A stretch of 64,000 nt of DNA from NCBI GenBank assembly GCA_963805065.1, contig CAWDSS010000010.1, positions 83,696 to 147,695 on the forward strand, read 5' to 3'. The notes under the pieces are model-generated. The model worked only from the letters and a program-made list of their open reading frames with translations, did not search any database and had not been told where the DNA came from. The translations under genes were made by a program, and so were the position numbers. Shown one piece after another: positions 1 to 64,000 of the stretch. Source of the DNA: Candidatus Omnitrophota bacterium. GTDB taxonomy: Bacteria; Omnitrophota; Gorgyraeia; Gygaellales; Profunditerraquicolaceae. Numbering within the stretch: position 1 is the first letter of the stretch; each line of letters opens with the position of its first letter.

Positions 1-391
1 CTGCGGAGGGTTTTAATTTTATCGTGATATAAGACTGTTTGAATGTCAACGTATGGAATTCACGGGGGTTATTGGGGTCATAGTCTTCAGCAGCGCCGTC
101 AATTAAATTAAACTTGATCGCATTTTTCTCAGGCATATATGTGTAATCGCCGCTTTTTGCTTTAAATCTCCTATTTTTACTGCTGACTTTTATGCCGTAG
201 AGCTTGTTACCTTCTACTTTATCTATCAGTACAGTATATGAGCCGAATTGCAAGGATCTGCCTGCTTTCAAAAATATTTTTCCCGTCAATGTAGTTATAA
301 TAGCGCCTCTAAAAATAAATAACGCTACACATGCCATAACAATAAGAATTATAGCCGATACTATTACAGAAACGGCCTGTTTATTTTTCAT
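1..391 (-). CDS. hypothetical membrane-anchored protein, N-terminal 130 codons only (gene runs off window start)
   Basis: Absent from the ORF track because it has no stop inside the window. ATG = rc of 389-391 and AGGAGG = rc of 401-406. Hand translation MKNKQAVSVIVSAIILIVMACVALFIFRG... stays open to nt 1. One N-terminal hydrophobic helix; co-oriented with neighbours. Confidence 0.5.
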   Translation of the reverse strand, partial: MKNKQAVSVIVSAIILIVMACVALFIFRGAIITTLTGKIFLKAGRSLQFGSYTVLIDKVEGNKLYGIKVSSKNRRFKAKSGDYTYMPEKNAIKFNLIDGAAEDYDPNNPREFHTLTFKQSYITIKLKPSA

Positions 392-433
392 TTAAACATA
401 CCTCCTGCCGCATTTTCCTTACTTAAAAACCGG

Positions 434-1159
434 TTATATTTTTGCGCCATTGGATAATTGCTCTCTGGTCAACTCACGCAAGCGCACAAAATCCTGCGGG
501 AGAAAACCAGAGGTGTCTATAGGAGAAAGTGCTTTTATGACACAGGAGATTTTTGTCGTGAATCGCCAGCTTCCTTTAGGAATAGCGTCTTTGGTCCCCT
601 CAATCCTGATGGGCAAAATAGGCACCCTCTCCTTTATGGCCAACTTAAATGCTCCGTTCTGGAATGTTCCCATTTCTTGATTATCGCTTCTGGTCCCTTC
701 GGGGAAAAATACAACTGACACGCCGTTACGCAGCCATTGGCTAGCTTCATTATATACCCTTCTTATACTTGAAAATTCTCCGCGCTCTAGCCTTATATGC
801 TTGGCAAGGCGCATATTCCATCCGAGTATGGGAATTTCAAAAAGGCTATTCTTTGCCACCCATTTGAACTGCATCCTTGTCTTATACATTAATACAATAT
901 CAGCTAAACTCTGATGATTCGATACTACAACATATTTCTTATGGTGGTCTATGTTCTCAAGGCCGCTGACTGTTACTTTCCAATAAGGATTTAAAGCAGT
1001 CACTGCATTAGTCCACCAAAAACACTGGGCATGCACAATCTTACGCTTCTTGTCAAAAGGATAGAGAATTATTGAAAAAAATGCCATGACAAAAAATAAT
1101 AACACAGTCAGGGCGATTCCCACAATCCATATGATTACAGACTGAATTGATTGTTTCAT
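434..1159 (-). CDS. plsC: 1-acyl-sn-glycerol-3-phosphate acyltransferase (PlsC/LPLAT family)
   Basis: 241 aa with an N-terminal TM helix. Acyltransferase motifs NHQSLADI (HX4D) and FPEGTRS. Confidence 0.85.
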   Translation of the reverse strand: MKQSIQSVIIWIVGIALTVLLFFVMAFFSIILYPFDKKRKIVHAQCFWWTNAVTALNPYWKVTVSGLENIDHHKKYVVVSNHQSLADIVLMYKTRMQFKWVAKNSLFEIPILGWNMRLAKHIRLERGEFSSIRRVYNEASQWLRNGVSVVFFPEGTRSDNQEMGTFQNGAFKLAIKERVPILPIRIEGTKDAIPKGSWRFTTKISCVIKALSPIDTSGFLPQDFVRLRELTREQLSNGAKI

Positions 1160-1175
1160 ATTTACATCCTATTCC

Positions 1176-1637
1176 CTAAATATCTCCGGTTTCGCGCACG
1201 CTAGCCCGAAGGAGTTTCTTTGCGCCATGGCGGCGCTTTAATTCAAGAATCTTCAATTTTGCCCGGCGGGACCTTTTTCGTTTCTGCCGGCGGATCTTCT
1301 CAACGCGCTTTTGTTCTGCAGAAAGTTTTCCGAGGATGGCATTCTCAATCTTCTTGAGCATAATCTGCCGGGCGCGATACCGATTCTGAGCCTGAGAACG
1401 CTCCTGCTGGCATTTGACTTCAATACCCGTAGGAAGATGGCGTAGATACACACAAGTGGAAACTTTATTTACATTCTGCCCCCCGGGGCCCTGTGCGCGG
1501 ATAAATTTCTCAACAATATCTTCTTCGCGTACGCCCAAGCGCGCCATCATCTCCTGCAACGACTTTTCCTTCTCCAACCCAACCATTTTTATTTTTGATT
1601 TAACCAGCGAGCCTAAGAAAAATAGGGGACGTTTCAC
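1176..1637 (-). CDS. arfB: ArfB-like ribosome-rescue factor / class-I release-factor GGQ-domain protein
   Basis: GGQ motif in GPGGQNVNKVST and a very basic C-terminal tail (RRQKRKRSRRAKLK). Size fits ArfB rather than RF1/RF2. Start uncertain: GTG at 1637, or internal ATGs at codons 18 or 30. Confidence 0.75.
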   Translation of the reverse strand: MKRPLFFLGSLVKSKIKMVGLEKEKSLQEMMARLGVREEDIVEKFIRAQGPGGQNVNKVSTCVYLRHLPTGIEVKCQQERSQAQNRYRARQIMLKKIENAILGKLSAEQKRVEKIRRQKRKRSRRAKLKILELKRRHGAKKLLRASVRETGDI

Positions 1638-1688
1638 TATTTTCCGATTTATACGAAAATATAGAAACGCCCCTCAAAATCTCTTCTT

Positions 1689-1853
1689 TTAACGGCCTTC
1701 GTTCTTGCGCTTTGAATAACAATCCTTGCAGTATATCGGACGATCATCTCTGGGTTTAAACGGGACTTCGCACTCTTTCTTGCATTCCGAGCAAATTGCC
1801 TTGTGCATCTCCCGTGGACCTCTGTCGTATCCACCGCCGCCTTGATATCCCAT
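1689..1853 (-). CDS. small zinc-ribbon protein (CxxC-x17-CxxC type)
   Basis: 54-aa ORF below the track cutoff, hand-translated: MGYQGGGGYDRGPREMHKAICSECKKECEVPFKPRDDRPIYCKDCYSKRKNEGR. GGAGG (rc of 1858-1862) lies 4 nt before the ATG. Two CxxC pairs are spaced 17 residues apart. Confidence 0.7.
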   Translation of the reverse strand: MGYQGGGGYDRGPREMHKAICSECKKECEVPFKPRDDRPIYCKDCYSKRKNEGR

Positions 1854-1865
1854 GCTACCTCCTTT

Positions 1866-2006
1866 TTAGTTTATTGAAGCCTGCTTTTGGTCCGCGCTGG
1901 CCTGTACGTTTTTTTTAGCCAGTTTGCTTTGTAGCTTTTCTTCTCTTTTCTTTTTCTGTGCTAATTCTTTCTGATACTTTTTATATGAATAATTATCCCT
2001 GGTCAC
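1866..2006 (-). CDS. possible 46-aa lysine-rich small protein
   Basis: GTG start (rc of 2004-2006) 5 nt after AAGGAGG (rc of 2012-2018). Translation VTRDNYSYKKYQKELAQKKKREEKLQSKLAKKNVQASADQKQASIN. No family recognised. Confidence 0.3.
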   Translation of the reverse strand: MTRDNYSYKKYQKELAQKKKREEKLQSKLAKKNVQASADQKQASIN

Positions 2007-2038
2007 AATACCCTCCTTAATCCCGCTTATGGGATGCT

Positions 2039-2067
2039 ATTATACCATATAATTATGATTTTAACAA
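2039..2067 (-). promoter_or_regulatory. sigma70-type promoter TTGTTA-17-TATAAT
   Basis: -35 = rc of 2062-2067 and -10 = rc of 2039-2044, with a 17-nt spacer. Lies upstream of the small-ORF pair at 1689-2006. Confidence 0.45.
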
Positions 2068-2295
2068 ACTTCCGTCTTTACTGGGGCTTCCGATTGAATC
2101 CTAAACCGTCCCTCTCTTTTCCGCTTTCCAATTGGCCTTCGCCTCTTGCCCCTGCATTGTTTCTAGACTGAGGCACATTTACGTTAATATGACGTTGGGG
2201 CGGCAGTATGGAAAGGCACCTGATTGATAACTTGATTGTTTACTATTCTGATAATAGTCTTCTTCATATGCTGATCATCCTTTCTAATTATACAT

Positions 2296-2877
2296 TTATA
2301 ATTTTCCATACACCTTTTTTATCAGCCAAGACATATTTTTACCCAATATGCTCATCGTCAATAACCCCTCTTCGTCTTTTTCCACCTCTCCGATTTCGCG
2401 CCCTACTCCTATATTCCAATACGAAGATCCGACAGTTATCATTTGTCCTATCGTAAAGAAATGGTTTAGAGTATCAAATGCATGGATTGCGCCTGAGCGC
2501 CTGACCGCAACAACTGCAGCACCGATCTTTCGCTTAAACATTTCGCCATTCGCCCGGGAAACGAATCCCGCACGCTCGATTAAGGCTTTGATCTGTGCCG
2601 TACAATCGGCAAAATAGGTAGGCGAGCCTAAGATGATGCCTTCTGCCTGCTCCATTTTTTCGATACACTCGTTTACTATGTCATCGGTTACCGCGCAGCG
2701 CTTGTTTTTGGCCAAGAAACATTTATAACAGGCGATACAACCCTGGATCTTTTCTCCGGCAAGCTGGACGAGCTCAGTCTTAATGCCTTCTTTTTTAAGC
2801 TCCTTAAATACATGCTTTATCAAGATAGCGGTATTTCCATCCTTGCGTGCACTCCCGTTAAAGGCAACAACTTTCAT
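2296..2877 (-). CDS. flavodoxin-fold NAD(P)H-dependent FMN reductase / iron-sulfur flavoprotein-like
   Basis: 193 aa. N-terminus MKVVAFNGSARKDGNT and the cysteine cluster CIACYKC...C are typical of Isf-like flavoproteins. Confidence 0.8.
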   Translation of the reverse strand: MKVVAFNGSARKDGNTAILIKHVFKELKKEGIKTELVQLAGEKIQGCIACYKCFLAKNKRCAVTDDIVNECIEKMEQAEGIILGSPTYFADCTAQIKALIERAGFVSRANGEMFKRKIGAAVVAVRRSGAIHAFDTLNHFFTIGQMITVGSSYWNIGVGREIGEVEKDEEGLLTMSILGKNMSWLIKKVYGKL

Positions 2878-2996
2878 TGCATAACCTCCTTACAAATATA
2901 CGTACGCTACAATTTCTTTAATTATAGCATTAGTAAATTAAAATGCAACTTACTGTTTAGAGTGGTCTTTCCTCTATTTGTACGTATATCGTGCGT

Positions 2997-3473
2997 TTAT
3001 TTTTCTAGCGGAGAATTAAGCTTAAGCGTAAGGAGGGAACTATTCTTGGAGTTTTCCAGCCTGACCTCAGATGGCGAAATATCAGTGACCTGCCAGTCGC
3101 CGATCTTAGCGTTTTTCTCCACTAACCTCCCGTTAATTATGGCTGAAGGGGATTCAGCGTTGTATATAATCCCCTTAAGGGAAAAATCCAGACCGTAGGC
3201 ATTATTGCTGTTAATGCCCACAGTATCCTGAGAAACAGGATTAATGACCTGCTGGCTGTTACCGGCTTTTTCTGTAACTGACTGCTGTATCAAATTATTT
3301 TTGCTTCTAAAAAATAACAATAGAACCAAAACGCTAAAAAGAAACAAAAGCCCCGTAGCTAAATAAAGCCAAGCACTCAGGCTCTTTTTTTGCCGTATAG
3401 GTGCTTGCGGGTTTTCACCCTCCCTCATTCCCTTTTTTTCCAAAACTTTTAAATAATCATATAAGATGCTCAT
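2997..3473 (-). CDS. GspB/PilP-like membrane protein of the pilus/secretion cluster
   Basis: 158 aa with one TM helix. The C-terminal motif KGIIYNAESPSAIINGRLVEKNAKIGDWQVTDISPSEVRLEN is shared with ORF 5909-6376. Overlaps the stop of the ExeA-like gene (ATGA). Confidence 0.5.
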   Translation of the reverse strand: MSILYDYLKVLEKKGMREGENPQAPIRQKKSLSAWLYLATGLLFLFSVLVLLLFFRSKNNLIQQSVTEKAGNSQQVINPVSQDTVGINSNNAYGLDFSLKGIIYNAESPSAIINGRLVEKNAKIGDWQVTDISPSEVRLENSKNSSLLTLKLNSPLEK

Positions 3474-4273
3474 CTGACCTCTTCAATACATGTTGAAAAT
3501 ATCTCTTCGGTTAAAACCTTTTCCTGACGGATAAAACCCAGGATGAGCGCCCGTTCGCAAAGGATATTGATTAGGCGGGGGATACCTTTCGAAAATTCAT
3601 AAATCATCTTATAGGCCTCAGGCGGGATAATCACCTTGCCGTAACCTGCCTTATGCAGCCTAAAATCAATATAGTCTTTAACCTCATATTCCAGGAGCGC
3701 AGTGAGCCGATGCTTAACCACTATTCTTTGGTAAATCTGCCTTAATTCATGCTGGCTGATTTTTTCTTGCAACTCCGGCTGGCCGACTAAAACAATCTGC
3801 AGGAGTTTTTCTTCTTTAGTCTCCAGGTTCGAAAGCAGCCTGATTTGCTCCAGCTGACGATCGCTAAGATCCTGAGCCTCATCGATAACCAGAACTGCGT
3901 TGCCGTTATTCAAGTTTAAACCCATCAAAAAAGCATTGATGGCCTTAACAATATCCAGCCGGTCTGTGTTTACCACCAAGCCGAAATCCTCAGCTATCGC
4001 CTTAAGCAGTTGAACCTCGCTGAAATAGGGGTTAAGGATCAGGGAAATCTTTACCTCAGTAGGCAGCTTATTGAAAAGCGCCTTGCAGAGCGTAGTCTTA
4101 CCAGTGCCCACCTCTCCCGTAATCATAATTATGCCCTTTCTCTCATGGATACCGAATAATAACGAAGAAATGGCCTCCTGGTGAGAACGGCTCTCAAAAA
4201 AGAAATCCGGATTACTGGTGACATTAAAGGCGGACCTTTTTAATTCGTAGAAATTCAGAAAATCAAGATACAT
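3470..4273 (-). CDS. ExeA/GspA/MshM-family AAA ATPase
   Basis: 267 aa. Walker A GEVGTGKTT and Walker B LVIDEAQ. Sits next to the secretin, as in ExeAB/Msh systems. Confidence 0.85.
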   Translation of the reverse strand: MYLDFLNFYELKRSAFNVTSNPDFFFESRSHQEAISSLLFGIHERKGIIMITGEVGTGKTTLCKALFNKLPTEVKISLILNPYFSEVQLLKAIAEDFGLVVNTDRLDIVKAINAFLMGLNLNNGNAVLVIDEAQDLSDRQLEQIRLLSNLETKEEKLLQIVLVGQPELQEKISQHELRQIYQRIVVKHRLTALLEYEVKDYIDFRLHKAGYGKVIIPPEAYKMIYEFSKGIPRLINILCERALILGFIRQEKVLTEEIFSTCIEEVR

Positions 4274-4275
4274 GT

Positions 4276-5877
4276 TTATTTATTAAAATTGTGCTTGGCT
4301 TTATCCTTGTTTTCATCCAGTTGCTCATTGAGCTGTTCTTTAAGTTTATTCGTTCCCAAAACCTCTTGCGGTAAAACTTCCCCCGGCTTAACAATCTTGG
4401 CGGTGATGAAAATCATAAGATCGGTTTTGCTGTTGTCCTTTGTAGTCCGCTTAAAAAGATTACCTAGCAAGGGTATCTTGCTTAAGAAAGGGATCCCTAT
4501 GTCTTCTTGGCTTTTTACGTTCTTAAGCAACCCGCCCATGACAATAGATTCTCCGTCTTTAAGCAGCATCTGAGTCACTGCTTCCCTGGTATCGACAATG
4601 GGATACGAAACCAAGGTTGTAGCAGAAGCCCCGCTACCGCTTTTAACGTCAACCGTCTTAGTATAGCTGGATACAACAGGGTGAACCAGTAAATTTATGT
4701 ATTCGTCATTAGCACCGCAGATCTGCGGCCTGACCTGCAGTTGTATGCCTATATTTAAATACTGCTGTAATGAACCGCCTACAATGTAGGAACTCTCAGT
4801 ACTGGTGGAAGTTTGGATTATAGGAAACTGCGTCCCGATTAAAATTGAGGCTAATTGATTATTAGCGGCCAGTATAATGGGCTTAGAGAGCGTGTTGGTG
4901 CGGACATCCTCCTCTAGGGCGTGCACGAGCACTTGAAGTTTGGATCCGGCAAGTTGCTGGAATAAAACCTGAAGTCCCGCCTTATAAGGGTATGTCCCCG
5001 GAAAATTAGCGGTTCCCTCAACTGGATTAAAGACGCTGGGTGTAATATTATTTCCGCCGAAAGCTATATTACTACCAGCAATAGTGCCGCCGGAGCCCGC
5101 CGGGACTGGCGAAGGAGTACCTGTGGCGCCATTGGCACCTGTGCCCCATTCAAAACCAATATCTCTAAGCGTATCCCGGTCTACCTCCATAATAATCGCC
5201 TGGATCAAGATCTGCTTGGGCATGACATCTAATTCGCTCAATGTAGTACTTATCTGGTCGAGCTTATCCTGCGTATCATAAACAACTAAAATTTTAGAAT
5301 GGCTGGGCGTAGTTTGCGTCATTGTCCCGCTTAGTGTATTCATGTTTGCCGTAGTAGCCGATGTGCCGGATGTATTATTCGTAGGCGCAGTTACGGAAGA
5401 TGACGCTCCTATTAAATCCGATATCTTATCTTCGGATACACTCAAAACAGAAACTTTTCCCTCTGGAGAAAGAAGTGGCGTAATAAAAGCTTTGGCAACG
5501 TCGGCATACAAGTATTTAAATTTAAATAATTCCATCTTTAAGCCGGTTTGAGAGGCTTGAGCTTGCGCTCCGGATACAGTGATTACATCTCCGCGCTGCG
5601 TATAGCTATAGTTGTAAGTCTTAAGGATAATCTTTAATGCCGTGCGCCAGTCTATATTCTTTAGGTCAATGGAAACAAGGCCTTCTATTTCCGGGGTGGT
5701 GATAATATTAATGTTTTCCCCTTCTTTATTGGCCTCTTCGGCAATCGCCCGTAAAACCATCTGGATATCCGTATCTTTAAATTTCAGTGATTCGATGTAC
5801 CCTGTTGCGGCAGAAATACGAGAATAACATAAAGATAAAACCAAGGCCACTCCTGCTATAATTCTATATTTATTCAT
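4276..5877 (-). CDS. secretin (PilQ/GspD/MshL family)
   Basis: 533 aa with a signal peptide. C-terminal secretin signature GIPFLSKIPLLGNLFKRT...DLMIFITAKIV. Confidence 0.85.
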   Translation of the reverse strand: MNKYRIIAGVALVLSLCYSRISAATGYIESLKFKDTDIQMVLRAIAEEANKEGENINIITTPEIEGLVSIDLKNIDWRTALKIILKTYNYSYTQRGDVITVSGAQAQASQTGLKMELFKFKYLYADVAKAFITPLLSPEGKVSVLSVSEDKISDLIGASSSVTAPTNNTSGTSATTANMNTLSGTMTQTTPSHSKILVVYDTQDKLDQISTTLSELDVMPKQILIQAIIMEVDRDTLRDIGFEWGTGANGATGTPSPVPAGSGGTIAGSNIAFGGNNITPSVFNPVEGTANFPGTYPYKAGLQVLFQQLAGSKLQVLVHALEEDVRTNTLSKPIILAANNQLASILIGTQFPIIQTSTSTESSYIVGGSLQQYLNIGIQLQVRPQICGANDEYINLLVHPVVSSYTKTVDVKSGSGASATTLVSYPIVDTREAVTQMLLKDGESIVMGGLLKNVKSQEDIGIPFLSKIPLLGNLFKRTTKDNSKTDLMIFITAKIVKPGEVLPQEVLGTNKLKEQLNEQLDENKDKAKHNFNK

Positions 5878-5908
5878 TTATTTCCTCCGTCTTTCGTCAT
5901 CAAAAGAA

Positions 5909-6376
5909 TTACTGGCTTAATTTCAACTCTAATCTTGAAACTCCATTCTCCAGGATTACGCTTTCCCGCAGAATCCTCACGACCTTAAATCCCTCGATAA
6001 TTTCTCCCACCTTCAAAACACGGTCATTTATCACCGCAGAAGGATTATCCGGATCCCAAATTATACCTTTAAGAAACAAATCCGAAGCAGGGATCGCTTG
6101 TGTTTCTCCTGATAAACCAAAGGAAAAAGGATCGCGTTTTATCTCAATTATCTCACCGGCAGCCTTATCCAAAACAAATGACGTTCCTTTATTACGTTGG
6201 GGATCAAACATAAAATGCCGGCTTAAGGAAAACTTATCGGGTAAACCGCGCCGTGAAACCGCAGCTAAACCTTTGCCCCGTTGGCTAAAGGCAATGACCA
6301 GCGCGATAAAGAAAATGATTAAAATAACCGTGATGGCTAACTCAATCCTGTCTTTCTTGTTTAATCTTTCCATCAT
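5909..6376 (-). CDS. PilP/GspB-like membrane protein
   Basis: 155 aa with an N-terminal TM helix. C-terminal KGIIWDPDNPSAVINDRVLKVGEIIEGFKVVRILRESVILENG is paralogous to ORF 2997-3473. Lies immediately upstream of the secretin. Confidence 0.5.
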   Translation of the reverse strand: MMERLNKKDRIELAITVILIIFFIALVIAFSQRGKGLAAVSRRGLPDKFSLSRHFMFDPQRNKGTSFVLDKAAGEIIEIKRDPFSFGLSGETQAIPASDLFLKGIIWDPDNPSAVINDRVLKVGEIIEGFKVVRILRESVILENGVSRLELKLSQ

Positions 6377-6996
6377 AATAAACCGTAGAACCTTAACTCC
6401 ATAACTACTTTTAATCTATCCGAGTTTCTTTTATCTTTATCAATTTTCAGCCATTCCACCGAAACACAGGTTGGCGCGACCCGATAAAGCGTATCGAAGT
6501 ACCGTGCAAGATTTTCGTATCCAGCCTCTGCCTCAACTACTACTGCCAGGGTACTGACAGGACGGCAGTTAAATAACACAACGTTAGTGTCATTGTGCCT
6601 TGGTTGCTGTTCGGCATCCGTCACGATATTAACTATGCGTATATTCATTCTCTGTGCGTAATCCTTGACCGCTTGAAGAATATTCTGCCTTGTGGGCAGC
6701 ATTATCAACCGATGAGATACCTGAGCCTGCTGCTTTAAAAGGTTGATAACCTCTTGTTCTGACTTAACCTTGGGTAAAAGGTTCTTCGCCAACGAGGACT
6801 GTTCTTCCCAGTATAAAGTATCAGCTTTCAGGCGACGGATGGCGTTGCGGCTAAGAAAATAAGTTAAAGACAATATTAAAATAAGAGCCGAAAACACGAT
6901 TCTCTTCTTCTGGCTATGGTATATTGCCAGAAGGCCGGTTTTCTTAACCTTATCTATCCAGTTTAATATTAGCTGGCTTAATATTTTAATTTGCAT
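6373..6996 (-). CDS. PilO-like pilus assembly protein
   Basis: 207 aa: TM helix, then a predicted coiled segment, then a small C-terminal domain. Positioned between the PilMN-like and PilP-like genes. Assigned by architecture and synteny only. Confidence 0.45.
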   Translation of the reverse strand: MQIKILSQLILNWIDKVKKTGLLAIYHSQKKRIVFSALILILSLTYFLSRNAIRRLKADTLYWEEQSSLAKNLLPKVKSEQEVINLLKQQAQVSHRLIMLPTRQNILQAVKDYAQRMNIRIVNIVTDAEQQPRHNDTNVVLFNCRPVSTLAVVVEAEAGYENLARYFDTLYRVAPTCVSVEWLKIDKDKRNSDRLKVVMELRFYGLL

Positions 6997-8561
6997 TTTA
7001 TTTTAAATACACTGTCTGTATTATTAAGGGTTTTAAGGCCCGAAAAATAATCTGAGGCCTTAAGTTTGCCGACAAAAACATCTATGTCTTGAGCCTGGCG
7101 CACATCTCCTTGAAGAGTCAATTCGCCGCGGTATTGATCCAATTCCAATTCACTTAAACACAAGCCATCCGGGATAGACTGGCTGAGAAAATTTAAGAGC
7201 GCATCCGCAGTTACCCGCTGCAACAAAACCTCGTAATTCAATTCATTCCTAAGGCGCACTTTTTCAAAGAAAGAAAAAAGCAGCTTTTTGTCATTAAAAT
7301 AGCTTTTCGCCTTTTTTAGGCGATAGCTAAAGACCGGAAGTGTAAGCACAGAAATAAACATAAAGGATAGAATTAATACGCCTATAGCAGAAATAAGCGG
7401 CTTCAGGCGTTTTATCAGAACATCCTTTATCCAACGCATCCTTACGTCACCAGCCAAAAGGCTGACTCCGCGGCTGGCCAATAGAACCGCTCCTGCACAA
7501 CTTATCAATTGACCGCGGTCCCTTGCCAGCCTATCCGGTTGAATGCGGCTAGTGTCCAGGATGTCAGGAAAAGGAAGGCTGGAAACGGGAAACCCCAGTT
7601 CCTTAGCCAAATAACTATTCAGATTTTTAAGATTCGCGCCAAAACCGGAAATATAAATAATCTGCGGCTGTGCTTCTTCCAGGTGAGAAATAAAATAAGT
7701 TATCGAATGTTTGATTTCCCTAACCAAACTTTCCAAAACAGGACGGATTAAAGAAAGAATCTGGGTAGCCTGGAGGTTATCCTGAATTATAATGGATTCG
7801 TCATCGGGAATTCCGACTTTATCCCTGATCTCCTCGGCCTGGCTTAAACTTAATTCCACCTTGCCTCTGTTAGACATCAAGGTGCCGATTAATGAGCGCG
7901 TAAAATTTTCTACTGAAACCGGAAGATAGCGGGTAAAATGCAGCTTCTTGTCGATATATAAATTGAGTGCAGAATCCAGGTACTCTAAATCCAGGACTAT
8001 TTCAGAAGCAACGGTTTTATCGTCTGCTATCCCTTTTAAAATATCGGCGTAATTAAGGGGGCTTGTGACAATGGCTGAGGCGCGCAGATTGCACTCAGAC
8101 AAACAGGCAAGATAATTTTCCACAGCCTCTTTACGGCTAAAGGCAAAGATAATACCCTGTTGGCGCGCCCCCTGCTCATCGGTGAGTTCCTTGACCACCG
8201 TCCAGTCAGAATAGGCATCCTTCAGGTCAAAATGCACCTCGTCTTTAAGCTGCCAGACGGCCGCGCTTAAAATCTCCTTATGCTCCAAAACCGGCAACAG
8301 GCAATATTTTATGGACACCGAATCCGGGTCCGCAATGCTTAAAATCGCCTCTTTTACTGAGAGGGATTTCTCTTTAAGAAAGGTACGGATCGAATTTACG
8401 ATCTGGGCTTTAGGGTCTGGCTGCGGCTCTAATCTCTCTAAAGCGTAATTGGTAAGCTCCAGCTTTGAAGAAGAGCGTAAAAAAGAGGCAATTTTAAAAC
8501 TCGCCCTGCTTACCTCAATCACTAAGACGCATTTTCGCTGATTTATTAAGAATCTAGCCAT
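6978..8561 (-). CDS. PilM-PilN-like fusion (cytoplasmic actin-like domain + TM + periplasmic domain)
   Basis: 527 aa: ~380-aa cytoplasmic part, a TM helix (LISAIGVLILSFMFISVLTLPVF), then ~110 aa periplasmic. Position in the operon fits PilM/PilN. Confidence 0.6.
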   Translation of the reverse strand: MARFLINQRKCVLVIEVSRASFKIASFLRSSSKLELTNYALERLEPQPDPKAQIVNSIRTFLKEKSLSVKEAILSIADPDSVSIKYCLLPVLEHKEILSAAVWQLKDEVHFDLKDAYSDWTVVKELTDEQGARQQGIIFAFSRKEAVENYLACLSECNLRASAIVTSPLNYADILKGIADDKTVASEIVLDLEYLDSALNLYIDKKLHFTRYLPVSVENFTRSLIGTLMSNRGKVELSLSQAEEIRDKVGIPDDESIIIQDNLQATQILSLIRPVLESLVREIKHSITYFISHLEEAQPQIIYISGFGANLKNLNSYLAKELGFPVSSLPFPDILDTSRIQPDRLARDRGQLISCAGAVLLASRGVSLLAGDVRMRWIKDVLIKRLKPLISAIGVLILSFMFISVLTLPVFSYRLKKAKSYFNDKKLLFSFFEKVRLRNELNYEVLLQRVTADALLNFLSQSIPDGLCLSELELDQYRGELTLQGDVRQAQDIDVFVGKLKASDYFSGLKTLNNTDSVFKIKCKLKY

Positions 8562-8787
8562 GCTTTTTTATTATGCAGTACACTAAAAAGAAACAGGTCA
8601 GTGAAAGTAAGATACAGGATATCCCTACCCCGGCATGTAACCGTAACATAAGCTCATCAATAGAAGCTGTTACCTTATTAGATGCTTTGTTAAAACTAAT
8701 ATTCAGTTTAGCTAATTTCTCCGGAAAGAATAAAAAAAGAACTCCTGCAGCTAAAGAAACTACCCCGAAACAAATAAGTATTAACAT
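8554..8787 (-). CDS. small two-TM membrane protein
   Basis: 77 aa, hydrophobic. Overlaps the PilMN start by 8 nt. No family recognised. Confidence 0.35.
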   Translation of the reverse strand: MLILICFGVVSLAAGVLFLFFPEKLAKLNISFNKASNKVTASIDELMLRLHAGVGISCILLSLTCFFLVYCIIKKHG

Positions 8788-8811
8788 ATCTCTCCTCCTT
8801 TTTATTAAAAT

Positions 8812-9348
8812 TTAATGAACCGCAATGCTCGTACTTTGAGCTGATTGGCCCTGCCAATCTTGAAAAGACCCGGTGCCGGTTGAAGCAATCAGATTAATTG
8901 CAATTCTTCGCACATTCGCCGCAGTAGAAGTAACACTCTCATTGGCATCATAATAGGTAAATAACGCTCCACTTTGGCCAACAATTTTTATCCCAGGATA
9001 GTAAGGAATCTGCACTTGTGCTCCGCCGTTAATCGAACGGTAAAGTATGTTCGTTGCGGTATTTAGCGTATAATTTATGCTTTGGCCGGCTTGATTGGTA
9101 AAAGTAAAATTGTTATTACTCGTAATACCGGTTACTGCTTGGATAAAACGCAAGCCCTTGGCAGTGTTATCTCCTTCAACCATAATTTTTAGGGCTTCGT
9201 TTGCAGCCATATCCGTATTCAGCTGATTCGGGATATATACTGAGTTTTGCACAAAATAAATCATCAACCAAGCCCCAGAAACAGAAAGTATGCCGATGAT
9301 AACTATTACCATGATTAATTCGATTATGGTAAAGGCTTTTTTGCCCAT
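8812..9348 (-). CDS. minor (pseudo)pilin, prepilin-type N-terminal methylation domain
   Basis: N-terminus MGKKAFTIIELIMVIVIIGIL (G/F-T-x-I-E-L class III signal). Confidence 0.8.
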   Translation of the reverse strand: MGKKAFTIIELIMVIVIIGILSVSGAWLMIYFVQNSVYIPNQLNTDMAANEALKIMVEGDNTAKGLRFIQAVTGITSNNNFTFTNQAGQSINYTLNTATNILYRSINGGAQVQIPYYPGIKIVGQSGALFTYYDANESVTSTAANVRRIAINLIASTGTGSFQDWQGQSAQSTSIAVH

Positions 9349-9350
9349 AT

Positions 9351-9752
9351 TTATATATAGGTTGTTACGTTTTTAGCAATATAAGTAGTCAAACTAGCCA
9401 GCACGGTCGCGCTTCCTGCTTGTGTTACACTAACCGTAATCTGTTTCAAGCTTTCCGTCGAACTGGCAGTTCCCTGCGCATAAGTCACAGTACGGGTAAC
9501 ATTATAGGCATAACCGTTATAGTTGGAAAAACTTGCACTCGAGATATTCGCGTAAGCCAGATTATTCACTTTTTCCATTTCAAATCGTGCCAGGTTAATA
9601 GCTGTAGTATAGGCTCCGGATTGAACTGTGCCTTGGACCTGCGCAGTGAGGGAAAGCGATAGCGGCAGGGCAATCAATCCCACTACCACTATAGTCATAA
9701 TCAGCTCGATTAAAGTGAATCCCTTACGCCTGGTTATGGATATTAACTGCAT
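9351..9752 (-). CDS. minor (pseudo)pilin
   Basis: N-terminus ...RRKGFTLIELIMTIVVVGLIA. Confidence 0.8.
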   Translation of the reverse strand: MQLISITRRKGFTLIELIMTIVVVGLIALPLSLSLTAQVQGTVQSGAYTTAINLARFEMEKVNNLAYANISSASFSNYNGYAYNVTRTVTYAQGTASSTESLKQITVSVTQAGSATVLASLTTYIAKNVTTYI

Positions 9753-10519
9753 TAGATCTCCTTATAGCTGGTAATCGTCGAAGTCGCGGCATTGTAGGTT
9801 GCCTGTATCGATCTAGACAAAGTTGAACCTGTTGTCTGCCCCTTAGAAGTAACCGTAAAATTATTGTTGCTTAACGCAGGATAAATTTGTAACGCCTGGC
9901 TTGACCCGTCTGTCATAGTAAAGGTAACATTAACCGTAGCCCCTGTCATGCTGCCGCTGAAACGTAAAGTGTTGTTGCTATAACTAGTGGGGGTCGTGTT
10001 AAGCGTAAAGTGGGTGATGTTAAATGTGTTCCCCGACGTTCCGCCTCCAGTGTTCCACACTGCGGTATTATTAAGATAAATACTTGATAAGGTCCTGCCA
10101 CTCACCCCGCTCCAGGAAACAGTCATACTCGCAATGATTATGGTATTAGAGTTAGTGGCATTCTGTATAGTCCAGCCTCCGACTCTTTGATTAGTACTCT
10201 GCAATACCGATGCAGAAGTATTTACCATCAGTAAGTTCGCAGAGGTTGCGCTTAAAACAAAATAGTTATTGGCATCAATATTAGTCTGACCTAAGGTAAA
10301 ATAACCATTAGCAGTCAAGTTATGGTTGCGAAAAACGTAAATTGCATCGTGTATACCTGCCTGAGCCAGATATATCGTCTGGAGGAACACCGCTTCAGTC
10401 GGTTGTTCATAAAGCCGCTGCGCAATGAATCTCACTACGCCTAAAACCGCTATAGTGGCAAAAACTATAAGCATTATAGCGGCAATCAGAGCTATACCCT
10501 TACGGTTTGAAAAACGCAC
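9752..10519 (-). CDS. pilin-like protein lacking the conserved Glu5 (GspK/PilX-like)
   Basis: 255 aa. N-terminus RKGIALIAAIMLIVFATIAVLG. Thr/Ser/Asn-rich C-terminal part. Lies inside the pilin gene block. Confidence 0.55.
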   Translation of the reverse strand: MRFSNRKGIALIAAIMLIVFATIAVLGVVRFIAQRLYEQPTEAVFLQTIYLAQAGIHDAIYVFRNHNLTANGYFTLGQTNIDANNYFVLSATSANLLMVNTSASVLQSTNQRVGGWTIQNATNSNTIIIASMTVSWSGVSGRTLSSIYLNNTAVWNTGGGTSGNTFNITHFTLNTTPTSYSNNTLRFSGSMTGATVNVTFTMTDGSSQALQIYPALSNNNFTVTSKGQTTGSTLSRSIQATYNAATSTITSYKEI

Positions 10520-10521
10520 TA

Positions 10522-10890
10522 TTATTGGAATGTTCCGGTCGCAGCAGTATAAGTATAAGTTGTACCGGCCGGTCCAGTATAAGTAGTAGCAGTGGCCTTA
10601 GTCCATTGTGAGGTTACTCCGCCTTGCTGCAGGACGGTAACAAAACATGGATTTGTAATTGAGCAAGCGGTTGCATTCGCTACTGAATCTAGGGTTGCCG
10701 GATAAGCTTTATTCTGGGCATAATAAGTCGTGATGCCTCCGCGCACGCCGCCGACCACGCCTTGTTCCGCAGCTGTATTGGCCTGTGCAGCTAGATTAAA
10801 GTATTGCGGCACAGCCACCACTGCTAAAATGCCTAAAATAATTATAACCATGATTAGTTCAATTAACGTAAAACCAGCATTTTGTCTCAC
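10522..10890 (-). CDS. major pilin / pseudopilin (copy 2)
   Basis: MRQNAGFTLIELIMVIIILGILAVVAVPQYFNL prepilin signal; 122 aa. Tandem paralog of 10925-11290. Confidence 0.85.
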   Translation of the reverse strand: MRQNAGFTLIELIMVIIILGILAVVAVPQYFNLAAQANTAAEQGVVGGVRGGITTYYAQNKAYPATLDSVANATACSITNPCFVTVLQQGGVTSQWTKATATTYTGPAGTTYTYTAATGTFQ

Positions 10891-10924
10891 ATAATCCTCC
10901 TTTCACGGTTTAAAAAACGCACTA

Positions 10925-11290
10925 TTATTGGAATGCTCCTGTCGCAGCAGTATAAGTATAAGTTGTACCGGCCGGTCCAGTATAAGTAGTAGCGCTGGCC
11001 TTAGTCCATTGTGAAGTTATTCCACCTTGCTGCAGGACGGTGCTAAAACAGGCATTTGCAGCTGAGCAAGCGGCATTCGTTGCTGAATCCAGTGTTGCCG
11101 GATAAGCTCTATTCTGGGCAAAATAAGTCAAGATGCCTGCGCGCACGCCGCCGACCACGCCTTGTTCCGCAGCTGTATTGGCAGAAACAGATAGATTAAA
11201 GTATTGCGGCACAGCCACCACTGCTAAAATGCCTAAAATAACTATAACCATGATTAGTTCAACTAACGTAAAACCAGCATTTTGTCTCAT
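10925..11290 (-). CDS. major pilin / pseudopilin (copy 1)
   Basis: MRQNAGFTLVELIMVIVILGILAVVAVPQYFNL; 121 aa. First pilin gene after pilC. Confidence 0.85.
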   Translation of the reverse strand: MRQNAGFTLVELIMVIVILGILAVVAVPQYFNLSVSANTAAEQGVVGGVRAGILTYFAQNRAYPATLDSATNAACSAANACFSTVLQQGGITSQWTKASATTYTGPAGTTYTYTAATGAFQ

Positions 11291-11369
11291 GTAATTCCCC
11301 CTTCTCTATTTTTTTAAGTACGCTTTTTTCTAAAAATACCACGGTATTATTACCCTGCATCACCTCCTT

Positions 11370-12590
11370 TTATTTTTTAAAAAGCGACATAAGGTTCCAC
11401 ATCGGTAAAAATATACCTAACGCCATAAGCAATACCCCGCAGCCCAAAACAAAGATCAGGATGGGCTCAATCAGAGAAACCATATTACTAATGGTGTAAT
11501 CAACCTGTTCGTCGTAATAATCCGCAACGTGTAAGAGTAATTCGTTCAACTTACCGGTTTCTTCTCCGGCTGCAACCATCTGAATTACTATCGGAGGGAA
11601 TATCCCGCTTTCTTTCATAGGTATAAGCATTCCCTTACCCTGATTAACACTTACCTTTATTTGATTTATAACCCGTGAGATCACCACATTCCCAGCGCCT
11701 TCAGCAGCAAGATCAAGAACCTGAAGTATAGAAACCCCGCTTGCCAAAAGTATAGCGACGATCCTGCAAAAACGCGAGAGGATCAACTTTAAAATCAATG
11801 GCCCGAGTACAGGAATTTTTAACTTCAAGGCATCCCATCTTAATCTTCCTTTATCTGTTTGGATAGTCCTCGAAAATCCAAAAACTGCTATTATGGCCAC
11901 CATTATAATCAACCACCAGAATTTTGCAAACACAAAATGCGTACCTATGAGGATACGGGTGGGCAAAGGAAGCTGAACTTTAAACTGGCTAAAAATCCTG
12001 GCAAAACGTGGTATTACAAAGGTTGTGAGGATTATAAAACCCAAACTCAGGGCTGAGATTACGATTAAAGGGTAGCGTGTGGCGGATTTTATACGTAGCC
12101 GAATATGTTCATCGTATTCACCCAATACCACTAATCTCTCTAAAATCTCACTTAAGCGGCCGGAGGTCTCCCCGATCTTAACCATATTTGTATACATCTT
12201 ATTAAATATCTGAGGGTATTTCTCCAGTGCAACCGAAAGGCTTAAGCCCTCTTCTATATCAATGCGTATCTGGCCGATTACCTTTTTTAAAAACGGGTTT
12301 CTCGCCTGTTCTTTAAGTGCAAACATAGCAGAAAGAATAGGAATCCCTGCTTTTTGCAGCGTGCAAAACTGCCGTGTAAAAGAATTTATTTCGGAAAATG
12401 GGACTTTTATCCAGACAGAAGCCTTATCATATTTTGTTCTTGCAACCGCTTCTTCCCTGGGTATGATAGAAATAGGGATGTATCCCTGGCTTTTGAGCTT
12501 CAATGCTACCAGGTCTATGGAACTGGCGCTAATCACGCCGTTTATCGGCTTACTAAATTTATCCCTTGCCTTATATTGAAAAAACCCCAT
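11370..12590 (-). CDS. pilC: type IV pilus / T2SS platform protein (PilC/GspF)
   Basis: 406 aa with three TM segments and a duplicated GspF-type cytoplasmic domain. Adjacent to the PilB ATPase. Confidence 0.9.
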   Translation of the reverse strand: MGFFQYKARDKFSKPINGVISASSIDLVALKLKSQGYIPISIIPREEAVARTKYDKASVWIKVPFSEINSFTRQFCTLQKAGIPILSAMFALKEQARNPFLKKVIGQIRIDIEEGLSLSVALEKYPQIFNKMYTNMVKIGETSGRLSEILERLVVLGEYDEHIRLRIKSATRYPLIVISALSLGFIILTTFVIPRFARIFSQFKVQLPLPTRILIGTHFVFAKFWWLIIMVAIIAVFGFSRTIQTDKGRLRWDALKLKIPVLGPLILKLILSRFCRIVAILLASGVSILQVLDLAAEGAGNVVISRVINQIKVSVNQGKGMLIPMKESGIFPPIVIQMVAAGEETGKLNELLLHVADYYDEQVDYTISNMVSLIEPILIFVLGCGVLLMALGIFLPMWNLMSLFKK

Positions 12591-12592
12591 CT

Positions 12593-14260
12593 TTATTCTA
12601 TCTCCGCTACCCTAATCACCTCATCAGGGGTAATTAGGCCTTGTTGCACTTTAACAACACCATCCTGGCGCAGGGTCTTCATCCCCAAGGAGACGGCCGC
12701 CTTCTTGATTTCATCCGCAGAGTTCTTTGCGTCTACCATTTTACGGATATCCTCGCTAAGAATCAATAATTCAAATATCCCTGTCCGGCCGACAAAACCA
12801 GTATTCTTGCACGCCGGGCAGCCGCGGCCGTGAAAATAATTACCGTCTTTTGGAAGGCCGAGGTTGTTAAGTATATCGGCTTGCGGCGTATATTTTTCCT
12901 TGCACTTTATGCAAATCAGGCGCACTAGACGCTGGGCAAGTATACCTATAAGAGAACTCGAGACTAAAAACGGTTCTACTTCCATATCGATTAAACGCGT
13001 TAAAGCAGAAGGCGCATCGTTGGTGTGCAGGGTAGAAAATACCAAGTGTCCGGTAAGCGAGGCCTGCATCGCTATCTCTGCGGTTTCCTTATCGCGGATT
13101 TCTCCGACCATGATAATATCGGGGTCCTGACGCAAGATATTACGCAAACCATTGGCAAAGGTAATTCCCGCCTTGGGGTTGACAGGGGTTTGTCTAATCA
13201 AACGTAATTCATACTCCACCGGATCCTCGATGGTGATAATATTTTTTTCCATTGAGCTGACGCTGGTAAGCGTAGCATAAAGAGTGGTGGTCTTCCCGCT
13301 TCCGGTAGGCCCGGTAACCAGAATTATACCGTTAGGCCGGCGGATTAATTTATTAAAACCAATCAAACACTCCTCTAAGAATCCTAGCTCTTTTAAGCCC
13401 AGTAAAACGGAAGTTTTGTCCAAGAGACGCAATACTACATTCTCGCCGTAAATAGTAGGAAAGGTAGAAACGCGGATATCAAGCTCTTTATTTTCCAGCT
13501 TCATATTAATCCTGCCATCCTGGGCACTGCGTGTTTCTGCGATATCCATACTGGCTAAAACTTTGACCCGAGAAATAACGCTATCCTGTAGATTTTTAGG
13601 AATAAGGCTTACTTCTTGCAGTAAGCCGTCGATACGGTAACGGATCCTTACATTCTGCTGCTCCGGCTCAATGTGGACATCCGAAGCCCTGCTTCTTACT
13701 GCCTCCGCAATGAAAGAATCAATCAATTTGATAATTGGCGGTTCATCAGCAGACTCTACTAATCCCGGATGCTTGCCTTTCTTACTGTCTTCTCCTATCA
13801 ACTGCGCTATCTTAGTAGCAGCGCTCTGTGGGTTGTAGTAGTTATCCAATGCCTTATCCATATTTTTTTCGCTAACCAATATTACATCGATATGCGCGTC
13901 AGAAATCAAACGACGAATATGATCCATGGCTACTATATCAGAAGGGTTAACCATGCCTATGTTAACAGTGTCACCGATTTTAAAAAGAGGAAGCACTTTA
14001 TATTTTCTGGCAATACTTTCCGGGAGTAATTTAACCAAAGATGTCTCAATTTGGCAACCTTCCAAATCCAAACACGGAATCCCCAATGCATCTGCCCGTG
14101 CCCTTACGATATCTTCTTCTGTAATAAAGCCCAACTTGCCTAATACCTTCTCAATAGAAAGACCGGTGCGCTTTATTTCATTCTTAGCCTGCTCAGCCTG
14201 CTCTGGAGTAATCAGACCCTGTTTTAATAATACCTCTATTGTCTCTAAACGCTTTGTCAT
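12593..14260 (-). CDS. pilB: type IV pilus / T2SS assembly ATPase (PilB/GspE)
   Basis: 555 aa. Walker A GPTGSGKTT. Tetracysteine motif CIKC...CPAC. N-terminal GspE_N-like domain. Confidence 0.95.
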   Translation of the reverse strand: MTKRLETIEVLLKQGLITPEQAEQAKNEIKRTGLSIEKVLGKLGFITEEDIVRARADALGIPCLDLEGCQIETSLVKLLPESIARKYKVLPLFKIGDTVNIGMVNPSDIVAMDHIRRLISDAHIDVILVSEKNMDKALDNYYNPQSAATKIAQLIGEDSKKGKHPGLVESADEPPIIKLIDSFIAEAVRSRASDVHIEPEQQNVRIRYRIDGLLQEVSLIPKNLQDSVISRVKVLASMDIAETRSAQDGRINMKLENKELDIRVSTFPTIYGENVVLRLLDKTSVLLGLKELGFLEECLIGFNKLIRRPNGIILVTGPTGSGKTTTLYATLTSVSSMEKNIITIEDPVEYELRLIRQTPVNPKAGITFANGLRNILRQDPDIIMVGEIRDKETAEIAMQASLTGHLVFSTLHTNDAPSALTRLIDMEVEPFLVSSSLIGILAQRLVRLICIKCKEKYTPQADILNNLGLPKDGNYFHGRGCPACKNTGFVGRTGIFELLILSEDIRKMVDAKNSADEIKKAAVSLGMKTLRQDGVVKVQQGLITPDEVIRVAEIE

Positions 14261-14281
14261 TACTGATTCTCCTTTTCCCGA

Positions 14282-14650
14282 TTAATTTAGCAGCTCCTTA
14301 ATCTTACCAAGGAGCTCCTGCGGATCAAAAGGCTTAGTAATATAGCTATCCGCGTCAACCTCTTTGCCTATTTCTTTGTCTGATTTCTGGGCCCGTGCAG
14401 TAAAAAGGATGATCGGGATATGCTTGTATTTTTCATCGAATTTCAGCATCCGGCAGACCTTAAATCCGTCTATTTTGGGAAGCATCAAGTCTAAAATGAT
14501 TAAATCCGGCTTTTCTCTGCGCACTTTGTCTAATGCCTCCTGCCCGTCGTAAGCCAGCAAAACCTCAAAATTATTCGCCTCTAGCTGTAAGGTTATTGCG
14601 TAGGCCAGGTCCTTTTCATCATCTACGAGGAGTATTCTTTTTTTATTCAT
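14282..14650 (-). CDS. single-domain response regulator (CheY-like receiver)
   Basis: 122 aa. LLVDDE...[10 protein letters not shown]...K receiver signature. Confidence 0.9.
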
Positions 14651-16583
14651 AATATAATTTTAATTCCTCAATAAGGATTTTTTTATCTTGGCTTTTTAGG
14701 CCAATAAATTCTAAGCCTATTTTGTACCTATTAGCCTTTTCGTTACTTAGTTGCTCCATCTCTTTTATCCAACACACCCGCGCTGCCGTAGAAATAAGTG
14801 TTTTCTTCCTTAAAAGCCTAAATTTAATTTCTACCTTCATATCTGTATTTAAAAGTTTGCTGCTTGCGTAACAAACTCCCCCCTCGGAAATATCTATAGT
14901 CTGGCATGAATCTGCTGTTTTATCGGGAAGCGTAACTTCAATGTCAGTTTGGTAATTAATCCTTTTATAGCAGCGCATCTCGGCGCCGATATATATTTCC
15001 TTAATTTTTAGATTTTCCGGGTATTGATCCGGATAGGCTTTGGGCTTAACCTTAGAAGAATAAGAAGAAACCCCCAAGGCGATAAAAACCTCTTCTATTT
15101 TATTCTTAGTAAGATAGTTCTTTGCCCTATCCTTAACTAGCTCACAGAATTTGGCTACCAATTCTTCTGCCGCTTCAGCGAAGATAACGCTGCATTTTCC
15201 TTTCTGTATATCTGCCAGCACTATCGAGCTCTTTTGTTTCTTGGGTCCAAAAACCTCCCTGCCTGTTGCATTTATGATCTCCTCAAAATCCTCAAATAAT
15301 TTATGGGCTTCTACAGTAATTCTCTTCTGGAATTCGTTATAATTAACAATTAAAAAGTTAATTAAATAGGCAGAAATTCCCTTCTTTAAAAGACGAATTA
15401 TCTTATCCTGGATGGATTTTCCCAATATTTTTGCCGTGTAAGACAGGGGCAGAGTAAAATAAAACCTGCTGCCCACCCCAAGTTCTGACTCAACCCAAAT
15501 TTCACCGCCATGCCTTTCGACTAACTCTTTGCTAATAGAAAGACCCAGGCCTATTCCTTTCTTTTCTGCCCCGGCCAAACGGGAGACCTGCACAAATCTT
15601 CCGAATAATTTGGGCAAATCTGATTTGGCGATGCCGATACCCGTATCTATCACTCCTACCCTGACTTTATCACCTAAAATCCTCACCTCTACTTTGATTT
15701 TACCATTCTCTTCTGTAAATTTGATTGCATTATTGATTAGGTTGGAAATAACCTGCACTATTCTTTCCGCATCTATAAAGATATTAACTTTCTCTTGAGG
15801 CAAATGGTAACTTAAATCTACGCCTTTTTCTGCGGCTAATTTTCTGAAAAACTCCTCCGACTCCTTGATCAAATCATTGAGATTAACTAAAGAATAATCT
15901 AATTTTAGCCTCTTGCCCTCAATCCGGGATATATCCAATAATTCATCTATGATATTTTTCAGGCGTTCCGTATTGCTTCTTGCCTTTACCAGAATTTCTC
16001 TTTGTTTATCGTTTAGGGGGCCAGCTGTCTCTTCAAAAATAACCGTAAGGAGCTGTTTAATTACTGCTAAAGGAGTCCTTAATTCATGAGAGACGGCAGA
16101 GATAAATTCAGACTTAATTTTATTTAGTTCTTCCAGCGCCTCTAATTTCTTTTCTATGCTTAGCCTTTTTTCTTTTAAACGCTCAAACTGCATCCGGTGG
16201 GTAATATCCCTGGTAATGCCTATTATGCCGATCACTTTCCCCTTAGAATCAAAATGAGGTATCTTGGTGGTTGAAACATAATTATCAACGCCGTCCGGAC
16301 GAGTAGCCCTCTCAATTTTATCAATTAAAGGCCTGCCGGTTTTCATTACCCACAAATCATCCTTGGCCATCCGTTCCGCCCGTTTTTTGGGAAATAGATC
16401 AAAATCAGTCTTACCCACCACATTTTGCGGTTTAAGGCTTAATCCCTTGGCATGGGACTGATTAACCATAATCAGCCTGCCTTTTGTATCTTTAAAATAA
16501 ACTACATCCGGTATATGGTCTATAAAATAACTAAGGAGTTTATATCTATACGCTATACCTTTAGGCTTCATTGATCCTTTCAT
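14643..16583 (-). CDS. PAS sensor histidine kinase with C-terminal PilZ domain
   Basis: 646 aa. N-terminal PAS domain, HisKA H-box SHELRTPL, HATPase_c ([14 protein letters not shown]). The C-terminal ~110 aa carry PilZ motifs RCYKR (RxxxR) and DISEGG (DxSxxG). Confidence 0.85.
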
Positions 16584-16829
16584 TTAACCTAATAACTCCC
16601 TTACATTACCGTTTAAAGTATCCCGGATTAATCTTAAAGAGTACCCTTGAGTGATCATCTTTTTTATCTTAGGCAGCCTTTCCCTAATCTCTCCTTCTTC
16701 ATAAAGCCTCTTATTGCCCTTTTTATCAACTATCGTAAAAAGCCCTAGGTTCGTATAATTCGTTAGCGTGGGATAAGTAATGCCAAATTTGTCTATGATT
16801 TCTTTGGAACGGATTAATTTTTTCGCCAT
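16584..16829 (-). CDS. MerR-family HTH DNA-binding protein
   Basis: 81 aa. The stretch FGITYPTLTNYTNLGLF...KGNKRLYEEGEI...GYSLRLI fits the MerR N-terminal winged helix. Confidence 0.6.
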   Translation of the reverse strand: MAKKLIRSKEIIDKFGITYPTLTNYTNLGLFTIVDKKGNKRLYEEGEIRERLPKIKKMITQGYSLRLIRDTLNGNVRELLG

Positions 16830-16862
16830 GCTTTCGCTCCTCTTCGGGAAAAATTTACTTAT

Positions 16863-16884
16863 ACTTAATGTAAGTGCATTAAGT
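16863..16884. promoter_or_regulatory. 8-bp perfect inverted repeat ACTTAATG-6-CATTAAGT (candidate operator)
   Basis: Lies ~35 nt upstream of the MerR-like gene start, so it is plausibly an autoregulatory site. Confidence 0.35.
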
Positions 16885-16959
16885 GATTAATGTTGACTAA
16901 GTTTAACACATACATCACTTTTGTCAAGCCAAATCTTGGATTTCTTCTACCCCTAGGAC

Positions 16960-16996
16960 ATAAAAATAGCGCTGATCCTGTTTAAAAATCAGCGCT
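16960..16996 (-). terminator. Rho-independent terminator
   Basis: On the minus strand: AGCGCTGAT-11 nt-ATCAGCGCT followed by ATTTTTAT. Lies 70 nt after the stop of the receiver gene 17067-17438. Confidence 0.65.
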
Positions 16997-17015
16997 ATAT
17001 ATTACTGCCTATTTT

Positions 17016-17053
17016 CCTATTTCTTTATCTGATTTCTGGGCCCGTGCAGTAAA
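17016..17053. repeat. 38-nt fragment of receiver gene 14282-14650 (matches 14367-14404, 1 mismatch)
   Basis: CCTATTTCTTTATCTGATTTCTGGGCCCGTGCAGTAAA versus CCTATTTCTTTGTCTGATTTCTGGGCCCGTGCAGTAAA. Confidence 0.8.
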
Positions 17054-17066
17054 TCAGCATGCGGCA

Positions 17067-17438
17067 TTACGATTCTTTTAATAATTCTTTAATTTTTTCA
17101 AGCAAAAATTGCTTGTTGAACGACTTGGTGATATAGGCGTCGGCTCCGACTTCCTGGCCTAACTCCATATCGGATTCATTAGCACGCCCGCTGAAAATAA
17201 TTATGGGAATACTGCTGTATTGCGCATCTTTCTTTAGCAAGGCGCACACTTTTAAACCATCAATTTTAGGAAGCATTGAATCTATTATAATGAGATCCAG
17301 TTTTTCCTTCCTCGCCTTTTCTAGGCCTTCCTGTCCGTCATAAGCAGTTAAAACCTCATAGTCATTTGCTTCTAACAACATCTTTACTAACTCGACAATT
17401 TGCGGCTCATCGTCTACCAATAATATCTTTTTCTTCAT
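17067..17438 (-). CDS. single-domain response regulator (paralog of 14282-14650)
   Basis: 123 aa. LLVDDEPQ...DLIIIDSMLP...K receiver signature. Confidence 0.9.
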   Translation of the reverse strand: MKKKILLVDDEPQIVELVKMLLEANDYEVLTAYDGQEGLEKARKEKLDLIIIDSMLPKIDGLKVCALLKKDAQYSSIPIIIFSGRANESDMELGQEVGADAYITKSFNKQFLLEKIKELLKES

Positions 17439-17602
17439 AGGAAAACTTGGGTCAACTTCTGAAAATGTTGCCTCATCAAAATGGCCTTTCTTGTGAGCAA
17501 CTTGAGTAATATTATACTCTTTTCCATATCGATATCAACAACAAAGAGCGGGAGAGTTTTTTTGGTGTTGATATCCGTAACAGTGGTATTCAGAGATGTA
17601 TT

Positions 17603-18255
17603 TTAAAGCTCATTTTCCCTGGTAAATCGGGCACCCATTTCAAAGGCTTTTTGGCAATCCTTAGGGAATATCTCTTGTCGTCTTTTTAATTTCTCTTCAG
17701 GGTTAAATCTGGACGCAACCACTTTAGAATAATCTTCAAACTGATATGTGTCGAAACTTAAAAGCTTCTCGCTTGAACCGAAGATCCTTGTAAGGAGCCG
17801 ATCCATACTTGCGAAACGCTGGTTGTAACCGAATTCATTCATCAGTTCTTCGGTGAGACCCATTGTATAAATAAATCCCACGGGGATCTTTTTAGGAAAA
17901 AGAGACTCGGGGGATCGGTATAAGTCAGATAAGGAAATACTAACCGCTCCAGAAATGACTGCATCTCTCCGGTAATATTTCCTAGATAAATTGGTGAACC
18001 GAAAATAAGAGCATCGCTTGTCTCAATTTTCTTAAAAATCGGCTTCAGATCGTCTCTCACCACGCACCTACCATAGCTTTTGCCTCCTTTTTCTTTGCAG
18101 GCAAAGCAGCTGATGCATCCTTTATAGTTTAAATCATATAGATGTATAAGCTCGGTTTTAGCTCCTTGTGATGATGCGCCTTCAAGAGCTTTTTTAAGCA
18201 GCGTTGCCGTATTCCATTCTTTCCTCGGACTGCCATTAAATGCGATAATTTTCAT
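17603..18255 (-). pseudogene. flavodoxin-fold Fe-S flavoprotein split by a -1 frameshift
   Basis: Track ORFs 17842-18255 and 17603-17881 are the N- and C-terminal parts of one protein. Adding one C to the C5 run (G5 on plus strand, 17909-17913) restores ...YTDPPESLFPKKIPVGFIYTMGLTEE... Confidence 0.75.
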
Positions 18256-18300
18256 TAGAATATACCTCCCATCTTCCTCCGATGTTCATCGCTGTCTCAT

Positions 18301-18963
18301 TCATATCTTTATGTTTAGATCAGAGAATAAAAATATTTTCCCGTGACCAGGATAAACTTTTTTAATGTTCAATTTCCTCAATTTCTCAATACTATTTTTA
18401 AGCTCCTGAAAATTATCGACAAATATCGCGATATCGGGTTTTTTTGAGTTAACCAATGTATCTCCAGCAAACAAATCGCCTTCTTCGGTTAAAATCCCGA
18501 TAGAGCCTTTTGTATGTCCCGGCAAATGAATAATTTTTGCGCTGAATCCGTACTCCTCTAAATCCTTTCCGTCTTTCAGTAATATATCCGGTTTGAACTT
18601 CTGCAAACTTATCTTTTGTCTTCGTAATCTCGAAAGTAGAATGAGAATTTTTCCGGCTAAGGTTCTTACTTTACGCTTCAGGAATACACCGTCTTCTGCC
18701 ATAAAGGCATCGGCCTCGTGCATTGCTATCTTAGCTTTATATTTTTCCTGCAATTTCGCACAATTACCTATATGATCGCGATCTCCATGAGTTATAATGA
18801 CAAGCTTCAATTGAGAAGGAAGGCAACCCATAGTTACTAATTCCGCCTCCAATCTTTCCCAGTGATAAGGCATACCTGTATCAATCAAAACAAAGCCATC
18901 TTTTGCCTTAACCAGAAAGGCGTTGACAAAATCCAGCCCAATAATTTTAATTTTATCATTCAT
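18301..18963 (-). CDS. MBL-fold metallo-hydrolase
   Basis: 220 aa. THGDRDHIG (variant of HxHxDH) and a later HLPGHTKGS. Confidence 0.8.
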   Translation of the reverse strand: MNDKIKIIGLDFVNAFLVKAKDGFVLIDTGMPYHWERLEAELVTMGCLPSQLKLVIITHGDRDHIGNCAKLQEKYKAKIAMHEADAFMAEDGVFLKRKVRTLAGKILILLSRLRRQKISLQKFKPDILLKDGKDLEEYGFSAKIIHLPGHTKGSIGILTEEGDLFAGDTLVNSKKPDIAIFVDNFQELKNSIEKLRKLNIKKVYPGHGKIFLFSDLNIKI

Positions 18964-19038
18964 ATAACCACCCTTTTAGCATCTCTTCAACTTTTCTTCC
19001 CGCTATTATTATATCTAGGATTGTCAAATTCTCTCCTT

Positions 19039-19917
19039 TTAATCCGGTTCGGGGTGAACGGTAACATCGGCATTAGTAACAAACTGTTGAGTGATACGCT
19101 CGATGTCTTCGGTCAGCTGGTGAACTTCTCTGAGGGTCCGGCTGCCATCGACAAGCACGTGCAAATCAACAAATGGCTGAGGGCCAGAAAAACGAATCCT
19201 GACATTGTGACAGTCAATCACGCTTGGCAAAGCTTCTACGGCTATAATAATCTTTTCTTCAAGCCCTTCGGGAGTAGAATCCAAAAGGTCCCGGACTGCT
19301 TTCATGCCCAATTTAATACTGACATAAATTACAATGACCCCGACTATGATGGCCGCGACCGTATCTGCGTAATGCAAAAATTCGTAACCCTTCAGCCAAT
19401 CACTCAATTTAACACAAAAAAGGCCTAAAATAACTACGCACGAGCTCCAGATATCCGTTCTAAAATGAAGTGCATCTGCTTCAAGGGCCTGACTATTGAA
19501 TTTACGAGCAACCCTGTGAAGCATTCGAGACCTCGAGAAATCAACGAAAATCGAAATAAACATAACACCAAAAGACCACATAGTTACTTCAATTTTAATA
19601 TGGCCGGATATTATACGCTTTGCCGCCGCAGAAATAATCCAAAAACATGTAACCAATAAAAGAAATGTTTCAAACAAAGCAGATAGATTCTCTATCTTTC
19701 CGTGGCCATAACGGTGATCCTTATCTGCGGGCTTGCCTGAAGTTTTCACCGCCACAACGGTTACAATAGCGGCAAACAGATCCAATCCTGAATGAGCCGC
19801 CTCAGCAATAATTCCCAAACTGCCCGTCACAAAACCGACGATGATCTTAAGTAACGTTAAACCGCACGCTGCGATAACAGAACTGATTGCGACAGATTCC
19901 TTTTCGGTATTAGCCAT
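19039..19917 (-). CDS. cation diffusion facilitator (CDF) metal efflux transporter
   Basis: 292 aa with six TM segments. Metal-site motifs AHSGLD (TM2) and HFRTD (TM5). C-terminal cytoplasmic domain. Confidence 0.9.
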   Translation of the reverse strand: MANTEKESVAISSVIAACGLTLLKIIVGFVTGSLGIIAEAAHSGLDLFAAIVTVVAVKTSGKPADKDHRYGHGKIENLSALFETFLLLVTCFWIISAAAKRIISGHIKIEVTMWSFGVMFISIFVDFSRSRMLHRVARKFNSQALEADALHFRTDIWSSCVVILGLFCVKLSDWLKGYEFLHYADTVAAIIVGVIVIYVSIKLGMKAVRDLLDSTPEGLEEKIIIAVEALPSVIDCHNVRIRFSGPQPFVDLHVLVDGSRTLREVHQLTEDIERITQQFVTNADVTVHPEPD

Positions 19918-19949
19918 ACTTTAATTCTCTTAAATATATTTCTAAAAAT

Positions 19950-20324
19950 TTATTTGCTCTCTTTAGCCCCGGCTTGTATAAGTAATTTAACTATTTCATC
20001 GCGGTAGTATGACGGAGTGTGTGATCTAGCTATTGACAAGGCTGTTTCATCGTTGTCTAATTTCTCATTTACGTCTGCGCCCTTCTCTATTAAGAGTTTT
20101 ACTAGTTGAATGTGGCCATTCCATACCGCACATTCTAACGGTGTCAAGCCATAATGGGATTTTGCATTAACATTTGCACCCTTAGTTATCAGTTCATTAA
20201 CCGTTTGGATGTCATTACTCATTGCTGCGTCACATAGTTGATCGGCAAGATCCGCCAGGCAAAGTACGGGAGCTAACATTACAATAAAGCTTAAAACAGA
20301 AACAAAGAATTTTAGCTTCTTCAT
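19950..20324 (-). CDS. secreted ankyrin-repeat protein
   Basis: 124 aa with a signal peptide. Ankyrin repeat units (GANVNAK..G.TPLECAV..GH..LVKLLIEKGADVN). Confidence 0.85.
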   Translation of the reverse strand: MKKLKFFVSVLSFIVMLAPVLCLADLADQLCDAAMSNDIQTVNELITKGANVNAKSHYGLTPLECAVWNGHIQLVKLLIEKGADVNEKLDNDETALSIARSHTPSYYRDEIVKLLIQAGAKESK

Positions 20325-21142
20325 TGCTTGCCTCCTGCTTCACCCATATCTTTTTTAGATTGCTTAAGTAAGCTTGCGATTTCGTTATGCTTAAATTCAT
20401 TAGCCAAAACCAATGCTGTTTTACCATCCTTATTTTTTATATTAACGTCAGCCCCTTTATCTATCAGTATCTTTGCTACATCCGGGAAGTTGCCTTCAGC
20501 CGTCATCATCAATGCGGTCTCTCCGATCCTGTTTTGCGCATTAACATCAGCTCCTTTTGCTATTAATAATTTTGCCACATCCAAGGAAGAATGGGTTAGA
20601 GCAATCATTAATGCAGTCATCTTATAGTCTTGTTTAGCATTGATATCTGCCCCCTTCTCTATCAAAAACTTTGCTATTTCTAAGTAATTGCTCATGGCTG
20701 TGATCATCAAGGCGGTCTGGCCAGCCTTATCTGTCGCATCAATTTCTGCTCCGTTTTGTATCAATAATTTTGCTATTTCCAAGGCATTTCCCTTGTTGGA
20801 TTCTTCTAAGCGCTCGCTATTTGCAAGGCACATCAATGCAGTGCCTTCGCTATAATCTCTGGCATTAACATCAGCCTTTTTTTCTATTAATAGCTTTACC
20901 ATATCCAGGTTGCCAACGGCAGCTGCCCACATCAATGCCGTCTCACCGGTATTATCATCTTTTAAATTAATATCAGCCCCTTTTTCCAATAACGAATTTA
21001 CTATACCAAAAGAATTGGATTTAATTGCATTGATAAGCGGGGTAAAACTTTGTTCAGCAACTTCCTCAGGCGTAGCGATTACATAAGAAGTAAATGTGGC
21101 TATGCCCATAACCATTACCAGACTTAATAGTATTTTTTTCAT
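20321..21142 (-). CDS. secreted ankyrin-repeat protein
   Basis: 273 aa with a signal peptide. About seven ankyrin repeats (G.TALM.A...G..D.AK.LI.KGADVN). Confidence 0.9.
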   Translation of the reverse strand: MKKILLSLVMVMGIATFTSYVIATPEEVAEQSFTPLINAIKSNSFGIVNSLLEKGADINLKDDNTGETALMWAAAVGNLDMVKLLIEKKADVNARDYSEGTALMCLANSERLEESNKGNALEIAKLLIQNGAEIDATDKAGQTALMITAMSNYLEIAKFLIEKGADINAKQDYKMTALMIALTHSSLDVAKLLIAKGADVNAQNRIGETALMMTAEGNFPDVAKILIDKGADVNIKNKDGKTALVLANEFKHNEIASLLKQSKKDMGEAGGKQ

Positions 21143-21642
21143 GTTATCCTTTGTTTTTTGAATTTTATTTTTGTGAATACTGCTAACGCAAAAAGATAAG
21201 ATAAAAAGGCAAAAAATAATGAAATAACGATATAACCAATAAGAACTGGAAAAAGGATCTTTAATACCGATAATTTTAATAAATCAAGCCAATGGAACTG
21301 TTTTAGCAGCTGCTGACTGGCAGCGTATATACTATGCCAATCTACTCTCATTATATATGAACCTGTTTTAATAGCCAATAAAAATGTCAAGACCGTAGTC
21401 CAGGTATTGGTAAGAAAACAACCCAGTAATGCACTTGCCCGATTTAATCGGAAAAGCAAAGCTAATAATAGAGTATCGGTTGGCCCTGTTACGGGCATAA
21501 CTCCTAAGAATACCCCTAGGGCAAAGCCCAAGGCTACTTTTTGGGGCGAATCATTAATTCTAAAAAGCTTTATATAAATGAATTTTAAAAACCTATAAAT
21601 TTTATCTAAAATTCTTCTTTCCTGCATTCTAGCCATAATCAA
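21139..21642 (-). CDS. DUF2062-like membrane protein
   Basis: 167 aa. SPQKVALGFALGVFLGVMPVTGP followed by TM helices. Confidence 0.65.
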   Translation of the reverse strand: MIMARMQERRILDKIYRFLKFIYIKLFRINDSPQKVALGFALGVFLGVMPVTGPTDTLLLALLFRLNRASALLGCFLTNTWTTVLTFLLAIKTGSYIMRVDWHSIYAASQQLLKQFHWLDLLKLSVLKILFPVLIGYIVISLFFAFLSYLFALAVFTKIKFKKQRIT

Positions 21643-21691
21643 TTTTTTATATAGTTAACGCTTTGCTCTGCCCGTGCAAATATTAGACATA

Positions 21692-21719
21692 ATTATATCT
21701 TGGATTTACGTCAATTCAA
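21692..21719 (-). promoter_or_regulatory. sigma70-type promoter TTGAAT-16-TATAAT
   Basis: -35 = rc of 21714-21719 and -10 = rc of 21692-21697. Lies upstream of 21139-21642. Confidence 0.45.
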
Positions 21720-21746
21720 GACCATAGATCATTATTATCATTACTG

Positions 21747-21842
21747 ATAGGTAACTCCTGCTAAGGCGCCCAGGAATATTCCGTGAGGGAAAAACTCTCA
21801 AGAACAGCTATTGGGGAAATTTAAGAGGCGACTCCCTTGGGG
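21747..21842. repeat. dispersed intergenic repeat, family E, copy 1
   Basis: Shares GGTAACTCC..TAAGG..CAGGAATATTCCGTGAGGGAAAAACTCTCAAGAACAGCTAT with the copies at 23751-23885 and 42400-42462. Confidence 0.7.
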
Positions 21843-22635
21843 ACAGGTAGTAAGTCGAGCCTCTCCGCTGCAACTTGTAAGACAACAGGCCTAACCACTC
21901 GTGAATAGCCAAAGAGCTGTGATAAAAACTTTCCTCCGTAGGTATAAAAACATTGAAGGAAGATTCATGGGGCGCATAAACATATCCCGCGGGAATAGGA
22001 ATAATCTCAACTTCGGGGAACTCCTTCTTGAATAACCAGTACGCACGCATCATATGCATGGCAGAAGTAACCAACCCGATAGTAGCATTCTTATCAATCA
22101 CTCCCATCTTTCGAACTTCCTGAGCCTGTTCTTTTGTAGTATGCGATTGCTCTTCAATAATTATCTTAGACTGAGAGATTCCAGATTTAACCGCTAAATC
22201 CCGCATTGCTGCGGCTTCGGAAACAGGCTGCCCATAAGCACCCCCTCCAGAGAAAATCAGTTTCCTGGCTTTGCTGTTCTTAAATGCCTCGAGACCGTTA
22301 AACAGCCGAGAGTACGTTTCCCCCGATACCTCAGGAGTTTTCTGAAAACTACTATTTGAATGTACTCCCCCTCCCAAAACAATAATAGCATCCATTCTCT
22401 CAAGATCGGACTTTGAAACAGTTTTATATTTTGATTCCAAGGTAGCAACCAGCAAACCTTCAACTGGTCGGATACTCAATAAAAATAAAATCAACAGGGA
22501 TAAAAAACAAAAATACCATCCAACCAGGAAACACAAAGATTGACGTTTAGCTTTATGCGTCAGCACTAAACCATAAGCTAGAAAAAATAACACCCAGATG
22601 ATTGGCATTGTAATTAATTTTGAATACTCTAACAT
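21808..22635 (-). CDS. YdcF/DUF218 (ElyC/SanA-like) family protein
   Basis: 275 aa with N-terminal TM helices. IIVLGGG...SGG motif region. The last ~17 codons read into repeat E1, so the true C-terminus may be fortuitous. Confidence 0.7.
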   Translation of the reverse strand: MLEYSKLITMPIIWVLFFLAYGLVLTHKAKRQSLCFLVGWYFCFLSLLILFLLSIRPVEGLLVATLESKYKTVSKSDLERMDAIIVLGGGVHSNSSFQKTPEVSGETYSRLFNGLEAFKNSKARKLIFSGGGAYGQPVSEAAAMRDLAVKSGISQSKIIIEEQSHTTKEQAQEVRKMGVIDKNATIGLVTSAMHMMRAYWLFKKEFPEVEIIPIPAGYVYAPHESSFNVFIPTEESFYHSSLAIHEWLGLLSYKLQRRGSTYYLSPRESPLKFPQ

Positions 22636-22762
22636 ATTTTACTTTCAACCCCTTAAACCATTACTTCTGATACATCCCGGATCATAATAGGCGGGGTTAA
22701 TTCCATACTAGTAATAACGAGGAATTAAGGACTGGTAACTCTCATAAGATTTTTATAAGTCG

Positions 22763-23617
22763 CTAAATATGTAACAAATACACGGCCATTGCAGCACATA
22801 AACAATATATGCCGAAAAAATGCCAACGTCCGCGTTCCAACCAGTTAGAAAGCCACCGTAGGGCAAAAATACCGAAAACAAAGCTCAAGGCCATGCCCAA
22901 CAATCCAGGATAAAAAAGATTGAGCGTGTTTGTCATATCTAACGATGCTGTCTGATGGGCCTTCAGCAATCTCAAAACTTCCCGGGCGATTATGGGCGGA
23001 GTGAGAACAACGGCAAGGGCGAAGCTAAACTCCTCAACATTTCTTTTCGAGATCCCCAAAAGAAGCCCGGTAGATATCGTTGCCCCGGAGCGCGAGAATC
23101 CCCGAAACGGCAAACAGATACCTTGCACTGCCCCGATCAAACAAGATGCTTTTAGACCCAACGCGGCCTTCTCATCCGAAGAGCCACGGTTTTTCAAACC
23201 CGCAAGAATAATCAAAATACCGACTGCAGCAAGTGCAATTGAGATAAGGGTTAAATTCCCAAAAAGAAGTTCGATCTCTGCATGATAACCATTTTTTAAT
23301 ATAAACCGCTCAATTAACATTTTCAGTAATAAGCCAACTACACTTGTCAAAACTGTCGCGGCCACAATAAATTTTAGGGCGTCTACAAAAATTTTTCGTG
23401 ACGCAAAAAATGTTATTTTCCATGAATTCCAGAAAAAAACAATAACTGCAACCATTGTTCCGGTATGAAGCATAACCAAAAGAAGCGTCATTTCCGGACT
23501 AGTGGGATCAAATCCCATCAATTTTTCTGCTACGATAACATGTGCAGAACTTGAAACCGGCAAAAGCTCTGTTACCCCCTGAACTGCGGCGAGAATAAAT
23601 ATCTTTAATAAAGTCAT
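22763..23617 (-). CDS. uppP: undecaprenyl-diphosphate phosphatase
   Basis: BacA motif ELLPVSSSAHV and a polytopic membrane profile. Start taken at Met18 of the track ORF (MTLLKIF...). Confidence 0.9.
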   Translation of the reverse strand: MTLLKIFILAAVQGVTELLPVSSSAHVIVAEKLMGFDPTSPEMTLLLVMLHTGTMVAVIVFFWNSWKITFFASRKIFVDALKFIVAATVLTSVVGLLLKMLIERFILKNGYHAEIELLFGNLTLISIALAAVGILIILAGLKNRGSSDEKAALGLKASCLIGAVQGICLPFRGFSRSGATISTGLLLGISKRNVEEFSFALAVVLTPPIIAREVLRLLKAHQTASLDMTNTLNLFYPGLLGMALSFVFGIFALRWLSNWLERGRWHFFGIYCLCAAMAVYLLHI

Positions 23618-23689
23618 CTGCGCAAAACCTTTATAAATTAATACCGAAACAAAACTCTGAAAGTACAATGGGAGTGCAAATAGTAAATA

Positions 23690-23718
23690 ATTATACTCCT
23701 GAATATCTATTGGCTCAA
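23690..23718 (-). promoter_or_regulatory. sigma70-type promoter TTGAGC-17-TATAAT
   Basis: -35 = rc of 23713-23718 and -10 = rc of 23690-23695. Lies upstream of uppP. Confidence 0.45.
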
Positions 23719-23750
23719 GAACATTATTACCAAATTAGTCGTATTTTGCT

Positions 23751-23885
23751 AATATTCCTTATATATTCTAGCTATTGGTAAATTTGAGAGGTAACTCCCG
23801 TAAGGACGGGCAGTAATATTCCGCAAGGGGAAGACTCTCTAGACACAGCTATGGGGAAATTTGTGAGGTGACTCTTGCTAGGATA
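23751..23885. repeat. family E repeat, copy 2 (contains ~1.5 tandem sub-units)
   Basis: AATATTCC...TCTAGCTATTGGTAAATTTGAGAGGTAACTCCCGTAAGGACGGG is followed by AATATTCCGCAAGGGGAAGACTCTCTAGACACAGCTATGGGGAAATTTGTGAGGTGACTC. Confidence 0.7.
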
Positions 23886-23909
23886 CGGTTTTAACAAGCG
23901 GCTGCGACA

Positions 23910-24941
23910 TCATTTCTCGGACACTGCGTTCAATACTCCCTCATCCTGCACCAACGTCCATTCGGTATCAGGATTGTATTCCTTCATCGCCCCTGCAATC
24001 TGGGAAGTCTTTTCGCCAAAATTCCGCTGAAAAACTTTGCCGTCCTGATTAACGATAAACGTCATGATGCCCGAATAGTCCCAATGCTCCGGATAAGCCA
24101 CCAGCGCGAATCCTTTCGTCAGGTTGCCGTGGCTCATGTAATCAATTTTTCCTCCAGGCGCAGCCTTGCCCTGCCGGGTCAGAATTCTGAAATAATAACC
24201 ATGAAACGGATGCGGCATGACCTTATTCCTGGCATAACCCTCAGCATGAGCTTCTGCCACCAAAGGCCCGAATGGGCTAACCATTTCGTTCTCCGCAGAC
24301 GGCCAGTAGAGACCATCCTTCTTTCCGGGCGTGCTCTTGAATTTATGCGCGTACTTCGTTCCTCCCTGGTTTATGCTTGCATACTGACGTTGCGCTACCA
24401 CGTAAGCCCGGCAAACGCCGATGGCATGAAGTTCATCCTTTCCAATATGACGGTTGATAATCTCTTCTTTGCCTGTCGCCGTATCAAAATGCCATTGCCC
24501 GTTCGCTTTCACCAGTGGAATCGGCATCGGCCAGTTATTCTTGCCAACCTCAAGAATGATTTTGTCCTCGCCTTCTTTCACAGGCGTGCAGCCCTGGGCC
24601 ATGGCATTGGCGAACCTCTGTGCGTTGTTCGCATCCTGCACTTCGTCACCGATTAAAAGTTCTTGGACCTCCGGGCCGAAAATTTCATCTAAGGCCGTTT
24701 TATCTTTGGCTTCGGCGGCCGCCTGCAAAGCTTTTATAGCCTCATCCGACGAAGTAAACAACCGTTGAACAACTACTGGTTTCTGTTGCGCTTGATTCGG
24801 TTCTGCCGCATAAAGATCAGCTAACAAAATACTCCAGACATTTATCAACAATGCGATTGTCAAAAAACTGACAAAACATGTAAGTTGCTTAAAAAATTTC
24901 ATAAGTTCATCGGGTTTGTTTCCATCCAATGTATACTTCAT
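23910..24941 (-). CDS. DUF2950-family secreted protein
   Basis: 343 aa. Signal-like segment from Met14. Conserved stretches GKKDGLYWP, PFGPLVAEA, HGYYFRILT.QG..APGG, GFALVAYPE.W..SGIMTFIVNQDGKVFQ. Confidence 0.7.
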   Translation of the reverse strand: MKYTLDGNKPDELMKFFKQLTCFVSFLTIALLINVWSILLADLYAAEPNQAQQKPVVVQRLFTSSDEAIKALQAAAEAKDKTALDEIFGPEVQELLIGDEVQDANNAQRFANAMAQGCTPVKEGEDKIILEVGKNNWPMPIPLVKANGQWHFDTATGKEEIINRHIGKDELHAIGVCRAYVVAQRQYASINQGGTKYAHKFKSTPGKKDGLYWPSAENEMVSPFGPLVAEAHAEGYARNKVMPHPFHGYYFRILTRQGKAAPGGKIDYMSHGNLTKGFALVAYPEHWDYSGIMTFIVNQDGKVFQRNFGEKTSQIAGAMKEYNPDTEWTLVQDEGVLNAVSEK

Positions 24942-25261
24942 CGCTTTCCCCTTTGCTCGCCACTAGGATGCGCCGCTCCGTGACTTTGCACAGTACTGGA
25001 ATGTGCTACTCCATGACTTTGCATACCGCTGGGGTGCGCTACCCTGCGACTTTCAGATCCACGATGGCTATAATTATGCGCGTCGCGCCCCCTGTCATAG
25101 TAGCCGCCGAAAATAAACATATCCGGTTCCGGCTCCGATACCATCATCGTGTCTCCATAATAACCTTCAGTCCAGTACCCCGCACATCCAGTCAAGATCG
25201 CCACCAGCCCAATCACCAGCCCAATCTTGATTCGCTCAACTAGACTGATCGCCTTATTCAT
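24938..25261 (-). CDS. His-rich putative lipoprotein
   Basis: 107 aa. Lipobox LTGC after a hydrophobic segment. C-terminal repeats HPSGMQSHGVAHSSTVQSHGAAHPSG. ATGA overlap with the DUF2950 gene. Confidence 0.5.
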   Translation of the reverse strand: MNKAISLVERIKIGLVIGLVAILTGCAGYWTEGYYGDTMMVSEPEPDMFIFGGYYDRGRDAHNYSHRGSESRRVAHPSGMQSHGVAHSSTVQSHGAAHPSGEQRGKR

Positions 25262-25417
25262 GGGGTTCTTCCTAAAGAAAGTATTTCCAAAACAGTAGTT
25301 TGTTAAAATTTATTTTATTTCTGCTATCGCTCCTGAATTGTTATTAATATGATATACCTATTTTAGTACTACTCAACTATTATTTTATCACCTAGTTTAA
25401 TATTCCTTAAGGTAGTA

Positions 25418-25855
25418 TTATATTATCGCTTTTGCTAATTTATTACCCAGCTCTTTTGCCTTTTCTAAGTCCTCTTTCCTGGGCTTACCTTCCACAAGCA
25501 GAGGTTTAGCAATCTGTTTTAATTTAAATCTTTCCCCCATCTTCTCCAGGCTGCCAACTGCCTTTCCGCCTCCACCGTGACTAACAAAACAAACATAGGG
25601 TCTATTGGTAATTTTTCCTTCGGATGGATAACAAGTCCTGTCAAAGAAATCTTTTAACGCTCCTGCCATATAGCTGAAATAATCCGGGGTTCCAAAACAA
25701 TAGCCATCAGAGGACAGCAAATCTTCTAAAGTTGCTTCAGATGCCTTTTTTAATATTACATCTATACCGGAAGATTCCATTCCTTCTTTTATAGCAAGAG
25801 CTAATTTTTCTGTATTTCCTGTCTGGGTATGATAAACAACTAAAACCTTAGCCAT
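25418..25855 (-). CDS. flavodoxin
   Basis: MAKVLVVYHTQTGNTEKLA FMN-binding N-terminus. GGAGG before Met8 of the track ORF. Confidence 0.85.
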   Translation of the reverse strand: MAKVLVVYHTQTGNTEKLALAIKEGMESSGIDVILKKASEATLEDLLSSDGYCFGTPDYFSYMAGALKDFFDRTCYPSEGKITNRPYVCFVSHGGGGKAVGSLEKMGERFKLKQIAKPLLVEGKPRKEDLEKAKELGNKLAKAII

Positions 25856-26375
25856 TTTTATTCCTCCATCCCTCATGCATTACAATTTCTTTAAGGCTTA
25901 ATCTGTCCTTATGGCTTGGGCAGGGTTTATCCGGATATCCTAAGGCCAAGAGTTCCACTGTTCGAATATCTTTAGGGATACCTAAAATCTCCTTAACCTG
26001 ATCTTCATAAAAGGCCCCAATCCAGCAAGTCCCTAATCCCTCTTCAGTTGCCTTAAGCGCCATATGCTCAATGGCAATAGCCACATCAATGGGATAACAC
26101 AATTGGCCGCAGGTCATTGCATGGCTATCGGTCTTAGCACAGCAGACGATTACAACTGGTGCCTGACCAACAAAGGCTTGGTTTTTGGCTGCTTTCATAA
26201 GGCGCTGCCGGGTATTTTTATCCTGGACCACAATAAATCTCCATTCCTGCCGGTTACCTGCAGAAGGTGCAAGCCTAGCTGCTTCAAGAATAATCTCAAG
26301 TTTTTCTTTCTCAACCGCTCGGTCTTGGTAACTGCGCACACTGCATCTTTTTCTAATCGCTTCCATAACATCCAT
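25848..26375 (-). CDS. nitroreductase-family protein
   Basis: AIRKRCSVRSY...APSAGNRQEWRF signature. Start taken at MDVMEAI (Met17 of the track ORF). Confidence 0.85.
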   Translation of the reverse strand: MDVMEAIRKRCSVRSYQDRAVEKEKLEIILEAARLAPSAGNRQEWRFIVVQDKNTRQRLMKAAKNQAFVGQAPVVIVCCAKTDSHAMTCGQLCYPIDVAIAIEHMALKATEEGLGTCWIGAFYEDQVKEILGIPKDIRTVELLALGYPDKPCPSHKDRLSLKEIVMHEGWRNKNG

Positions 26376-26380
26376 GGTAT

Positions 26381-26827
26381 CTATACCTCCTTCTTCACTA
26401 CCAACTTTGCATCCATTGACCAACCGCCCGCTCCGACAATAAGCAGAAAGATTAAACCAAGCAGCATCGAAAAATCCGTTCGCGCTTCGTGAATCATGCT
26501 CCAGAATCCTGACTTAAGCAGGATTGGAACCTTTGTGCTTAAGATAGCAACCGTTATATCGATGAGAAGCGCAATAGTTGCAAGCTTTGTAAGTAGGCCT
26601 AGTAGCAGTAGAATACCGCAGACAATTTCAACACCCCCAACAAAAGGAGCCATAATTTCTGGGGCAGGAATCCCTATCTTCATAAAACGGCCTACGCCAA
26701 GTGCAGTAGGAAAGAGAAATTTCTGAATACCCTCGGCAAGAAATACTCCACCAACCATTAACCGAATAAAAATAGTTGCCTCGGGAGCAGTAGTGTAAAA
26801 TAATTTTTCAAGAAGTTTATTAACCAT
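26381..26827 (-). CDS. DoxX-family membrane protein
   Basis: 148 aa with four TM helices. Segment RLMVGGVFLAEGIQKF is DoxX-like. Confidence 0.75.
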   Translation of the reverse strand: MVNKLLEKLFYTTAPEATIFIRLMVGGVFLAEGIQKFLFPTALGVGRFMKIGIPAPEIMAPFVGGVEIVCGILLLLGLLTKLATIALLIDITVAILSTKVPILLKSGFWSMIHEARTDFSMLLGLIFLLIVGAGGWSMDAKLVVKKEV

Positions 26828-26849
26828 AAATTTAGTTAACTATAAATCC

Positions 26850-27359
26850 TTATGGATAAGTTAGTTGAAAATCTTTTACTTTAGCCCATGATACAAGATT
26901 ATGGTCGTTACAAGTTTTCCGATTCATAATATGTTTAACCTGGATACCGCGAACGAACAATGCGTCTGCTATAAGAGAGCGGTGACAACGCCATGGCACG
27001 CTTTCAGCACACATAATGACTATCTTTTTTTGTTTTGCTATTTTTATCAATCTTTCTATGTTTTTCTTAAAATCTTCCGTCTGCATGTAGTCCGCGAAAC
27101 CTCTGAATGATGCATTCCGCCAAGCCATGTTCACTGAATCTTTTTTCGCATGGCGCAATCCACCCAATCCCTTAATATGAATATACCCTATATGAACTTT
27201 TTTTAAACTCTTAGTCAGAATATCCTTATTGAATTGAGGATTATATCTTGATCTTGGTATTGTCCTAACATCAACTATCCTCTCAACCTTGTATGTTTTA
27301 AGCAGTTCGATAAGCTCCTCTATTGATCTCGTGCCATGTCCAACGGTAAATATCTGCAT
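26850..27359 (-). CDS. DUF488-family protein
   Basis: Start taken at MQIFTVGHGTRS (Met38 of the track ORF). Segment CAESVPWRCHR is typical of DUF488. Confidence 0.8.
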   Translation of the reverse strand: MQIFTVGHGTRSIEELIELLKTYKVERIVDVRTIPRSRYNPQFNKDILTKSLKKVHIGYIHIKGLGGLRHAKKDSVNMAWRNASFRGFADYMQTEDFKKNIERLIKIAKQKKIVIMCAESVPWRCHRSLIADALFVRGIQVKHIMNRKTCNDHNLVSWAKVKDFQLTYP

Positions 27360-27363
27360 ATTA

Positions 27364-27522
27364 TTATATTTTATCAAACATGGTCTTTGGTACACCACAT
27401 ACAGGACAGATCCAGTCATCCGGCAGATCCTCAAATTTTGTCCCCGGTTTAATCCCCTGAGTTGGGTCACCTACTGCTGGATCATAGATATAAGGACATG
27501 CTCTGCATTGATATTTATCCAT
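27364..27522 (-). CDS. rubredoxin
   Basis: 52-aa ORF below the track cutoff: [52 protein letters not shown]. Carries CxxC...CPxCG and a GGAG upstream. Confidence 0.9.
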
Positions 27523-27544
27523 ATATCAAATCTCCTCTCTTGAT

Positions 27545-28129
27545 TCACTTAATTTGTCTGACTTTCCGGTCTATCTCTTCTACCAATTTCTCAAAACGAG
27601 AATGTATATCCGCTCCAAGCTTACGCTCCACATCCTCAAATTCCTCTGCCAGTTCATCCTGTTGTTTAGAATTTAAGATTTTATCGGCCATAGGGAAAAG
27701 AAGGTAATCTTCCTTCCAGATGTGATTAGGATAGAGATTCAAAATCCCCTGTAACGATTGAATGAGTTCGTCTTTCAATGAAGAATCACCGCCTGTAAAG
27801 CCCTTCGCTGTTTCCGAAAGCTTAGCTACCAGAGCCCTTGCTTTCTTATGCTCCGCAATCAAGATAGCCAGCGGGCATCCCTGTATTGGAACGCCTTGTT
27901 TTTCTAACAACGGAAAAAGACGGAATTCTTCTTTCCCGTGATGGCACTTATCGGCAAACACTGACATGAATTCAGGGATATTTTGCAGCACCTCTTTATC
28001 TGCAAGCTGGTCTGCCTTTAATTTTTCTATCAGGATTGCGATTGCGCCAAGCACTTTTTCAATTATACGATGTTCTTCTTCTAATGATTCAGTAGGTTTT
28101 TTCCCAATCATCTTTTCATCCTCCCTCAC
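27545..28129 (-). CDS. hemerythrin-domain protein
   Basis: 194 aa with the H/E ligand pattern (EEHRIIE, CHHGKEE, AEHK, HIWKED). Confidence 0.7.
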   Translation of the reverse strand: MREDEKMIGKKPTESLEEEHRIIEKVLGAIAILIEKLKADQLADKEVLQNIPEFMSVFADKCHHGKEEFRLFPLLEKQGVPIQGCPLAILIAEHKKARALVAKLSETAKGFTGGDSSLKDELIQSLQGILNLYPNHIWKEDYLLFPMADKILNSKQQDELAEEFEDVERKLGADIHSRFEKLVEEIDRKVRQIK

Positions 28130-28605
28130 TTCAGTGTTTTCTTGATATCCGATAATTTAAGAAAATGGCTTCTTTCTTCTTCAATTATTTTCTCGATCGT
28201 ATCTTTTTGATAATCCGGGATAAAGCGCTTTATCTCCTGATAGTAATTAATGGAATCGAGCTCTACCTCTATACCAAACTGGATAGCCTTCTTTACATCT
28301 TTTACCTTCTTCGCCATAAGAGCGCCTGTTTTCTCTTTGCTGAAAACATGCTCATCTGCAAAGGCGTGTAAATATGCCTCATATTCTCCGGGATAACTAT
28401 CTACCATCTCGTATTGTTCTGACTTAGAAAGCATTTCTTCAAATATTTTACGGTGTCGTTCGTCTTCTTCTGCCAAGAAGCTAAAGATATCCTGCAACTT
28501 TTTTTCTTTGAATTTTGTAATCATCTCATTATAGAAAACTATACCATTTTCCTCAATGCGAATAGCTGTTTTTAGGATCTCTGCTGCTTTAAATATTTCT
28601 GGCAT
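28126..28605 (-). CDS. ferritin-like / rubrerythrin-family diiron protein
   Basis: 159 aa with paired ExxH motifs (EEDERH and EEERSH) plus upstream Glu residues. Confidence 0.7.
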   Translation of the reverse strand: MPEIFKAAEILKTAIRIEENGIVFYNEMITKFKEKKLQDIFSFLAEEDERHRKIFEEMLSKSEQYEMVDSYPGEYEAYLHAFADEHVFSKEKTGALMAKKVKDVKKAIQFGIEVELDSINYYQEIKRFIPDYQKDTIEKIIEEERSHFLKLSDIKKTLK

Positions 28606-28625
28606 AGAAAGCTCCCTTATTTTCT

Positions 28626-28970
28626 CTAGCTTTTGATCATAATCAATAGCATCTTAAATTTTTTTACTGCTTTTAAGCTATGCGGCTTATTGGCAGGCAT
28701 TATAATTATCTCATCCCTTTTTACCAGGTGTGGCTTACCGTAGATAAAAATCTTTACTTCTCCATCAAGTATATAAACTAAAGCATCAAAAGGTGCGGTG
28801 TGCTCGCTTAAACCTTCGCCCTTGTCAAAAGCCAATACTGTAACGGTCCCTGTTTTCTTATTTATAATTTCACGGCTTACAATAGAATTTTTCTGGTAAG
28901 ATGTTAAATCCGCCAACTTCAGTGCTTTTGCTTTAATATTCTTAATATTGCCGTGCTTTATAGGATTCAT
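28626..28970 (-). CDS. cupin-domain protein
   Basis: 114 aa with a cupin beta-barrel pattern (G.GLSEHTAP...ILDGEV...G....MPANKPHSL). Confidence 0.7.
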   Translation of the reverse strand: MNPIKHGNIKNIKAKALKLADLTSYQKNSIVSREIINKKTGTVTVLAFDKGEGLSEHTAPFDALVYILDGEVKIFIYGKPHLVKRDEIIIMPANKPHSLKAVKKFKMLLIMIKS

Positions 28971-29040
28971 CTTAGTTCCTTTTTAATCATTCTATTCTAA
29001 ATAAAAACCTTCGGCAACATAAATTGTGTCCTGTCCAGAT

Positions 29041-29080
29041 GTTTAGTTTTGTTTAGGTTTGTTTAGTGTTGTTTCTGTGT
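29041..29080. repeat. four tandem 10-nt units GTTTAGNTTT
   Basis: GTTTAGTTTT GTTTAGGTTT GTTTAGTGTT GTTTCTGTGT lies 70-110 nt upstream of the 28970 gene start. It is followed by the direct repeat GGGCACA...GGGCACA. Confidence 0.7.
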
Positions 29081-29180
29081 TGGATGGGCACATTTTGGGC
29101 ACAAAAAATGGCTGAACGGTGAAGTCCAGCGCTGAGAACTGACTCTTATTACTTAAACGGTCTCCAGTAAAATGTAATTC

Positions 29181-29519
29181 CTATACATGAGGAGCAATAA
29201 ATATGACCGCAAATAAAAATAGTAATACTATTAAAATTATATAGATTTTTATAAATAAGCTTAGTTTGGTTTTTTTCTGGGTCGGATTCTGGATTAGTTC
29301 TGCACGTCTCAAAAGAAATAGCCCAAACCAAATAACGGGATTAAGAAAAAATAAGACTAAAATTAGAAATGAAACTAATGGCAATACAAATGCTCTGTGG
29401 ACTGGCCATTCTTGGATTAATCTTGGTAATAATTTAGAAAAAATGACTTGATATCCCCTTATCATACCTAATAATATTACAATGAATCCAACTACGCGAT
29501 AAGTTTTGATTCTATCCAT
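29181..29519 (-). CDS. hypothetical three-TM membrane protein
   Basis: 112 aa and hydrophobic. No family recognised; coding status uncertain. Confidence 0.3.
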   Translation of the reverse strand: MDRIKTYRVVGFIVILLGMIRGYQVIFSKLLPRLIQEWPVHRAFVLPLVSFLILVLFFLNPVIWFGLFLLRRAELIQNPTQKKTKLSLFIKIYIILIVLLFLFAVIFIAPHV

Positions 29520-29617
29520 TCTCGCCTCTTTTATTCAATTATACCACTTTCATTTTAAAATAATAAAATAAAAAAACTTCTGCACCATATTCTATCACAG
29601 CAGATTAGGAAATTTAA

Positions 29618-29674
29618 GGGTCGCTGGCTGGACGACGTTAGAACCTGTTTGATAGCGACTTAACGCTGCCTACC
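29618..29674. repeat. 57-nt block repeated at 48308-48365 (1 mismatch)
   Basis: GGGTCGCTGGCTGGACGACGTTAGAACCTGTTTGATAGCGACTTAACGCTGCCTACC. Lies just 3' of the TPR gene stop. Confidence 0.85.
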
Positions 29675-29688
29675 CCTAAAACGGTCGT

Positions 29689-31521
29689 TTATTTATCCCT
29701 TCCCGATGCCTCTTTAAGAGCATTAAGGAATGCAGGATTAGCAACAAACCCTAATCCTTCTGCTTTATGCACATCTACCCAAGCCTTGTCGTACTCCTTC
29801 AGCATATAGTAGGCAACACCTCGGTTGTTGTAGGCCTCGGAGTAGTTAGGGTTAATTTGTATTGCCTTGTTGTAGTCAGAAAGGGCTTGGTTAAGATTGC
29901 CTTGGTTTTGATAGGTAATCCCTCGGTTGTTGTAGGCCTCGGCTAAATTAGAATTAATTTGTATTGCCTTGTTGTAGTCAGAAAGGGCTTGGTTAAGATT
30001 GCCTTGGTTTTGATAGGTAATCCCTCGGTTGTTGTAGGCCTCGGAGTAGTTAGGGTTAATTTGTATTGCCTTGTTGTAGTCAGAAATGGCTTGGTTAAGA
30101 TTGCCCTTCTGCCCATAGACAAATCCCCGGTTGTTGTAGGCCTCGGAGTAATTAGGGTTAATTTGTATTGCCTTGTTGTAGTCAGAAATGGCTTGGTTAA
30201 GATTGCCCTTCTGCCCATAGACAAATCCCCGGTTGTTGTAGGCCTCGGAGTAATTAGGGTTAATTTGTATTGCCTTGTTGTATTCTTCAATTGCTTTGCT
30301 GATATCACCCCCTTCTGCGTAACTAAGACCTAGGTTAGTATGCACACGTGTGCTATTAGGAGAAACCTCGACTGCCTTTCTCCAGAATGTCTCTGGGGTC
30401 TTCCAGTCTTGGTTCCTTACAACAGTGCGAATTCCATAGACAAAGATTATCACTATCAGTATAGCTAAGATGTGCTTTTTAAATTTCTCAAACTTGCTGG
30501 CATAGCTTTCATATATAAAAGCAACTGCTATACTTAAGGCTATAGAAGGGAAATAAATATATCTTTCTGCTACAGGACAAGCTATAGGTATGGGGCTATA
30601 GGTTGGGGCAAGAAAAATGATAAAGATACTTAACCCAAAGAAAATTTCTTTTGCCTTTTTAAATGTAAAAATTAGCAGGAGGATAATTGGAATTAAATAA
30701 AATATCCAGTAATGAATCAAAGCTAAGGGGATTATTGCTGGTTCATGATATAAGGTAAGTTTTATCGGCCAGATTAAAAGTCTAAAATGGGAATAAAAAG
30801 AATAAATAAAGTACACAATAGGATTTTTCACAGGAGGAACGCCTCCCACATGTTTCATAAAATAAATTCTATCTAAGGTTGCATGCTTCAGCAGAATAGT
30901 TCTCGCAATTACAATAGCTATAACAGGCAGCCACCATTTCCAATTCTTGCGCCATTTGCCAAAGGTTAAATCAGTTAGAATGAGAAGCAAAGGAAAGAGT
31001 AAAAAAAGGGTGTAATGATTGATGATATAGTATGAAAATGTGGCTAAAAAAATGGTGTACCAGAGGAGATGAGATTGTTTATCTTTGGACTGTATATTCA
31101 TAGCACGATAATATAATAAATAGGCTATAAGTATAAAAAAGGTTAATAATACATACGACCTTCCAGAAATCCAGGTAACCGCTTCAGTATGAATAGGATG
31201 AACAGCAAATAAACAGGCGCCTAAAAAACTGGATTTGGTATTGAAGAAGGTTCTCAAAAACAAAAATACTAGAATTGTATTTATACTATGCATGATAACG
31301 CTGATAAGATGATATATAAAAGGGGTGTATCCTGCAATAAGGTAACTAAAGGAATTAAACAGGCTATGTGGGTCTAACCAAAAAAGAAAGAATTGGGAAA
31401 TCTGAGGATTTTTTAATATTGCAGGGATATCGTCAGAAACAAAAGCATTATTAAGCGAATTGGCATAGACTAAAAGACAAAGGCCAATTAAAATTAGATA
31501 TATTGCGCTTTTCTTAATCAT
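29689..31521 (-). CDS. polytopic GT-C/PMT-like membrane domain fused to C-terminal TPR repeats
   Basis: 610 aa. About 11 TM segments with an early DD motif (AFVSDDIPAI). Then 7 TPR units (AI..YNKAIQINPNYSEAYNNRG). Confidence 0.75.
   Translation of the reverse strand: MIKKSAIYLILIGLCLLVYANSLNNAFVSDDIPAILKNPQISQFFLFWLDPHSLFNSFSYLIAGYTPFIYHLISVIMHSINTILVFLFLRTFFNTKSSFLGACLFAVHPIHTEAVTWISGRSYVLLTFFILIAYLLYYRAMNIQSKDKQSHLLWYTIFLATFSYYIINHYTLFLLFPLLLILTDLTFGKWRKNWKWWLPVIAIVIARTILLKHATLDRIYFMKHVGGVPPVKNPIVYFIYSFYSHFRLLIWPIKLTLYHEPAIIPLALIHYWIFYLIPIILLLIFTFKKAKEIFFGLSIFIIFLAPTYSPIPIACPVAERYIYFPSIALSIAVAFIYESYASKFEKFKKHILAILIVIIFVYGIRTVVRNQDWKTPETFWRKAVEVSPNSTRVHTNLGLSYAEGGDISKAIEEYNKAIQINPNYSEAYNNRGFVYGQKGNLNQAISDYNKAIQINPNYSEAYNNRGFVYGQKGNLNQAISDYNKAIQINPNYSEAYNNRGITYQNQGNLNQALSDYNKAIQINSNLAEAYNNRGITYQNQGNLNQALSDYNKAIQINPNYSEAYNNRGVAYYMLKEYDKAWVDVHKAEGLGFVANPAFLNALKEASGRDK
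29821..30300. repeat. tandem 102-bp repeat, ~4.7 copies (encodes 34-aa TPR units)
   Basis: TCGGTTGTTGTAGGCCTCGG recurs at 29821, 29923, 30025, 30127 and 30229. The last two units are essentially identical. Confidence 0.9.
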
Positions 31522-31561
31522 TTTTTTTTTAATTTACTATCCTCTCATATCGAGAGGTAAA

Positions 31562-31647
31562 TTACTGGGGTCCCTCTCGTATGAGCCGAGGGGAAACCTC
31601 TATGAATTTACTATCCTAATTATATGCGCAATACCTTGATATATCAA
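31562..31647 (-). promoter_or_regulatory. promoter TTGATA-17-TATAAT plus conserved leader module (copy L1)
   Basis: -35 = rc of 31642-31647 and -10 = rc of 31619-31624. The leader contains GGTTTCCCCTCGGCTCATACGAGAGGGACCCCAG (rc of ~31565-31598). Lies upstream of the TPR gene. Confidence 0.55.
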
Positions 31648-31821
31648 GAATATTCTGGGTTTAGAGAGGTAATTCCTCGCGGATTACTGGGGCCTTTCGT
31701 AGACGAGTTTCGAACTTTTCTCGTATCAAAAGAGGCGGAGAAACTGTATAAAGAACTGGTTATGGCTACTTAAATTGCTCTTTTACTTTGGTAAATGTTA
31801 GCAAATAATTATGCTTTTATT

Positions 31822-32886
31822 TTATTCACTAATAACAGCGGGTGCTAATCCCTCTTTAAAGTCATCAGCCATATCGAACTGGAACTCAATTACTACTTTA
31901 CCTGTTTTATCAATATAGCCCCACTTGCGGCGGTCAAGCTGCACACGAGCTAATCCCTCGGAGAAATTTTTCGCATCAATATATTTTGGAGCTATAACTA
32001 CATTCCCACTTCTATCAATGTAGCCCCATTTACCGTCAATTTCTACAACAGCCAGTCCTTCAGCAAAACGCTCGGCTCTAGAAAATCTCGGAGGAATGAC
32101 TATATTTCCTGTCTTATCAATATAACCAAACTTTTTATCCAGCTGAATGCATGCCAGCCCTTCTGAAAAAAGATCAGCCATTTCAAATTTCATATCAATA
32201 ACCATCTTGCCCGTCTTATCTATATAACCGCATTTTCTATCCCTGCACACTACAGCTAATCCTTCATGAAATTCACCAGAGTTAGGACCTAATCCTTCCA
32301 TATCAGAACGTTCAAACTGCGGTTCAATAACCACCTTACCTGTTTTATCAATATAGCCGCACTTACTATCAGAGTTACAGACTAATGCCAGCCCTTCTGA
32401 AAATTTACCAGCTAATTTAAATGGAGTTTCAATGGCCAATTTTCCAGTCTTGTCAAAAAAAACTGCTTTATCACCAATGACCATAGAGGCTAGTCCTTCT
32501 GAAAAATAAACTATATAACCGTATTGCGGTTTAATAATAAATTTGTTTTTCTTATCAATACAGCCGCATTTATACCCCTGAATCTCATTTTCATCCGAAA
32601 CACAAATGCTAGCCACTCCGTCTGCAAAAGGCGCGGCGAATTGAAATCGTGGTTCAATCACTATTTTGCCAGTTTTATCAATATATCCAAAGTTACCGTT
32701 AACGAATACGCATGCTAAATCTTCAGAAAAAGTAGATGCCATGTCAAACTGAGGTTGGATTACAAATTTTCCTGTTTTATCAATATATCCATATTTAGGG
32801 TTTACCAGCGGCTCTTGGCAATTTAAAAGCGATGGGAATAAAATAACTATACAGATACAAATAATAAAATGTATACGTCGTCTCAT
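31822..32886 (-). CDS. WG-repeat (KWG) protein, secreted
   Basis: 354 aa with a signal peptide. About nine repeats of GYIDKTGK.VI.P.F....F.EGLA. Confidence 0.85.
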   Translation of the reverse strand: MRRRIHFIICICIVILFPSLLNCQEPLVNPKYGYIDKTGKFVIQPQFDMASTFSEDLACVFVNGNFGYIDKTGKIVIEPRFQFAAPFADGVASICVSDENEIQGYKCGCIDKKNKFIIKPQYGYIVYFSEGLASMVIGDKAVFFDKTGKLAIETPFKLAGKFSEGLALVCNSDSKCGYIDKTGKVVIEPQFERSDMEGLGPNSGEFHEGLAVVCRDRKCGYIDKTGKMVIDMKFEMADLFSEGLACIQLDKKFGYIDKTGNIVIPPRFSRAERFAEGLAVVEIDGKWGYIDRSGNVVIAPKYIDAKNFSEGLARVQLDRRKWGYIDKTGKVVIEFQFDMADDFKEGLAPAVISE

Positions 32887-32970
32887 CCTTCCTCCTATCT
32901 TTTTTTACCTATCCGCTGCTTACAGCACCACAAAAAATTGGGCCCTTCGCCTCTCTGAAAGAAAATATAA

Positions 32971-33054
32971 TTTGGGGTCCCTTTCGCATGAGCCGAGGGG
33001 AAACCTCTCTCAATTTCTTAATCTAATTATATGCGCAATACCTCAATATATCAA
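32971..33054 (-). promoter_or_regulatory. promoter TTGATA-17-TATAAT plus conserved leader module (copy L2)
   Basis: -35 = rc of 33049-33054 and -10 = rc of 33026-33031. The leader GGTTTCCCCTCGGCTCATGCGAAAGGGACCCCAA lies upstream of the WG-repeat gene. Confidence 0.55.
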
Positions 33055-33146
33055 GAATATTTTGGCTTTAGAGAGGCTTTTCCTCGCTAAATTTGTCCTA
33101 TTTGTCCGGTCATTTTTGACTGGAAATTGCGTAACTCTTTGGGAAA

Positions 33147-33602
33147 TTAGGAGATAAAATTGTCTGTCTCTGCTTGTCCGGACATAGACGATAAATCCCC
33201 ATTTTTGAGAGCATACCCGCTGTATCTATCGTAATAATTTGACTCGTTAAGCTCTTTCTTTAAAGAGTCGATTATAAACCCATCAATTCGTTTCCAAAGG
33301 TAAGATGAAAATTTGACTGGGTTAGGGATACCTTTTTCGTCGCGGTAATCGAGATCGTAACTTTTGATCTTTTGATAGACAATCAAAATAGCTTCTTCAA
33401 GCAGATCCTCTCCAAAACGACAGGCATATTCGGGAAACGCGACTTTGTGTATCCTAAAGATTAGAAAACTAATATGCCGCAGAACGAGTTCATCTTTGCT
33501 CTTTTTTGAGCCTTTTTGAGCTTTCAGGATAAGGCTTCTCTCTTCAGATAAAGGTATTTTCGGATAGCGGCGAATAATGTGGCTATAAGCTTTATACATC
33601 AA
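33147..33602 (-). CDS. sigma-70 region-2-like protein lacking region 4
   Basis: 151 aa. The stretch LILKAQKGSKKSKDELVLRHISFL...EDLLEEAILIVYQKIKSYD...FSSYLWKRIDGFI resembles sigma70 regions 1.2-2. ATGA overlap with the ABC permease stop. Confidence 0.5.
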   Translation of the reverse strand: MMYKAYSHIIRRYPKIPLSEERSLILKAQKGSKKSKDELVLRHISFLIFRIHKVAFPEYACRFGEDLLEEAILIVYQKIKSYDLDYRDEKGIPNPVKFSSYLWKRIDGFIIDSLKKELNESNYYDRYSGYALKNGDLSSMSGQAETDNFIS

Positions 33603-34498
33603 ATACCATTAGCCGAATGCTTACCGTTTTCTCGCAGATGAGCCAAACCAATAATCTTTCGTGTCAGAAAAACCAGGGCATACATAAATCCCAATAAAGC
33701 GACATCGGTGGGACCAACCGGGAGATCCCAAAGGTATGCCAACCAGAAGCCGACAAATGCCGTCGTTCCTCCCAATAATGAAGCAAAAATCAAAAGTTGT
33801 CTCATATTCCTAGCAAACATGCGCGCCGTCAGCGCAGGAATCAATAGAAAACCAAAGGCAATAAGCGGGCCTACGCTCAACACGGCCATTGACACCGTAA
33901 ATCCGATTAGCAAATAAAGCAATATGTTCCACAAAACGACGTGTTTACCCAAGGTGATCGCAAATACACGATCGTAGGAAACTAGCAACAACTCTTTTTT
34001 AAACAAAACAAGTACCGTTAGAACGAACGCCAGCACAATAGCTGTCAATGTTAAATCAAAATTGGAAATAGTAATAACCTCACCTTTCAGTAAATCAAGC
34101 CATCCCAGTTCGGCATAACGGTTTTTTGATAATAGCAGGATGCTTACTGCCGCTGCAACTACGTATGCGGTGCCAAGCCGGCCTTCTAGCAGGCCTCGGC
34201 TATGATGTTCTAAGAAAGCCAAAACAAGAATGGCTCCTACCGAAAACACTATAGCACCGATAAATGCCAAGGCGTGTTCACTTTGTGCAGTTACTTGAAA
34301 ACCCAGCCACAACGGTAAAGAAAGCGATAACGCAACCCCAGTTGCGGAAATTTGCGGCAAAGCGACACCCATAAACACCAATCGCCGCAGCACAAGAAAT
34401 ACACCCACAAGGGGACATGCAAAACCAATCAGAATGCTCGTATAAACCGAGTTACGCAGTAAAAAATTAAAGGAAAGGATTTGATTCAGAGCTTCCAT
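33599..34498 (-). CDS. znuB: metal (Zn/Mn) ABC transporter permease, ABC-3 family
   Basis: 299 aa with ~8 TM segments. Lies in an operon with the ATPase and the TroA-like binding protein. Confidence 0.85.
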   Translation of the reverse strand: MEALNQILSFNFLLRNSVYTSILIGFACPLVGVFLVLRRLVFMGVALPQISATGVALSLSLPLWLGFQVTAQSEHALAFIGAIVFSVGAILVLAFLEHHSRGLLEGRLGTAYVVAAAVSILLLSKNRYAELGWLDLLKGEVITISNFDLTLTAIVLAFVLTVLVLFKKELLLVSYDRVFAITLGKHVVLWNILLYLLIGFTVSMAVLSVGPLIAFGFLLIPALTARMFARNMRQLLIFASLLGGTTAFVGFWLAYLWDLPVGPTDVALLGFMYALVFLTRKIIGLAHLRENGKHSANGI

Positions 34499-34499
34499 A

Positions 34500-35243
34500 T
34501 CAAATTACCTCCGTTTCAAAAATCTCTCTCATGTGTTTCGAAGAGAGCAGTTCTGCGGCAGTGCCGTATAGCACTTTACCTTCATATAACCAGATGACGT
34601 GTTGGGCGTGCTTGCGTACAAGCGCCAAATCATGAGTTACCAAGAGAGTTGTCAGCTGCCGTTCCTCGTGGATCTGCGAGATAAATTCTAACAGTGCGTG
34701 AGTTGCTTTAGCATCCACTCCGGCAGTAGGTTCGTCCAAAACAAGCACATCCGGTTTTGTGACCAATGCCCGCGCAATAAGCACGCGTTGCTTCTGACCG
34801 CCTGAGAGTTCACTGAATGATTTATTAGCAAAATATTCTGCTTCTGTAGCGCGCAGGCATTCCTTTACAAATAAACGTTCTTGATGCAACACGGGGCGTG
34901 CAGGCCCGACTCTGCCATAAGCGCCCATGAGCACGACATCAAAACCAGTCACTGGATACAAGGGATCCAGCTGTATGCCTTGCGGTACATAGCCAAACAC
35001 AGGCAGCCTATTGTCGATTTTAGAAACATGGATGTTTCCTGCGATAGGCGACTGAAGGCCAAGCAGCGTCTTTAGTAATGTGGATTTACCTGAGCCGTTT
35101 GCTCCGAGGATGGCAGTAAAACTCGTGCGGCAAATCGAAAGTGAGATACCGGAAAACAAAGACTGCCCTATATAGCCGATAGCTAGGTTATTAAAAGTAA
35201 TGAGCGGTTCGTTGCATTTATGCGTACCTGATAATACGTTCAT
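34500..35243 (-). CDS. znuC: metal ABC transporter ATP-binding protein
   Basis: Walker A GANGSGKST, signature LSGGQKQR, Walker B LVLDEP. Confidence 0.9.
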   Translation of the reverse strand: MNVLSGTHKCNEPLITFNNLAIGYIGQSLFSGISLSICRTSFTAILGANGSGKSTLLKTLLGLQSPIAGNIHVSKIDNRLPVFGYVPQGIQLDPLYPVTGFDVVLMGAYGRVGPARPVLHQERLFVKECLRATEAEYFANKSFSELSGGQKQRVLIARALVTKPDVLVLDEPTAGVDAKATHALLEFISQIHEERQLTTLLVTHDLALVRKHAQHVIWLYEGKVLYGTAAELLSSKHMREIFETEVI

Positions 35244-36160
35244 TTACTCGCCTCCACAATTTTCTGTACAATATAATCCATCATCTCAATATATGTATCT
35301 GTATGCGGCACTCCGCCAGGCATGATTGGTAAAGTCACCATCTTTGCGCCTGTCTGGCTGGCTATCAATGCCGGAACCTTCTCAGGAAACTGTGCATCAT
35401 GAACAACAATTGGAACACGATCCGTCTTCATCGAACTGATTAAATCCTCGATATGACGGGGCGTGGGGTCAATTCCTGGCTTAAGTTCAATCGTACCATA
35501 GTAGACCATACCAAAACGCTCCGCAAAATAATTCCACTCCTCATGATACGAAATGAACTTAACGCCTTTAAGAGATACGCCTTCTTTTTCCCAGTCGGCA
35601 ATCTTGGCATCAAGCTTGGCTAAATAAGCATCGCGGTTGCGAGTGAATTCCTCCTTATCCTGCGGTGAGAATGCTACAAAAGCATTGTAAATGTTCTGGA
35701 TCGCGGTCTTGGCTAATACGGGATCAAGCATATAGTGTGGGTTACCGTAGGGATGCACATCACCTTCGGAATGATCAGTAGACTTAGGCACGTCCACCGG
35801 TATTATACCTTTTGAACAATCCACATAACCAGCTTTGTCATACTGGATACGCGGATTACGGCTTGCTTCCAACAAAGCTGGCAGAAATGCATGTTCGCAA
35901 TCAAAACCAATCAATAAAACTAAATCAGCCCTATTTAACAAAGGGACAAAACTTGGTTTCATGGGCACGCCGTGAGTATCTTCAACGCCGGTGGCAAGAC
36001 TTTTGACTTCAACTTTATCACCGCCAATGTTACGCGCAAGATCAGCTAAATCAGTAAGCGTGGCCACAACATGAATTTTGGCTGCGTAAGCTGGCTGCGT
36101 AAAAAGCGCAAAAGCCATAATAACGCTCAAAGGTAATAGACGCAATGACTGTTTTTTCAT
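35240..36160 (-). CDS. znuA: metal ABC transporter substrate-binding protein (ZnuA/TroA family)
   Basis: 306 aa with a signal peptide. Cluster-9 SBP pattern (VVATLTDLADL..., H-containing metal-site loops). Confidence 0.85.
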   Translation of the reverse strand: MKKQSLRLLPLSVIMAFALFTQPAYAAKIHVVATLTDLADLARNIGGDKVEVKSLATGVEDTHGVPMKPSFVPLLNRADLVLLIGFDCEHAFLPALLEASRNPRIQYDKAGYVDCSKGIIPVDVPKSTDHSEGDVHPYGNPHYMLDPVLAKTAIQNIYNAFVAFSPQDKEEFTRNRDAYLAKLDAKIADWEKEGVSLKGVKFISYHEEWNYFAERFGMVYYGTIELKPGIDPTPRHIEDLISSMKTDRVPIVVHDAQFPEKVPALIASQTGAKMVTLPIMPGGVPHTDTYIEMMDYIVQKIVEASK

Positions 36161-36181
36161 ATTTTATATCCTCTCTTAAAG

Positions 36182-37618
36182 TTAACGCTGCTGCCATCCA
36201 TGAGAATGTGAACCGATAATCCATGACCACTGCAAATATATGGCATCGTCATCCTTATAAGGTGATACTGAATTATGCGTTGTATGGGTATATTGCAGCC
36301 GTAATTGATTCCAGTGGCTTAGGGCGTAAGTCAAATAAGCTGAATATGCGTAAGTTCGATCTTGGTTATTCTGTTCGTTCTCAAGGAAATCGAATAACAA
36401 ACCGGTCGTCCATTGCCGATCTATTTTGTAAGCAAGATATGAATACCCTCCTATGGAGCCGATTGACTTAGAAAACTCACCACCAGTGGCAGGGTCGTCA
36501 AGATAGTTATTATCGCTGTATAACAGTTCGTTGCCCCAGGTGAAGCTGCGGAATTGATTGTTCTGCAGGGGTACGTAGCGCAATGAAAAATCAAGTCCGG
36601 CAAGTCTGCGCTGCCGTTCAGTGAGCGTGCTACCGTCGGGTTGCGCCAATGCCCCACCACGGTCCTTGGTCCTAGGATCGACCAACCCTGAAACCCCTGT
36701 CTCCATCTGCCAATCCGCAGTCAAGTCAAAATAAGTTGATAAGCGCCCAAAATAGTTCAGCTCTCTCCCCCCGCGAAAAGTACCGGGATTGTTTTGAGTA
36801 TCCCCAAACTTATCTCCCAGGCCTAACGTAAGATTCACATAATGTTCGGTTGGCAACAGCCAACTGACCTGTGCGCCATCTGTTTGTGATTCGCCACCGA
36901 TGTAGCGGTCTAGCGCCAGCGGACGGTTCACAAATGGAAGCTCGTGATCATGGATATAGGCAAGCCTGCCAAACTCACCAAAGAACCGGCCTGCTTTCAG
37001 CGTCAGATTACGCAATGAGGTAGTCTGTATTGCCGCCTCTTCAATCTCTGAGTCCGCTTTGCCGGTGACCGGATCGGCTGAGGCATTGATAACCGCGTAA
37101 CCCGTTGCGAACGGATCCACCGATGCCGTCAGGTTCAATTCTATAGAACGCTGGAATATGTCGAAACCTCCCGGGCGATCGCTGCCGGTGGCGCTTGAAC
37201 CGCGCGTACGATACGAATACAAAGTCTCTCCAACCAGCCCGATGGAAGGGTTGAACTCGCTTGGAAGGGTTTTTTTCTGAGCTTCAACGACTTGATCTAC
37301 TTTTTTATTGAGCTCCTGAATTTGTTCCTGCGTGGTCGCTCCCGCTGGCGAGGGAGATGCAGTTGTAGCAGCAGGCGTAGAGTTCGACACTGCTACGGTA
37401 GTAGACGTAGTTTTATCCGGAATAACAGCAGGTTGCGGAAGGGCTGCTTTTAAAGAATCTATTTCTTTTTGCTGCGCCTCCACTGTGTTTTTTAAGTCTT
37501 TAACTGTTTGGATTAATTCCTTCATTGTTTGTTCTTTTGATTCACCCATATCATCAGCAAATGCTGTATTCATAATTAAACAAGAGCTGATTAATATGAG
37601 AATAAAGACAATTCTCAT
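36182..37618 (-). CDS. outer-membrane beta-barrel (porin-like) protein with N-terminal coiled-coil
   Basis: 478 aa with a signal peptide and a coiled region (ELIQTVKDLKNTVEAQQKEIDSLK). The C-terminal two-thirds show an alternating aromatic/glycine beta-strand pattern. First gene of the Znu-type operon. Confidence 0.5.
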   Translation of the reverse strand: MRIVFILILISSCLIMNTAFADDMGESKEQTMKELIQTVKDLKNTVEAQQKEIDSLKAALPQPAVIPDKTTSTTVAVSNSTPAATTASPSPAGATTQEQIQELNKKVDQVVEAQKKTLPSEFNPSIGLVGETLYSYRTRGSSATGSDRPGGFDIFQRSIELNLTASVDPFATGYAVINASADPVTGKADSEIEEAAIQTTSLRNLTLKAGRFFGEFGRLAYIHDHELPFVNRPLALDRYIGGESQTDGAQVSWLLPTEHYVNLTLGLGDKFGDTQNNPGTFRGGRELNYFGRLSTYFDLTADWQMETGVSGLVDPRTKDRGGALAQPDGSTLTERQRRLAGLDFSLRYVPLQNNQFRSFTWGNELLYSDNNYLDDPATGGEFSKSIGSIGGYSYLAYKIDRQWTTGLLFDFLENEQNNQDRTYAYSAYLTYALSHWNQLRLQYTHTTHNSVSPYKDDDAIYLQWSWIIGSHSHGWQQR

Positions 37619-37674
37619 AAGTCCTCCTGACTTGAGTTTTGAAGATTATTAATTAGTGATAATAGAGGAAATAA

Positions 37675-37992
37675 TTAGAGTGAAACGGGTGGAGCGCGGG
37701 AGAAACTTACGAAGGAATACTCTTCTAAAGCAGGTGGAGAATAGGAATAAAAAACCTTCTGCAGGACGAAACGAATAACGAGAATTGTAATAACTATGAT
37801 AGCAATAGCAAAAGGCGTGTTAAACCAAACTGAAGCAGGACAATCATCGTGAGGCTTTAAATGCAGAGGATCATCGCTATGATTATGTATGAAACCACCG
37901 AAGGAAGCGAAAATTAAAAAGAAAAGGCACAGCAGTCCTACTACTGAAGAATTACGAGAGAGGCTCTTTCTTATTGATGCGAAGGAAAACAT
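37675..37992 (-). CDS. hypothetical small membrane protein with His/Asp-rich loop
   Basis: 105 aa. HNHSDDPLHLKPHDD lies between two TM helices. Start and coding status uncertain. Confidence 0.3.
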   Translation of the reverse strand: MFSFASIRKSLSRNSSVVGLLCLFFLIFASFGGFIHNHSDDPLHLKPHDDCPASVWFNTPFAIAIIVITILVIRFVLQKVFYSYSPPALEEYSFVSFSRAPPVSL

Positions 37993-38058
37993 ATATAAAT
38001 TCTACATCTAAAAAATCTTTGGTCAAGATTTTTTTATGTATAACTCCATAGATAAACT

Positions 38059-38372
38059 AAACCTCTCTACTTTATCTACTAAATACTGGCCTAATTTCTA
38101 GTAAATGACTATTTTGTATGATGAAATGTAGCGAATTATCGCCAAAATACCATTAACTACGCATAGAGCCAATCAGAGAGGAATTGAGCTATTTCAGAGA
38201 AATTTAGATATATTTTCTCTCTATTCCCCGACGGAGATCTTATTTTTAAATATTGCGTAAGTCTTCGGTGAAAATAAGTCCCCATCTCCTAGGGACATCG
38301 CCAGATAAAAAATCACCGACAGGTCTCCCCGTCGGTGAATTGTTGTATCTCATTGTAGCACAATGAGATACG
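38059..38372. repeat. ~320-bp intergenic repeat, family F2, copy 1
   Basis: Patchy homology with 47987-48305. Shared anchors are AAACCTCTCTA, CCGACGGAGATC, CTCCTAGGGACATCGCCAGATAAAAAATC and two covarying hairpins. Confidence 0.6.
38305..38338 (-). terminator. Rho-independent terminator
   Basis: On the minus strand: TCACCGAC-10 nt-GTCGGTGA followed by TTTTTTAT. Lies ~100 nt after the methyltransferase stop. Confidence 0.65.
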
Positions 38373-38434
38373 TTATGCAAGGGTTCCTGAAGGGATTCGA
38401 ACTCGTGAGGAATAACCTCTCTATAATTTCTGCT

Positions 38435-39169
38435 TTATTTAGGCCTTATGCCACCAAAAATGGCCAATTCGAACACCTTTAGGTAACAGTCCACCTCTTT
38501 AAAGCCTATCTTGCGAAGCCAGGCGCATTGTGCGTCAACAGGGGCTAACATATTGGCTTTCTTAAGCGGATTAGTATAGTGTTTCTTCGCTATTTCTCTG
38601 CGCGTTGTAGTAGAACCTGTTGAACGATGATATCTATGCAGGCTATCGACAAAGAATTCGTCAAAAAGGCGATGCAGGCGCAGGGTAGGCGAAGATACGT
38701 GCTCAAGATTTAAAAACAGTCCTCCCGGAGTAAGCAAACTAAATATTTCTTTATAAACCCCCCTCTTCCTTTCGTCTTTCTGATGATGAATAGAAAACCC
38801 AGAAACTATCACGTCAAACTTTCCGTATTGTTTAACAGATTTTACCCATGAAGGCTTGCCGTAATCTTCTTTAAGGAAGACTAGTCTTTTATTATTTTTG
38901 AGGGATTTTTTACGCGCAGCCTTCATCATGGTATCCGAGAAATCCAGAAAAACACCTTGCGTCTTAGGATATTTGGAAAGTATAGCCCTGCCCAATATTC
39001 CATCGCCACAGCCTAAATCCAGAAAGCTTTTGAGTTTTGGTTTAAGCTCTTCAATCAGCTTGAGGATGATTTCAATTTGATAATCGGCCAGCGGGATTGC
39101 GCTTCTAACACCCTCTAGATAACACTTACCGAGATCCTCTCTTTTCCATGCCTTGTCTTTTCTGCTCAT
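38435..39169 (-). CDS. class I SAM-dependent methyltransferase
   Basis: 244 aa with motif I FLDLGCGDGILG. Confidence 0.8.
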   Translation of the reverse strand: MSRKDKAWKREDLGKCYLEGVRSAIPLADYQIEIILKLIEELKPKLKSFLDLGCGDGILGRAILSKYPKTQGVFLDFSDTMMKAARKKSLKNNKRLVFLKEDYGKPSWVKSVKQYGKFDVIVSGFSIHHQKDERKRGVYKEIFSLLTPGGLFLNLEHVSSPTLRLHRLFDEFFVDSLHRYHRSTGSTTTRREIAKKHYTNPLKKANMLAPVDAQCAWLRKIGFKEVDCYLKVFELAIFGGIRPK

Positions 39170-39199
39170 TTTATTTTCTCCAACTATTTCAAGAAAAGA

Positions 39200-40549
39200 T
39201 TATCGAACAATTTTCTTCTTGATTGTTTTAGTTATAGCAAATAATAATCCGATCAGGCTCTTATCTCGAGGCTGAAACCGCGCTTCTACTTTTTCTATTT
39301 CTTCGCCTGTTTCTACCAGTAAGGAAGGAGATTTCTTGATGGAAAGGACTTGAGACGGATAAACGCTGCGATGACCTGTCATAAGAAAACTAATCACGCA
39401 CGCTACGGTAGCGTACGGCGCCACCTTAGGGCCAAACAACTCAACAGCCATAATACTTGCGGCTATGGGGGTATTTGCCGCCCCTGCTAACGCCGCTACT
39501 AATCCTACAGCAGCAAAAGTAGCAATGTCTAATCCTAACATAGTCGCAAATAAGCTTCCTGAAGTAGCGCCAATAAAGAATATTGGCGTAATAATGCCAC
39601 CACTCCCGCCAAAATTTAACGTAATAGCGGTAAAGATAATCTTTAAAATAAACGCATACCAAACCGTCTTAACTCCTTCTAAAGAAGATTGGATTGTATC
39701 TAGCCCAAGCCCTAAATATTGCTTTGAAAATATAAAGACTAATCCGATAAGGGCTAAGCCGCCTACGATTCCCTTAAGCAGTTTTGATATCTGTAATTTA
39801 GCTGATAATTTATTGCCTAATTTTAGCATCTCAATCAAAAGAGCTGAAACAATGCCAAAGAAGATGCCAGCAAGCACAATTTTTAGAAAGAAAGCTTCGC
39901 TAAAGACAGGGATAAAATTTAAGGGGTGATAAAAATAGGTTATTCCGAATGAAGATGAAATATGATAGCTGATAATTCCGGCAATAAAAGAAGGGAGAAG
40001 AACATCATATAGAATACTTCCTATAAAAAGAACCTCTACTCCAAAAATAGCTCCTGCAATAGGAGTGCCAAAAACAGAAGCAAATCCTGCACTGATACCG
40101 CAAATGACCAGCTTCTTGCGGTCTCGATCATCGAACTTGAACAAATCCGCAAATATTGAAGATAGCCCACCTCCTATCTGGGCGCAAGGGCCCTCCTTAC
40201 CTACCGAACCGCCAGCAGCCAAAGTTATAATGGTCGCTACAAGCTTTACGGGAACAACCGCTGCTTTAATCTTTCCGGAGCGCTTATGAACAGCCTCGAT
40301 GACCTTTTCAGTCCCATGGCCCTCTGCATCAGGAGCCAGGTATTTAATTATTGCCGCGCTTAAGAACAAGGCTACAGGCAACAAAAGAAAATAATAAGAG
40401 TAGTTAGTGGCGAATAACCTGCTCCAATTTAAGATTTTCAAAAACAGAGTTGTCGATAAGCCTACGATTATACCGACTACTGTTGCCAAGAAAACCCATT
40501 TAATGACGCTTATAAGTAAAATTGTCTCTTCTGCAAATCTTCTTTTCAT
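39200..40549 (-). CDS. ClC-family voltage-gated chloride channel / H+-Cl- antiporter
   Basis: 449 aa. Selectivity motifs GSVGKEGP and GIITPIFFIG. Confidence 0.9.
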   Translation of the reverse strand: MKRRFAEETILLISVIKWVFLATVVGIIVGLSTTLFLKILNWSRLFATNYSYYFLLLPVALFLSAAIIKYLAPDAEGHGTEKVIEAVHKRSGKIKAAVVPVKLVATIITLAAGGSVGKEGPCAQIGGGLSSIFADLFKFDDRDRKKLVICGISAGFASVFGTPIAGAIFGVEVLFIGSILYDVLLPSFIAGIISYHISSSFGITYFYHPLNFIPVFSEAFFLKIVLAGIFFGIVSALLIEMLKLGNKLSAKLQISKLLKGIVGGLALIGLVFIFSKQYLGLGLDTIQSSLEGVKTVWYAFILKIIFTAITLNFGGSGGIITPIFFIGATSGSLFATMLGLDIATFAAVGLVAALAGAANTPIAASIMAVELFGPKVAPYATVACVISFLMTGHRSVYPSQVLSIKKSPSLLVETGEEIEKVEARFQPRDKSLIGLLFAITKTIKKKIVR

Positions 40550-40561
40550 TTATTAATATAA

Positions 40562-42295
40562 TTAACCAAAAGTAAAAGCATAAACAGAAATCCCGTCATT
40601 CTGAAATTCTAATCGCAGCAAATGAGATTCGACCTTCCCTTTTAAATCAATAAGACTGTATAACCGTTCTGTATCAAGAATAATCTGACTATTGCTAACA
40701 TCAACCCCTGCAATGGAATCATCAACAGGCTTGCCGTCTATAAGCAGTTTAATTTGGTCACGTTGGGCATGGGGGCTAATTACAAGAAACACTTTATCTG
40801 CCCTAAAATTGATTTCTAATGCTGAATCTTTTCCAGCTGTGGCTGCCTCTTCAGAAATCTCCCAAACACCCTCGTAAGCAAAATGATCTTGCGCAATGTT
40901 TGACGCATGAGTGAATACCTGTCTTCCACTCACAACTTGTTCATTCGATGCGAAACGTTCCATCCGCGCTTTCCCAAGATAAGTTTCAGGTGTAATATTG
41001 TATTGTGGCGCTTGATCTTTAAGAGAGCTTGTAGCTATTTTGATAGGATTACCTGATTCTTCCAAGAGCTGTCTTATGGCAAACTCCATCTCATCATATT
41101 CTCCTTCGCCAAAATGCTCCTTTCTTATATGCCCGTTTGTATCAATTAAATATACGGCTGGCCAATACTGATTATCAAATGCACGCCATGTTTTGTAATC
41201 ATTGTCTTGGGCTACGGGATAATTGATTTTGAATTGATTAATAGCATTTTCAACATTTCTTGTTTCTTTTTCAAAGGCAAATTCCGGAGTATGCACTCCA
41301 ATAACGACAAAATTATTGTCCTTGTATTTGTCATACCAGGCAGTTACATGTGGCAATTCTCTTACGCAATTGATACACGTATAAGTCCAAAAATCAACCA
41401 GGACCACTTTCCCGCGTAGCTTGGCCATAGTCAAAGACCGGGGAGTATTAAGCCATTTTGCAATACCTACAAAATCAGGAGCTTCTCCTAAATCAGGCAA
41501 TTCTTTTGCACCTACCTTGACTACTTTTTTAGCTTCTTTTTTACCCTGAAGAATAGCTAGTTGCTTACTAACTTGGCTGTTGCTCTCAAATTTAGTAAGG
41601 AAGTTCCCGTAGGAAGGGAAAAAATTAAGAATTTTAAGCTGGATAGCTTTGTCGTAGTTTGTATAAATAAGCAACGCCGCGACAATCATTACTAAACCGA
41701 ATGCCTGTTGTATTCGAATCGTATATTTTGTGAACTGGCGCATTATATTAAAACACCAAGAACCGATAAGTGAAAAAATAAACAGGGGTATTCCAAGCCC
41801 ACAAACATAAGCTAATGTAACGGCTATTACTTTTATATTAACCTCCTGTGTTGCAGCCAATGTCGCAACCGTTGCCAAGATCGGACCAGAACAAGGGGCC
41901 CAGACCAATCCGGTAGCAAACCCCATAACATAGCCCGCAGTAAAGCCTGTTCCTTTACTCTTGATTCGATTCCTAAAAGGAGTAAGTATATTATTAATAA
42001 AGTCTTCTAATCTCATCCCAAAAGATGGAATCATCATAGAAATGCCTAAAAAGCCTATAGCTATAACGGCAATAATGCGAAAAAGATTGGGATCAATATG
42101 GAAGATTTTTTCAAGATAGGATATTGAAAGAGTAAATATAGTAAAGCTGGTCATAATGCCTAGAGTAATGCCGAACGGCCTTTGTTTACCGCCAACTGAT
42201 GAAGCTGAAAGGATAATGGGCAATAATGGCCAAATACACGGCGCCAAAATTGTTACAAATCCTGCGATGAAAGTAAAAAATAGCAGTATTAGCAT
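40562..42295 (-). CDS. dipZ: DipZ-like protein: CcdA/DsbD membrane domain + thioredoxin-fold domain + C-terminal beta domain
   Basis: 577 aa. TM cysteines APCIWP and APCSGP. Redoxin motif WTYTCINC. Confidence 0.85.
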   Translation of the reverse strand: MLILLFFTFIAGFVTILAPCIWPLLPIILSASSVGGKQRPFGITLGIMTSFTIFTLSISYLEKIFHIDPNLFRIIAVIAIGFLGISMMIPSFGMRLEDFINNILTPFRNRIKSKGTGFTAGYVMGFATGLVWAPCSGPILATVATLAATQEVNIKVIAVTLAYVCGLGIPLFIFSLIGSWCFNIMRQFTKYTIRIQQAFGLVMIVAALLIYTNYDKAIQLKILNFFPSYGNFLTKFESNSQVSKQLAILQGKKEAKKVVKVGAKELPDLGEAPDFVGIAKWLNTPRSLTMAKLRGKVVLVDFWTYTCINCVRELPHVTAWYDKYKDNNFVVIGVHTPEFAFEKETRNVENAINQFKINYPVAQDNDYKTWRAFDNQYWPAVYLIDTNGHIRKEHFGEGEYDEMEFAIRQLLEESGNPIKIATSSLKDQAPQYNITPETYLGKARMERFASNEQVVSGRQVFTHASNIAQDHFAYEGVWEISEEAATAGKDSALEINFRADKVFLVISPHAQRDQIKLLIDGKPVDDSIAGVDVSNSQIILDTERLYSLIDLKGKVESHLLRLEFQNDGISVYAFTFG

Positions 42296-42399
42296 AAACC
42301 TTATATTAGTTTATCCTTTGAGCCTCGTCAATGTATTCTTCCTCTATTTTACTGACTTTTTTCTACTCCGTGATGGTACCCATAAGGATTCAATAGGAG

Positions 42400-42462
42400 G
42401 TGAACCAGAAGAAACGCCCAGAAATACGGCGCGAGGGAAAGACTCTCAAGACACAGCTATAA
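42400..42462. repeat. family E repeat, copy 3
   Basis: ...GCCCAGAAATACGGCGCGAGGGAAAGACTCTCAAGACACAGCTAT matches the E1/E2 core. Confidence 0.65.
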
Positions 42463-42545
42463 ATAAACTTATAACCGCTATTGCGATAATAGACCTTAAA
42501 TTCTCCAATACTGCCGGGAGAGCGATATTATTGGGTGGTCGGTGG

Positions 42546-43918
<1,373 letters not shown>

Positions 43919-43923
43919 CCCAA

Positions 43924-44115
43924 TTAGACAATCTTTATAGCCTTAACTGGGCATATCTTCTGGCACCCTCTTAGCTTATCGCACTTTGATTCATCGGTTA
44001 CTTTACACTTTTGAGCAGCCTTATCAATATAAAGGATCTTCTTTGGACATAATTCTACGCATTTGGCACATCCAATACATAAAGATTCATCAATAATCAC
44101 GATCTTATTCATCAA
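43924..44115 (-). CDS. 4Fe-4S ferredoxin-domain protein
   Basis: 63 aa with CIGCAKCVELCP and C..LRGCQKICP. Confidence 0.8.
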   Translation of the reverse strand: MMNKIVIIDESLCIGCAKCVELCPKKILYIDKAAQKCKVTDESKCDKLRGCQKICPVKAIKIV

Positions 44116-44145
44116 AAACCTCAGTTGTGTTAGAAAGCGTCCCCG

Positions 44146-44586
44146 CTATTCTGTAGCCTTACCATCAAATTCTTGGTCATTAGCTTCGGCTTCTTCCTTG
44201 GTTGCCCGAACTATACCGTCTTTGTGATGTGCCGGAGAATAGATGGTATACAGTTTTAGTTCTTTTGAATCTGATATATTGATGATATTGTGCTTGGCTC
44301 CGGCTGGTACAATTATCGCTACACCATCGCCCACTTCATAAACGTTTCCGTCAATAATTACTTTACCAAGGCCAGCCTCAAAGCGGAAGAATTGATCATT
44401 GTCCGCGTGTGTTTCCATGCCAATTTCTTCTTTTGGGCGAAGATTCATCAGCACCAATTGACTGTGCTTCCCAGTGTATAATACTTTTCGGAACTTTGTG
44501 TTTTCTAAAGTGTCTTTTTCAATATTCCCTCTAAATCCCTTCATAATTTCCTCCTTTTTAATGGCAACCGTGCTGCGCGCAGGCAT
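44146..44586 (-). CDS. cupin-domain protein
   Basis: 146 aa. GMETHADNDQFFRFEAG.G...DG....VGDG.AIIVPAGAKHNIIN. The start may be Met15. Confidence 0.75.
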   Translation of the reverse strand: MPARSTVAIKKEEIMKGFRGNIEKDTLENTKFRKVLYTGKHSQLVLMNLRPKEEIGMETHADNDQFFRFEAGLGKVIIDGNVYEVGDGVAIIVPAGAKHNIINISDSKELKLYTIYSPAHHKDGIVRATKEEAEANDQEFDGKATE

Positions 44587-44923
44587 TCTGGACGGTTATT
44601 TCCTCAAGCCCACCTTTGGTGAACTGGCTGACAATATCCGCAACTGTTCCCGGGATAGCCCGATAAGCCTTGATCCCGCCTTCATTAAGCTTTTGAACCG
44701 CCCTACTACCCATTCCACCGGTAACCACAGCATCAATCTTCTTCCCCATTAACGCGTTCATTGGCTGGCACATACCGTGCGCATGATGTTGATTGGCATT
44801 GTCAATAATCTCTACGGAATCTTTCTCTGTATCAACGATGGTAAAATACGGCGCGCTGCCGAAATGCCCATAAACCTTTGCGCTCTTGCCTTCATTTGTT
44901 TCTGTTGGAATGCATAACTTCAT
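44558..44923 (-). CDS. NifB/NifX-family (dinitrogenase Fe-Mo cofactor biosynthesis domain) protein
   Basis: Start taken at MKLCIPT (Met14 of the track ORF), giving an ATGA overlap with the upstream gene. Segment HFGSAPYFTIVD...HHAHG. Confidence 0.8.
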   Translation of the reverse strand: MKLCIPTETNEGKSAKVYGHFGSAPYFTIVDTEKDSVEIIDNANQHHAHGMCQPMNALMGKKIDAVVTGGMGSRAVQKLNEGGIKAYRAIPGTVADIVSQFTKGGLEEITVQNACAQHGCH

Positions 44924-45516
44924 TTTGCTACTCCTTTCTTGGCTATAATAACAGTTTGACAAATATCCCTATAAACCTTAACAATCAATCCTGCTTTCTC
45001 TAAGTATTCTTTTACGCCCGATAATGACATTTTAGACGCCGCATGGCTATGGCCATCTAACGCATGCACTTTTTCCATAATCTTCTCGCCTCTTTTATTC
45101 AAATCTGCAATGATGAGCTTGTTTTTCGTTACTCTTATCATCTCCTTTAAGCATTTAACCGGATTTTTAGCGTGATGAATGAAATTCACTGAAATCACAT
45201 AATCAAAAGAGTTATCTTTATATTTTAACCTTTCGGCATTCATGATTTTAAGCGATACAGATTTATCAAGTTTAAGGCTTTCAAGCTTTAGCTTGGCTAC
45301 GTCTTGAGCTTTTCTATCCAGGTCGATTGAAACTACCCTTAAACTATTCTTTGCCAAAGCAACCGCCATATGGCCCCGGCCTGTACCAACCTCAAGAATT
45401 TTCCCTCTTGAAATTCTGGCTTTTGTAAGAATGAATTTTCTGGCTTTAGGGATATCGTAGCCATACTTTTTGAATAACTTCAGCCTATCTTGATCCTGCT
45501 TTATTAAATTATCCAT
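44920..45516 (-). CDS. class I SAM-dependent methyltransferase
   Basis: 198 aa with motif I ILEVGTGRGHMA. Confidence 0.8.
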   Translation of the reverse strand: MDNLIKQDQDRLKLFKKYGYDIPKARKFILTKARISRGKILEVGTGRGHMAVALAKNSLRVVSIDLDRKAQDVAKLKLESLKLDKSVSLKIMNAERLKYKDNSFDYVISVNFIHHAKNPVKCLKEMIRVTKNKLIIADLNKRGEKIMEKVHALDGHSHAASKMSLSGVKEYLEKAGLIVKVYRDICQTVIIAKKGVAK

Positions 45517-45813
45517 TTAACCCACCCTTTTAACCATTCCGCCTTCAATCTTGAGTGCCTTTGCGTGCAATAAAACATCCGCGATTTTTTTATGGGCAGA
45601 ATTAATAATATTTCCGAAGGTCTGCCGAGAAATATCCATTTTCCTGGCGGCATCTTCCTGATATAACTCTTCAAAATCCGCAAGCCGCACTGCTTCTAAT
45701 TCATCTAAGGTAAGATTAACCTCTTCAAGCTTATCAATCGGGATACCGCGAGGTTTAAAGTAATTCGTATCAGGCTTACATCTTATTCTTCTACATCTAC
45801 AAGGCCTTGGCAT
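45517..45813 (-). CDS. DUF134-family putative DNA-binding protein
   Basis: 98 aa. MPRPCRCRRIRCKPDTNYFKPRGIP followed by an HTH-like C-terminus. Confidence 0.8.
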   Translation of the reverse strand: MPRPCRCRRIRCKPDTNYFKPRGIPIDKLEEVNLTLDELEAVRLADFEELYQEDAARKMDISRQTFGNIINSAHKKIADVLLHAKALKIEGGMVKRVG

Positions 45814-45844
45814 ATATCTTCCTTTTAGTTATTGGCATATGCTA

Positions 45845-45873
45845 ATAATATATTAAAAAGCATTTTTTGTCAA
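45845..45873 (-). promoter_or_regulatory. sigma70-type promoter TTGACA-17-TATTAT with adjacent near-palindrome
   Basis: -35 = rc of 45868-45873 and -10 = rc of 45845-45850. TTATTGGCATATGCTAATAA (about 45829-45848) overlaps the -10 and +1 region. Confidence 0.5.
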
Positions 45874-45905
45874 CAAAATTTAATGGGAATTTTAAAACGA
45901 CAACG

Positions 45906-46337
45906 CTACGGGAATTTAAGCCAGTCTTTTACCTTGGCTTCAATCTGATTTCTGACTTCTCTGGTTTTTGTTATTTTTTCTTCGTGCGAGCCGGTGAAAC
46001 CGGAAGGATCATCTAAATCCCAATGCATCCTTTTTGTAGCTGCTGTCCCGGGAAAAACAGGGCATTTTCCTGCCTGAGATTCATTACATACAGTCACCAC
46101 ATAATCATATTGTTTACCTTGCTTATAGAAATCGAATACACTCTTGGTCTTATTCTGGGAAATATCGATATCCACTTCTTTCATAACCTCAACAACCATA
46201 GGATTTAACTTGCCCGGTTCAAGGCCAGCGCTTTCTACCTCAAACCTATCACCTGCCATCTGCTTTAGGAATGCTTCAGCCATCTGTGAACGGGCAGAGT
46301 TATGCACACAGACAAATAGGACTTTTTGCTTATCCAT
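45906..46337 (-). CDS. arsC: arsenate reductase, LMW-PTP (thioredoxin-coupled) type
   Basis: 143 aa with the CX5R P-loop in VLFVCVHNSARSQ. Downstream Cys residues are present. Confidence 0.9.
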   Translation of the reverse strand: MDKQKVLFVCVHNSARSQMAEAFLKQMAGDRFEVESAGLEPGKLNPMVVEVMKEVDIDISQNKTKSVFDFYKQGKQYDYVVTVCNESQAGKCPVFPGTAATKRMHWDLDDPSGFTGSHEEKITKTREVRNQIEAKVKDWLKFP

Positions 46338-46352
46338 TAAGATTCTCCTTAT

Positions 46353-47312
46353 TTAAGCTAATATCTTCTGCAATAAATTAAACAGGTAGCCTGTGAATAT
46401 AATGCCCAGGGTAGTGATACCAAAGAAAATAGCTATCAACTTTAACTTCATTGCTCTTCTTAACATAATCGCCTCAGGCAGGCTTAACGCAGCGACTGCC
46501 ATCATAAATGCTAAAGCAGTGCCTAAAGGGAAGCCCTTCTGAAACAATACCACCGCAATCGGAACAATAGCTGCGCAACTGCCGTACATAGGGACACCTA
46601 TGAGAGTAGCTATGGGCACTGAAAATACTCCTGTCTTGCTTACAATTGATTGCACTGCTTGCTGAGGGACATAATTATGGATTGCGGCTCCTAACCCTAC
46701 GCCTACAAGTACCCACATCCATAGCTTCTTTAGGATGCATTTTGCTTCATTTATTCCGAAAAGCATTCTTTGTTTTATCCCCTTAGGTTTTATCTCGCAA
46801 TCTTCTTCTACGTTCCCGGTAATGATATCTTTTTCGATGTATTTCTCCAGCTTCATTTTGCCTAGGATAATTCCCGTAAAGATTCCGATTGCCATACCGC
46901 TGATTACATACGCTAGCGTGATCTTCCAGCCAAAAAATCCAAGCATTAATACGACTAGATATTCATTAATGAGCGGAGATGTAACAAGAAAAGAGAAAGT
47001 TACCCCTAAGGGGATTCCCGCATCTAAAAAGCTTATAAAAAGAGGAATTGAAGAACAGGAGCAAAACGGGGTAATCGCGCCAAATAGCGAAGCAAAAAAA
47101 TTACCCCACCCCTTAGTCCCCATAATCCAGCTTTTTACTTTCTCTTGTGATAAGAAGCTGCGTAAAAATCCTATGACTGAAATCATCACAAAGAGAAGCA
47201 GCATGATCTTTACGCTATCATAAATAAAAAAGTTAATAGAAGCGCCTAACGCGGAATTGGCGTTAAACTTCAAAACAGAATATGTCAACCAATCAACAAT
47301 TAACTGCAGCAT
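46353..47312 (-). CDS. arsP: DUF318/ArsP-type permease
   Basis: 319 aa, polytopic, with the vicinal-cysteine motif [10 protein letters not shown]. Lies in the ars operon. Confidence 0.75.
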
Positions 47313-47452
47313 GAATTCTTCTCCTTATCGGAAGGCCCACAACAGCATGGCTTTGATTTCGCCTTTTCTTCCATCTTCTTATCCATTTTCTCAAACAGCC
47401 CTTTAAAAAAAGTTCTTACTTTGCCTTTCTTGTTTCCAGTATTGTCTTTCAT
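47300..47452 (-). CDS. 50-aa Cys-rich small protein in the ars operon
   Basis: Below the track cutoff: [56 protein letters not shown] lies upstream and the ORF overlaps the arsP start by 13 nt. Confidence 0.5.
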
Positions 47453-47466
47453 ATGCTCTTCTCCTT

Positions 47467-47490
47467 TTATATAGCTAAGTGGCTATTTAT
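47467..47490. promoter_or_regulatory. imperfect copy of the ArsR-operator-like palindrome
   Basis: TTATATAGCTAAGTGGCTATTTAT lies between arsR and the Cys-rich ORF/arsP. Confidence 0.4.
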
Positions 47491-47502
47491 TAGGTAAAAA
47501 AA

Positions 47503-47844
47503 TTATTTCTTGCAACAAAGCCTTGCCCGGTTAACTCTTTTTAGCTTCTCCCGGTCTTTATTAACAATAACAGTACTGTTTAAGTGTTTCTTAAAACACA
47601 ATAATAACATTTTTAAAAGTTCGTTATCCCTCCTTAAATAGTAATTTGTCCAGAAACGATCTTGCTCGCTTTCAATTATACCGACGGCGCTGAGTTTTTT
47701 AAGATGCTTTGATACGCTGGGCTGAGTAATGCCTAGGACGAAAGCCAATTCACAAACACACATCTTCCGCACCTCAAGAAGCTTAAGGATCCGAAGCCTA
47801 TTCTTATCCGCCAATGCCTTTAGGGATTTTTCCAGTTCTTTCAT
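47503..47844 (-). CDS. arsR: ArsR/SmtB-family transcriptional repressor
   Basis: 113 aa with CVCELAFVLGITQPSVSKHLKKL (metalloid-binding CVC + HTH). Confidence 0.9.
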   Translation of the reverse strand: MKELEKSLKALADKNRLRILKLLEVRKMCVCELAFVLGITQPSVSKHLKKLSAVGIIESEQDRFWTNYYLRRDNELLKMLLLCFKKHLNSTVIVNKDREKLKRVNRARLCCKK

Positions 47845-47856
47845 GGTTTTCTTCTC

Positions 47857-47910
47857 ATTTATATAGCCATATGGCTATATAAATATAGCATTGCGGTTTC
47901 ATTTTGTCAA
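47857..47910 (-). promoter_or_regulatory. promoter TTGACA-17-TATATT overlapped by a perfect 28-nt palindrome (candidate ArsR operator)
   Basis: Palindrome ATTTATATAGCCATATGGCTATATAAAT at 47857-47884. -10 = rc of 47882-47887 and -35 = rc of 47905-47910. Confidence 0.6.
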
Positions 47911-47986
47911 TCTTTTTTTCCTATTCGCATTCTATTGAAAAAACAATTCTGGATTATTTCTGATATCTCTGTCCACATAGTAGCCC

Positions 47987-48305
47987 AAACCTCTCTAGTT
48001 TATCCTCGAGAAACTGACCTAATTCCTAGTTTATGGCCATATTCGCATTGAGCAATTTCTACAATAATCGCAAATAGGCATAAACTAGCGCCCATAAACT
48101 ACGAGAGGAATTAGCCAATTACTTGAATATTTTCTTTTATAAATCCTCTCTTTTTCCGACGGAGATCCTGTTTTAAAATATTACAGCATTCTCCGACGAG
48201 AATAACGCCATAACTCCTAGGGACATCGCCAGATAAAAAATCCCCGACAAGTTTTCCTCATCGGGGATATGTTGTAACTCATTGCCTCTCAATGAGTTAC
48301 GGATG
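47987..48305. repeat. family F2 repeat, copy 2
   Basis: See 38059-38372. Confidence 0.6.
48233..48268 (-). terminator. orphan Rho-independent terminator
   Basis: On the minus strand: ATCCCCGA-13 nt-TCGGGGAT followed by TTTTTTAT. No gene lies upstream of it. Confidence 0.55.
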
Positions 48306-48307
48306 TT

Positions 48308-48365
48308 GGGGTCACTGGCTGGACGACGTTAGAACCTGTTTGATAGCGACTTAACGCTGCCTACC
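48308..48365. repeat. second copy of the 57-nt block at 29618-29674
   Basis: GGGGTCACTGGCTGGACGACGTTAGAACCTGTTTGATAGCGACTTAACGCTGCCTACC. Confidence 0.85.
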
Positions 48366-48412
48366 GGCCTAACTCCTAGGGACATCGACCTAAGTCTTTA
48401 ACACCCTAGGAC

Positions 48413-48541
48413 ATAAAAATAGCCATGATCACGTTAAGTAATCATGGCTATTTGCCTCTCTCCTGTACAGAGGAGAGAGAATTTACTGGGGTCCCTCTCC
48501 TATTAGCCGAGGGAAATCCGCTCTTAATTTTACACAGGTCA
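48413..48541 (-). ncRNA. candidate small RNA 1 (degenerate promoter + conserved leader + two hairpins + terminator)
   Basis: On the minus strand: CTGACA-15-TATAGT (rc of 48542-48568), then leader L3. Next a 9-bp hairpin CTCTCTCCT/AGGAGAGAG (48456-48479). Then terminator AGCCATGAT/ATCATGGCT + ATTTTTAT (48413-48449). No ORF. Confidence 0.25.
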
Positions 48542-49136
48542 ACTATACAGCAATACCTAAGTTGTCAGCCATATTTTGGACTTTAGAGATACTATTCCTC
48601 GGCGCATTCTCGACGGGTGAGCGGACATAAATGGCCGAAATTGTGTCCGTTTTGTCCGGTCATTTTTATCTCTATTTTCCGTAACTCTTTGTAAGGTTAG
48701 GCGATAGCGATGTCCGCCTTACTTTGTCCGGACATGGGCTTATTATAACCACCATTTGAAGCACCTGGCTTCTGTATCTCAGCCAGTATACCAAACCAAG
48801 AGCCAAAAACCACCCAAAACCAGCCTTAAAAAAGTGAGAATTTTTAAGGGGAATTTGGCTATTTTTTAGGTTTTTCGCCCCCAGAGGGGTACGGTAATGA
48901 TGAGACCTGTCAAATAACGAGTTGGCCTATATCCTAACCTGCGGTAAAATATAGGCTTAACTGACAGTCATGCCAGTTAATTTTTCAAAGGAGAAAACCA
49001 ATGGACTACACCAAATCTTATACCATAAACGGCACCCCCCCCCAAGCGTTTGAAACGTCGCCAGATACAAAGAGCCCGACGAAACTTTCTCGTCGGGCAA
49101 TTGTCGTATCTCTTTATCTCTCAATGAGTTACAATA
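48482..49136. repeat. ~655-bp tandem unit 1
   Basis: Aligns by eye with 49137-49650 over leader, promoter-like, TGTCCGG-rich and transposase-5' segments. Confidence 0.8.
48878..49035 (+). repeat. bipartite hairpin element, copy A (full; ends after 12 transposase codons at a C9 run)
   Basis: CCCCAGAGGGG; hairpin 1 GCCTATAT-16-ATATAGGC (48925-48956); hairpin 2 TTAACTGACA-GTCA-TGCCAGTTAA (48957-48980); AAGGAG; ATGGACTACACCAAATCTTATACCATAAACGGCAC. Confidence 0.85.
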
Positions 49137-49187
49137 ATTGGGGTCCCCCTCCTATTAGCCGAGGGAAAACCGCTCTTAATTTTACAC
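49062..49187 (-). ncRNA. candidate small RNA 2 (TATAAT + conserved leader + terminator)
   Basis: On the minus strand: -10 TATAAT (rc of 49194-49199) with a weak -35, then leader L4 (rc of ~49138-49175). Terminator GCCCGACGA/TCGTCGGGC (49073-49097) + CTCTTTGT. No ORF. Confidence 0.25.
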
Positions 49188-49650
49188 AGGTCAATTATAC
49201 CGCAATACCTATATTATCCAGCATATTCTGGACTTTAGAGATACTATTCCTCGGCGGATTATCGCCGTGGTGGGGGACATAAATGGCCGAAATTGTGTCC
49301 GTTTTGTCCGGTCATTTTTGGCTCTAATTTCCCTAACTCTTTGAAAGGTTAGGACATAGCGATGTCCGCCTCATTTTGTCCGGACATGGGCTTTTTCTGC
49401 CCCATTTTTGTCCTTAATACACCAAAAACCACCCAAAATCAGCCCTAAAAAAGTGAGAATTTTTAAGGGGAATTTGGCTATTTTTATGTTTTTTGTCCCC
49501 AGTGGGGTACAGAAATTATGAGACCTGTCAAATAACGAGTTGGCCTATATTCTAACCTGCGGTAAAATATAGGCTTAACTGGCATAACTGCCAGTTAATT
49601 TTTCAAAGGAGAAAAATAATGGACAACACCAAATATTATACGCAATCTTT
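49137..49650. repeat. tandem unit 2
   Basis: See 48482-49136. Confidence 0.8.
49497..49641 (+). repeat. bipartite hairpin element, copy B (full, degenerate 3' part)
   Basis: Hairpin 2 is perfect: TTAACTGGCA-TAAC-TGCCAGTTAA (49575-49598). The element ends ATGGACAACACCAAATATTATAC, 14 nt before the stop of the convergent amidohydrolase gene. Confidence 0.85.
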
Positions 49651-49654
49651 CGAA

Positions 49655-51328
49655 TTATTTCCTCAACTCGTAAACCTTACGTCCACCAACCCAGGTAGAT
49701 AAGACTTTGGGATAGTTAGCGGAAAATTCTTTCGGCGCAACTGTATAAAGATCTCTATCAAAAACGCTCATATCTGCTTTTTTCCCAACTTCCAATGTGC
49801 CAATATCATTTTTACCGGTCGTCTTGGCACTGCCTACGGTAAAACCTTTAATTGCATCTTTAACGCTGATAGGTGGATGAACTTTAGGATCACCTCCTCC
49901 AGTTGTGGCTACTCCAATAACTACTAAAGAAGGACTGTAATCCGGAGGCGAGACGCTAAAATCAGTGCTCAGCCCGACAGATAGACCTGCGTCGATTAGT
50001 TTTTTGATCGGATACGCCCGGGAAGCCCGCTCGCCATAATAATAAGCGGTATCGCTTTCCACCGGCCAGAAACCAGGTTGGACTGTAGTTACTACATGGC
50101 CATTAAACTTCTTAATCCGTGCGATCTGTCCATCAGCAGGAAATGCTAAATGGATTAAGGTATGAATCCCCTTTAACTTCCCTTTTTCTGCTATTACTTT
50201 ATCCAACGCGTCAAGAACCGCATCGATTGCTTTATCTCCCTGAACATGGTAGTGCATGTTCATCCCATATTCTTCTACCTTAGCCACAATTCGATTTAAA
50301 TTGAGCTCATGTCCGCCAGCATCATCGGTGTAAATTTCTTGCAGACCGTGATTCCCTTGCTTATTTTTCCAACTGGTCCATGCCTGTCCTCCGGCATAAG
50401 CTCCGTCAACAAAGATCTTGCAGCCGACAAAACGAACCAAATCGGTATCTTGGTTCAAATATTTTGCTGCGTCATCAACATCGCTCAAATTAAAAATTGT
50501 ATAACAATAATTGACGCGCAAGGGAAGTTTCCCTTCTTTTTCCAGCTCTTTAAAGATCTCCGGCCGCATAAAACGGACTCCAGGACCCCCCATCAAATCA
50601 ACCACACCGGTATAGCCTAATGAAGCCCAGCGTTGAGCCAGTTCTTGAGTACCAGTTTTGATGTCTTTGGAATCAAACATGGCAAACATCTTCTTGGTCG
50701 GAATAATCATTGCTGATTCACGAAGCATCCCTGTAAGTTTCCCATTCTCCACGCCCATCTTTCCACCCAAAGGAACAGGTGTGTTTAGAGTAATCCCAAC
50801 AAGTTTAATTGCTGCAGTGTTTATAATTGCATTGTGACCTAATTTATCGCCTAAAAATACTGGGTGGCTTCCGCTTACTGCATCAATCTTAGCCAAATCT
50901 GCCAAAGACCACTTGTCGTAATCCCTGAGTGAAAATCCTACACCAATAACGAACCCTCCATCGGAGACGCTTTTAACTTTTTGGGCCAACACCTTTGCTA
51001 TATCATCGGCATTCTTACAGTCGATGAGGTTCGCGCCGGCATAAAAGAAGTATCCAGTTTCCAGCAAGTGAACATGACTATCAATAAAACCAGGATAAGC
51101 TACTCCCCCTTCAAGGTCAATAACCTCAGCGTTTTTGTATTTTGCGGGATCAACATTCCAGGCCTGGACAACCCCATCTTTTACAAGGAGGTTCTGCGCT
51201 TTCTGTTCTGCATTAATATAAATTGTCCCATTTGTAAAAAGCTGAATCTTATCCTCGGCATTTACTACACCAGAAAAACAGAACATACATACTGCAAATA
51301 GAACAAAGACATAGCTAAACTTTTTCAT
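49655..51328 (-). CDS. secreted amidohydrolase-family metal-dependent hydrolase
   Basis: 557 aa with a signal peptide. GFIDSHVHL metal-binding motif. Amidohydro_3-like length. Confidence 0.85.
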   Translation of the reverse strand: MKKFSYVFVLFAVCMFCFSGVVNAEDKIQLFTNGTIYINAEQKAQNLLVKDGVVQAWNVDPAKYKNAEVIDLEGGVAYPGFIDSHVHLLETGYFFYAGANLIDCKNADDIAKVLAQKVKSVSDGGFVIGVGFSLRDYDKWSLADLAKIDAVSGSHPVFLGDKLGHNAIINTAAIKLVGITLNTPVPLGGKMGVENGKLTGMLRESAMIIPTKKMFAMFDSKDIKTGTQELAQRWASLGYTGVVDLMGGPGVRFMRPEIFKELEKEGKLPLRVNYCYTIFNLSDVDDAAKYLNQDTDLVRFVGCKIFVDGAYAGGQAWTSWKNKQGNHGLQEIYTDDAGGHELNLNRIVAKVEEYGMNMHYHVQGDKAIDAVLDALDKVIAEKGKLKGIHTLIHLAFPADGQIARIKKFNGHVVTTVQPGFWPVESDTAYYYGERASRAYPIKKLIDAGLSVGLSTDFSVSPPDYSPSLVVIGVATTGGGDPKVHPPISVKDAIKGFTVGSAKTTGKNDIGTLEVGKKADMSVFDRDLYTVAPKEFSANYPKVLSTWVGGRKVYELRK

Positions 51329-51414
51329 AAGGCTTATCTCCTTCCATCCTAAAATAACTTAAAATAATTCCAGTTAATCAAGAATTTCTTCTTCTAATTC
51401 GTAGTCCTTAAGAC

Positions 51415-51486
51415 CCAACGGTAAAATATAGGTTTAATAATAATTATCTCAACTAACTTTTCAAAGGAGAAAACCAATGGACTACC
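51415..51486 (+). repeat. bipartite hairpin element, copy C (degenerate)
   Basis: CAACGGTAAAATATAGGTTT...AACTTTTCAAAGGAGAAAACCAATGGACTAC. Hairpin 2 is eroded. Confidence 0.65.
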
Positions 51487-51506
51487 GCTGGCTCTTTACC
51501 CAAGAA

Positions 51507-52613
51507 TTACTTTAATTCTGCGGAAACATCTTTGGCCTGCCCTAACTTCTGCAGATCTTTGTCTTTAAGCACCTTAACATCGGCTGTTTTTAAATTAAGC
51601 TCTTTTAAATCTATCATCCGCACGCTTCTGTCATTATAGGTGTGGTAAAAATACCTGGAGTTTGTCAAATCCGCAGCGCAGGTCCATTGCGTAGTATCGT
51701 AAATTGTTACTCCGTTTTGCTCCCCCTTTACTGCGCCTAAGGGGATGTCAAATTGGTCTAAGATATGGAAGGCAACAGCAATACCCTCGTCAATGTTTTT
51801 AGCCGGGAGGCTTGAGTTGACAAGGAATGCCGCACGCACAAACCGCGATGGAGGCGTAAAGTCTCCAGGAAGGCCGATTGCCCCTGAACCCTGGCCAAAC
51901 TGCACAAACTGATTTCCATTGATCGTAATTGCAGGGTTATTTTCTGCCTTTATGCCGATATAGTTTCTTAGGTTTGTGGTCTGCCAGATATAATCAGGAG
52001 AATTTGTAATAACATTTACCTTGTTATCATAGATATTGAGTTTTCCCGTCACATATTCAACTATCGCAGCATCGCCGGTTTTATCCGAAATAAACATATG
52101 AAACGGCGGAGGATAGCCCAGCCCAGCTTGCACAACTGTAGAAACATGAATTTTTGGCAATTGCTCGCGCACTTCAGCCACACTTGAGCAGGTGGCTAAA
52201 ATCCATGAAGCCACCTCAAGGCAGGATATTGTGCTGGGGTAATCTGCCTCTGCCACATTTTCATATTGTGCGTATCCCGGGAAAAGGAAACTTCCGACGT
52301 GAAGACCCTCTTCATTTAATCCGTCGTCAACGAGCTTCTCTCCTGAAGGAGCAAAACCAACGAAGCCGTATTTTACCTGCCAGCTCATACCGGGTTTGCC
52401 TGTGGGAGTTTGCCCTACATACTTGTAGTTTCTGGGCACCGCGATCAAGTCGTGCGACATAAAACTATCGGCAAATTCCATCGTGCGCGCAAAAATATAA
52501 TTGTCGTCCTGTGTCTTGATTTGTATGCCTGTGCAGGCAAAAGCGTTTGTGGAAGTCAAAATAAGGATAAATAAAAACGCTATGACTGTAAAAAAACCAA
52601 TGTGTTTTTTCAT
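51507..52613 (-). CDS. choloylglycine hydrolase / linear amide C-N hydrolase (Ntn) family, secreted
   Basis: Start taken at MKKHIGFF (Met11 of the track ORF). The signal peptide ends AFA|C, exposing the Cys nucleophile (CTGIQIKT). Confidence 0.85.
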   Translation of the reverse strand: MKKHIGFFTVIAFLFILILTSTNAFACTGIQIKTQDDNYIFARTMEFADSFMSHDLIAVPRNYKYVGQTPTGKPGMSWQVKYGFVGFAPSGEKLVDDGLNEEGLHVGSFLFPGYAQYENVAEADYPSTISCLEVASWILATCSSVAEVREQLPKIHVSTVVQAGLGYPPPFHMFISDKTGDAAIVEYVTGKLNIYDNKVNVITNSPDYIWQTTNLRNYIGIKAENNPAITINGNQFVQFGQGSGAIGLPGDFTPPSRFVRAAFLVNSSLPAKNIDEGIAVAFHILDQFDIPLGAVKGEQNGVTIYDTTQWTCAADLTNSRYFYHTYNDRSVRMIDLKELNLKTADVKVLKDKDLQKLGQAKDVSAELK

Positions 52614-52648
52614 GATCTTATTCCTTTCTACATTATTTTGCACCGACC

Positions 52649-52694
52649 GAGTTGGCTTATATCCTAACCTGCGTTAAAATATAGGCTTAACTGA
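52649..52694 (+). repeat. bipartite hairpin element, copy D (left half only)
   Basis: GAGTTGGCTTATATCCTAACCTGCGTTAAAATATAGGCTTAACTGA. The right edge is the stop-codon region of gene 52687-52968. Confidence 0.8.
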
Positions 52695-52968
52695 CCTTTA
52701 TCCTGGTCAGTCTGTAAACTACAAAAGAATCTGGACATGTTATTTCTATGCTGCCATCTTTTTTCTCCCAACCAAGGTTATCAGAAAACCTCATCGCAAA
52801 AACTACTGGAAATACAGCATGAAATGCTCGACAGCACATTCCTTTCGGTTCAGGTGTTCTGTGCCCGATAATGAAAGACTCGCCCTTTTTAATTTTAGGC
52901 GCACCCGGGCAGCAATCCTTATTGTCCTTAATACTAAAAACCTCGCATTTAATTTTGTTATCAATCAT
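52687..52968 (-). CDS. TIGR04076-like small Cys-rich protein
   Basis: 93 aa. The pattern CCPGAP...GMCCRAFHAVFPVVFAMRF...W...G...ITCPD..VVYRL matches my memory of TIGR04076. Confidence 0.65.
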   Translation of the reverse strand: MIDNKIKCEVFSIKDNKDCCPGAPKIKKGESFIIGHRTPEPKGMCCRAFHAVFPVVFAMRFSDNLGWEKKDGSIEITCPDSFVVYRLTRIKVS

Positions 52969-52979
52969 TCATGTCCCAC

Positions 52980-53029
52980 TAGTTAATTTTTCAAAGGACA
53001 AAACCAATGGACTACACTAAATCTTATAC
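52980..53029 (+). repeat. bipartite hairpin element, copy E (right half only)
   Basis: TAGTTAATTTTTCAAAGGACAAAACCAATGGACTACACTAAATCTTATAC. It ends 8 nt before the SDR stop codon. Confidence 0.8.
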
Positions 53030-53037
53030 GTATTCCT

Positions 53038-53889
53038 TCACTTTGAAGCGAGTTCGCCGTACCAATAGGCCGCCGTTACTCCGCCATCCATAAGGAAATC
53101 ACTACCGGTGATAAATGTGCCGTCAGAACCCATAAGGAGTGCACCAACAGTTCCTACCTCATCGGGAGTACCACCTCTCCCAGCTGCAGACACTTCGATC
53201 ATGCGCCGGTAGCCCGCACCGCGCGGCCCCTCCAATTCATCCTTTGCGAGCGGAGTGAAGATGATTCCAGGGCTTATGGCGTTGACCCGCGCACCGCGTT
53301 TTCCCCACCGGACTGCTTCTGCCATCACCCGCAACGAATTCGCGCGTTTTGAAATCTGGTAGGCGCGAAGAGGATCAGCCACCTGATCGGGCTGAAGCAT
53401 CGGAAGATTGAGTAGGTCTTCAACCGGCGTGGTTGCAAGTGCCTTATTCTGCTCGGCAGATAGCGGCGGCAGACGATGCCCGGACTGTGACGAAATAACG
53501 ATACCAGAACCCCCGCGTGCGATGACATTGCCAAATTCCTCCAGCACAAGCGCTGTTCCGTAGAGATCGACCTTCAGGATCATCTCGAGCGACGCTTGGG
53601 AAGGAGAAACACCAGCAGCATGGATGACGCCGGAAATCTCGCCAAGGGAGGTGGCTGTCTTAACCAAACCTTGAACGGAAGCACGCAATGATACATCGAC
53701 AATCGCCGTGCTCACAGTGAAACCTGCATCACTCAAAGTTTTTGCCGCCGTATCGGCGTTGTCCTGACGCAAATCAGCAAGCACTATGTGCTTGCCTACG
53801 CTAACACGTCGCGCAATCGCTTGACCAATCGATCCGACCCCTATTACAACGATAACATTTGTTATATTTCCGAGTTTGCGCTTTTCCAT
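53038..53889 (-). CDS. short-chain dehydrogenase/reductase (SDR)
   Basis: 283 aa. IGVGSIGQAIA cofactor motif and YQISKRA (YxxxK). Clearly GC-richer than its surroundings. Confidence 0.9.
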   Translation of the reverse strand: MEKRKLGNITNVIVVIGVGSIGQAIARRVSVGKHIVLADLRQDNADTAAKTLSDAGFTVSTAIVDVSLRASVQGLVKTATSLGEISGVIHAAGVSPSQASLEMILKVDLYGTALVLEEFGNVIARGGSGIVISSQSGHRLPPLSAEQNKALATTPVEDLLNLPMLQPDQVADPLRAYQISKRANSLRVMAEAVRWGKRGARVNAISPGIIFTPLAKDELEGPRGAGYRRMIEVSAAGRGGTPDEVGTVGALLMGSDGTFITGSDFLMDGGVTAAYWYGELASK

Positions 53890-53946
53890 AAAGCTCTCCT
53901 TGAAAATGCCCGTTTTGACCCCCTAAAACCGTGATCCCAAACAACC

Positions 53947-54015
53947 CTACCCGTTAGGCTTCTCTCCCACAATCGCAACTATAGGATAATTAAAGTACAC
54001 AAATACCCTACTTAA
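53947..54015 (-). pseudogene. 3'-terminal fragment of a methyltransferase paralog
   Basis: Translates to ...RVFVYFNYPIVAIVGEKPNG*, compared with the C-terminus ...TDVYLNYPIAMVVGEK* of gene 54540-55343. Confidence 0.5.
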
Positions 54016-54031
54016 AACTAAGCCTCGAAAA

Positions 54032-54517
54032 TTATGGTCTTATTTGTTGAATAAACCCGAGGCGATCGATTACTTGCCAATGACCAGCAACCATACCATC
54101 CTTTATCAAATAAATAGTTTGTCCTGAGAAATTCAATCTTTTTCCAGTTGCAGGTAATCCTTGCAGATCACCTAAATGAGTTCCCGAAGCCTTCCAAATA
54201 ACAGCGACCAAATTATTTTCATGAACTAACGTACTAATTTCAAAAGTTAAATCTGGAAATGCTTTTCGTGAGTATAAAACTCGTGTTCGGTAAGTGGATC
54301 GGTTTAAAGTTTGTCCCTCCCACGCGTCACCTGGGTCGCTGAAAATTGTATAGGTCTCAGCAATCAACGAATCAATAGAACTCAGGTCTTCCTGGCTCCA
54401 TGTCTTATATAAGTCTTCTATAAGTTTCTTTTCCATCTCCATATTCAAAATCTTTCTTTTCGTTTCATCCTTAGTCCTGAACTTGCCCCGGTGAACCAGC
54501 TCAGGGTTCGCGCCCAC
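54032..54517 (-). CDS. SnoaL-like / ester-cyclase (NTF2-fold) protein
   Basis: FPDLTFEI...VAVIWKASGTHLGDLQGLPATGKRLNFSGQTIYLIKDGMVAGHWQVIDRLG. The start is probably an internal Met (codon 26 or 28). Confidence 0.75.
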   Translation of the reverse strand: MGANPELVHRGKFRTKDETKRKILNMEMEKKLIEDLYKTWSQEDLSSIDSLIAETYTIFSDPGDAWEGQTLNRSTYRTRVLYSRKAFPDLTFEISTLVHENNLVAVIWKASGTHLGDLQGLPATGKRLNFSGQTIYLIKDGMVAGHWQVIDRLGFIQQIRP

Positions 54518-54539
54518 AATTAGGTGGACAAACTTTGCC

Positions 54540-55343
54540 TTACTTCTCGCCTACAACCATAGCTATGGGATAATTCAGATATACATCCGTTCCTTTTCGA
54601 CAAGCACCCATCCCTATTTTGTCTTTCCCTATATCATCTATCACTGCCTGCCGAATTTTATAAATATCGCTCTCTTGTTTCGGAAAAGACGCCTTGATAT
54701 TATCTTCGAGTTTCATTTCTATCCGATAAAATTCTGCTTTTGTATTGATCAGTCCAGCTTTAGTAATCATGCCCTGAAGCTCAGTTAAAGGCAATGTTCG
54801 CACATGCGATGGATCTTTTAATTTCTCAACTCGATCATAGACATCGGATTGAGCCGCTGATGATGTAAAAACATCAATTACGGCCACCCTGCCTTTGGGT
54901 TTTGCTACCCTAATCATCTCTTTCAGTACCGCTTCTGGCCTAAGAAAGTGGTGAAAAGCATAGCGGCAAACAACAACAGAAAAGGCTGAATCAGCAAATG
55001 GCAGAGGCAAAATATCACCAATCTTCCAATTAATATTCGAGAGCTTCTTTTCTTGTTGTGACTTCTGTGCTTTTTCGATCATTGCAGGCACAAGATCCAT
55101 CCCTGTCATCATCTGAACATGTGGAGCAAGTGCACAAGCAAGCAATCCGGGGCCACAAGCAACGTCCAAAACCGTATCACTCGCATTTAACTGGGACATC
55201 TTAATCAGAAGATTTGTTGACTCCTCGTTGGAATGAGCAAGTATGTTGGCAAATGGAATTGCCTGCTTTGTAAATTGATCCATAATCTTATTAAATTGGT
55301 CTTTGACCAATTTATTATGCGACTCTTGATTTTTCTTATTCAT
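54540..55343 (-). CDS. class I SAM-dependent methyltransferase
   Basis: Start taken at Met34 of the track ORF (GGAGG upstream). Motif I VLDVACGPGLLA. The upstream 33 codons of the track ORF are read-through of element copy F. Confidence 0.85.
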   Translation of the reverse strand: MNKKNQESHNKLVKDQFNKIMDQFTKQAIPFANILAHSNEESTNLLIKMSQLNASDTVLDVACGPGLLACALAPHVQMMTGMDLVPAMIEKAQKSQQEKKLSNINWKIGDILPLPFADSAFSVVVCRYAFHHFLRPEAVLKEMIRVAKPKGRVAVIDVFTSSAAQSDVYDRVEKLKDPSHVRTLPLTELQGMITKAGLINTKAEFYRIEMKLEDNIKASFPKQESDIYKIRQAVIDDIGKDKIGMGACRKGTDVYLNYPIAMVVGEK

Positions 55344-55353
55344 TCTTTCCTCC

Positions 55354-55510
55354 CCCCAGTGGGGTACGGTAATTATGAGGCCTGTCAAATAACGGATTGG
55401 CCTATATTCTAACCTGCGGTAAAATATAGGCTTACCTGACATAACTGTCAGTTAACTTTTCAAAGGAGAAAAGCAATGGACTACACCAAATCTTATACCA
55501 TAAACGGCAC
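55354..55510 (+). repeat. bipartite hairpin element, copy F (full, continuous with the transposase ORF)
   Basis: CCCCAGTGGGG; hairpin 1; hairpin 2 TTACCTGACA-TAAC-TGTCAGTTAA (55432-55455); AAGGAG; ATG at 55476. Confidence 0.85.
55397..55425 (+). promoter_or_regulatory. promoter TTGGCC-17-TAAAAT inside hairpin 1 of the element
   Basis: Also present in copies A (48922-48950), B (49540-49568) and D (52652-52680, as TTGGCT). Confidence 0.45.
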
Positions 55511-56540
55511 TCTTTTCCAAGAGTTTTTAGGACTCTTGGGAAGGATGACGCACTCAAACCTCTTACGCCAGATTGAATACATGAAGGTTGAAAACGAAAT
55601 CTTGCGTTCTAAATTACCTAAGAGGATTACTACCACACCTGCCCAGAAGCGCAGGCTGATCAAATACGGCCTGCCTTTACGCGGACAGATCAAAAGCATC
55701 ATAACAGTCGTGGGTTATTCTACCTTTCGTAGATGGGTAGCCGAAGGAGTGACCAGTAAAAAACCAGCCAAGCGAGGTCGCCCCAGGAAAACTACACAGG
55801 AAGTCGTTGATCTCATTGTCCGCATGGCTAAAGAGAATAAACTCTGGGGTTATGTCAGGATTTTGGCTGAGTTAAAGAAGCTAAACGTTTCAAGGCTATC
55901 CCGCACTGCTGTAAAGACAATCCTGGTTCAAAACGGCATTGAGCCGGTTCCCAAGCGTAAGGAAGATTCCTGGGATGCCTTCATCAAAAGGCACTTTGAA
56001 ACCCTCTGGGCGTGCGACTTCTTCACCAAGACAGTCTGGACGGCCTTAGGTCCGAAGCTGTTCCATGTGTTATTCTTTATCAATATCAGGACAAGAAAAG
56101 TCCATATAGCCGGGATTACCTCGCAGCCAGATGGGAAATGGGTAATCAATGCCACCAAGAGCATCTCCTTCCTCTTCCAGGATAAAACCAAGAAACTCCT
56201 CATCAGGGATGGCGATTATAAGTTCCCCAAGGAGTTTGACGAATTATTTAAACCGCATAACGCTAAGGTCATAAGAACCGTCTACCGCTCTCCTAACCTT
56301 AATCCCTACGCAGAAGGTTTTGTTGGCACTATCAAACGGGAGTGCCTGAATCATTTCTTCGTATTTGGGGAAGAGCACTTAAAATACCTGATTAAAGAAT
56401 ATGTCGGCCACTACAACACCAAAAGACCGCATTCAGGAGTGAATAACGAACCTCTTGGATATAGGGCACGAAAGGATAAAGGTAAGATCAAATGCCAGTC
56501 ACGGCTGGGCGGGATGATAAAGCATTATTATTGGGGGTGA
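55476..56540 (+). CDS. DDE transposase with integrase-core (rve) domain, IS3/IS481-superfamily-like
   Basis: 354 aa. Catalytic triad context WACDFF / LIRDGDYKF / NPYAEGFVGTIKRE, and a C-terminal RLGGMIKHYYW. This is the only plus-strand gene in the window. Confidence 0.9.
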   Translation: MDYTKSYTINGTLFQEFLGLLGRMTHSNLLRQIEYMKVENEILRSKLPKRITTTPAQKRRLIKYGLPLRGQIKSIITVVGYSTFRRWVAEGVTSKKPAKRGRPRKTTQEVVDLIVRMAKENKLWGYVRILAELKKLNVSRLSRTAVKTILVQNGIEPVPKRKEDSWDAFIKRHFETLWACDFFTKTVWTALGPKLFHVLFFINIRTRKVHIAGITSQPDGKWVINATKSISFLFQDKTKKLLIRDGDYKFPKEFDELFKPHNAKVIRTVYRSPNLNPYAEGFVGTIKRECLNHFFVFGEEHLKYLIKEYVGHYNTKRPHSGVNNEPLGYRARKDKGKIKCQSRLGGMIKHYYWG

Positions 56541-56555
56541 TTTTACACAATAATC

Positions 56556-57113
56556 CTAAAACTTACCTTGCAAAATTCTTATCTTGTTAAGCACTTCTTC
56601 AAACACAAGGTACTCGTGTCCTTTTAGTAATGCCCAATCGATTCCTTTGTTCTTGAACTCTGGATCCGCACCGATTTCCATATATGTTCGATAGTTACTA
56701 AGTTTAAACAGGGTCTTATTTACTCTTTCCAACAAAAATAGGTCACTCTTGATCTCCTGAGACTGCAACTTGTGTGCAATATTGTGCGCCAAATCATTTC
56801 GATGTTTTCTTAATTCCTGGATAGTCAAGACGTCATCTGAATCTATAGCCTTCATAAAATCACGTAAATATAAAAGGCACGCTTCAAACTCATTCTTATG
56901 TCGAGACAAAACATCTTTTTCATAGGACTTGAATGGGCTTCCTTCGCCAAAAGTCATATTCCAATAAAAAAACTTAATAGGCTTAACAATAAGACTCTTA
57001 ACCAATTCGTACGCAACCAGAATTAATCCGGTATAGGCAAGTACTTGTGTAAGATCTTCCTCTGTCAAATCACCAATCATACTCATTTGTCTTCTATCTT
57101 GTTTTTGATGCAT
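56556..57113 (-). CDS. HEPN-motif protein (185 aa)
   Basis: R-x4-H motif in ELRKHRNDLAHN (residues 105-110, nt 56784-56801), with an alpha-helical context. No named family recognised. Confidence 0.6.
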   Translation of the reverse strand: MHQKQDRRQMSMIGDLTEEDLTQVLAYTGLILVAYELVKSLIVKPIKFFYWNMTFGEGSPFKSYEKDVLSRHKNEFEACLLYLRDFMKAIDSDDVLTIQELRKHRNDLAHNIAHKLQSQEIKSDLFLLERVNKTLFKLSNYRTYMEIGADPEFKNKGIDWALLKGHEYLVFEEVLNKIRILQGKF

Positions 57114-57211
57114 AGCGCCCGATATAAGCGTAAACGGACAACATCAACCGATAACAAACTTTTGCTATTTTCATACTAATTGTTTTATTCATATTTTCCC
57201 TTTAACATATA

Positions 57212-58027
57212 TTAGACCACGTCACTCGATACTTTGACTGCGCCATCGAGTTTTCTATGAATAAATGAAATTAGCGTCATGATGTCCAGCGCATCTAGTT
57301 CAGACATTGGCCACGAGATTTTCGGCGCATGGGCAACTGGGTTTCGAATTGCTCCAAACAGGCCAATCAGAAGATTTGAGAAACCTCTCTGCTCGCTTTT
57401 CTCAGTCCCTGTTTTAAGTGAGCCAAGCGCAAGAATCGGCGCTTTACTAGAGAATGCCGCATTGACTAGATCTGCACCGTCTAAGCCCAAACCAGACATG
57501 TCTCTAATACGTTGCGCTACACCTTTTGTGGCTTCTAAGACAGCATGGAAATAGTTCTCTTCAAGTAGCTCGGCACGACAATATTTGAGAACCTCGGGAT
57601 GGACATTCCGGCTTTCAAGAGCAGCTTGAAGACGCCCTGCACGTGCAAGAGCGCCTTTTAGGGTGGTTTCTTTGCTTGACCTTGCGACCTTTCCGTCTTC
57701 TCTAACTTGTAAGCCGGAAAACGCAAGAACGACATTAAGTTCGCTTCGCCGCCAGTCGAAAGCATCTTTATCGCGAGCGTAGCTAACCGGATTCATTGCT
57801 CGATTAATAAACATGATCAGATGATTACCAACATGGTGCTTGTTTTGAGCGCCAGCCAGCGCGTTGAAAAGCCGCTTCCATTTCGTGAGTTCGGGTGAAA
57901 CGTCTTCAACCTTTATTTCCTGGAGAAGCCGTTCAATCTGAGAACCGGTAAGCCCACGCTGAGTGTCTGCTAGCACTTGACATGCTGCTTCAAGATGTTG
58001 AGAATCAAAAGACTCGATTCGTTCCAT
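57212..58027 (-). CDS. TIGR02391 / Hypoth_Ymh-like protein (HEPN clan)
   Basis: 271 aa. The C-terminal domain reads NYFHAVLEATKGVAQRIR...SEQRGFSNLLIGLFGAIRNPVAHAPK...ELDALD.MTLISFIHRKLD. Confidence 0.8.
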   Translation of the reverse strand: MERIESFDSQHLEAACQVLADTQRGLTGSQIERLLQEIKVEDVSPELTKWKRLFNALAGAQNKHHVGNHLIMFINRAMNPVSYARDKDAFDWRRSELNVVLAFSGLQVREDGKVARSSKETTLKGALARAGRLQAALESRNVHPEVLKYCRAELLEENYFHAVLEATKGVAQRIRDMSGLGLDGADLVNAAFSSKAPILALGSLKTGTEKSEQRGFSNLLIGLFGAIRNPVAHAPKISWPMSELDALDIMTLISFIHRKLDGAVKVSSDVV

Positions 58028-58144
58028 TATTTTTCTATTCTGCTCCCCGTTAATACTTAAGGCATTTTAATGATGAAAAAGGCTATCCTTCTTATGGGGA
58101 AAACCATCTGGCTATATCGGTGAGTTGGGCTAAGAATTAATTTG

Positions 58145-58978
58145 TTATGGCCTCCACATATCCTGTGCATCTGCTCTCATCTCTGAATCTCTTTCCTTAT
58201 CTAAACATTCTCTGCAAATATCCATATCGTAATATCCTGCCCCAGTCTCCGGATCGCCATCCACCCCTTCAACCTTAGTTATTTCTGATTCCCAAACTTC
58301 TTGATGGCAAACGTCGCACTCGACCCGCTCTTCAGCGTGCCCACAAAGGACACATTGCATTATAGATAAGTCAAAAGCTGATGCTCCACAAGAAGGGCAT
58401 TCCCACGTTAGCTTTCCTTCTTCTGAAAGTTGTTTTTCAAGCGCCTTCCCATGAGCTTCCCAAAATTCATATATTTCAATGAGTTCTTTCCATCGGTCAT
58501 CTTTGCGAAATTCTTGTTCTAAGTCTAACTGTAAATAACGCTTTGAAAAATCGAAAATAAGAGACAACATCCGTCCTATAATTCCCTTGGCCTCCTTTAG
58601 ATCAAGCACGAATTCATAGTGTTCTATGGCGTCCCTTATTTTCTTGCAAGAGTAAATTGTTTTCTTATCCTCTTCGCTTAAAGAGATTCCGGCTATTTTA
58701 AACAATCTTTCGACAGCCTTAAGGGTACTGACAGTAAACGCCTCTTTTGATGGATATTTATCCACATCTTGCCAAATAAAAGCCGGATGAACTCTGCGTA
58801 AACGTTCTTTCAAAAGAAGCTCTATCGCATGAGCGACATCCCTAATGGCTCTTTTCAGATCCCCTGCCTTAACCCCATCGGGATTGGTCAGATGCTCAAC
58901 CGCATGATTGAGTGAATCTTTGGCATTATTAATCAAATCGAATTTAATAGGATCGTTCTTCATCTTTCTTTGCTCCAT
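58145..58978 (-). CDS. HEPN-motif protein with C-terminal double zinc-ribbon (277 aa)
   Basis: KKIRDAIEHYEF (R-x4-H, residues 115-120). Four CxxC pairs (CPSC, CVLC, CDVC, CREC). Overlaps the upstream ORF by 35 nt. Confidence 0.6.
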   Translation of the reverse strand: MEQRKMKNDPIKFDLINNAKDSLNHAVEHLTNPDGVKAGDLKRAIRDVAHAIELLLKERLRRVHPAFIWQDVDKYPSKEAFTVSTLKAVERLFKIAGISLSEEDKKTIYSCKKIRDAIEHYEFVLDLKEAKGIIGRMLSLIFDFSKRYLQLDLEQEFRKDDRWKELIEIYEFWEAHGKALEKQLSEEGKLTWECPSCGASAFDLSIMQCVLCGHAEERVECDVCHQEVWESEITKVEGVDGDPETGAGYYDMDICRECLDKERDSEMRADAQDMWRP

Positions 58979-60572
58979 GATCTATCTCTTCAGCTTGCCT
59001 CAATCGTTCTGGCAAAACGGCTAAGTCTTCTTTGTATAGCTCTGCTAATGCTGAAGGTCGTTCAAACTCGTAAATTATTTTCCAGAGAGTGCCTAGCGCC
59101 ACATCTTGGGTAAATTGCTGATCTTCATTCTTAATCCTAATTATACCATCGTGCATATCTAATAATACTATCTTGTTTTTTAATGCTTCGGATTTGATTT
59201 TATTATACTCCCTCCCAGTTATCCAAGTAGCGTCGATTCCTTTCTTTTTACAAAGAGCCACGAATTTCTCAGGCGAGAAATAAAAAAACAAGGACATTCG
59301 CTCAAAAAGAATATCGAAAACAAAATTTTCTTCTAGTCCTGTAATAAATATAGGCCGATGCGTGGGAAACTGAACTTTATCTCTCATCTCCCAAACCGGC
59401 AAAAGCATATATTCAAAATGCTTCATAACCTTTTTTTCATCGAATTCTTTCCCATACGGACATTCCGACCAATCCTCAAAAAGCATATGCCATACTTGAT
59501 GCTGAAAATCTTTTTTACACACATCATTGCTTCTTTTCAACCTGGTAGTATTAAACGCGCCTAGTATTAAACATTCATCTATAACTAGATATTGCTCGCC
59601 TTTCTTCTTTGCCACCCGTAACAACTGGTTAACTTCCTTATGATAAGTGACTGTAAACCTTGACTTAACATCGGTTATTTTTGGTCTATTAAATTGAATA
59701 TCTATCCCCACAGATTCATTGATATAATCTGAAGCCATCTGCATTCTTTGTTTCTGCCTCAACACTCGTTCAAGTTGCTTCGTAAAAGGCTTCCCGTATT
59801 TTGAAACGAGTTCGCCGAATCTTTCACGTGCAGCTTGATCCGCTGGAGACATAGTTAACAAAGACTCGATATGGTCATTTACCGTACCGTCTTTTAACTC
59901 ACAAAAACCGAACTGACCCGTCGGCAATCGCACAAGAAGATCTCCCACCTGGATACAAGAGGTAATATCGGTTATCAATGCAAAACTGCTCTTGTCTTTG
60001 GAATTCAATTTATTAACTGTTGCCAACGTGCTTTGAAGTTGGGCGCTTTGTGATGGCCCAAGAGATACACCTTGTATCAAGGCGCGAACTTTCGTTCCGT
60101 CATCTCCCAATATTTGCCATGCGATTGAATCTGCAATCTCCCTAAGAAACATAGATTTAAATAACTGCTCGGAATAAGCTTTTCCAACCTTAGAATATCG
60201 TGGAACCGGAGGTTTTAGATCCCTCTTATATCTACTCACCTCCTCGCGATAAGACTTCCTCAATTGAGGTATCTTTGCTTCAATTTCTGGCAATAACTTT
60301 ACGATTTCATTCTGGGCTACACCGAATCCGTAATGACATTTTTCGAAGAACACTTTTTTTCTTCTGGTGTTTAATAAAAAGATGCGCGGCGATCCAAATA
60401 AACGCATACAAGTACTTCGAGCGCCGTGATGGGCAGCGTAATGAGAAAGCCGTCTAACCGTCTTCTCAAACTCAGTATTTGCTTTATTTGCCCGGTGAGC
60501 TAACCAAAATTCAATTATTTTTTCTGGAATTATAATTGGAGGGATAAATTTCGTGATTAATACCATCAACAT
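58944..60572 (-). CDS. 542-aa hypothetical protein with possible PD-(D/E)xK nuclease core
   Basis: Long uninterrupted ORF. The candidate motif ...ALITDITSCIQVGDLLVRLPTGQFGFCELKDG gives D...ExK spacing. No family recognised. Confidence 0.6.
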   Translation of the reverse strand: MLMVLITKFIPPIIIPEKIIEFWLAHRANKANTEFEKTVRRLSHYAAHHGARSTCMRLFGSPRIFLLNTRRKKVFFEKCHYGFGVAQNEIVKLLPEIEAKIPQLRKSYREEVSRYKRDLKPPVPRYSKVGKAYSEQLFKSMFLREIADSIAWQILGDDGTKVRALIQGVSLGPSQSAQLQSTLATVNKLNSKDKSSFALITDITSCIQVGDLLVRLPTGQFGFCELKDGTVNDHIESLLTMSPADQAARERFGELVSKYGKPFTKQLERVLRQKQRMQMASDYINESVGIDIQFNRPKITDVKSRFTVTYHKEVNQLLRVAKKKGEQYLVIDECLILGAFNTTRLKRSNDVCKKDFQHQVWHMLFEDWSECPYGKEFDEKKVMKHFEYMLLPVWEMRDKVQFPTHRPIFITGLEENFVFDILFERMSLFFYFSPEKFVALCKKKGIDATWITGREYNKIKSEALKNKIVLLDMHDGIIRIKNEDQQFTQDVALGTLWKIIYEFERPSALAELYKEDLAVLPERLRQAEEIDHGAKKDEERSY

Positions 60573-60658
60573 TGGTTCCCTAACTTCAGTAGATAACTTA
60601 CCGTACTTTAAATTCCGTTTTCTGTGATGGCCCCAAGTGTTCTTAAACGGCCGGTATT

Positions 60659-62428
60659 TTATCTAAGACCTTTTTCGACCCATCTCCATTTCTTGTAAGC
60701 AAACTTCATACATTTCTTGTACGAAGCTTGCGTGCGCAAGAAGCTGAACTTGCCTTCAGTAACTTTATCAGCATTTTCCTTACAGCTCGCTAATGTCGAA
60801 ATAAGATATCTGCATCTTCTGGTTGCTAATCGTGAGAGGTACTCGGTGAAGTCAGCGGGCATCGTCATATCTTGACCATAATCCTCAGCCAATTTTTTAA
60901 TGTTTCTGTCATTCAGCACCCCCTGGCAAATTAATGCCCAAAGAAGCGGCCGTGCCCGACTTAGATACCCATATTTGCTTGGTCCTTTATCTAAAATATC
61001 ATACATTAAGCGCCCTAAACGAAACTGAATTTTATAACAAAGCAGCACCTTTTTCGAATCGTCATTTAGACGGTTTTTATTGAAAACTTGGTTATAAATC
61101 TTATCATCCTCAAAGACTCGCCTCATCCATGATGTCTTGTCGATTTCTCCATCTACAACCAAATACATCGTTGTCAACTTTAATAATTCAATAGGCTTGC
61201 CGGCTGTAATACCAATATCGTCCAAATCTTCTGAGCCAAGGTTGTGAAAAGCCTTCTCTTGACGCTCATAGTATATTTGTAGATCATCACGGAACTTATC
61301 CTGCAGCTCCAATTGAATCATATCATTAGCATGAAGATTCCAAGGTTCAACAGGATTTTGACGATTGTTGTTTATTGTAACTCTTACTATAAAATCATCC
61401 GCCGCAGCGGTAATAATTTTGCAGATAACCCGCATGTTTTCCAAGCGGGAACGATTCTCTTTGTATACAGGATTATCAGCATTTTTTTCTATAAAACGGG
61501 CTAGCGTAGTAATCGTTTGAGCGCCATTTAATAATCTAGGCTCAGTTACCCGATACGTTCCATCTATCTTCTCAACCTTCTCCGCTGCGAATGTAACACC
61601 GTTATGGTCAAAAACAAACACAGATGGATCCTCTTTTTCATCTACCACAATTCGCTGGTATGCCCGATCCAATGCACGATTCACCGATCCTTCTTCAGGC
61701 AGCGCGGATCGAATGTTCCGCTCGAAAAATCGTTGTTCCATATCGCGATACATCCCATACAGATCTATGAGACGTACAAATCCTATTAGCATTTGCTGAC
61801 CATCCGGCCCAACGCTATCAAGGCTTTCGGCAAGCTCAATCGGATAGGTTCTTGACGTCCGTTGATGTGAAACAGCACCAGTTTTCTTTGCTTGCGCTGA
61901 ACGAAACTCAATAATAAGCGTAACCGGTCTATGGAAATACTTATCGAGATAATACCGTTTATTTTCCAGATCCTCGCGCAATTTATCAAGAACAAAGCTT
62001 TTCTCAGCCTCTGCTGGATCACCCATAAAAACAAAGTGCACATATACTTTATCAATCACAGCCTGATTTTCAAGTAGTGAGCTATTGAGCTGCTCAAGCA
62101 ATTCATTCTTTTTGGCATCCTGAGTCTGTGCACCAAAAATCCGACTCATGCCCGCATCAATTAACCGACGGAACGAATCCTTAAATAAAGCGTATGATTT
62201 AGAGTACTTAAACTGGAAAAGATAGAAGTTTCTTCTATCTCGATCAAAATAGAAACCATCTATTCCATAATCGTTACCGCCAAAGGCCACAAGATTGACA
62301 ACTTCTTCGCGTGGAATTCGAAACTCATTTTCGAGATAGATTAGTCCGAAGTAGTCATTGCGGACACCTTTACATGTATTCTTTAGTTCTGAGTACACCT
62401 GATCAATTGCATCATCAGTAATTTTCAT
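60659..62428 (-). CDS. AIPR-family abortive-infection protein
   Basis: 589 aa. N-terminal GGNDYGIDGFYFD...FYLFQFKYS. Central LLNGAQTITT and TINNNRQNPVEPWNLHAND are typical of AIPR as I recall it. Confidence 0.8.
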   Translation of the reverse strand: MKITDDAIDQVYSELKNTCKGVRNDYFGLIYLENEFRIPREEVVNLVAFGGNDYGIDGFYFDRDRRNFYLFQFKYSKSYALFKDSFRRLIDAGMSRIFGAQTQDAKKNELLEQLNSSLLENQAVIDKVYVHFVFMGDPAEAEKSFVLDKLREDLENKRYYLDKYFHRPVTLIIEFRSAQAKKTGAVSHQRTSRTYPIELAESLDSVGPDGQQMLIGFVRLIDLYGMYRDMEQRFFERNIRSALPEEGSVNRALDRAYQRIVVDEKEDPSVFVFDHNGVTFAAEKVEKIDGTYRVTEPRLLNGAQTITTLARFIEKNADNPVYKENRSRLENMRVICKIITAAADDFIVRVTINNNRQNPVEPWNLHANDMIQLELQDKFRDDLQIYYERQEKAFHNLGSEDLDDIGITAGKPIELLKLTTMYLVVDGEIDKTSWMRRVFEDDKIYNQVFNKNRLNDDSKKVLLCYKIQFRLGRLMYDILDKGPSKYGYLSRARPLLWALICQGVLNDRNIKKLAEDYGQDMTMPADFTEYLSRLATRRCRYLISTLASCKENADKVTEGKFSFLRTQASYKKCMKFAYKKWRWVEKGLR

Positions 62429-62558
62429 ATTTATGCCTCCTCGTATAACACAATTATAGGACTAATCCCTTCCTCTTACAAACACTTACGCTTGGCAATT
62501 CTCTAAATTCAATACATACGGCACTGCAAAAAAATCTCTGTAAACAGGGAAAATAAAG

Positions 62559-63569
62559 TTAGCTAAAGAATGGTTTACCTAATACTTCTTTTGAAGAAAT
62601 ATTTGTGTACAACAACTGATTATGCATGATTGAATTACCATCAGGACTACGAATAATTTCTACTTTTATTCTTGGCCTATCAATATCAAAAAGATATGGA
62701 GAAATTGTTAAGCTTTTTTTAACCAATTGGAAGCATTCTGTTTCGCAATAAACTTGACGATAACTATCTTTGATTTGAAGCCAATTATAAAAATTAATGT
62801 TTTCTATATCGTTAAAGATAATCTTCTTTTGATGATATTTTTCGTATTTTTTGAAGAAAGACTTCTCAAGAAGAATGATTATAAATTTTGAAGAAATAGG
62901 AAAAGCTATCTCAATACCCTCTGACCTTATTCCAGCATTGCTTAACAAAGGGTTTATTTTGTGGGCTATTCTTGTGAAAGGATGATCGGATGTATAAAAA
63001 GGCATTTGGGTTTTGTTCTCCACGATAATCCAGTAACGACCAATAAATGTGGGTATGCATTCTTTTGCTCTCTTTTCATTAAGAATATCTTTAGCATGAG
63101 CAAGAGCTTCGTTAACTTGAATTTCATAATCAAATTTTTCTTCTTTAGGAAATTTAAGTTTTAAATGAAGGCCTATTAAAGCCTTAAGCATAGTTTTTGC
63201 AGCAGTAGTAGAAAATTCACGATATTCCTTAGTTCGAATATATTGGTAATATAAATATTGGGATAGCAGACTAATCTCATTTGATGTAAAGCAGGCGTCA
63301 TCTTGTGGTGATCGTTTTAAGATATCATTGATTGTAGATGCTGTTACGCCCTCAAGAGGAATAAAGAATTTTTCAATGAACTGTTTAGCTCCTAACTTTA
63401 ATTCTTGTTCTTCTGACAAGTCATAAAAATATTTTCCATTAGCTACATCCCTTATAGAAGAAACAAAAGATTTCTGCTCTTTTTTATCATAAACATAGAC
63501 ACTTCTTTTGTTTGAAGAGAAATTTATTAAATAAGACTGAGGCACATAATGTTGTTTTTTAACAACCAT
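62559..63569 (-). CDS. DUF4238-family protein
   Basis: 336 aa. The N-terminal KQHYVPQSYLINFS matches the DUF4238 signature (H-Y-V-P-Q-x-Y-L). Confidence 0.75.
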   Translation of the reverse strand: MVVKKQHYVPQSYLINFSSNKRSVYVYDKKEQKSFVSSIRDVANGKYFYDLSEEQELKLGAKQFIEKFFIPLEGVTASTINDILKRSPQDDACFTSNEISLLSQYLYYQYIRTKEYREFSTTAAKTMLKALIGLHLKLKFPKEEKFDYEIQVNEALAHAKDILNEKRAKECIPTFIGRYWIIVENKTQMPFYTSDHPFTRIAHKINPLLSNAGIRSEGIEIAFPISSKFIIILLEKSFFKKYEKYHQKKIIFNDIENINFYNWLQIKDSYRQVYCETECFQLVKKSLTISPYLFDIDRPRIKVEIIRSPDGNSIMHNQLLYTNISSKEVLGKPFFS

Positions 63570-63674
63570 CGGTTTTATTATTTTTAAATGAACTATAATT
63601 TTTACTTAGTGTTGGCCTATCCTATTACTGTATATAACCAACAGTGTAAATTAAATTCAGCTTTCCTTCGAGTA

Positions 63675-64000
63675 TCATATTATCAATTTTTTAAGATTTC
63701 CCATAAACTCATAATTCGTCATATCACAATGTATAGGAGTAATTGAAATGTAATTATTTCGTATAGTTTCAATGTCAGCGTCCTCTTTTTTGTCTGATTT
63801 GATAATTTCACCGGTAAGCCAATAGTAGGTACGTTTGCGAGGATCTTCCCGTTTATCAAAACGTTCCTCGATTGCCTTTTCGCTCTGCTTAACGATTCGA
63901 ATGCCTTTAATATATTTCTGATTTACGGCCGGGATATTGACATTCAATAGAGTGCCTTTTGGCAATCCTTTATTCTGGATTATCTGCTTAGCGAGTTTCT
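63675..64000 (-). CDS. surE: 5'/3'-nucleotidase SurE, C-terminal part (gene continues beyond window end)
   Basis: ...KGTLLNVNIP...ITPIHCDMT. The reading frame stays open upstream of the track's TTG start through nt 64000 (KLAKQIIQNKGLPKG...). Confidence 0.85.
   Translation of the reverse strand, partial: KLAKQIIQNKGLPKGTLLNVNIPAVNQKYIKGIRIVKQSEKAIEERFDKREDPRKRTYYWLTGEIIKSDKKEDADIETIRNNYISITPIHCDMTNYEFMGNLKKLII

Follow-up and report, generated by a model that had tools for sequence, protein, structure and literature searches.

Six repeats as probable leader remnants of one insertion sequence

The six repeats between accessory genes in the DNA analyzed here (64,000 nucleotides, the window) are probably remnants of the regulatory leader of one repeatedly inserted insertion sequence (IS), that is, ordinary transposon debris. 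The repeated element comprises the ~125 nt of 5' leader nearest to the transposase and the first 9-35 nt of the open reading frame (ORF) of a DDE (rve) IS whose family is distantly related to IS481 and IS3. A sequence-only reading had offered either decayed copies of one IS or a structured recombination site delimiting gene cassettes, and it is partly supported: the first alternative is supported by IS ends mapped in relatives, by nesting elsewhere and by at least eight left-end or leader fragments in the window. Intact IS copies elsewhere place the element in the left region of the IS.

All six copies or part-copies (A to F) described by that reading are present, all of them on the plus strand. 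A repeat search of the window returned families of 182 nt (A, B, F), 59 nt (A, B, C, E, F) and 71 nt (A, B, D, F). With up to three mismatches, AAGGAGAAAANNAATGGAC gave the five expected matches and one weak unrelated match in the window, a count beyond every shuffle (mean 0.45; none of 100 shuffles reached six). The hairpin-1 pattern matched four times (0.00 expected), and an element profile recovered every copy (Table 1). The window copies differ from each other by 4-15%, which equals their divergence from copies in other metagenomes; the insertions are therefore independent or old and do not stem from one recent duplication. In relatives, many contigs from metagenomes end a few hundred nt upstream of the transposase, which would suit a chimeric contig joined via short repeats. 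Such an artefact is hardly credible at all, since the short part-copies (48-67 nt) have diverged from each other and have unique flanks, and since L167, a public contig of 2122 nt that was assembled separately, matches window positions 49552-51673 with 100% identity and confirms three junctions (B to gene, gene to C and C to gene).

Table 1. Features between 48.2 and 56.5 kb of the window. Leader positions are relative to the transposase ORF.
Feature	Position	Strand	Basis and contents
IS left-end fragment 0	48208-48313	+	Left-terminal motif CCATAACTCCTAGGGACATCGCCAGATAAAAAA; two hairpins; first 8 nt of D2 block
IS left-end fragment 1	48368-48389	+	First ~22 nt of left terminus, CCTAACTCCTAGGGACATCGAC
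Unit A, complete IS leader	48389-49035	+	Alignment to relatives' leaders, boundary by local alignment; left end, two hairpins, D2 block 48488-48734, linker, copy A 48878-49035 (profile 48877-49034), end at ~ORF +35
Unit B, second complete IS leader	49036-49641	+	Sits in unit A at ~ORF +35; D2 block 49140-49386, copy B 49497-49641 (profile 49496-49641), end at ORF +23
Amidohydrolase gene	49655-51328	-	Pfam Amidohydro_3, 1.8e-69
Copy C, leader fragment -52 to +9	51419-51485	+	Profile (51413-51485) and local alignment
Choloylglycine-hydrolase-family (CBAH) gene	51507-52616	-	Pfam CBAH, 7.3e-77
Copy D, leader fragment -85 to hairpin-2 loop	52648-52695	+	Profile (52648-52713) and local alignment
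TIGR04076-family small gene	52687-52968	-	NCBIfam TIGR04076, 46 bits (cutoff 33), residues 5-91 of 93
Copy E, leader fragment -24 to +23	52981-53029	+	Profile (52976-53029) and local alignment
SDR gene	53038-53889	-	Pfam
SnoaL-like gene	54032-54517	-	Pfam
Methyltransferase gene	54540-55343	-	Pfam
Copy F leader	55353-55475	+	Inner left-end-like 40-bp block CCCCAGTGGGGTACGGTAATTATGAGGCCTGTCAAATAACG, hairpins 1 and 2, ribosome-binding site (profile 55353-55509)
Transposase ORF, intact, 354 aa	55476-56540	+	Pfam HTH_32 and rve_3

Two points had been missed: copies A and B form the terminal parts of two IS leaders of ~600 nt each, and further left-end fragments (0 and 1) lie to their left. Both hairpins of fragment 0 read as terminators on the minus strand (one at 48268-48240), and unrelated sequence follows the start of D2. 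An exact 26-mer of this fragment is present twice in the window (0 expected), and the module is also found upstream of the transposase in relatives. Comparison with the left-end motifs of L013, L018, L020 and L008 showed that fragment 1 is broken off by the left terminus of unit A, which suggests a nested insertion. The left end of unit B (CCCCCCCCAAGCGTTTGAAAC..) matches that of L008 (CCCTAACCCTTTGAAAC..).

Ends, nesting and orientation of the IS family

As the sequence-only reading had stated, only copy F continues into an intact rve transposase. We found 1035 homologues of this protein at E<=1e-10; its best NCBIfam matches, IS481 (86 bits, cutoff 224) and IS3 (84 bits, cutoff 160), stay below both cutoffs. 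The family is uncurated and common in metagenomes of Omnitrophota and Planctomycetota. A sharply bounded unit of ~1415 bp, consisting of a 352-nt leader, the ORF and ~3 nt, is shared by ten related copies that lie in different contexts. Its left terminus is CCTCCCCGGGCAGACGTCTGACTGCGG, with an imperfect inverted copy near the right end; in the window, the IS right end falls inside the last ~45 nt of the transposase ORF. These sharp ends were mapped in related clades; for the clade of the window itself, the left terminus is deduced from these relatives. No target-site duplication was seen, which counts against the IS-leader explanation.

The ~40-bp block (YYYAGNGGGGTRC..ATGAGAC) is conserved family-wide. 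It resembles the outer left end and can probably act in its place as an inner left end. Genome R3-B46 contains a full-length copy, L098, and homology of L099 begins exactly at the palindrome, like that of F; the second copy in L101 begins at the same point. In three other genomes, a copy has inserted in the same orientation near the start of a resident one: L159 (ORF +24), L072 (ORF +123) and L050 (leader). Unit B lies within unit A in this manner in the window.

In every close relative, exactly one element is present, directly upstream of the transposase. This distribution bears on a host intergenic regulatory repeat, a self-spreading REP/MITE-like promoter-terminator module with the transposase merely beside one copy. 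Promoter-like hexamers on both strands, the terminator-like appearance of hairpin 2 in both directions and the behavior of D2, another repeat in the same genomes that does act in this way, would agree with such a module. It is already close to refuted, and we regard it as highly improbable, since the part-copies contain 9-35 nt of the transposase ORF and share no common ends, and since at all other loci there is one element, directly upstream of the transposase and nowhere else.

Family members lie antisense to their neighbors: of 631 ORFs with >=150 aa at a distance of up to 6 kb, 518 run on the opposite strand. By a crude count, 20 of 88 contexts have a convergent ORF whose stop codon is no more than 15 nt from that of the transposase, which matches the distances at B, C, D, E and F in the window (13, 20-21, 0, 8 and 15 nt).

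Breakpoints next to convergent stop codons

Local alignment confirmed the points at which the ORF had been said to break off in four copies: B (..TTATAC/gcaatc) and E end at +23, C at +9 and A at ~+35. Weak ORF similarity of A continues to +51 and is better read as the left end of the next IS copy. Copy D ends inside the hairpin-2 loop, and F begins exactly at the CCCCAG palindrome. The claim that B, C and E break near a convergent stop codon also held (amidohydrolase, CBAH and SDR genes, respectively). Copy D overlaps the last codons of the TIGR04076-family ORF and, as its translation shows, supplies the stop codon and the last two codons. At F, the distance is that between the transposase stop and the stop of the next convergent ORF.

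Copies C, D and E lack sequence on both sides, so that each needs two losses or arrived already truncated; that D and E need not represent one copy split by an insert had been overlooked. The right-hand breakpoints are clustered, and AC precedes four of the five. Two junctions recur in unrelated genomes: the palindrome left edge (F, L099, L101) and a point ~40 nt past it (D, whose left edge lies ~38-40 nt after the palindrome start, L101 and L139). Clustered and recurrent breakpoints are not predicted by random decay and count against the IS-leader explanation that we favor.

According to that explanation, the region from 48.2 to 56.5 kb would have arisen from at least eight insertions piled up in one direction, antisense to the host genes. 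Some would have hit an older copy, either in its first codons or in its left terminus (A/B, fragment 1/A); the remaining ones (B, C, D, E, F) would have landed beside a convergent gene, 0-21 nt from its stop codon. The transposase body would later have been lost from all copies except F, likely by recombination of nested direct copies or by deletion or excision up to the right terminus. The distal leader with its minus-strand terminators would also have been lost from C, D, E and F; this loss may have been selected, relieving polarity on the downstream gene and keeping the outward promoter. F would be a "short-form" IS starting at the inner left-end block.

Hairpins and promoter-like sites of the leader

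The leader carries the ~40-bp block, divergent promoter-like hexamers inside hairpin 1, hairpin 2 with a T-run, and the ribosome-binding site with the start codon. In copy F, hairpin 1 holds overlapping divergent promoter-like hexamers, and a T-run follows hairpin 2; copy C has AT-rich sequence in place of hairpin 2. The covariation claimed for hairpin 2 was found for B (CTGGCA/TGCCAG) and F (CTGACA/TGTCAG), but copy A (CTGACA/TGCCAG) and the relatives L004 and L008 are mismatched at this pair. Neither hairpin covaries family-wide. Across the family, 51% of the cells are paired in hairpin 1 and 61% in hairpin 2, and RNAalifold predicted neither of the two hairpins. Strong stability Z-scores were obtained only for A, B and F of the window and for L004, L008 and L009; both hairpins are stable only in the window's own subclade.

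Promoter-like sites are present on the plus strand (TTGGCC-17-TAAAAT) and on the minus strand (CTGACA-17-TATATT; TTGAGA-16-TATATT retained in copy C), where the leader also has terminator-like hairpins. The number of promoter-like sites shows no excess over shuffles (20 versus 15.8 +/- 4.4), and the sites are putative promoters.

Cassette sites and cargo

The cassette-site alternative is not supported: the hairpins are not conserved, a comparable array was found in none of 166 related loci, and the ~50 ORFs scanned yielded no recombinase other than the transposase, neither a tyrosine recombinase nor a HUH enzyme. As in integrons, the recombinase gene is divergent from co-oriented, tightly packed, unrelated accessory genes, a repeat lies near the 3' end of each gene, and GTTAAGC, proposed as a core site, fits GTTRRRY. 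In contrast to integrons, no tyrosine recombinase was found among the ORFs scanned, the repeated sequence is derived from the leader and first codons of the enzyme itself, repeat extents are variable, and the arrangement was not found again in related loci. Boundaries are not at G/TT, no part-copy being bounded at G/TTAAGC, and hairpin 2 measures 24 nt, well below the attC range of 57-141 nt.

An integron-like platform could also be driven by the DDE enzyme. The palindrome or 40-bp block would then be attI-like, genes would be inserted antisense in the leader and expressed from an outward promoter, and every gene would bring or create a partial site copy. The divergent layout, with the transposase facing away from the gene array, and the minus-strand promoter-like site in the element fit this model, as do the junctions that recur at the palindrome edge and ~40 nt beyond in three unrelated genomes. 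A further point in its favor is L101, in which a single antisense gene lies in the leader between the transposase and an intact left end. A ~40-bp duplication with identical copies, starting at the palindrome, flanks this gene; the arrangement suggests that the gene was inserted into the leader rather than left by decay, and it also counts against the IS-leader explanation. We nevertheless consider the model very unlikely. Apart from the non-conserved hairpins, a gene is found in the leader in only 2 of ~150 contexts, the part-copies are diverged, C, D and E each have a different left boundary, and the family shows ordinary IS behavior (sharp ends, nesting, many contexts). In addition, a check of the boundaries showed that staggered-cut duplication, whatever the order of events, cannot yield the left and right extents that are observed.

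Somewhat less improbable, although still unlikely, is a cargo-carrying or compound transposon, a unit of ~7.5 kb from the left end of B (or A) to the right end after the transposase. The six antisense genes would be passengers in the IS leader, and the part-copies scars of successive mergers. The left end is complete in B and the right end in F, and a transposase needs no more; L101 carries such a leader gene. CBAH and methyltransferase homologues lack conserved neighbors (those of the methyltransferase have different ones elsewhere, and DNA homology of the CBAH gene to relatives is confined to the ORF), the SDR gene has a foreign GC content (54% versus 41% for the window), and the CBAH homologue of highest identity (94%) is found two genes away from a divergent rve_3 gene that encodes 354 aa and belongs to the same transposase family. 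However, a second copy of the 7.5-kb unit was not found in any collection searched, L101 is the only one of the 166 related loci with leader cargo, and the model gives no role to C, D and E, the part-copies in its interior. Since the unit is flanked by an IS fragment on the left and a host gene on the right, no insertion-site pair or target duplication can be demonstrated.

Relation to described IS families

The window IS family resembles IS481 and IS3 in its transposase with a single HTH and rve, its imperfect terminal inverted repeats, its sharp bounds in many contexts and its nested copies. It differs in scoring far under both curated cutoffs, in a very long leader (350-600 nt), in the lack of an observed target duplication, in a right inverted repeat that lies within the ORF, ~25 nt inward of the right terminus, and in its strongly antisense position relative to neighbors. 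Its termini read CC(T)CCCC...TGGGG, in contrast to the TG..CA type of IS481 and IS3, and unlike IS3 it has no two-ORF frameshift. The alternative inner left end in F and L099 and the gene between left end and transposase in L101 recall IS that carry passenger genes or capture neighboring genes by way of alternative ends (transporter IS; ISEcp1 type), but the window genes lie upstream of the transposase, in the leader and antisense, and the composite is a putative mobile unit. The IS1202 family and Tn7-like elements also have rve-type enzymes, an extra transposase-binding site inside each end and fixed-orientation insertion beside a preferred type of site (PMC10132070), and the window family shares with them the rve-type enzyme, an inner end-like site and a fixed orientation by a preferred kind of site. 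IS1202, with transposases of 441-457 aa (354 aa in the window), TGT..ACA ends, 5-bp target duplications and dif or pdif targets (PMC10132070), is a different family.

The six copies and their junctions

A profile of the element recovered all six copies (A to F) that the sequence-only reading had reported between 48878 and 55510, all of them on the plus strand and essentially at the positions assigned to them. Copy ends were set by local alignment. Repeat finding grouped copies A, B and F over 182 nt, copies A, B, C, E and F over 59 nt and copies A, B, D and F over 71 nt, and the diagnostic patterns gave 6 and 4 matches where 0.45 and 0.00 were expected from shuffles. Copies C, D and E are cut short at either end, and the right-hand breakpoints cluster (+9, +23, +23 and ~+35, counted from the transposase start). 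Copy F does run into an intact transposase ORF, which encodes 354 aa with HTH_32 and rve_3 domains. The closeness of the breaks to convergent stop codons was likewise borne out, with gaps of 13 nt in copy B, 20-21 nt in copy C and 8 nt in copy E; the TIGR04076-family gene takes its final two codons and its stop from copy D. The stretch 49552-51673 recurs with 100% identity in a public contig from a separate assembly, which shows that three junctions did not arise through misassembly here.

Copies of the element and other features of the window; boundaries marked with a sign are counted from the transposase start
Feature	Positions	Left boundary	Right boundary	Strand
Copy A		full leader	ORF ~+35	+
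Copy B		full leader	ORF +23	+
Copy C		-52	ORF +9	+
Copy D		-85	hairpin-2 loop	+
Copy E		-24	ORF +23	+
Copy F		left edge of CCCCAG palindrome (-122)	continues into transposase	+
Complete leader ending in copy A (unit A)	48389-49035			
Complete leader ending in copy B (unit B)	49036-49641			
Further left-end fragment	48208-48313			
Further left-end fragment	48368-48389		broken by left terminus of unit A	
CBAH gene	51507-52616			-
SDR gene	53038-53889			-
ars-type operon	44146-47844			
Defence-type run	56556-63569			
Sigma-like gene	33147-33602			-
WG-repeat protein gene	31822-32886			
D2, solo	31567-31682			
D2, solo	32974-33184			
D2, in leader	48488-48734			
D2, in leader	49140-49386			
~250-nt module	38140-38400			
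~250-nt module	48069-48330			

The element is part of the leader of a DDE insertion sequence

The copy F transposase matched Pfam rve_3 (3.4e-12) and HTH_32 (1.7e-08), both over the cutoff, and thus the gene encodes an RNase-H-fold DDE enzyme; no sequence match to solved structures was found in the PDB. Homologues numbered 1035 at E<=1e-10, chiefly from metagenome bins of Omnitrophota and Planctomycetota, and 166 related loci were used as the comparison set. Each close relative contains the element a single time, immediately upstream of the transposase start codon, so that it constitutes the transposase-proximal part of the leader of this gene.

Ten copies in related clades (L024, L025, L049, L092, L116, L035, L039, L088, L091 and L090) define a unit of ~1415 bp with unrelated flanks, made up of a 352-nt leader, the ORF and ~3 nt. 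The unit has CCTCCCCGGGCAGACGTCTGACTGCGG as its left terminus, and the final ~45 nt of the ORF include an imperfect inverted counterpart; the terminal inverted repeats, CCCCGGGCAGACGTCTGACTGCG on the left and CCCGCCCAGACGTGACTCGC as reverse complement on the right, agree at ~18 of 24 positions. No direct repeat indicating target duplication was evident at the ten mapped insertions, whose boundaries are placed to ~3 nt only. Genome R3-B46 carries three copies of the insertion sequence (IS). In the window's own clade, for which we infer the position of the left terminus, the leader is longer (~580 nt) and additionally contains two hairpins that read as minus-strand terminators and a discrete block of ~210-250 nt, named D2. 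Two leaders of this type are present in full, and copies A and B are their final 150 nt. The element works as, and belongs to, a DDE insertion sequence. Decay of an IS had been one of two explanations offered for the copies, and it is supported by the intact, sharp-ended IS in relatives, by the nesting and by the identity of the copies with the leader; a search for intact IS copies elsewhere, proposed at the same time, was successful and placed the element within the IS leader.

By NCBIfam profile score the protein lies nearest to IS481 and IS3. Membership in IS481 was rejected with 86 bits for NF033577 against a cutoff of 224, which is below the curated equivalog score, and membership in IS3 with 83.8 bits for NF033516 against a cutoff of 160 and a single frame of 354 aa instead of two frameshift-joined ORFs. 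Since both curated tests failed, the IS family is uncurated. The IS1202 family sets a precedent: its members are rve-type, have inner transposase-binding sites and insert in an oriented, site-hunting manner. The two families are distinct, the IS1202 transposases being 441-457 aa long and the ends TGT..ACA (PMC10132070).

Conservation of sequence and not of hairpins

The leader core was aligned for 36 family members, and the palindrome (CCCCAGWGGGG) and the two hairpins named by the sequence-only reading were scored. The palindrome was 93% "paired", solely through a one-sided C-to-T change in which GGGG is invariant and CCCC becomes TTT. Hairpin 1 was paired in 51% of the cells and hairpin 2 in 61%, and RNAalifold predicted neither of them on the family alignment; these pair counts and predictions revealed no family-wide covariation of the hairpins. 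The compensation between copies B and F that had been claimed for hairpin 2 is present; it concerns one pair only, which is mismatched in copy A, L004 and L008. Strong stability in single-sequence folding (z -2 to -5) was confined to copies A, B and F and their nearest relatives L004, L008 and L009, and the hairpins are absent at that place in other members despite protein identities of 83-88%. With Rfam no match in the window reached the gathering threshold, and those in 47800-49700 were at chance level. The family instead conserves sequence, namely AGNGGGGTRC, ATGAGACC, CTAACCTGCGGTAAAATA and the ribosome-binding site. Promoter-like hexamers fall on the arms of hairpin 1 (TTGGCC-17-TAAAAT on the plus and CTGACA-17-TATATT on the minus strand), and hairpin 2, with TTTTT after it, is terminator-like; the promoter-like sites showed no enrichment over shuffles.

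The other explanation, a structured recombination site delimiting gene cassettes, was not supported, and none of the testable defining features of integrons was found. Pfam detected no tyrosine recombinase (IntI-like) and no HUH enzyme among the ~50 ORFs across the window, and no Phage_integrase domain. Integron cassettes are bounded at G|TTRRRY; the supposed GTTRRRY core site is contradicted by the junctions, as no part-copy boundary falls at G|TTAAGC and the observed boundaries lie at ORF +9, +23 and +35, in the hairpin-2 loop and at -24, -52, -85 and -122. attC sites are imperfect palindromes of 57-141 nt with an R''/L''..L'/R' arrangement and a conserved fold, whereas hairpin 2 measures only 24 nt here and neither hairpin is conserved across the family. 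The likeness to integrons is one of layout only. A second array like that in the window was not found among the 166 loci. Compared by eye with the E. coli dif sequence, the conserved block showed a partial match only.

A pile-up of insertions

Insertions of one IS family have piled up in this region. Two left-end fragments were found in addition to copies A to F. The left terminus of unit A breaks into the second of them, and that of unit B breaks into unit A at ORF ~+35. Nesting in the same orientation in the early part of a resident copy was also seen at L159 (ORF +24), L072 (ORF +123) and L050 (leader). Family-wide, 518 of 631 nearby ORFs (82%) are antisense to the transposase, and by a crude measure a convergent ORF stops <=15 nt from the transposase stop in about a quarter of the contexts. 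To the right of copies B, C, D and E a convergent stop codon lies 0-21 nt away, and the copy F transposase has the same convergent arrangement with a 15-nt gap. Since the right flanks of B to E resemble the usual right flank of the IS, these copies are read as insertions that would afterwards have lost all sequence between the breakpoint and the right terminus. Nested direct copies may have collapsed by homologous recombination, which would leave a run of 5' fragments and then one transposase gene.

The copies diverge by 4-15%, which equals their divergence from copies in other metagenomes, and these differences exclude one recent duplication in situ. With the boundaries taken from local alignment, a long target-site duplication from a staggered cut is geometrically impossible in any order of three insertion events. 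No tRNA or tmRNA was found as a target. Copies C, D, E and F are devoid of the distal leader with its minus-strand terminators, and each has a minus-direction gene following; copies A and B have kept the distal leader and have no gene following. This pattern would fit selection against polarity. Nearly all long ORFs of the window (1-64000) are on the minus strand, the transposase being the sole clear plus-strand gene, and cumulative GC skew falls steadily along the window.

A probable inner left end and recurrent junctions

Copy F starts exactly at the edge of the palindrome. Genome R3-B46 has a full-length copy that includes the outer left end (L098) and another that begins at the same palindrome position as copy F (L099); in the same genome L101 carries a second copy beginning there. 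The conserved 40-bp block at the palindrome resembles the outer left end, both in the window clade (CTCCTAGGGACA vs CTCCCAGCGGGGTACA) and in R3-B46 (GAGCGAACCACTTTTT vs TTGCGACCTGATTTTT); from this resemblance it is probably an inner left end yielding short-form IS copies. The outer left-end motif of related clades (GGGCAG.CGT..GACTG) is absent from the window. Junctions with unrelated DNA recur at the palindrome start (copy F 55353, L099 9812, L101 9200/9807) and ~40 nt past it (copy D 52648, L101, L139 1753), and thus both edges of the block recur as junctions in three unrelated genomes, which random decay does not explain. L101 contains a lone antisense lipoprotein-like gene within the leader, flanked by an identical ~40-bp duplication that starts at the palindrome.

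In annotation, the repeats are best recorded as remnants of IS leaders and not as a new recombination system. They document an rve IS family of candidate phyla that is uncurated, very widespread and unusual in its habits, with a leader of 350-600 nt, a putative inner left-end copy giving rise to short forms, strong antisense placement near the 3' ends of genes and frequent nesting in its own first codons. These habits bear on metagenome assembly, in which contigs break in the leader, and on the reading of accessory-gene islands in Omnitrophota.

Origin of the accessory genes

The closest homologue of the CBAH gene (94%) is located two genes away from another divergent 354-aa rve_3 gene. Homologues of the CBAH and methyltransferase genes have differing neighbours, which at 80-85% identity settles nothing, and the DNA homology of CBAH to relatives ends at the ORF limits and is uninformative on native flanks. 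The GC content of the SDR gene is 54%, compared with 41% in the window and ~40% in its two operon neighbours, which suggests a separate, recent foreign origin. Together with the both-sided truncation, the clustered breakpoints, the recurrent junctions and the gene in the L101 leader, these observations on CBAH context, unconserved neighbours and SDR composition keep alive two other readings. A cargo-carrying or compound transposon is unlikely. Still more improbable is a capture platform, in which the 40-bp block beside the transposase start serves as the insertion site of the DDE enzyme for antisense genes, building an integron-like array with an outward promoter and without a tyrosine recombinase; the window would then show five steps of this process and L101 one step, and the CBAH homologue near the second transposase would be a shuffled cassette. 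If true, such leader-targeted gene capture would mean that cassette arrays can also form by a second route, based on a DDE enzyme. Against both readings, a gene lies in the leader in only 2 of ~150 contexts.

Several gene groups were noted around the IS insertions. An ars-type operon (ArsR, ArsP permease, LMWPc phosphatase, methyltransferase) adjoins the pile-up, and in three other genomes (L170-L172) a CBAH homologue is translationally coupled to an LMWPc gene beside an SBF transporter. Directly downstream of the IS is a defence-type run with a weak HEPN-like protein, Hypoth_Ymh, two family-less proteins, AIPR and DUF4238. A protein type of 136-151 aa, weakly similar to ECF-type sigma-70 region 2, adjoins family transposases or D2 copies in the window and in L013, L017, L023, L041, L078/79, L082, L086, L100 and L104; it is often paired with a gene of ~350 aa, which in the sole annotated case has a Fic domain.

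D2 and other repeats

D2 is a discrete repeat of ~210-250 nt with sharp ends that reads TGTCCGG...GGGACCCC on the gene-sense (minus) strand. It was found in the window as solo copies and within IS leaders, and also in L127, L106, L082, L104, L078 and L168. It contains repeated GGACA, an invariant 7-bp inverted repeat (TGTCCGG/CCGGACA) and a predicted internal TTGAYA-17-TATAAT box pointing toward the next gene; no covariation was seen. Solo copies begin just past the stop codon of one gene and leave ~30-45 nt to the start of the following gene. All copies are on the transposase strand, bar one weak minus-strand match in L127, and therefore the predicted box points along the direction of the flanking genes. 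D2 has the appearance of a mobile, MITE-like promoter module; within the IS leader it is followed by two terminator hairpins and may constitute a small RNA gene there.

The WG-repeat protein gene has a D2 copy on each side, the left one being a short form of ~125 nt with ATTACTGGGG at both sides. Its 354-aa ORF had been a candidate for a second transposase and turned out to encode this unrelated protein. A further module of ~250 nt without D2 or transposase occurs twice in the window and in L127 (2904-3107 and 7162-7376), with ~150 nt conserved, the exact 26-mer CTCCTAGGGACATCGCCAGATAAAAA and two minus-strand-terminator hairpins. Its recurrence without D2 or transposase means that either the left end of the IS is longer than mapped or this is a separate module.
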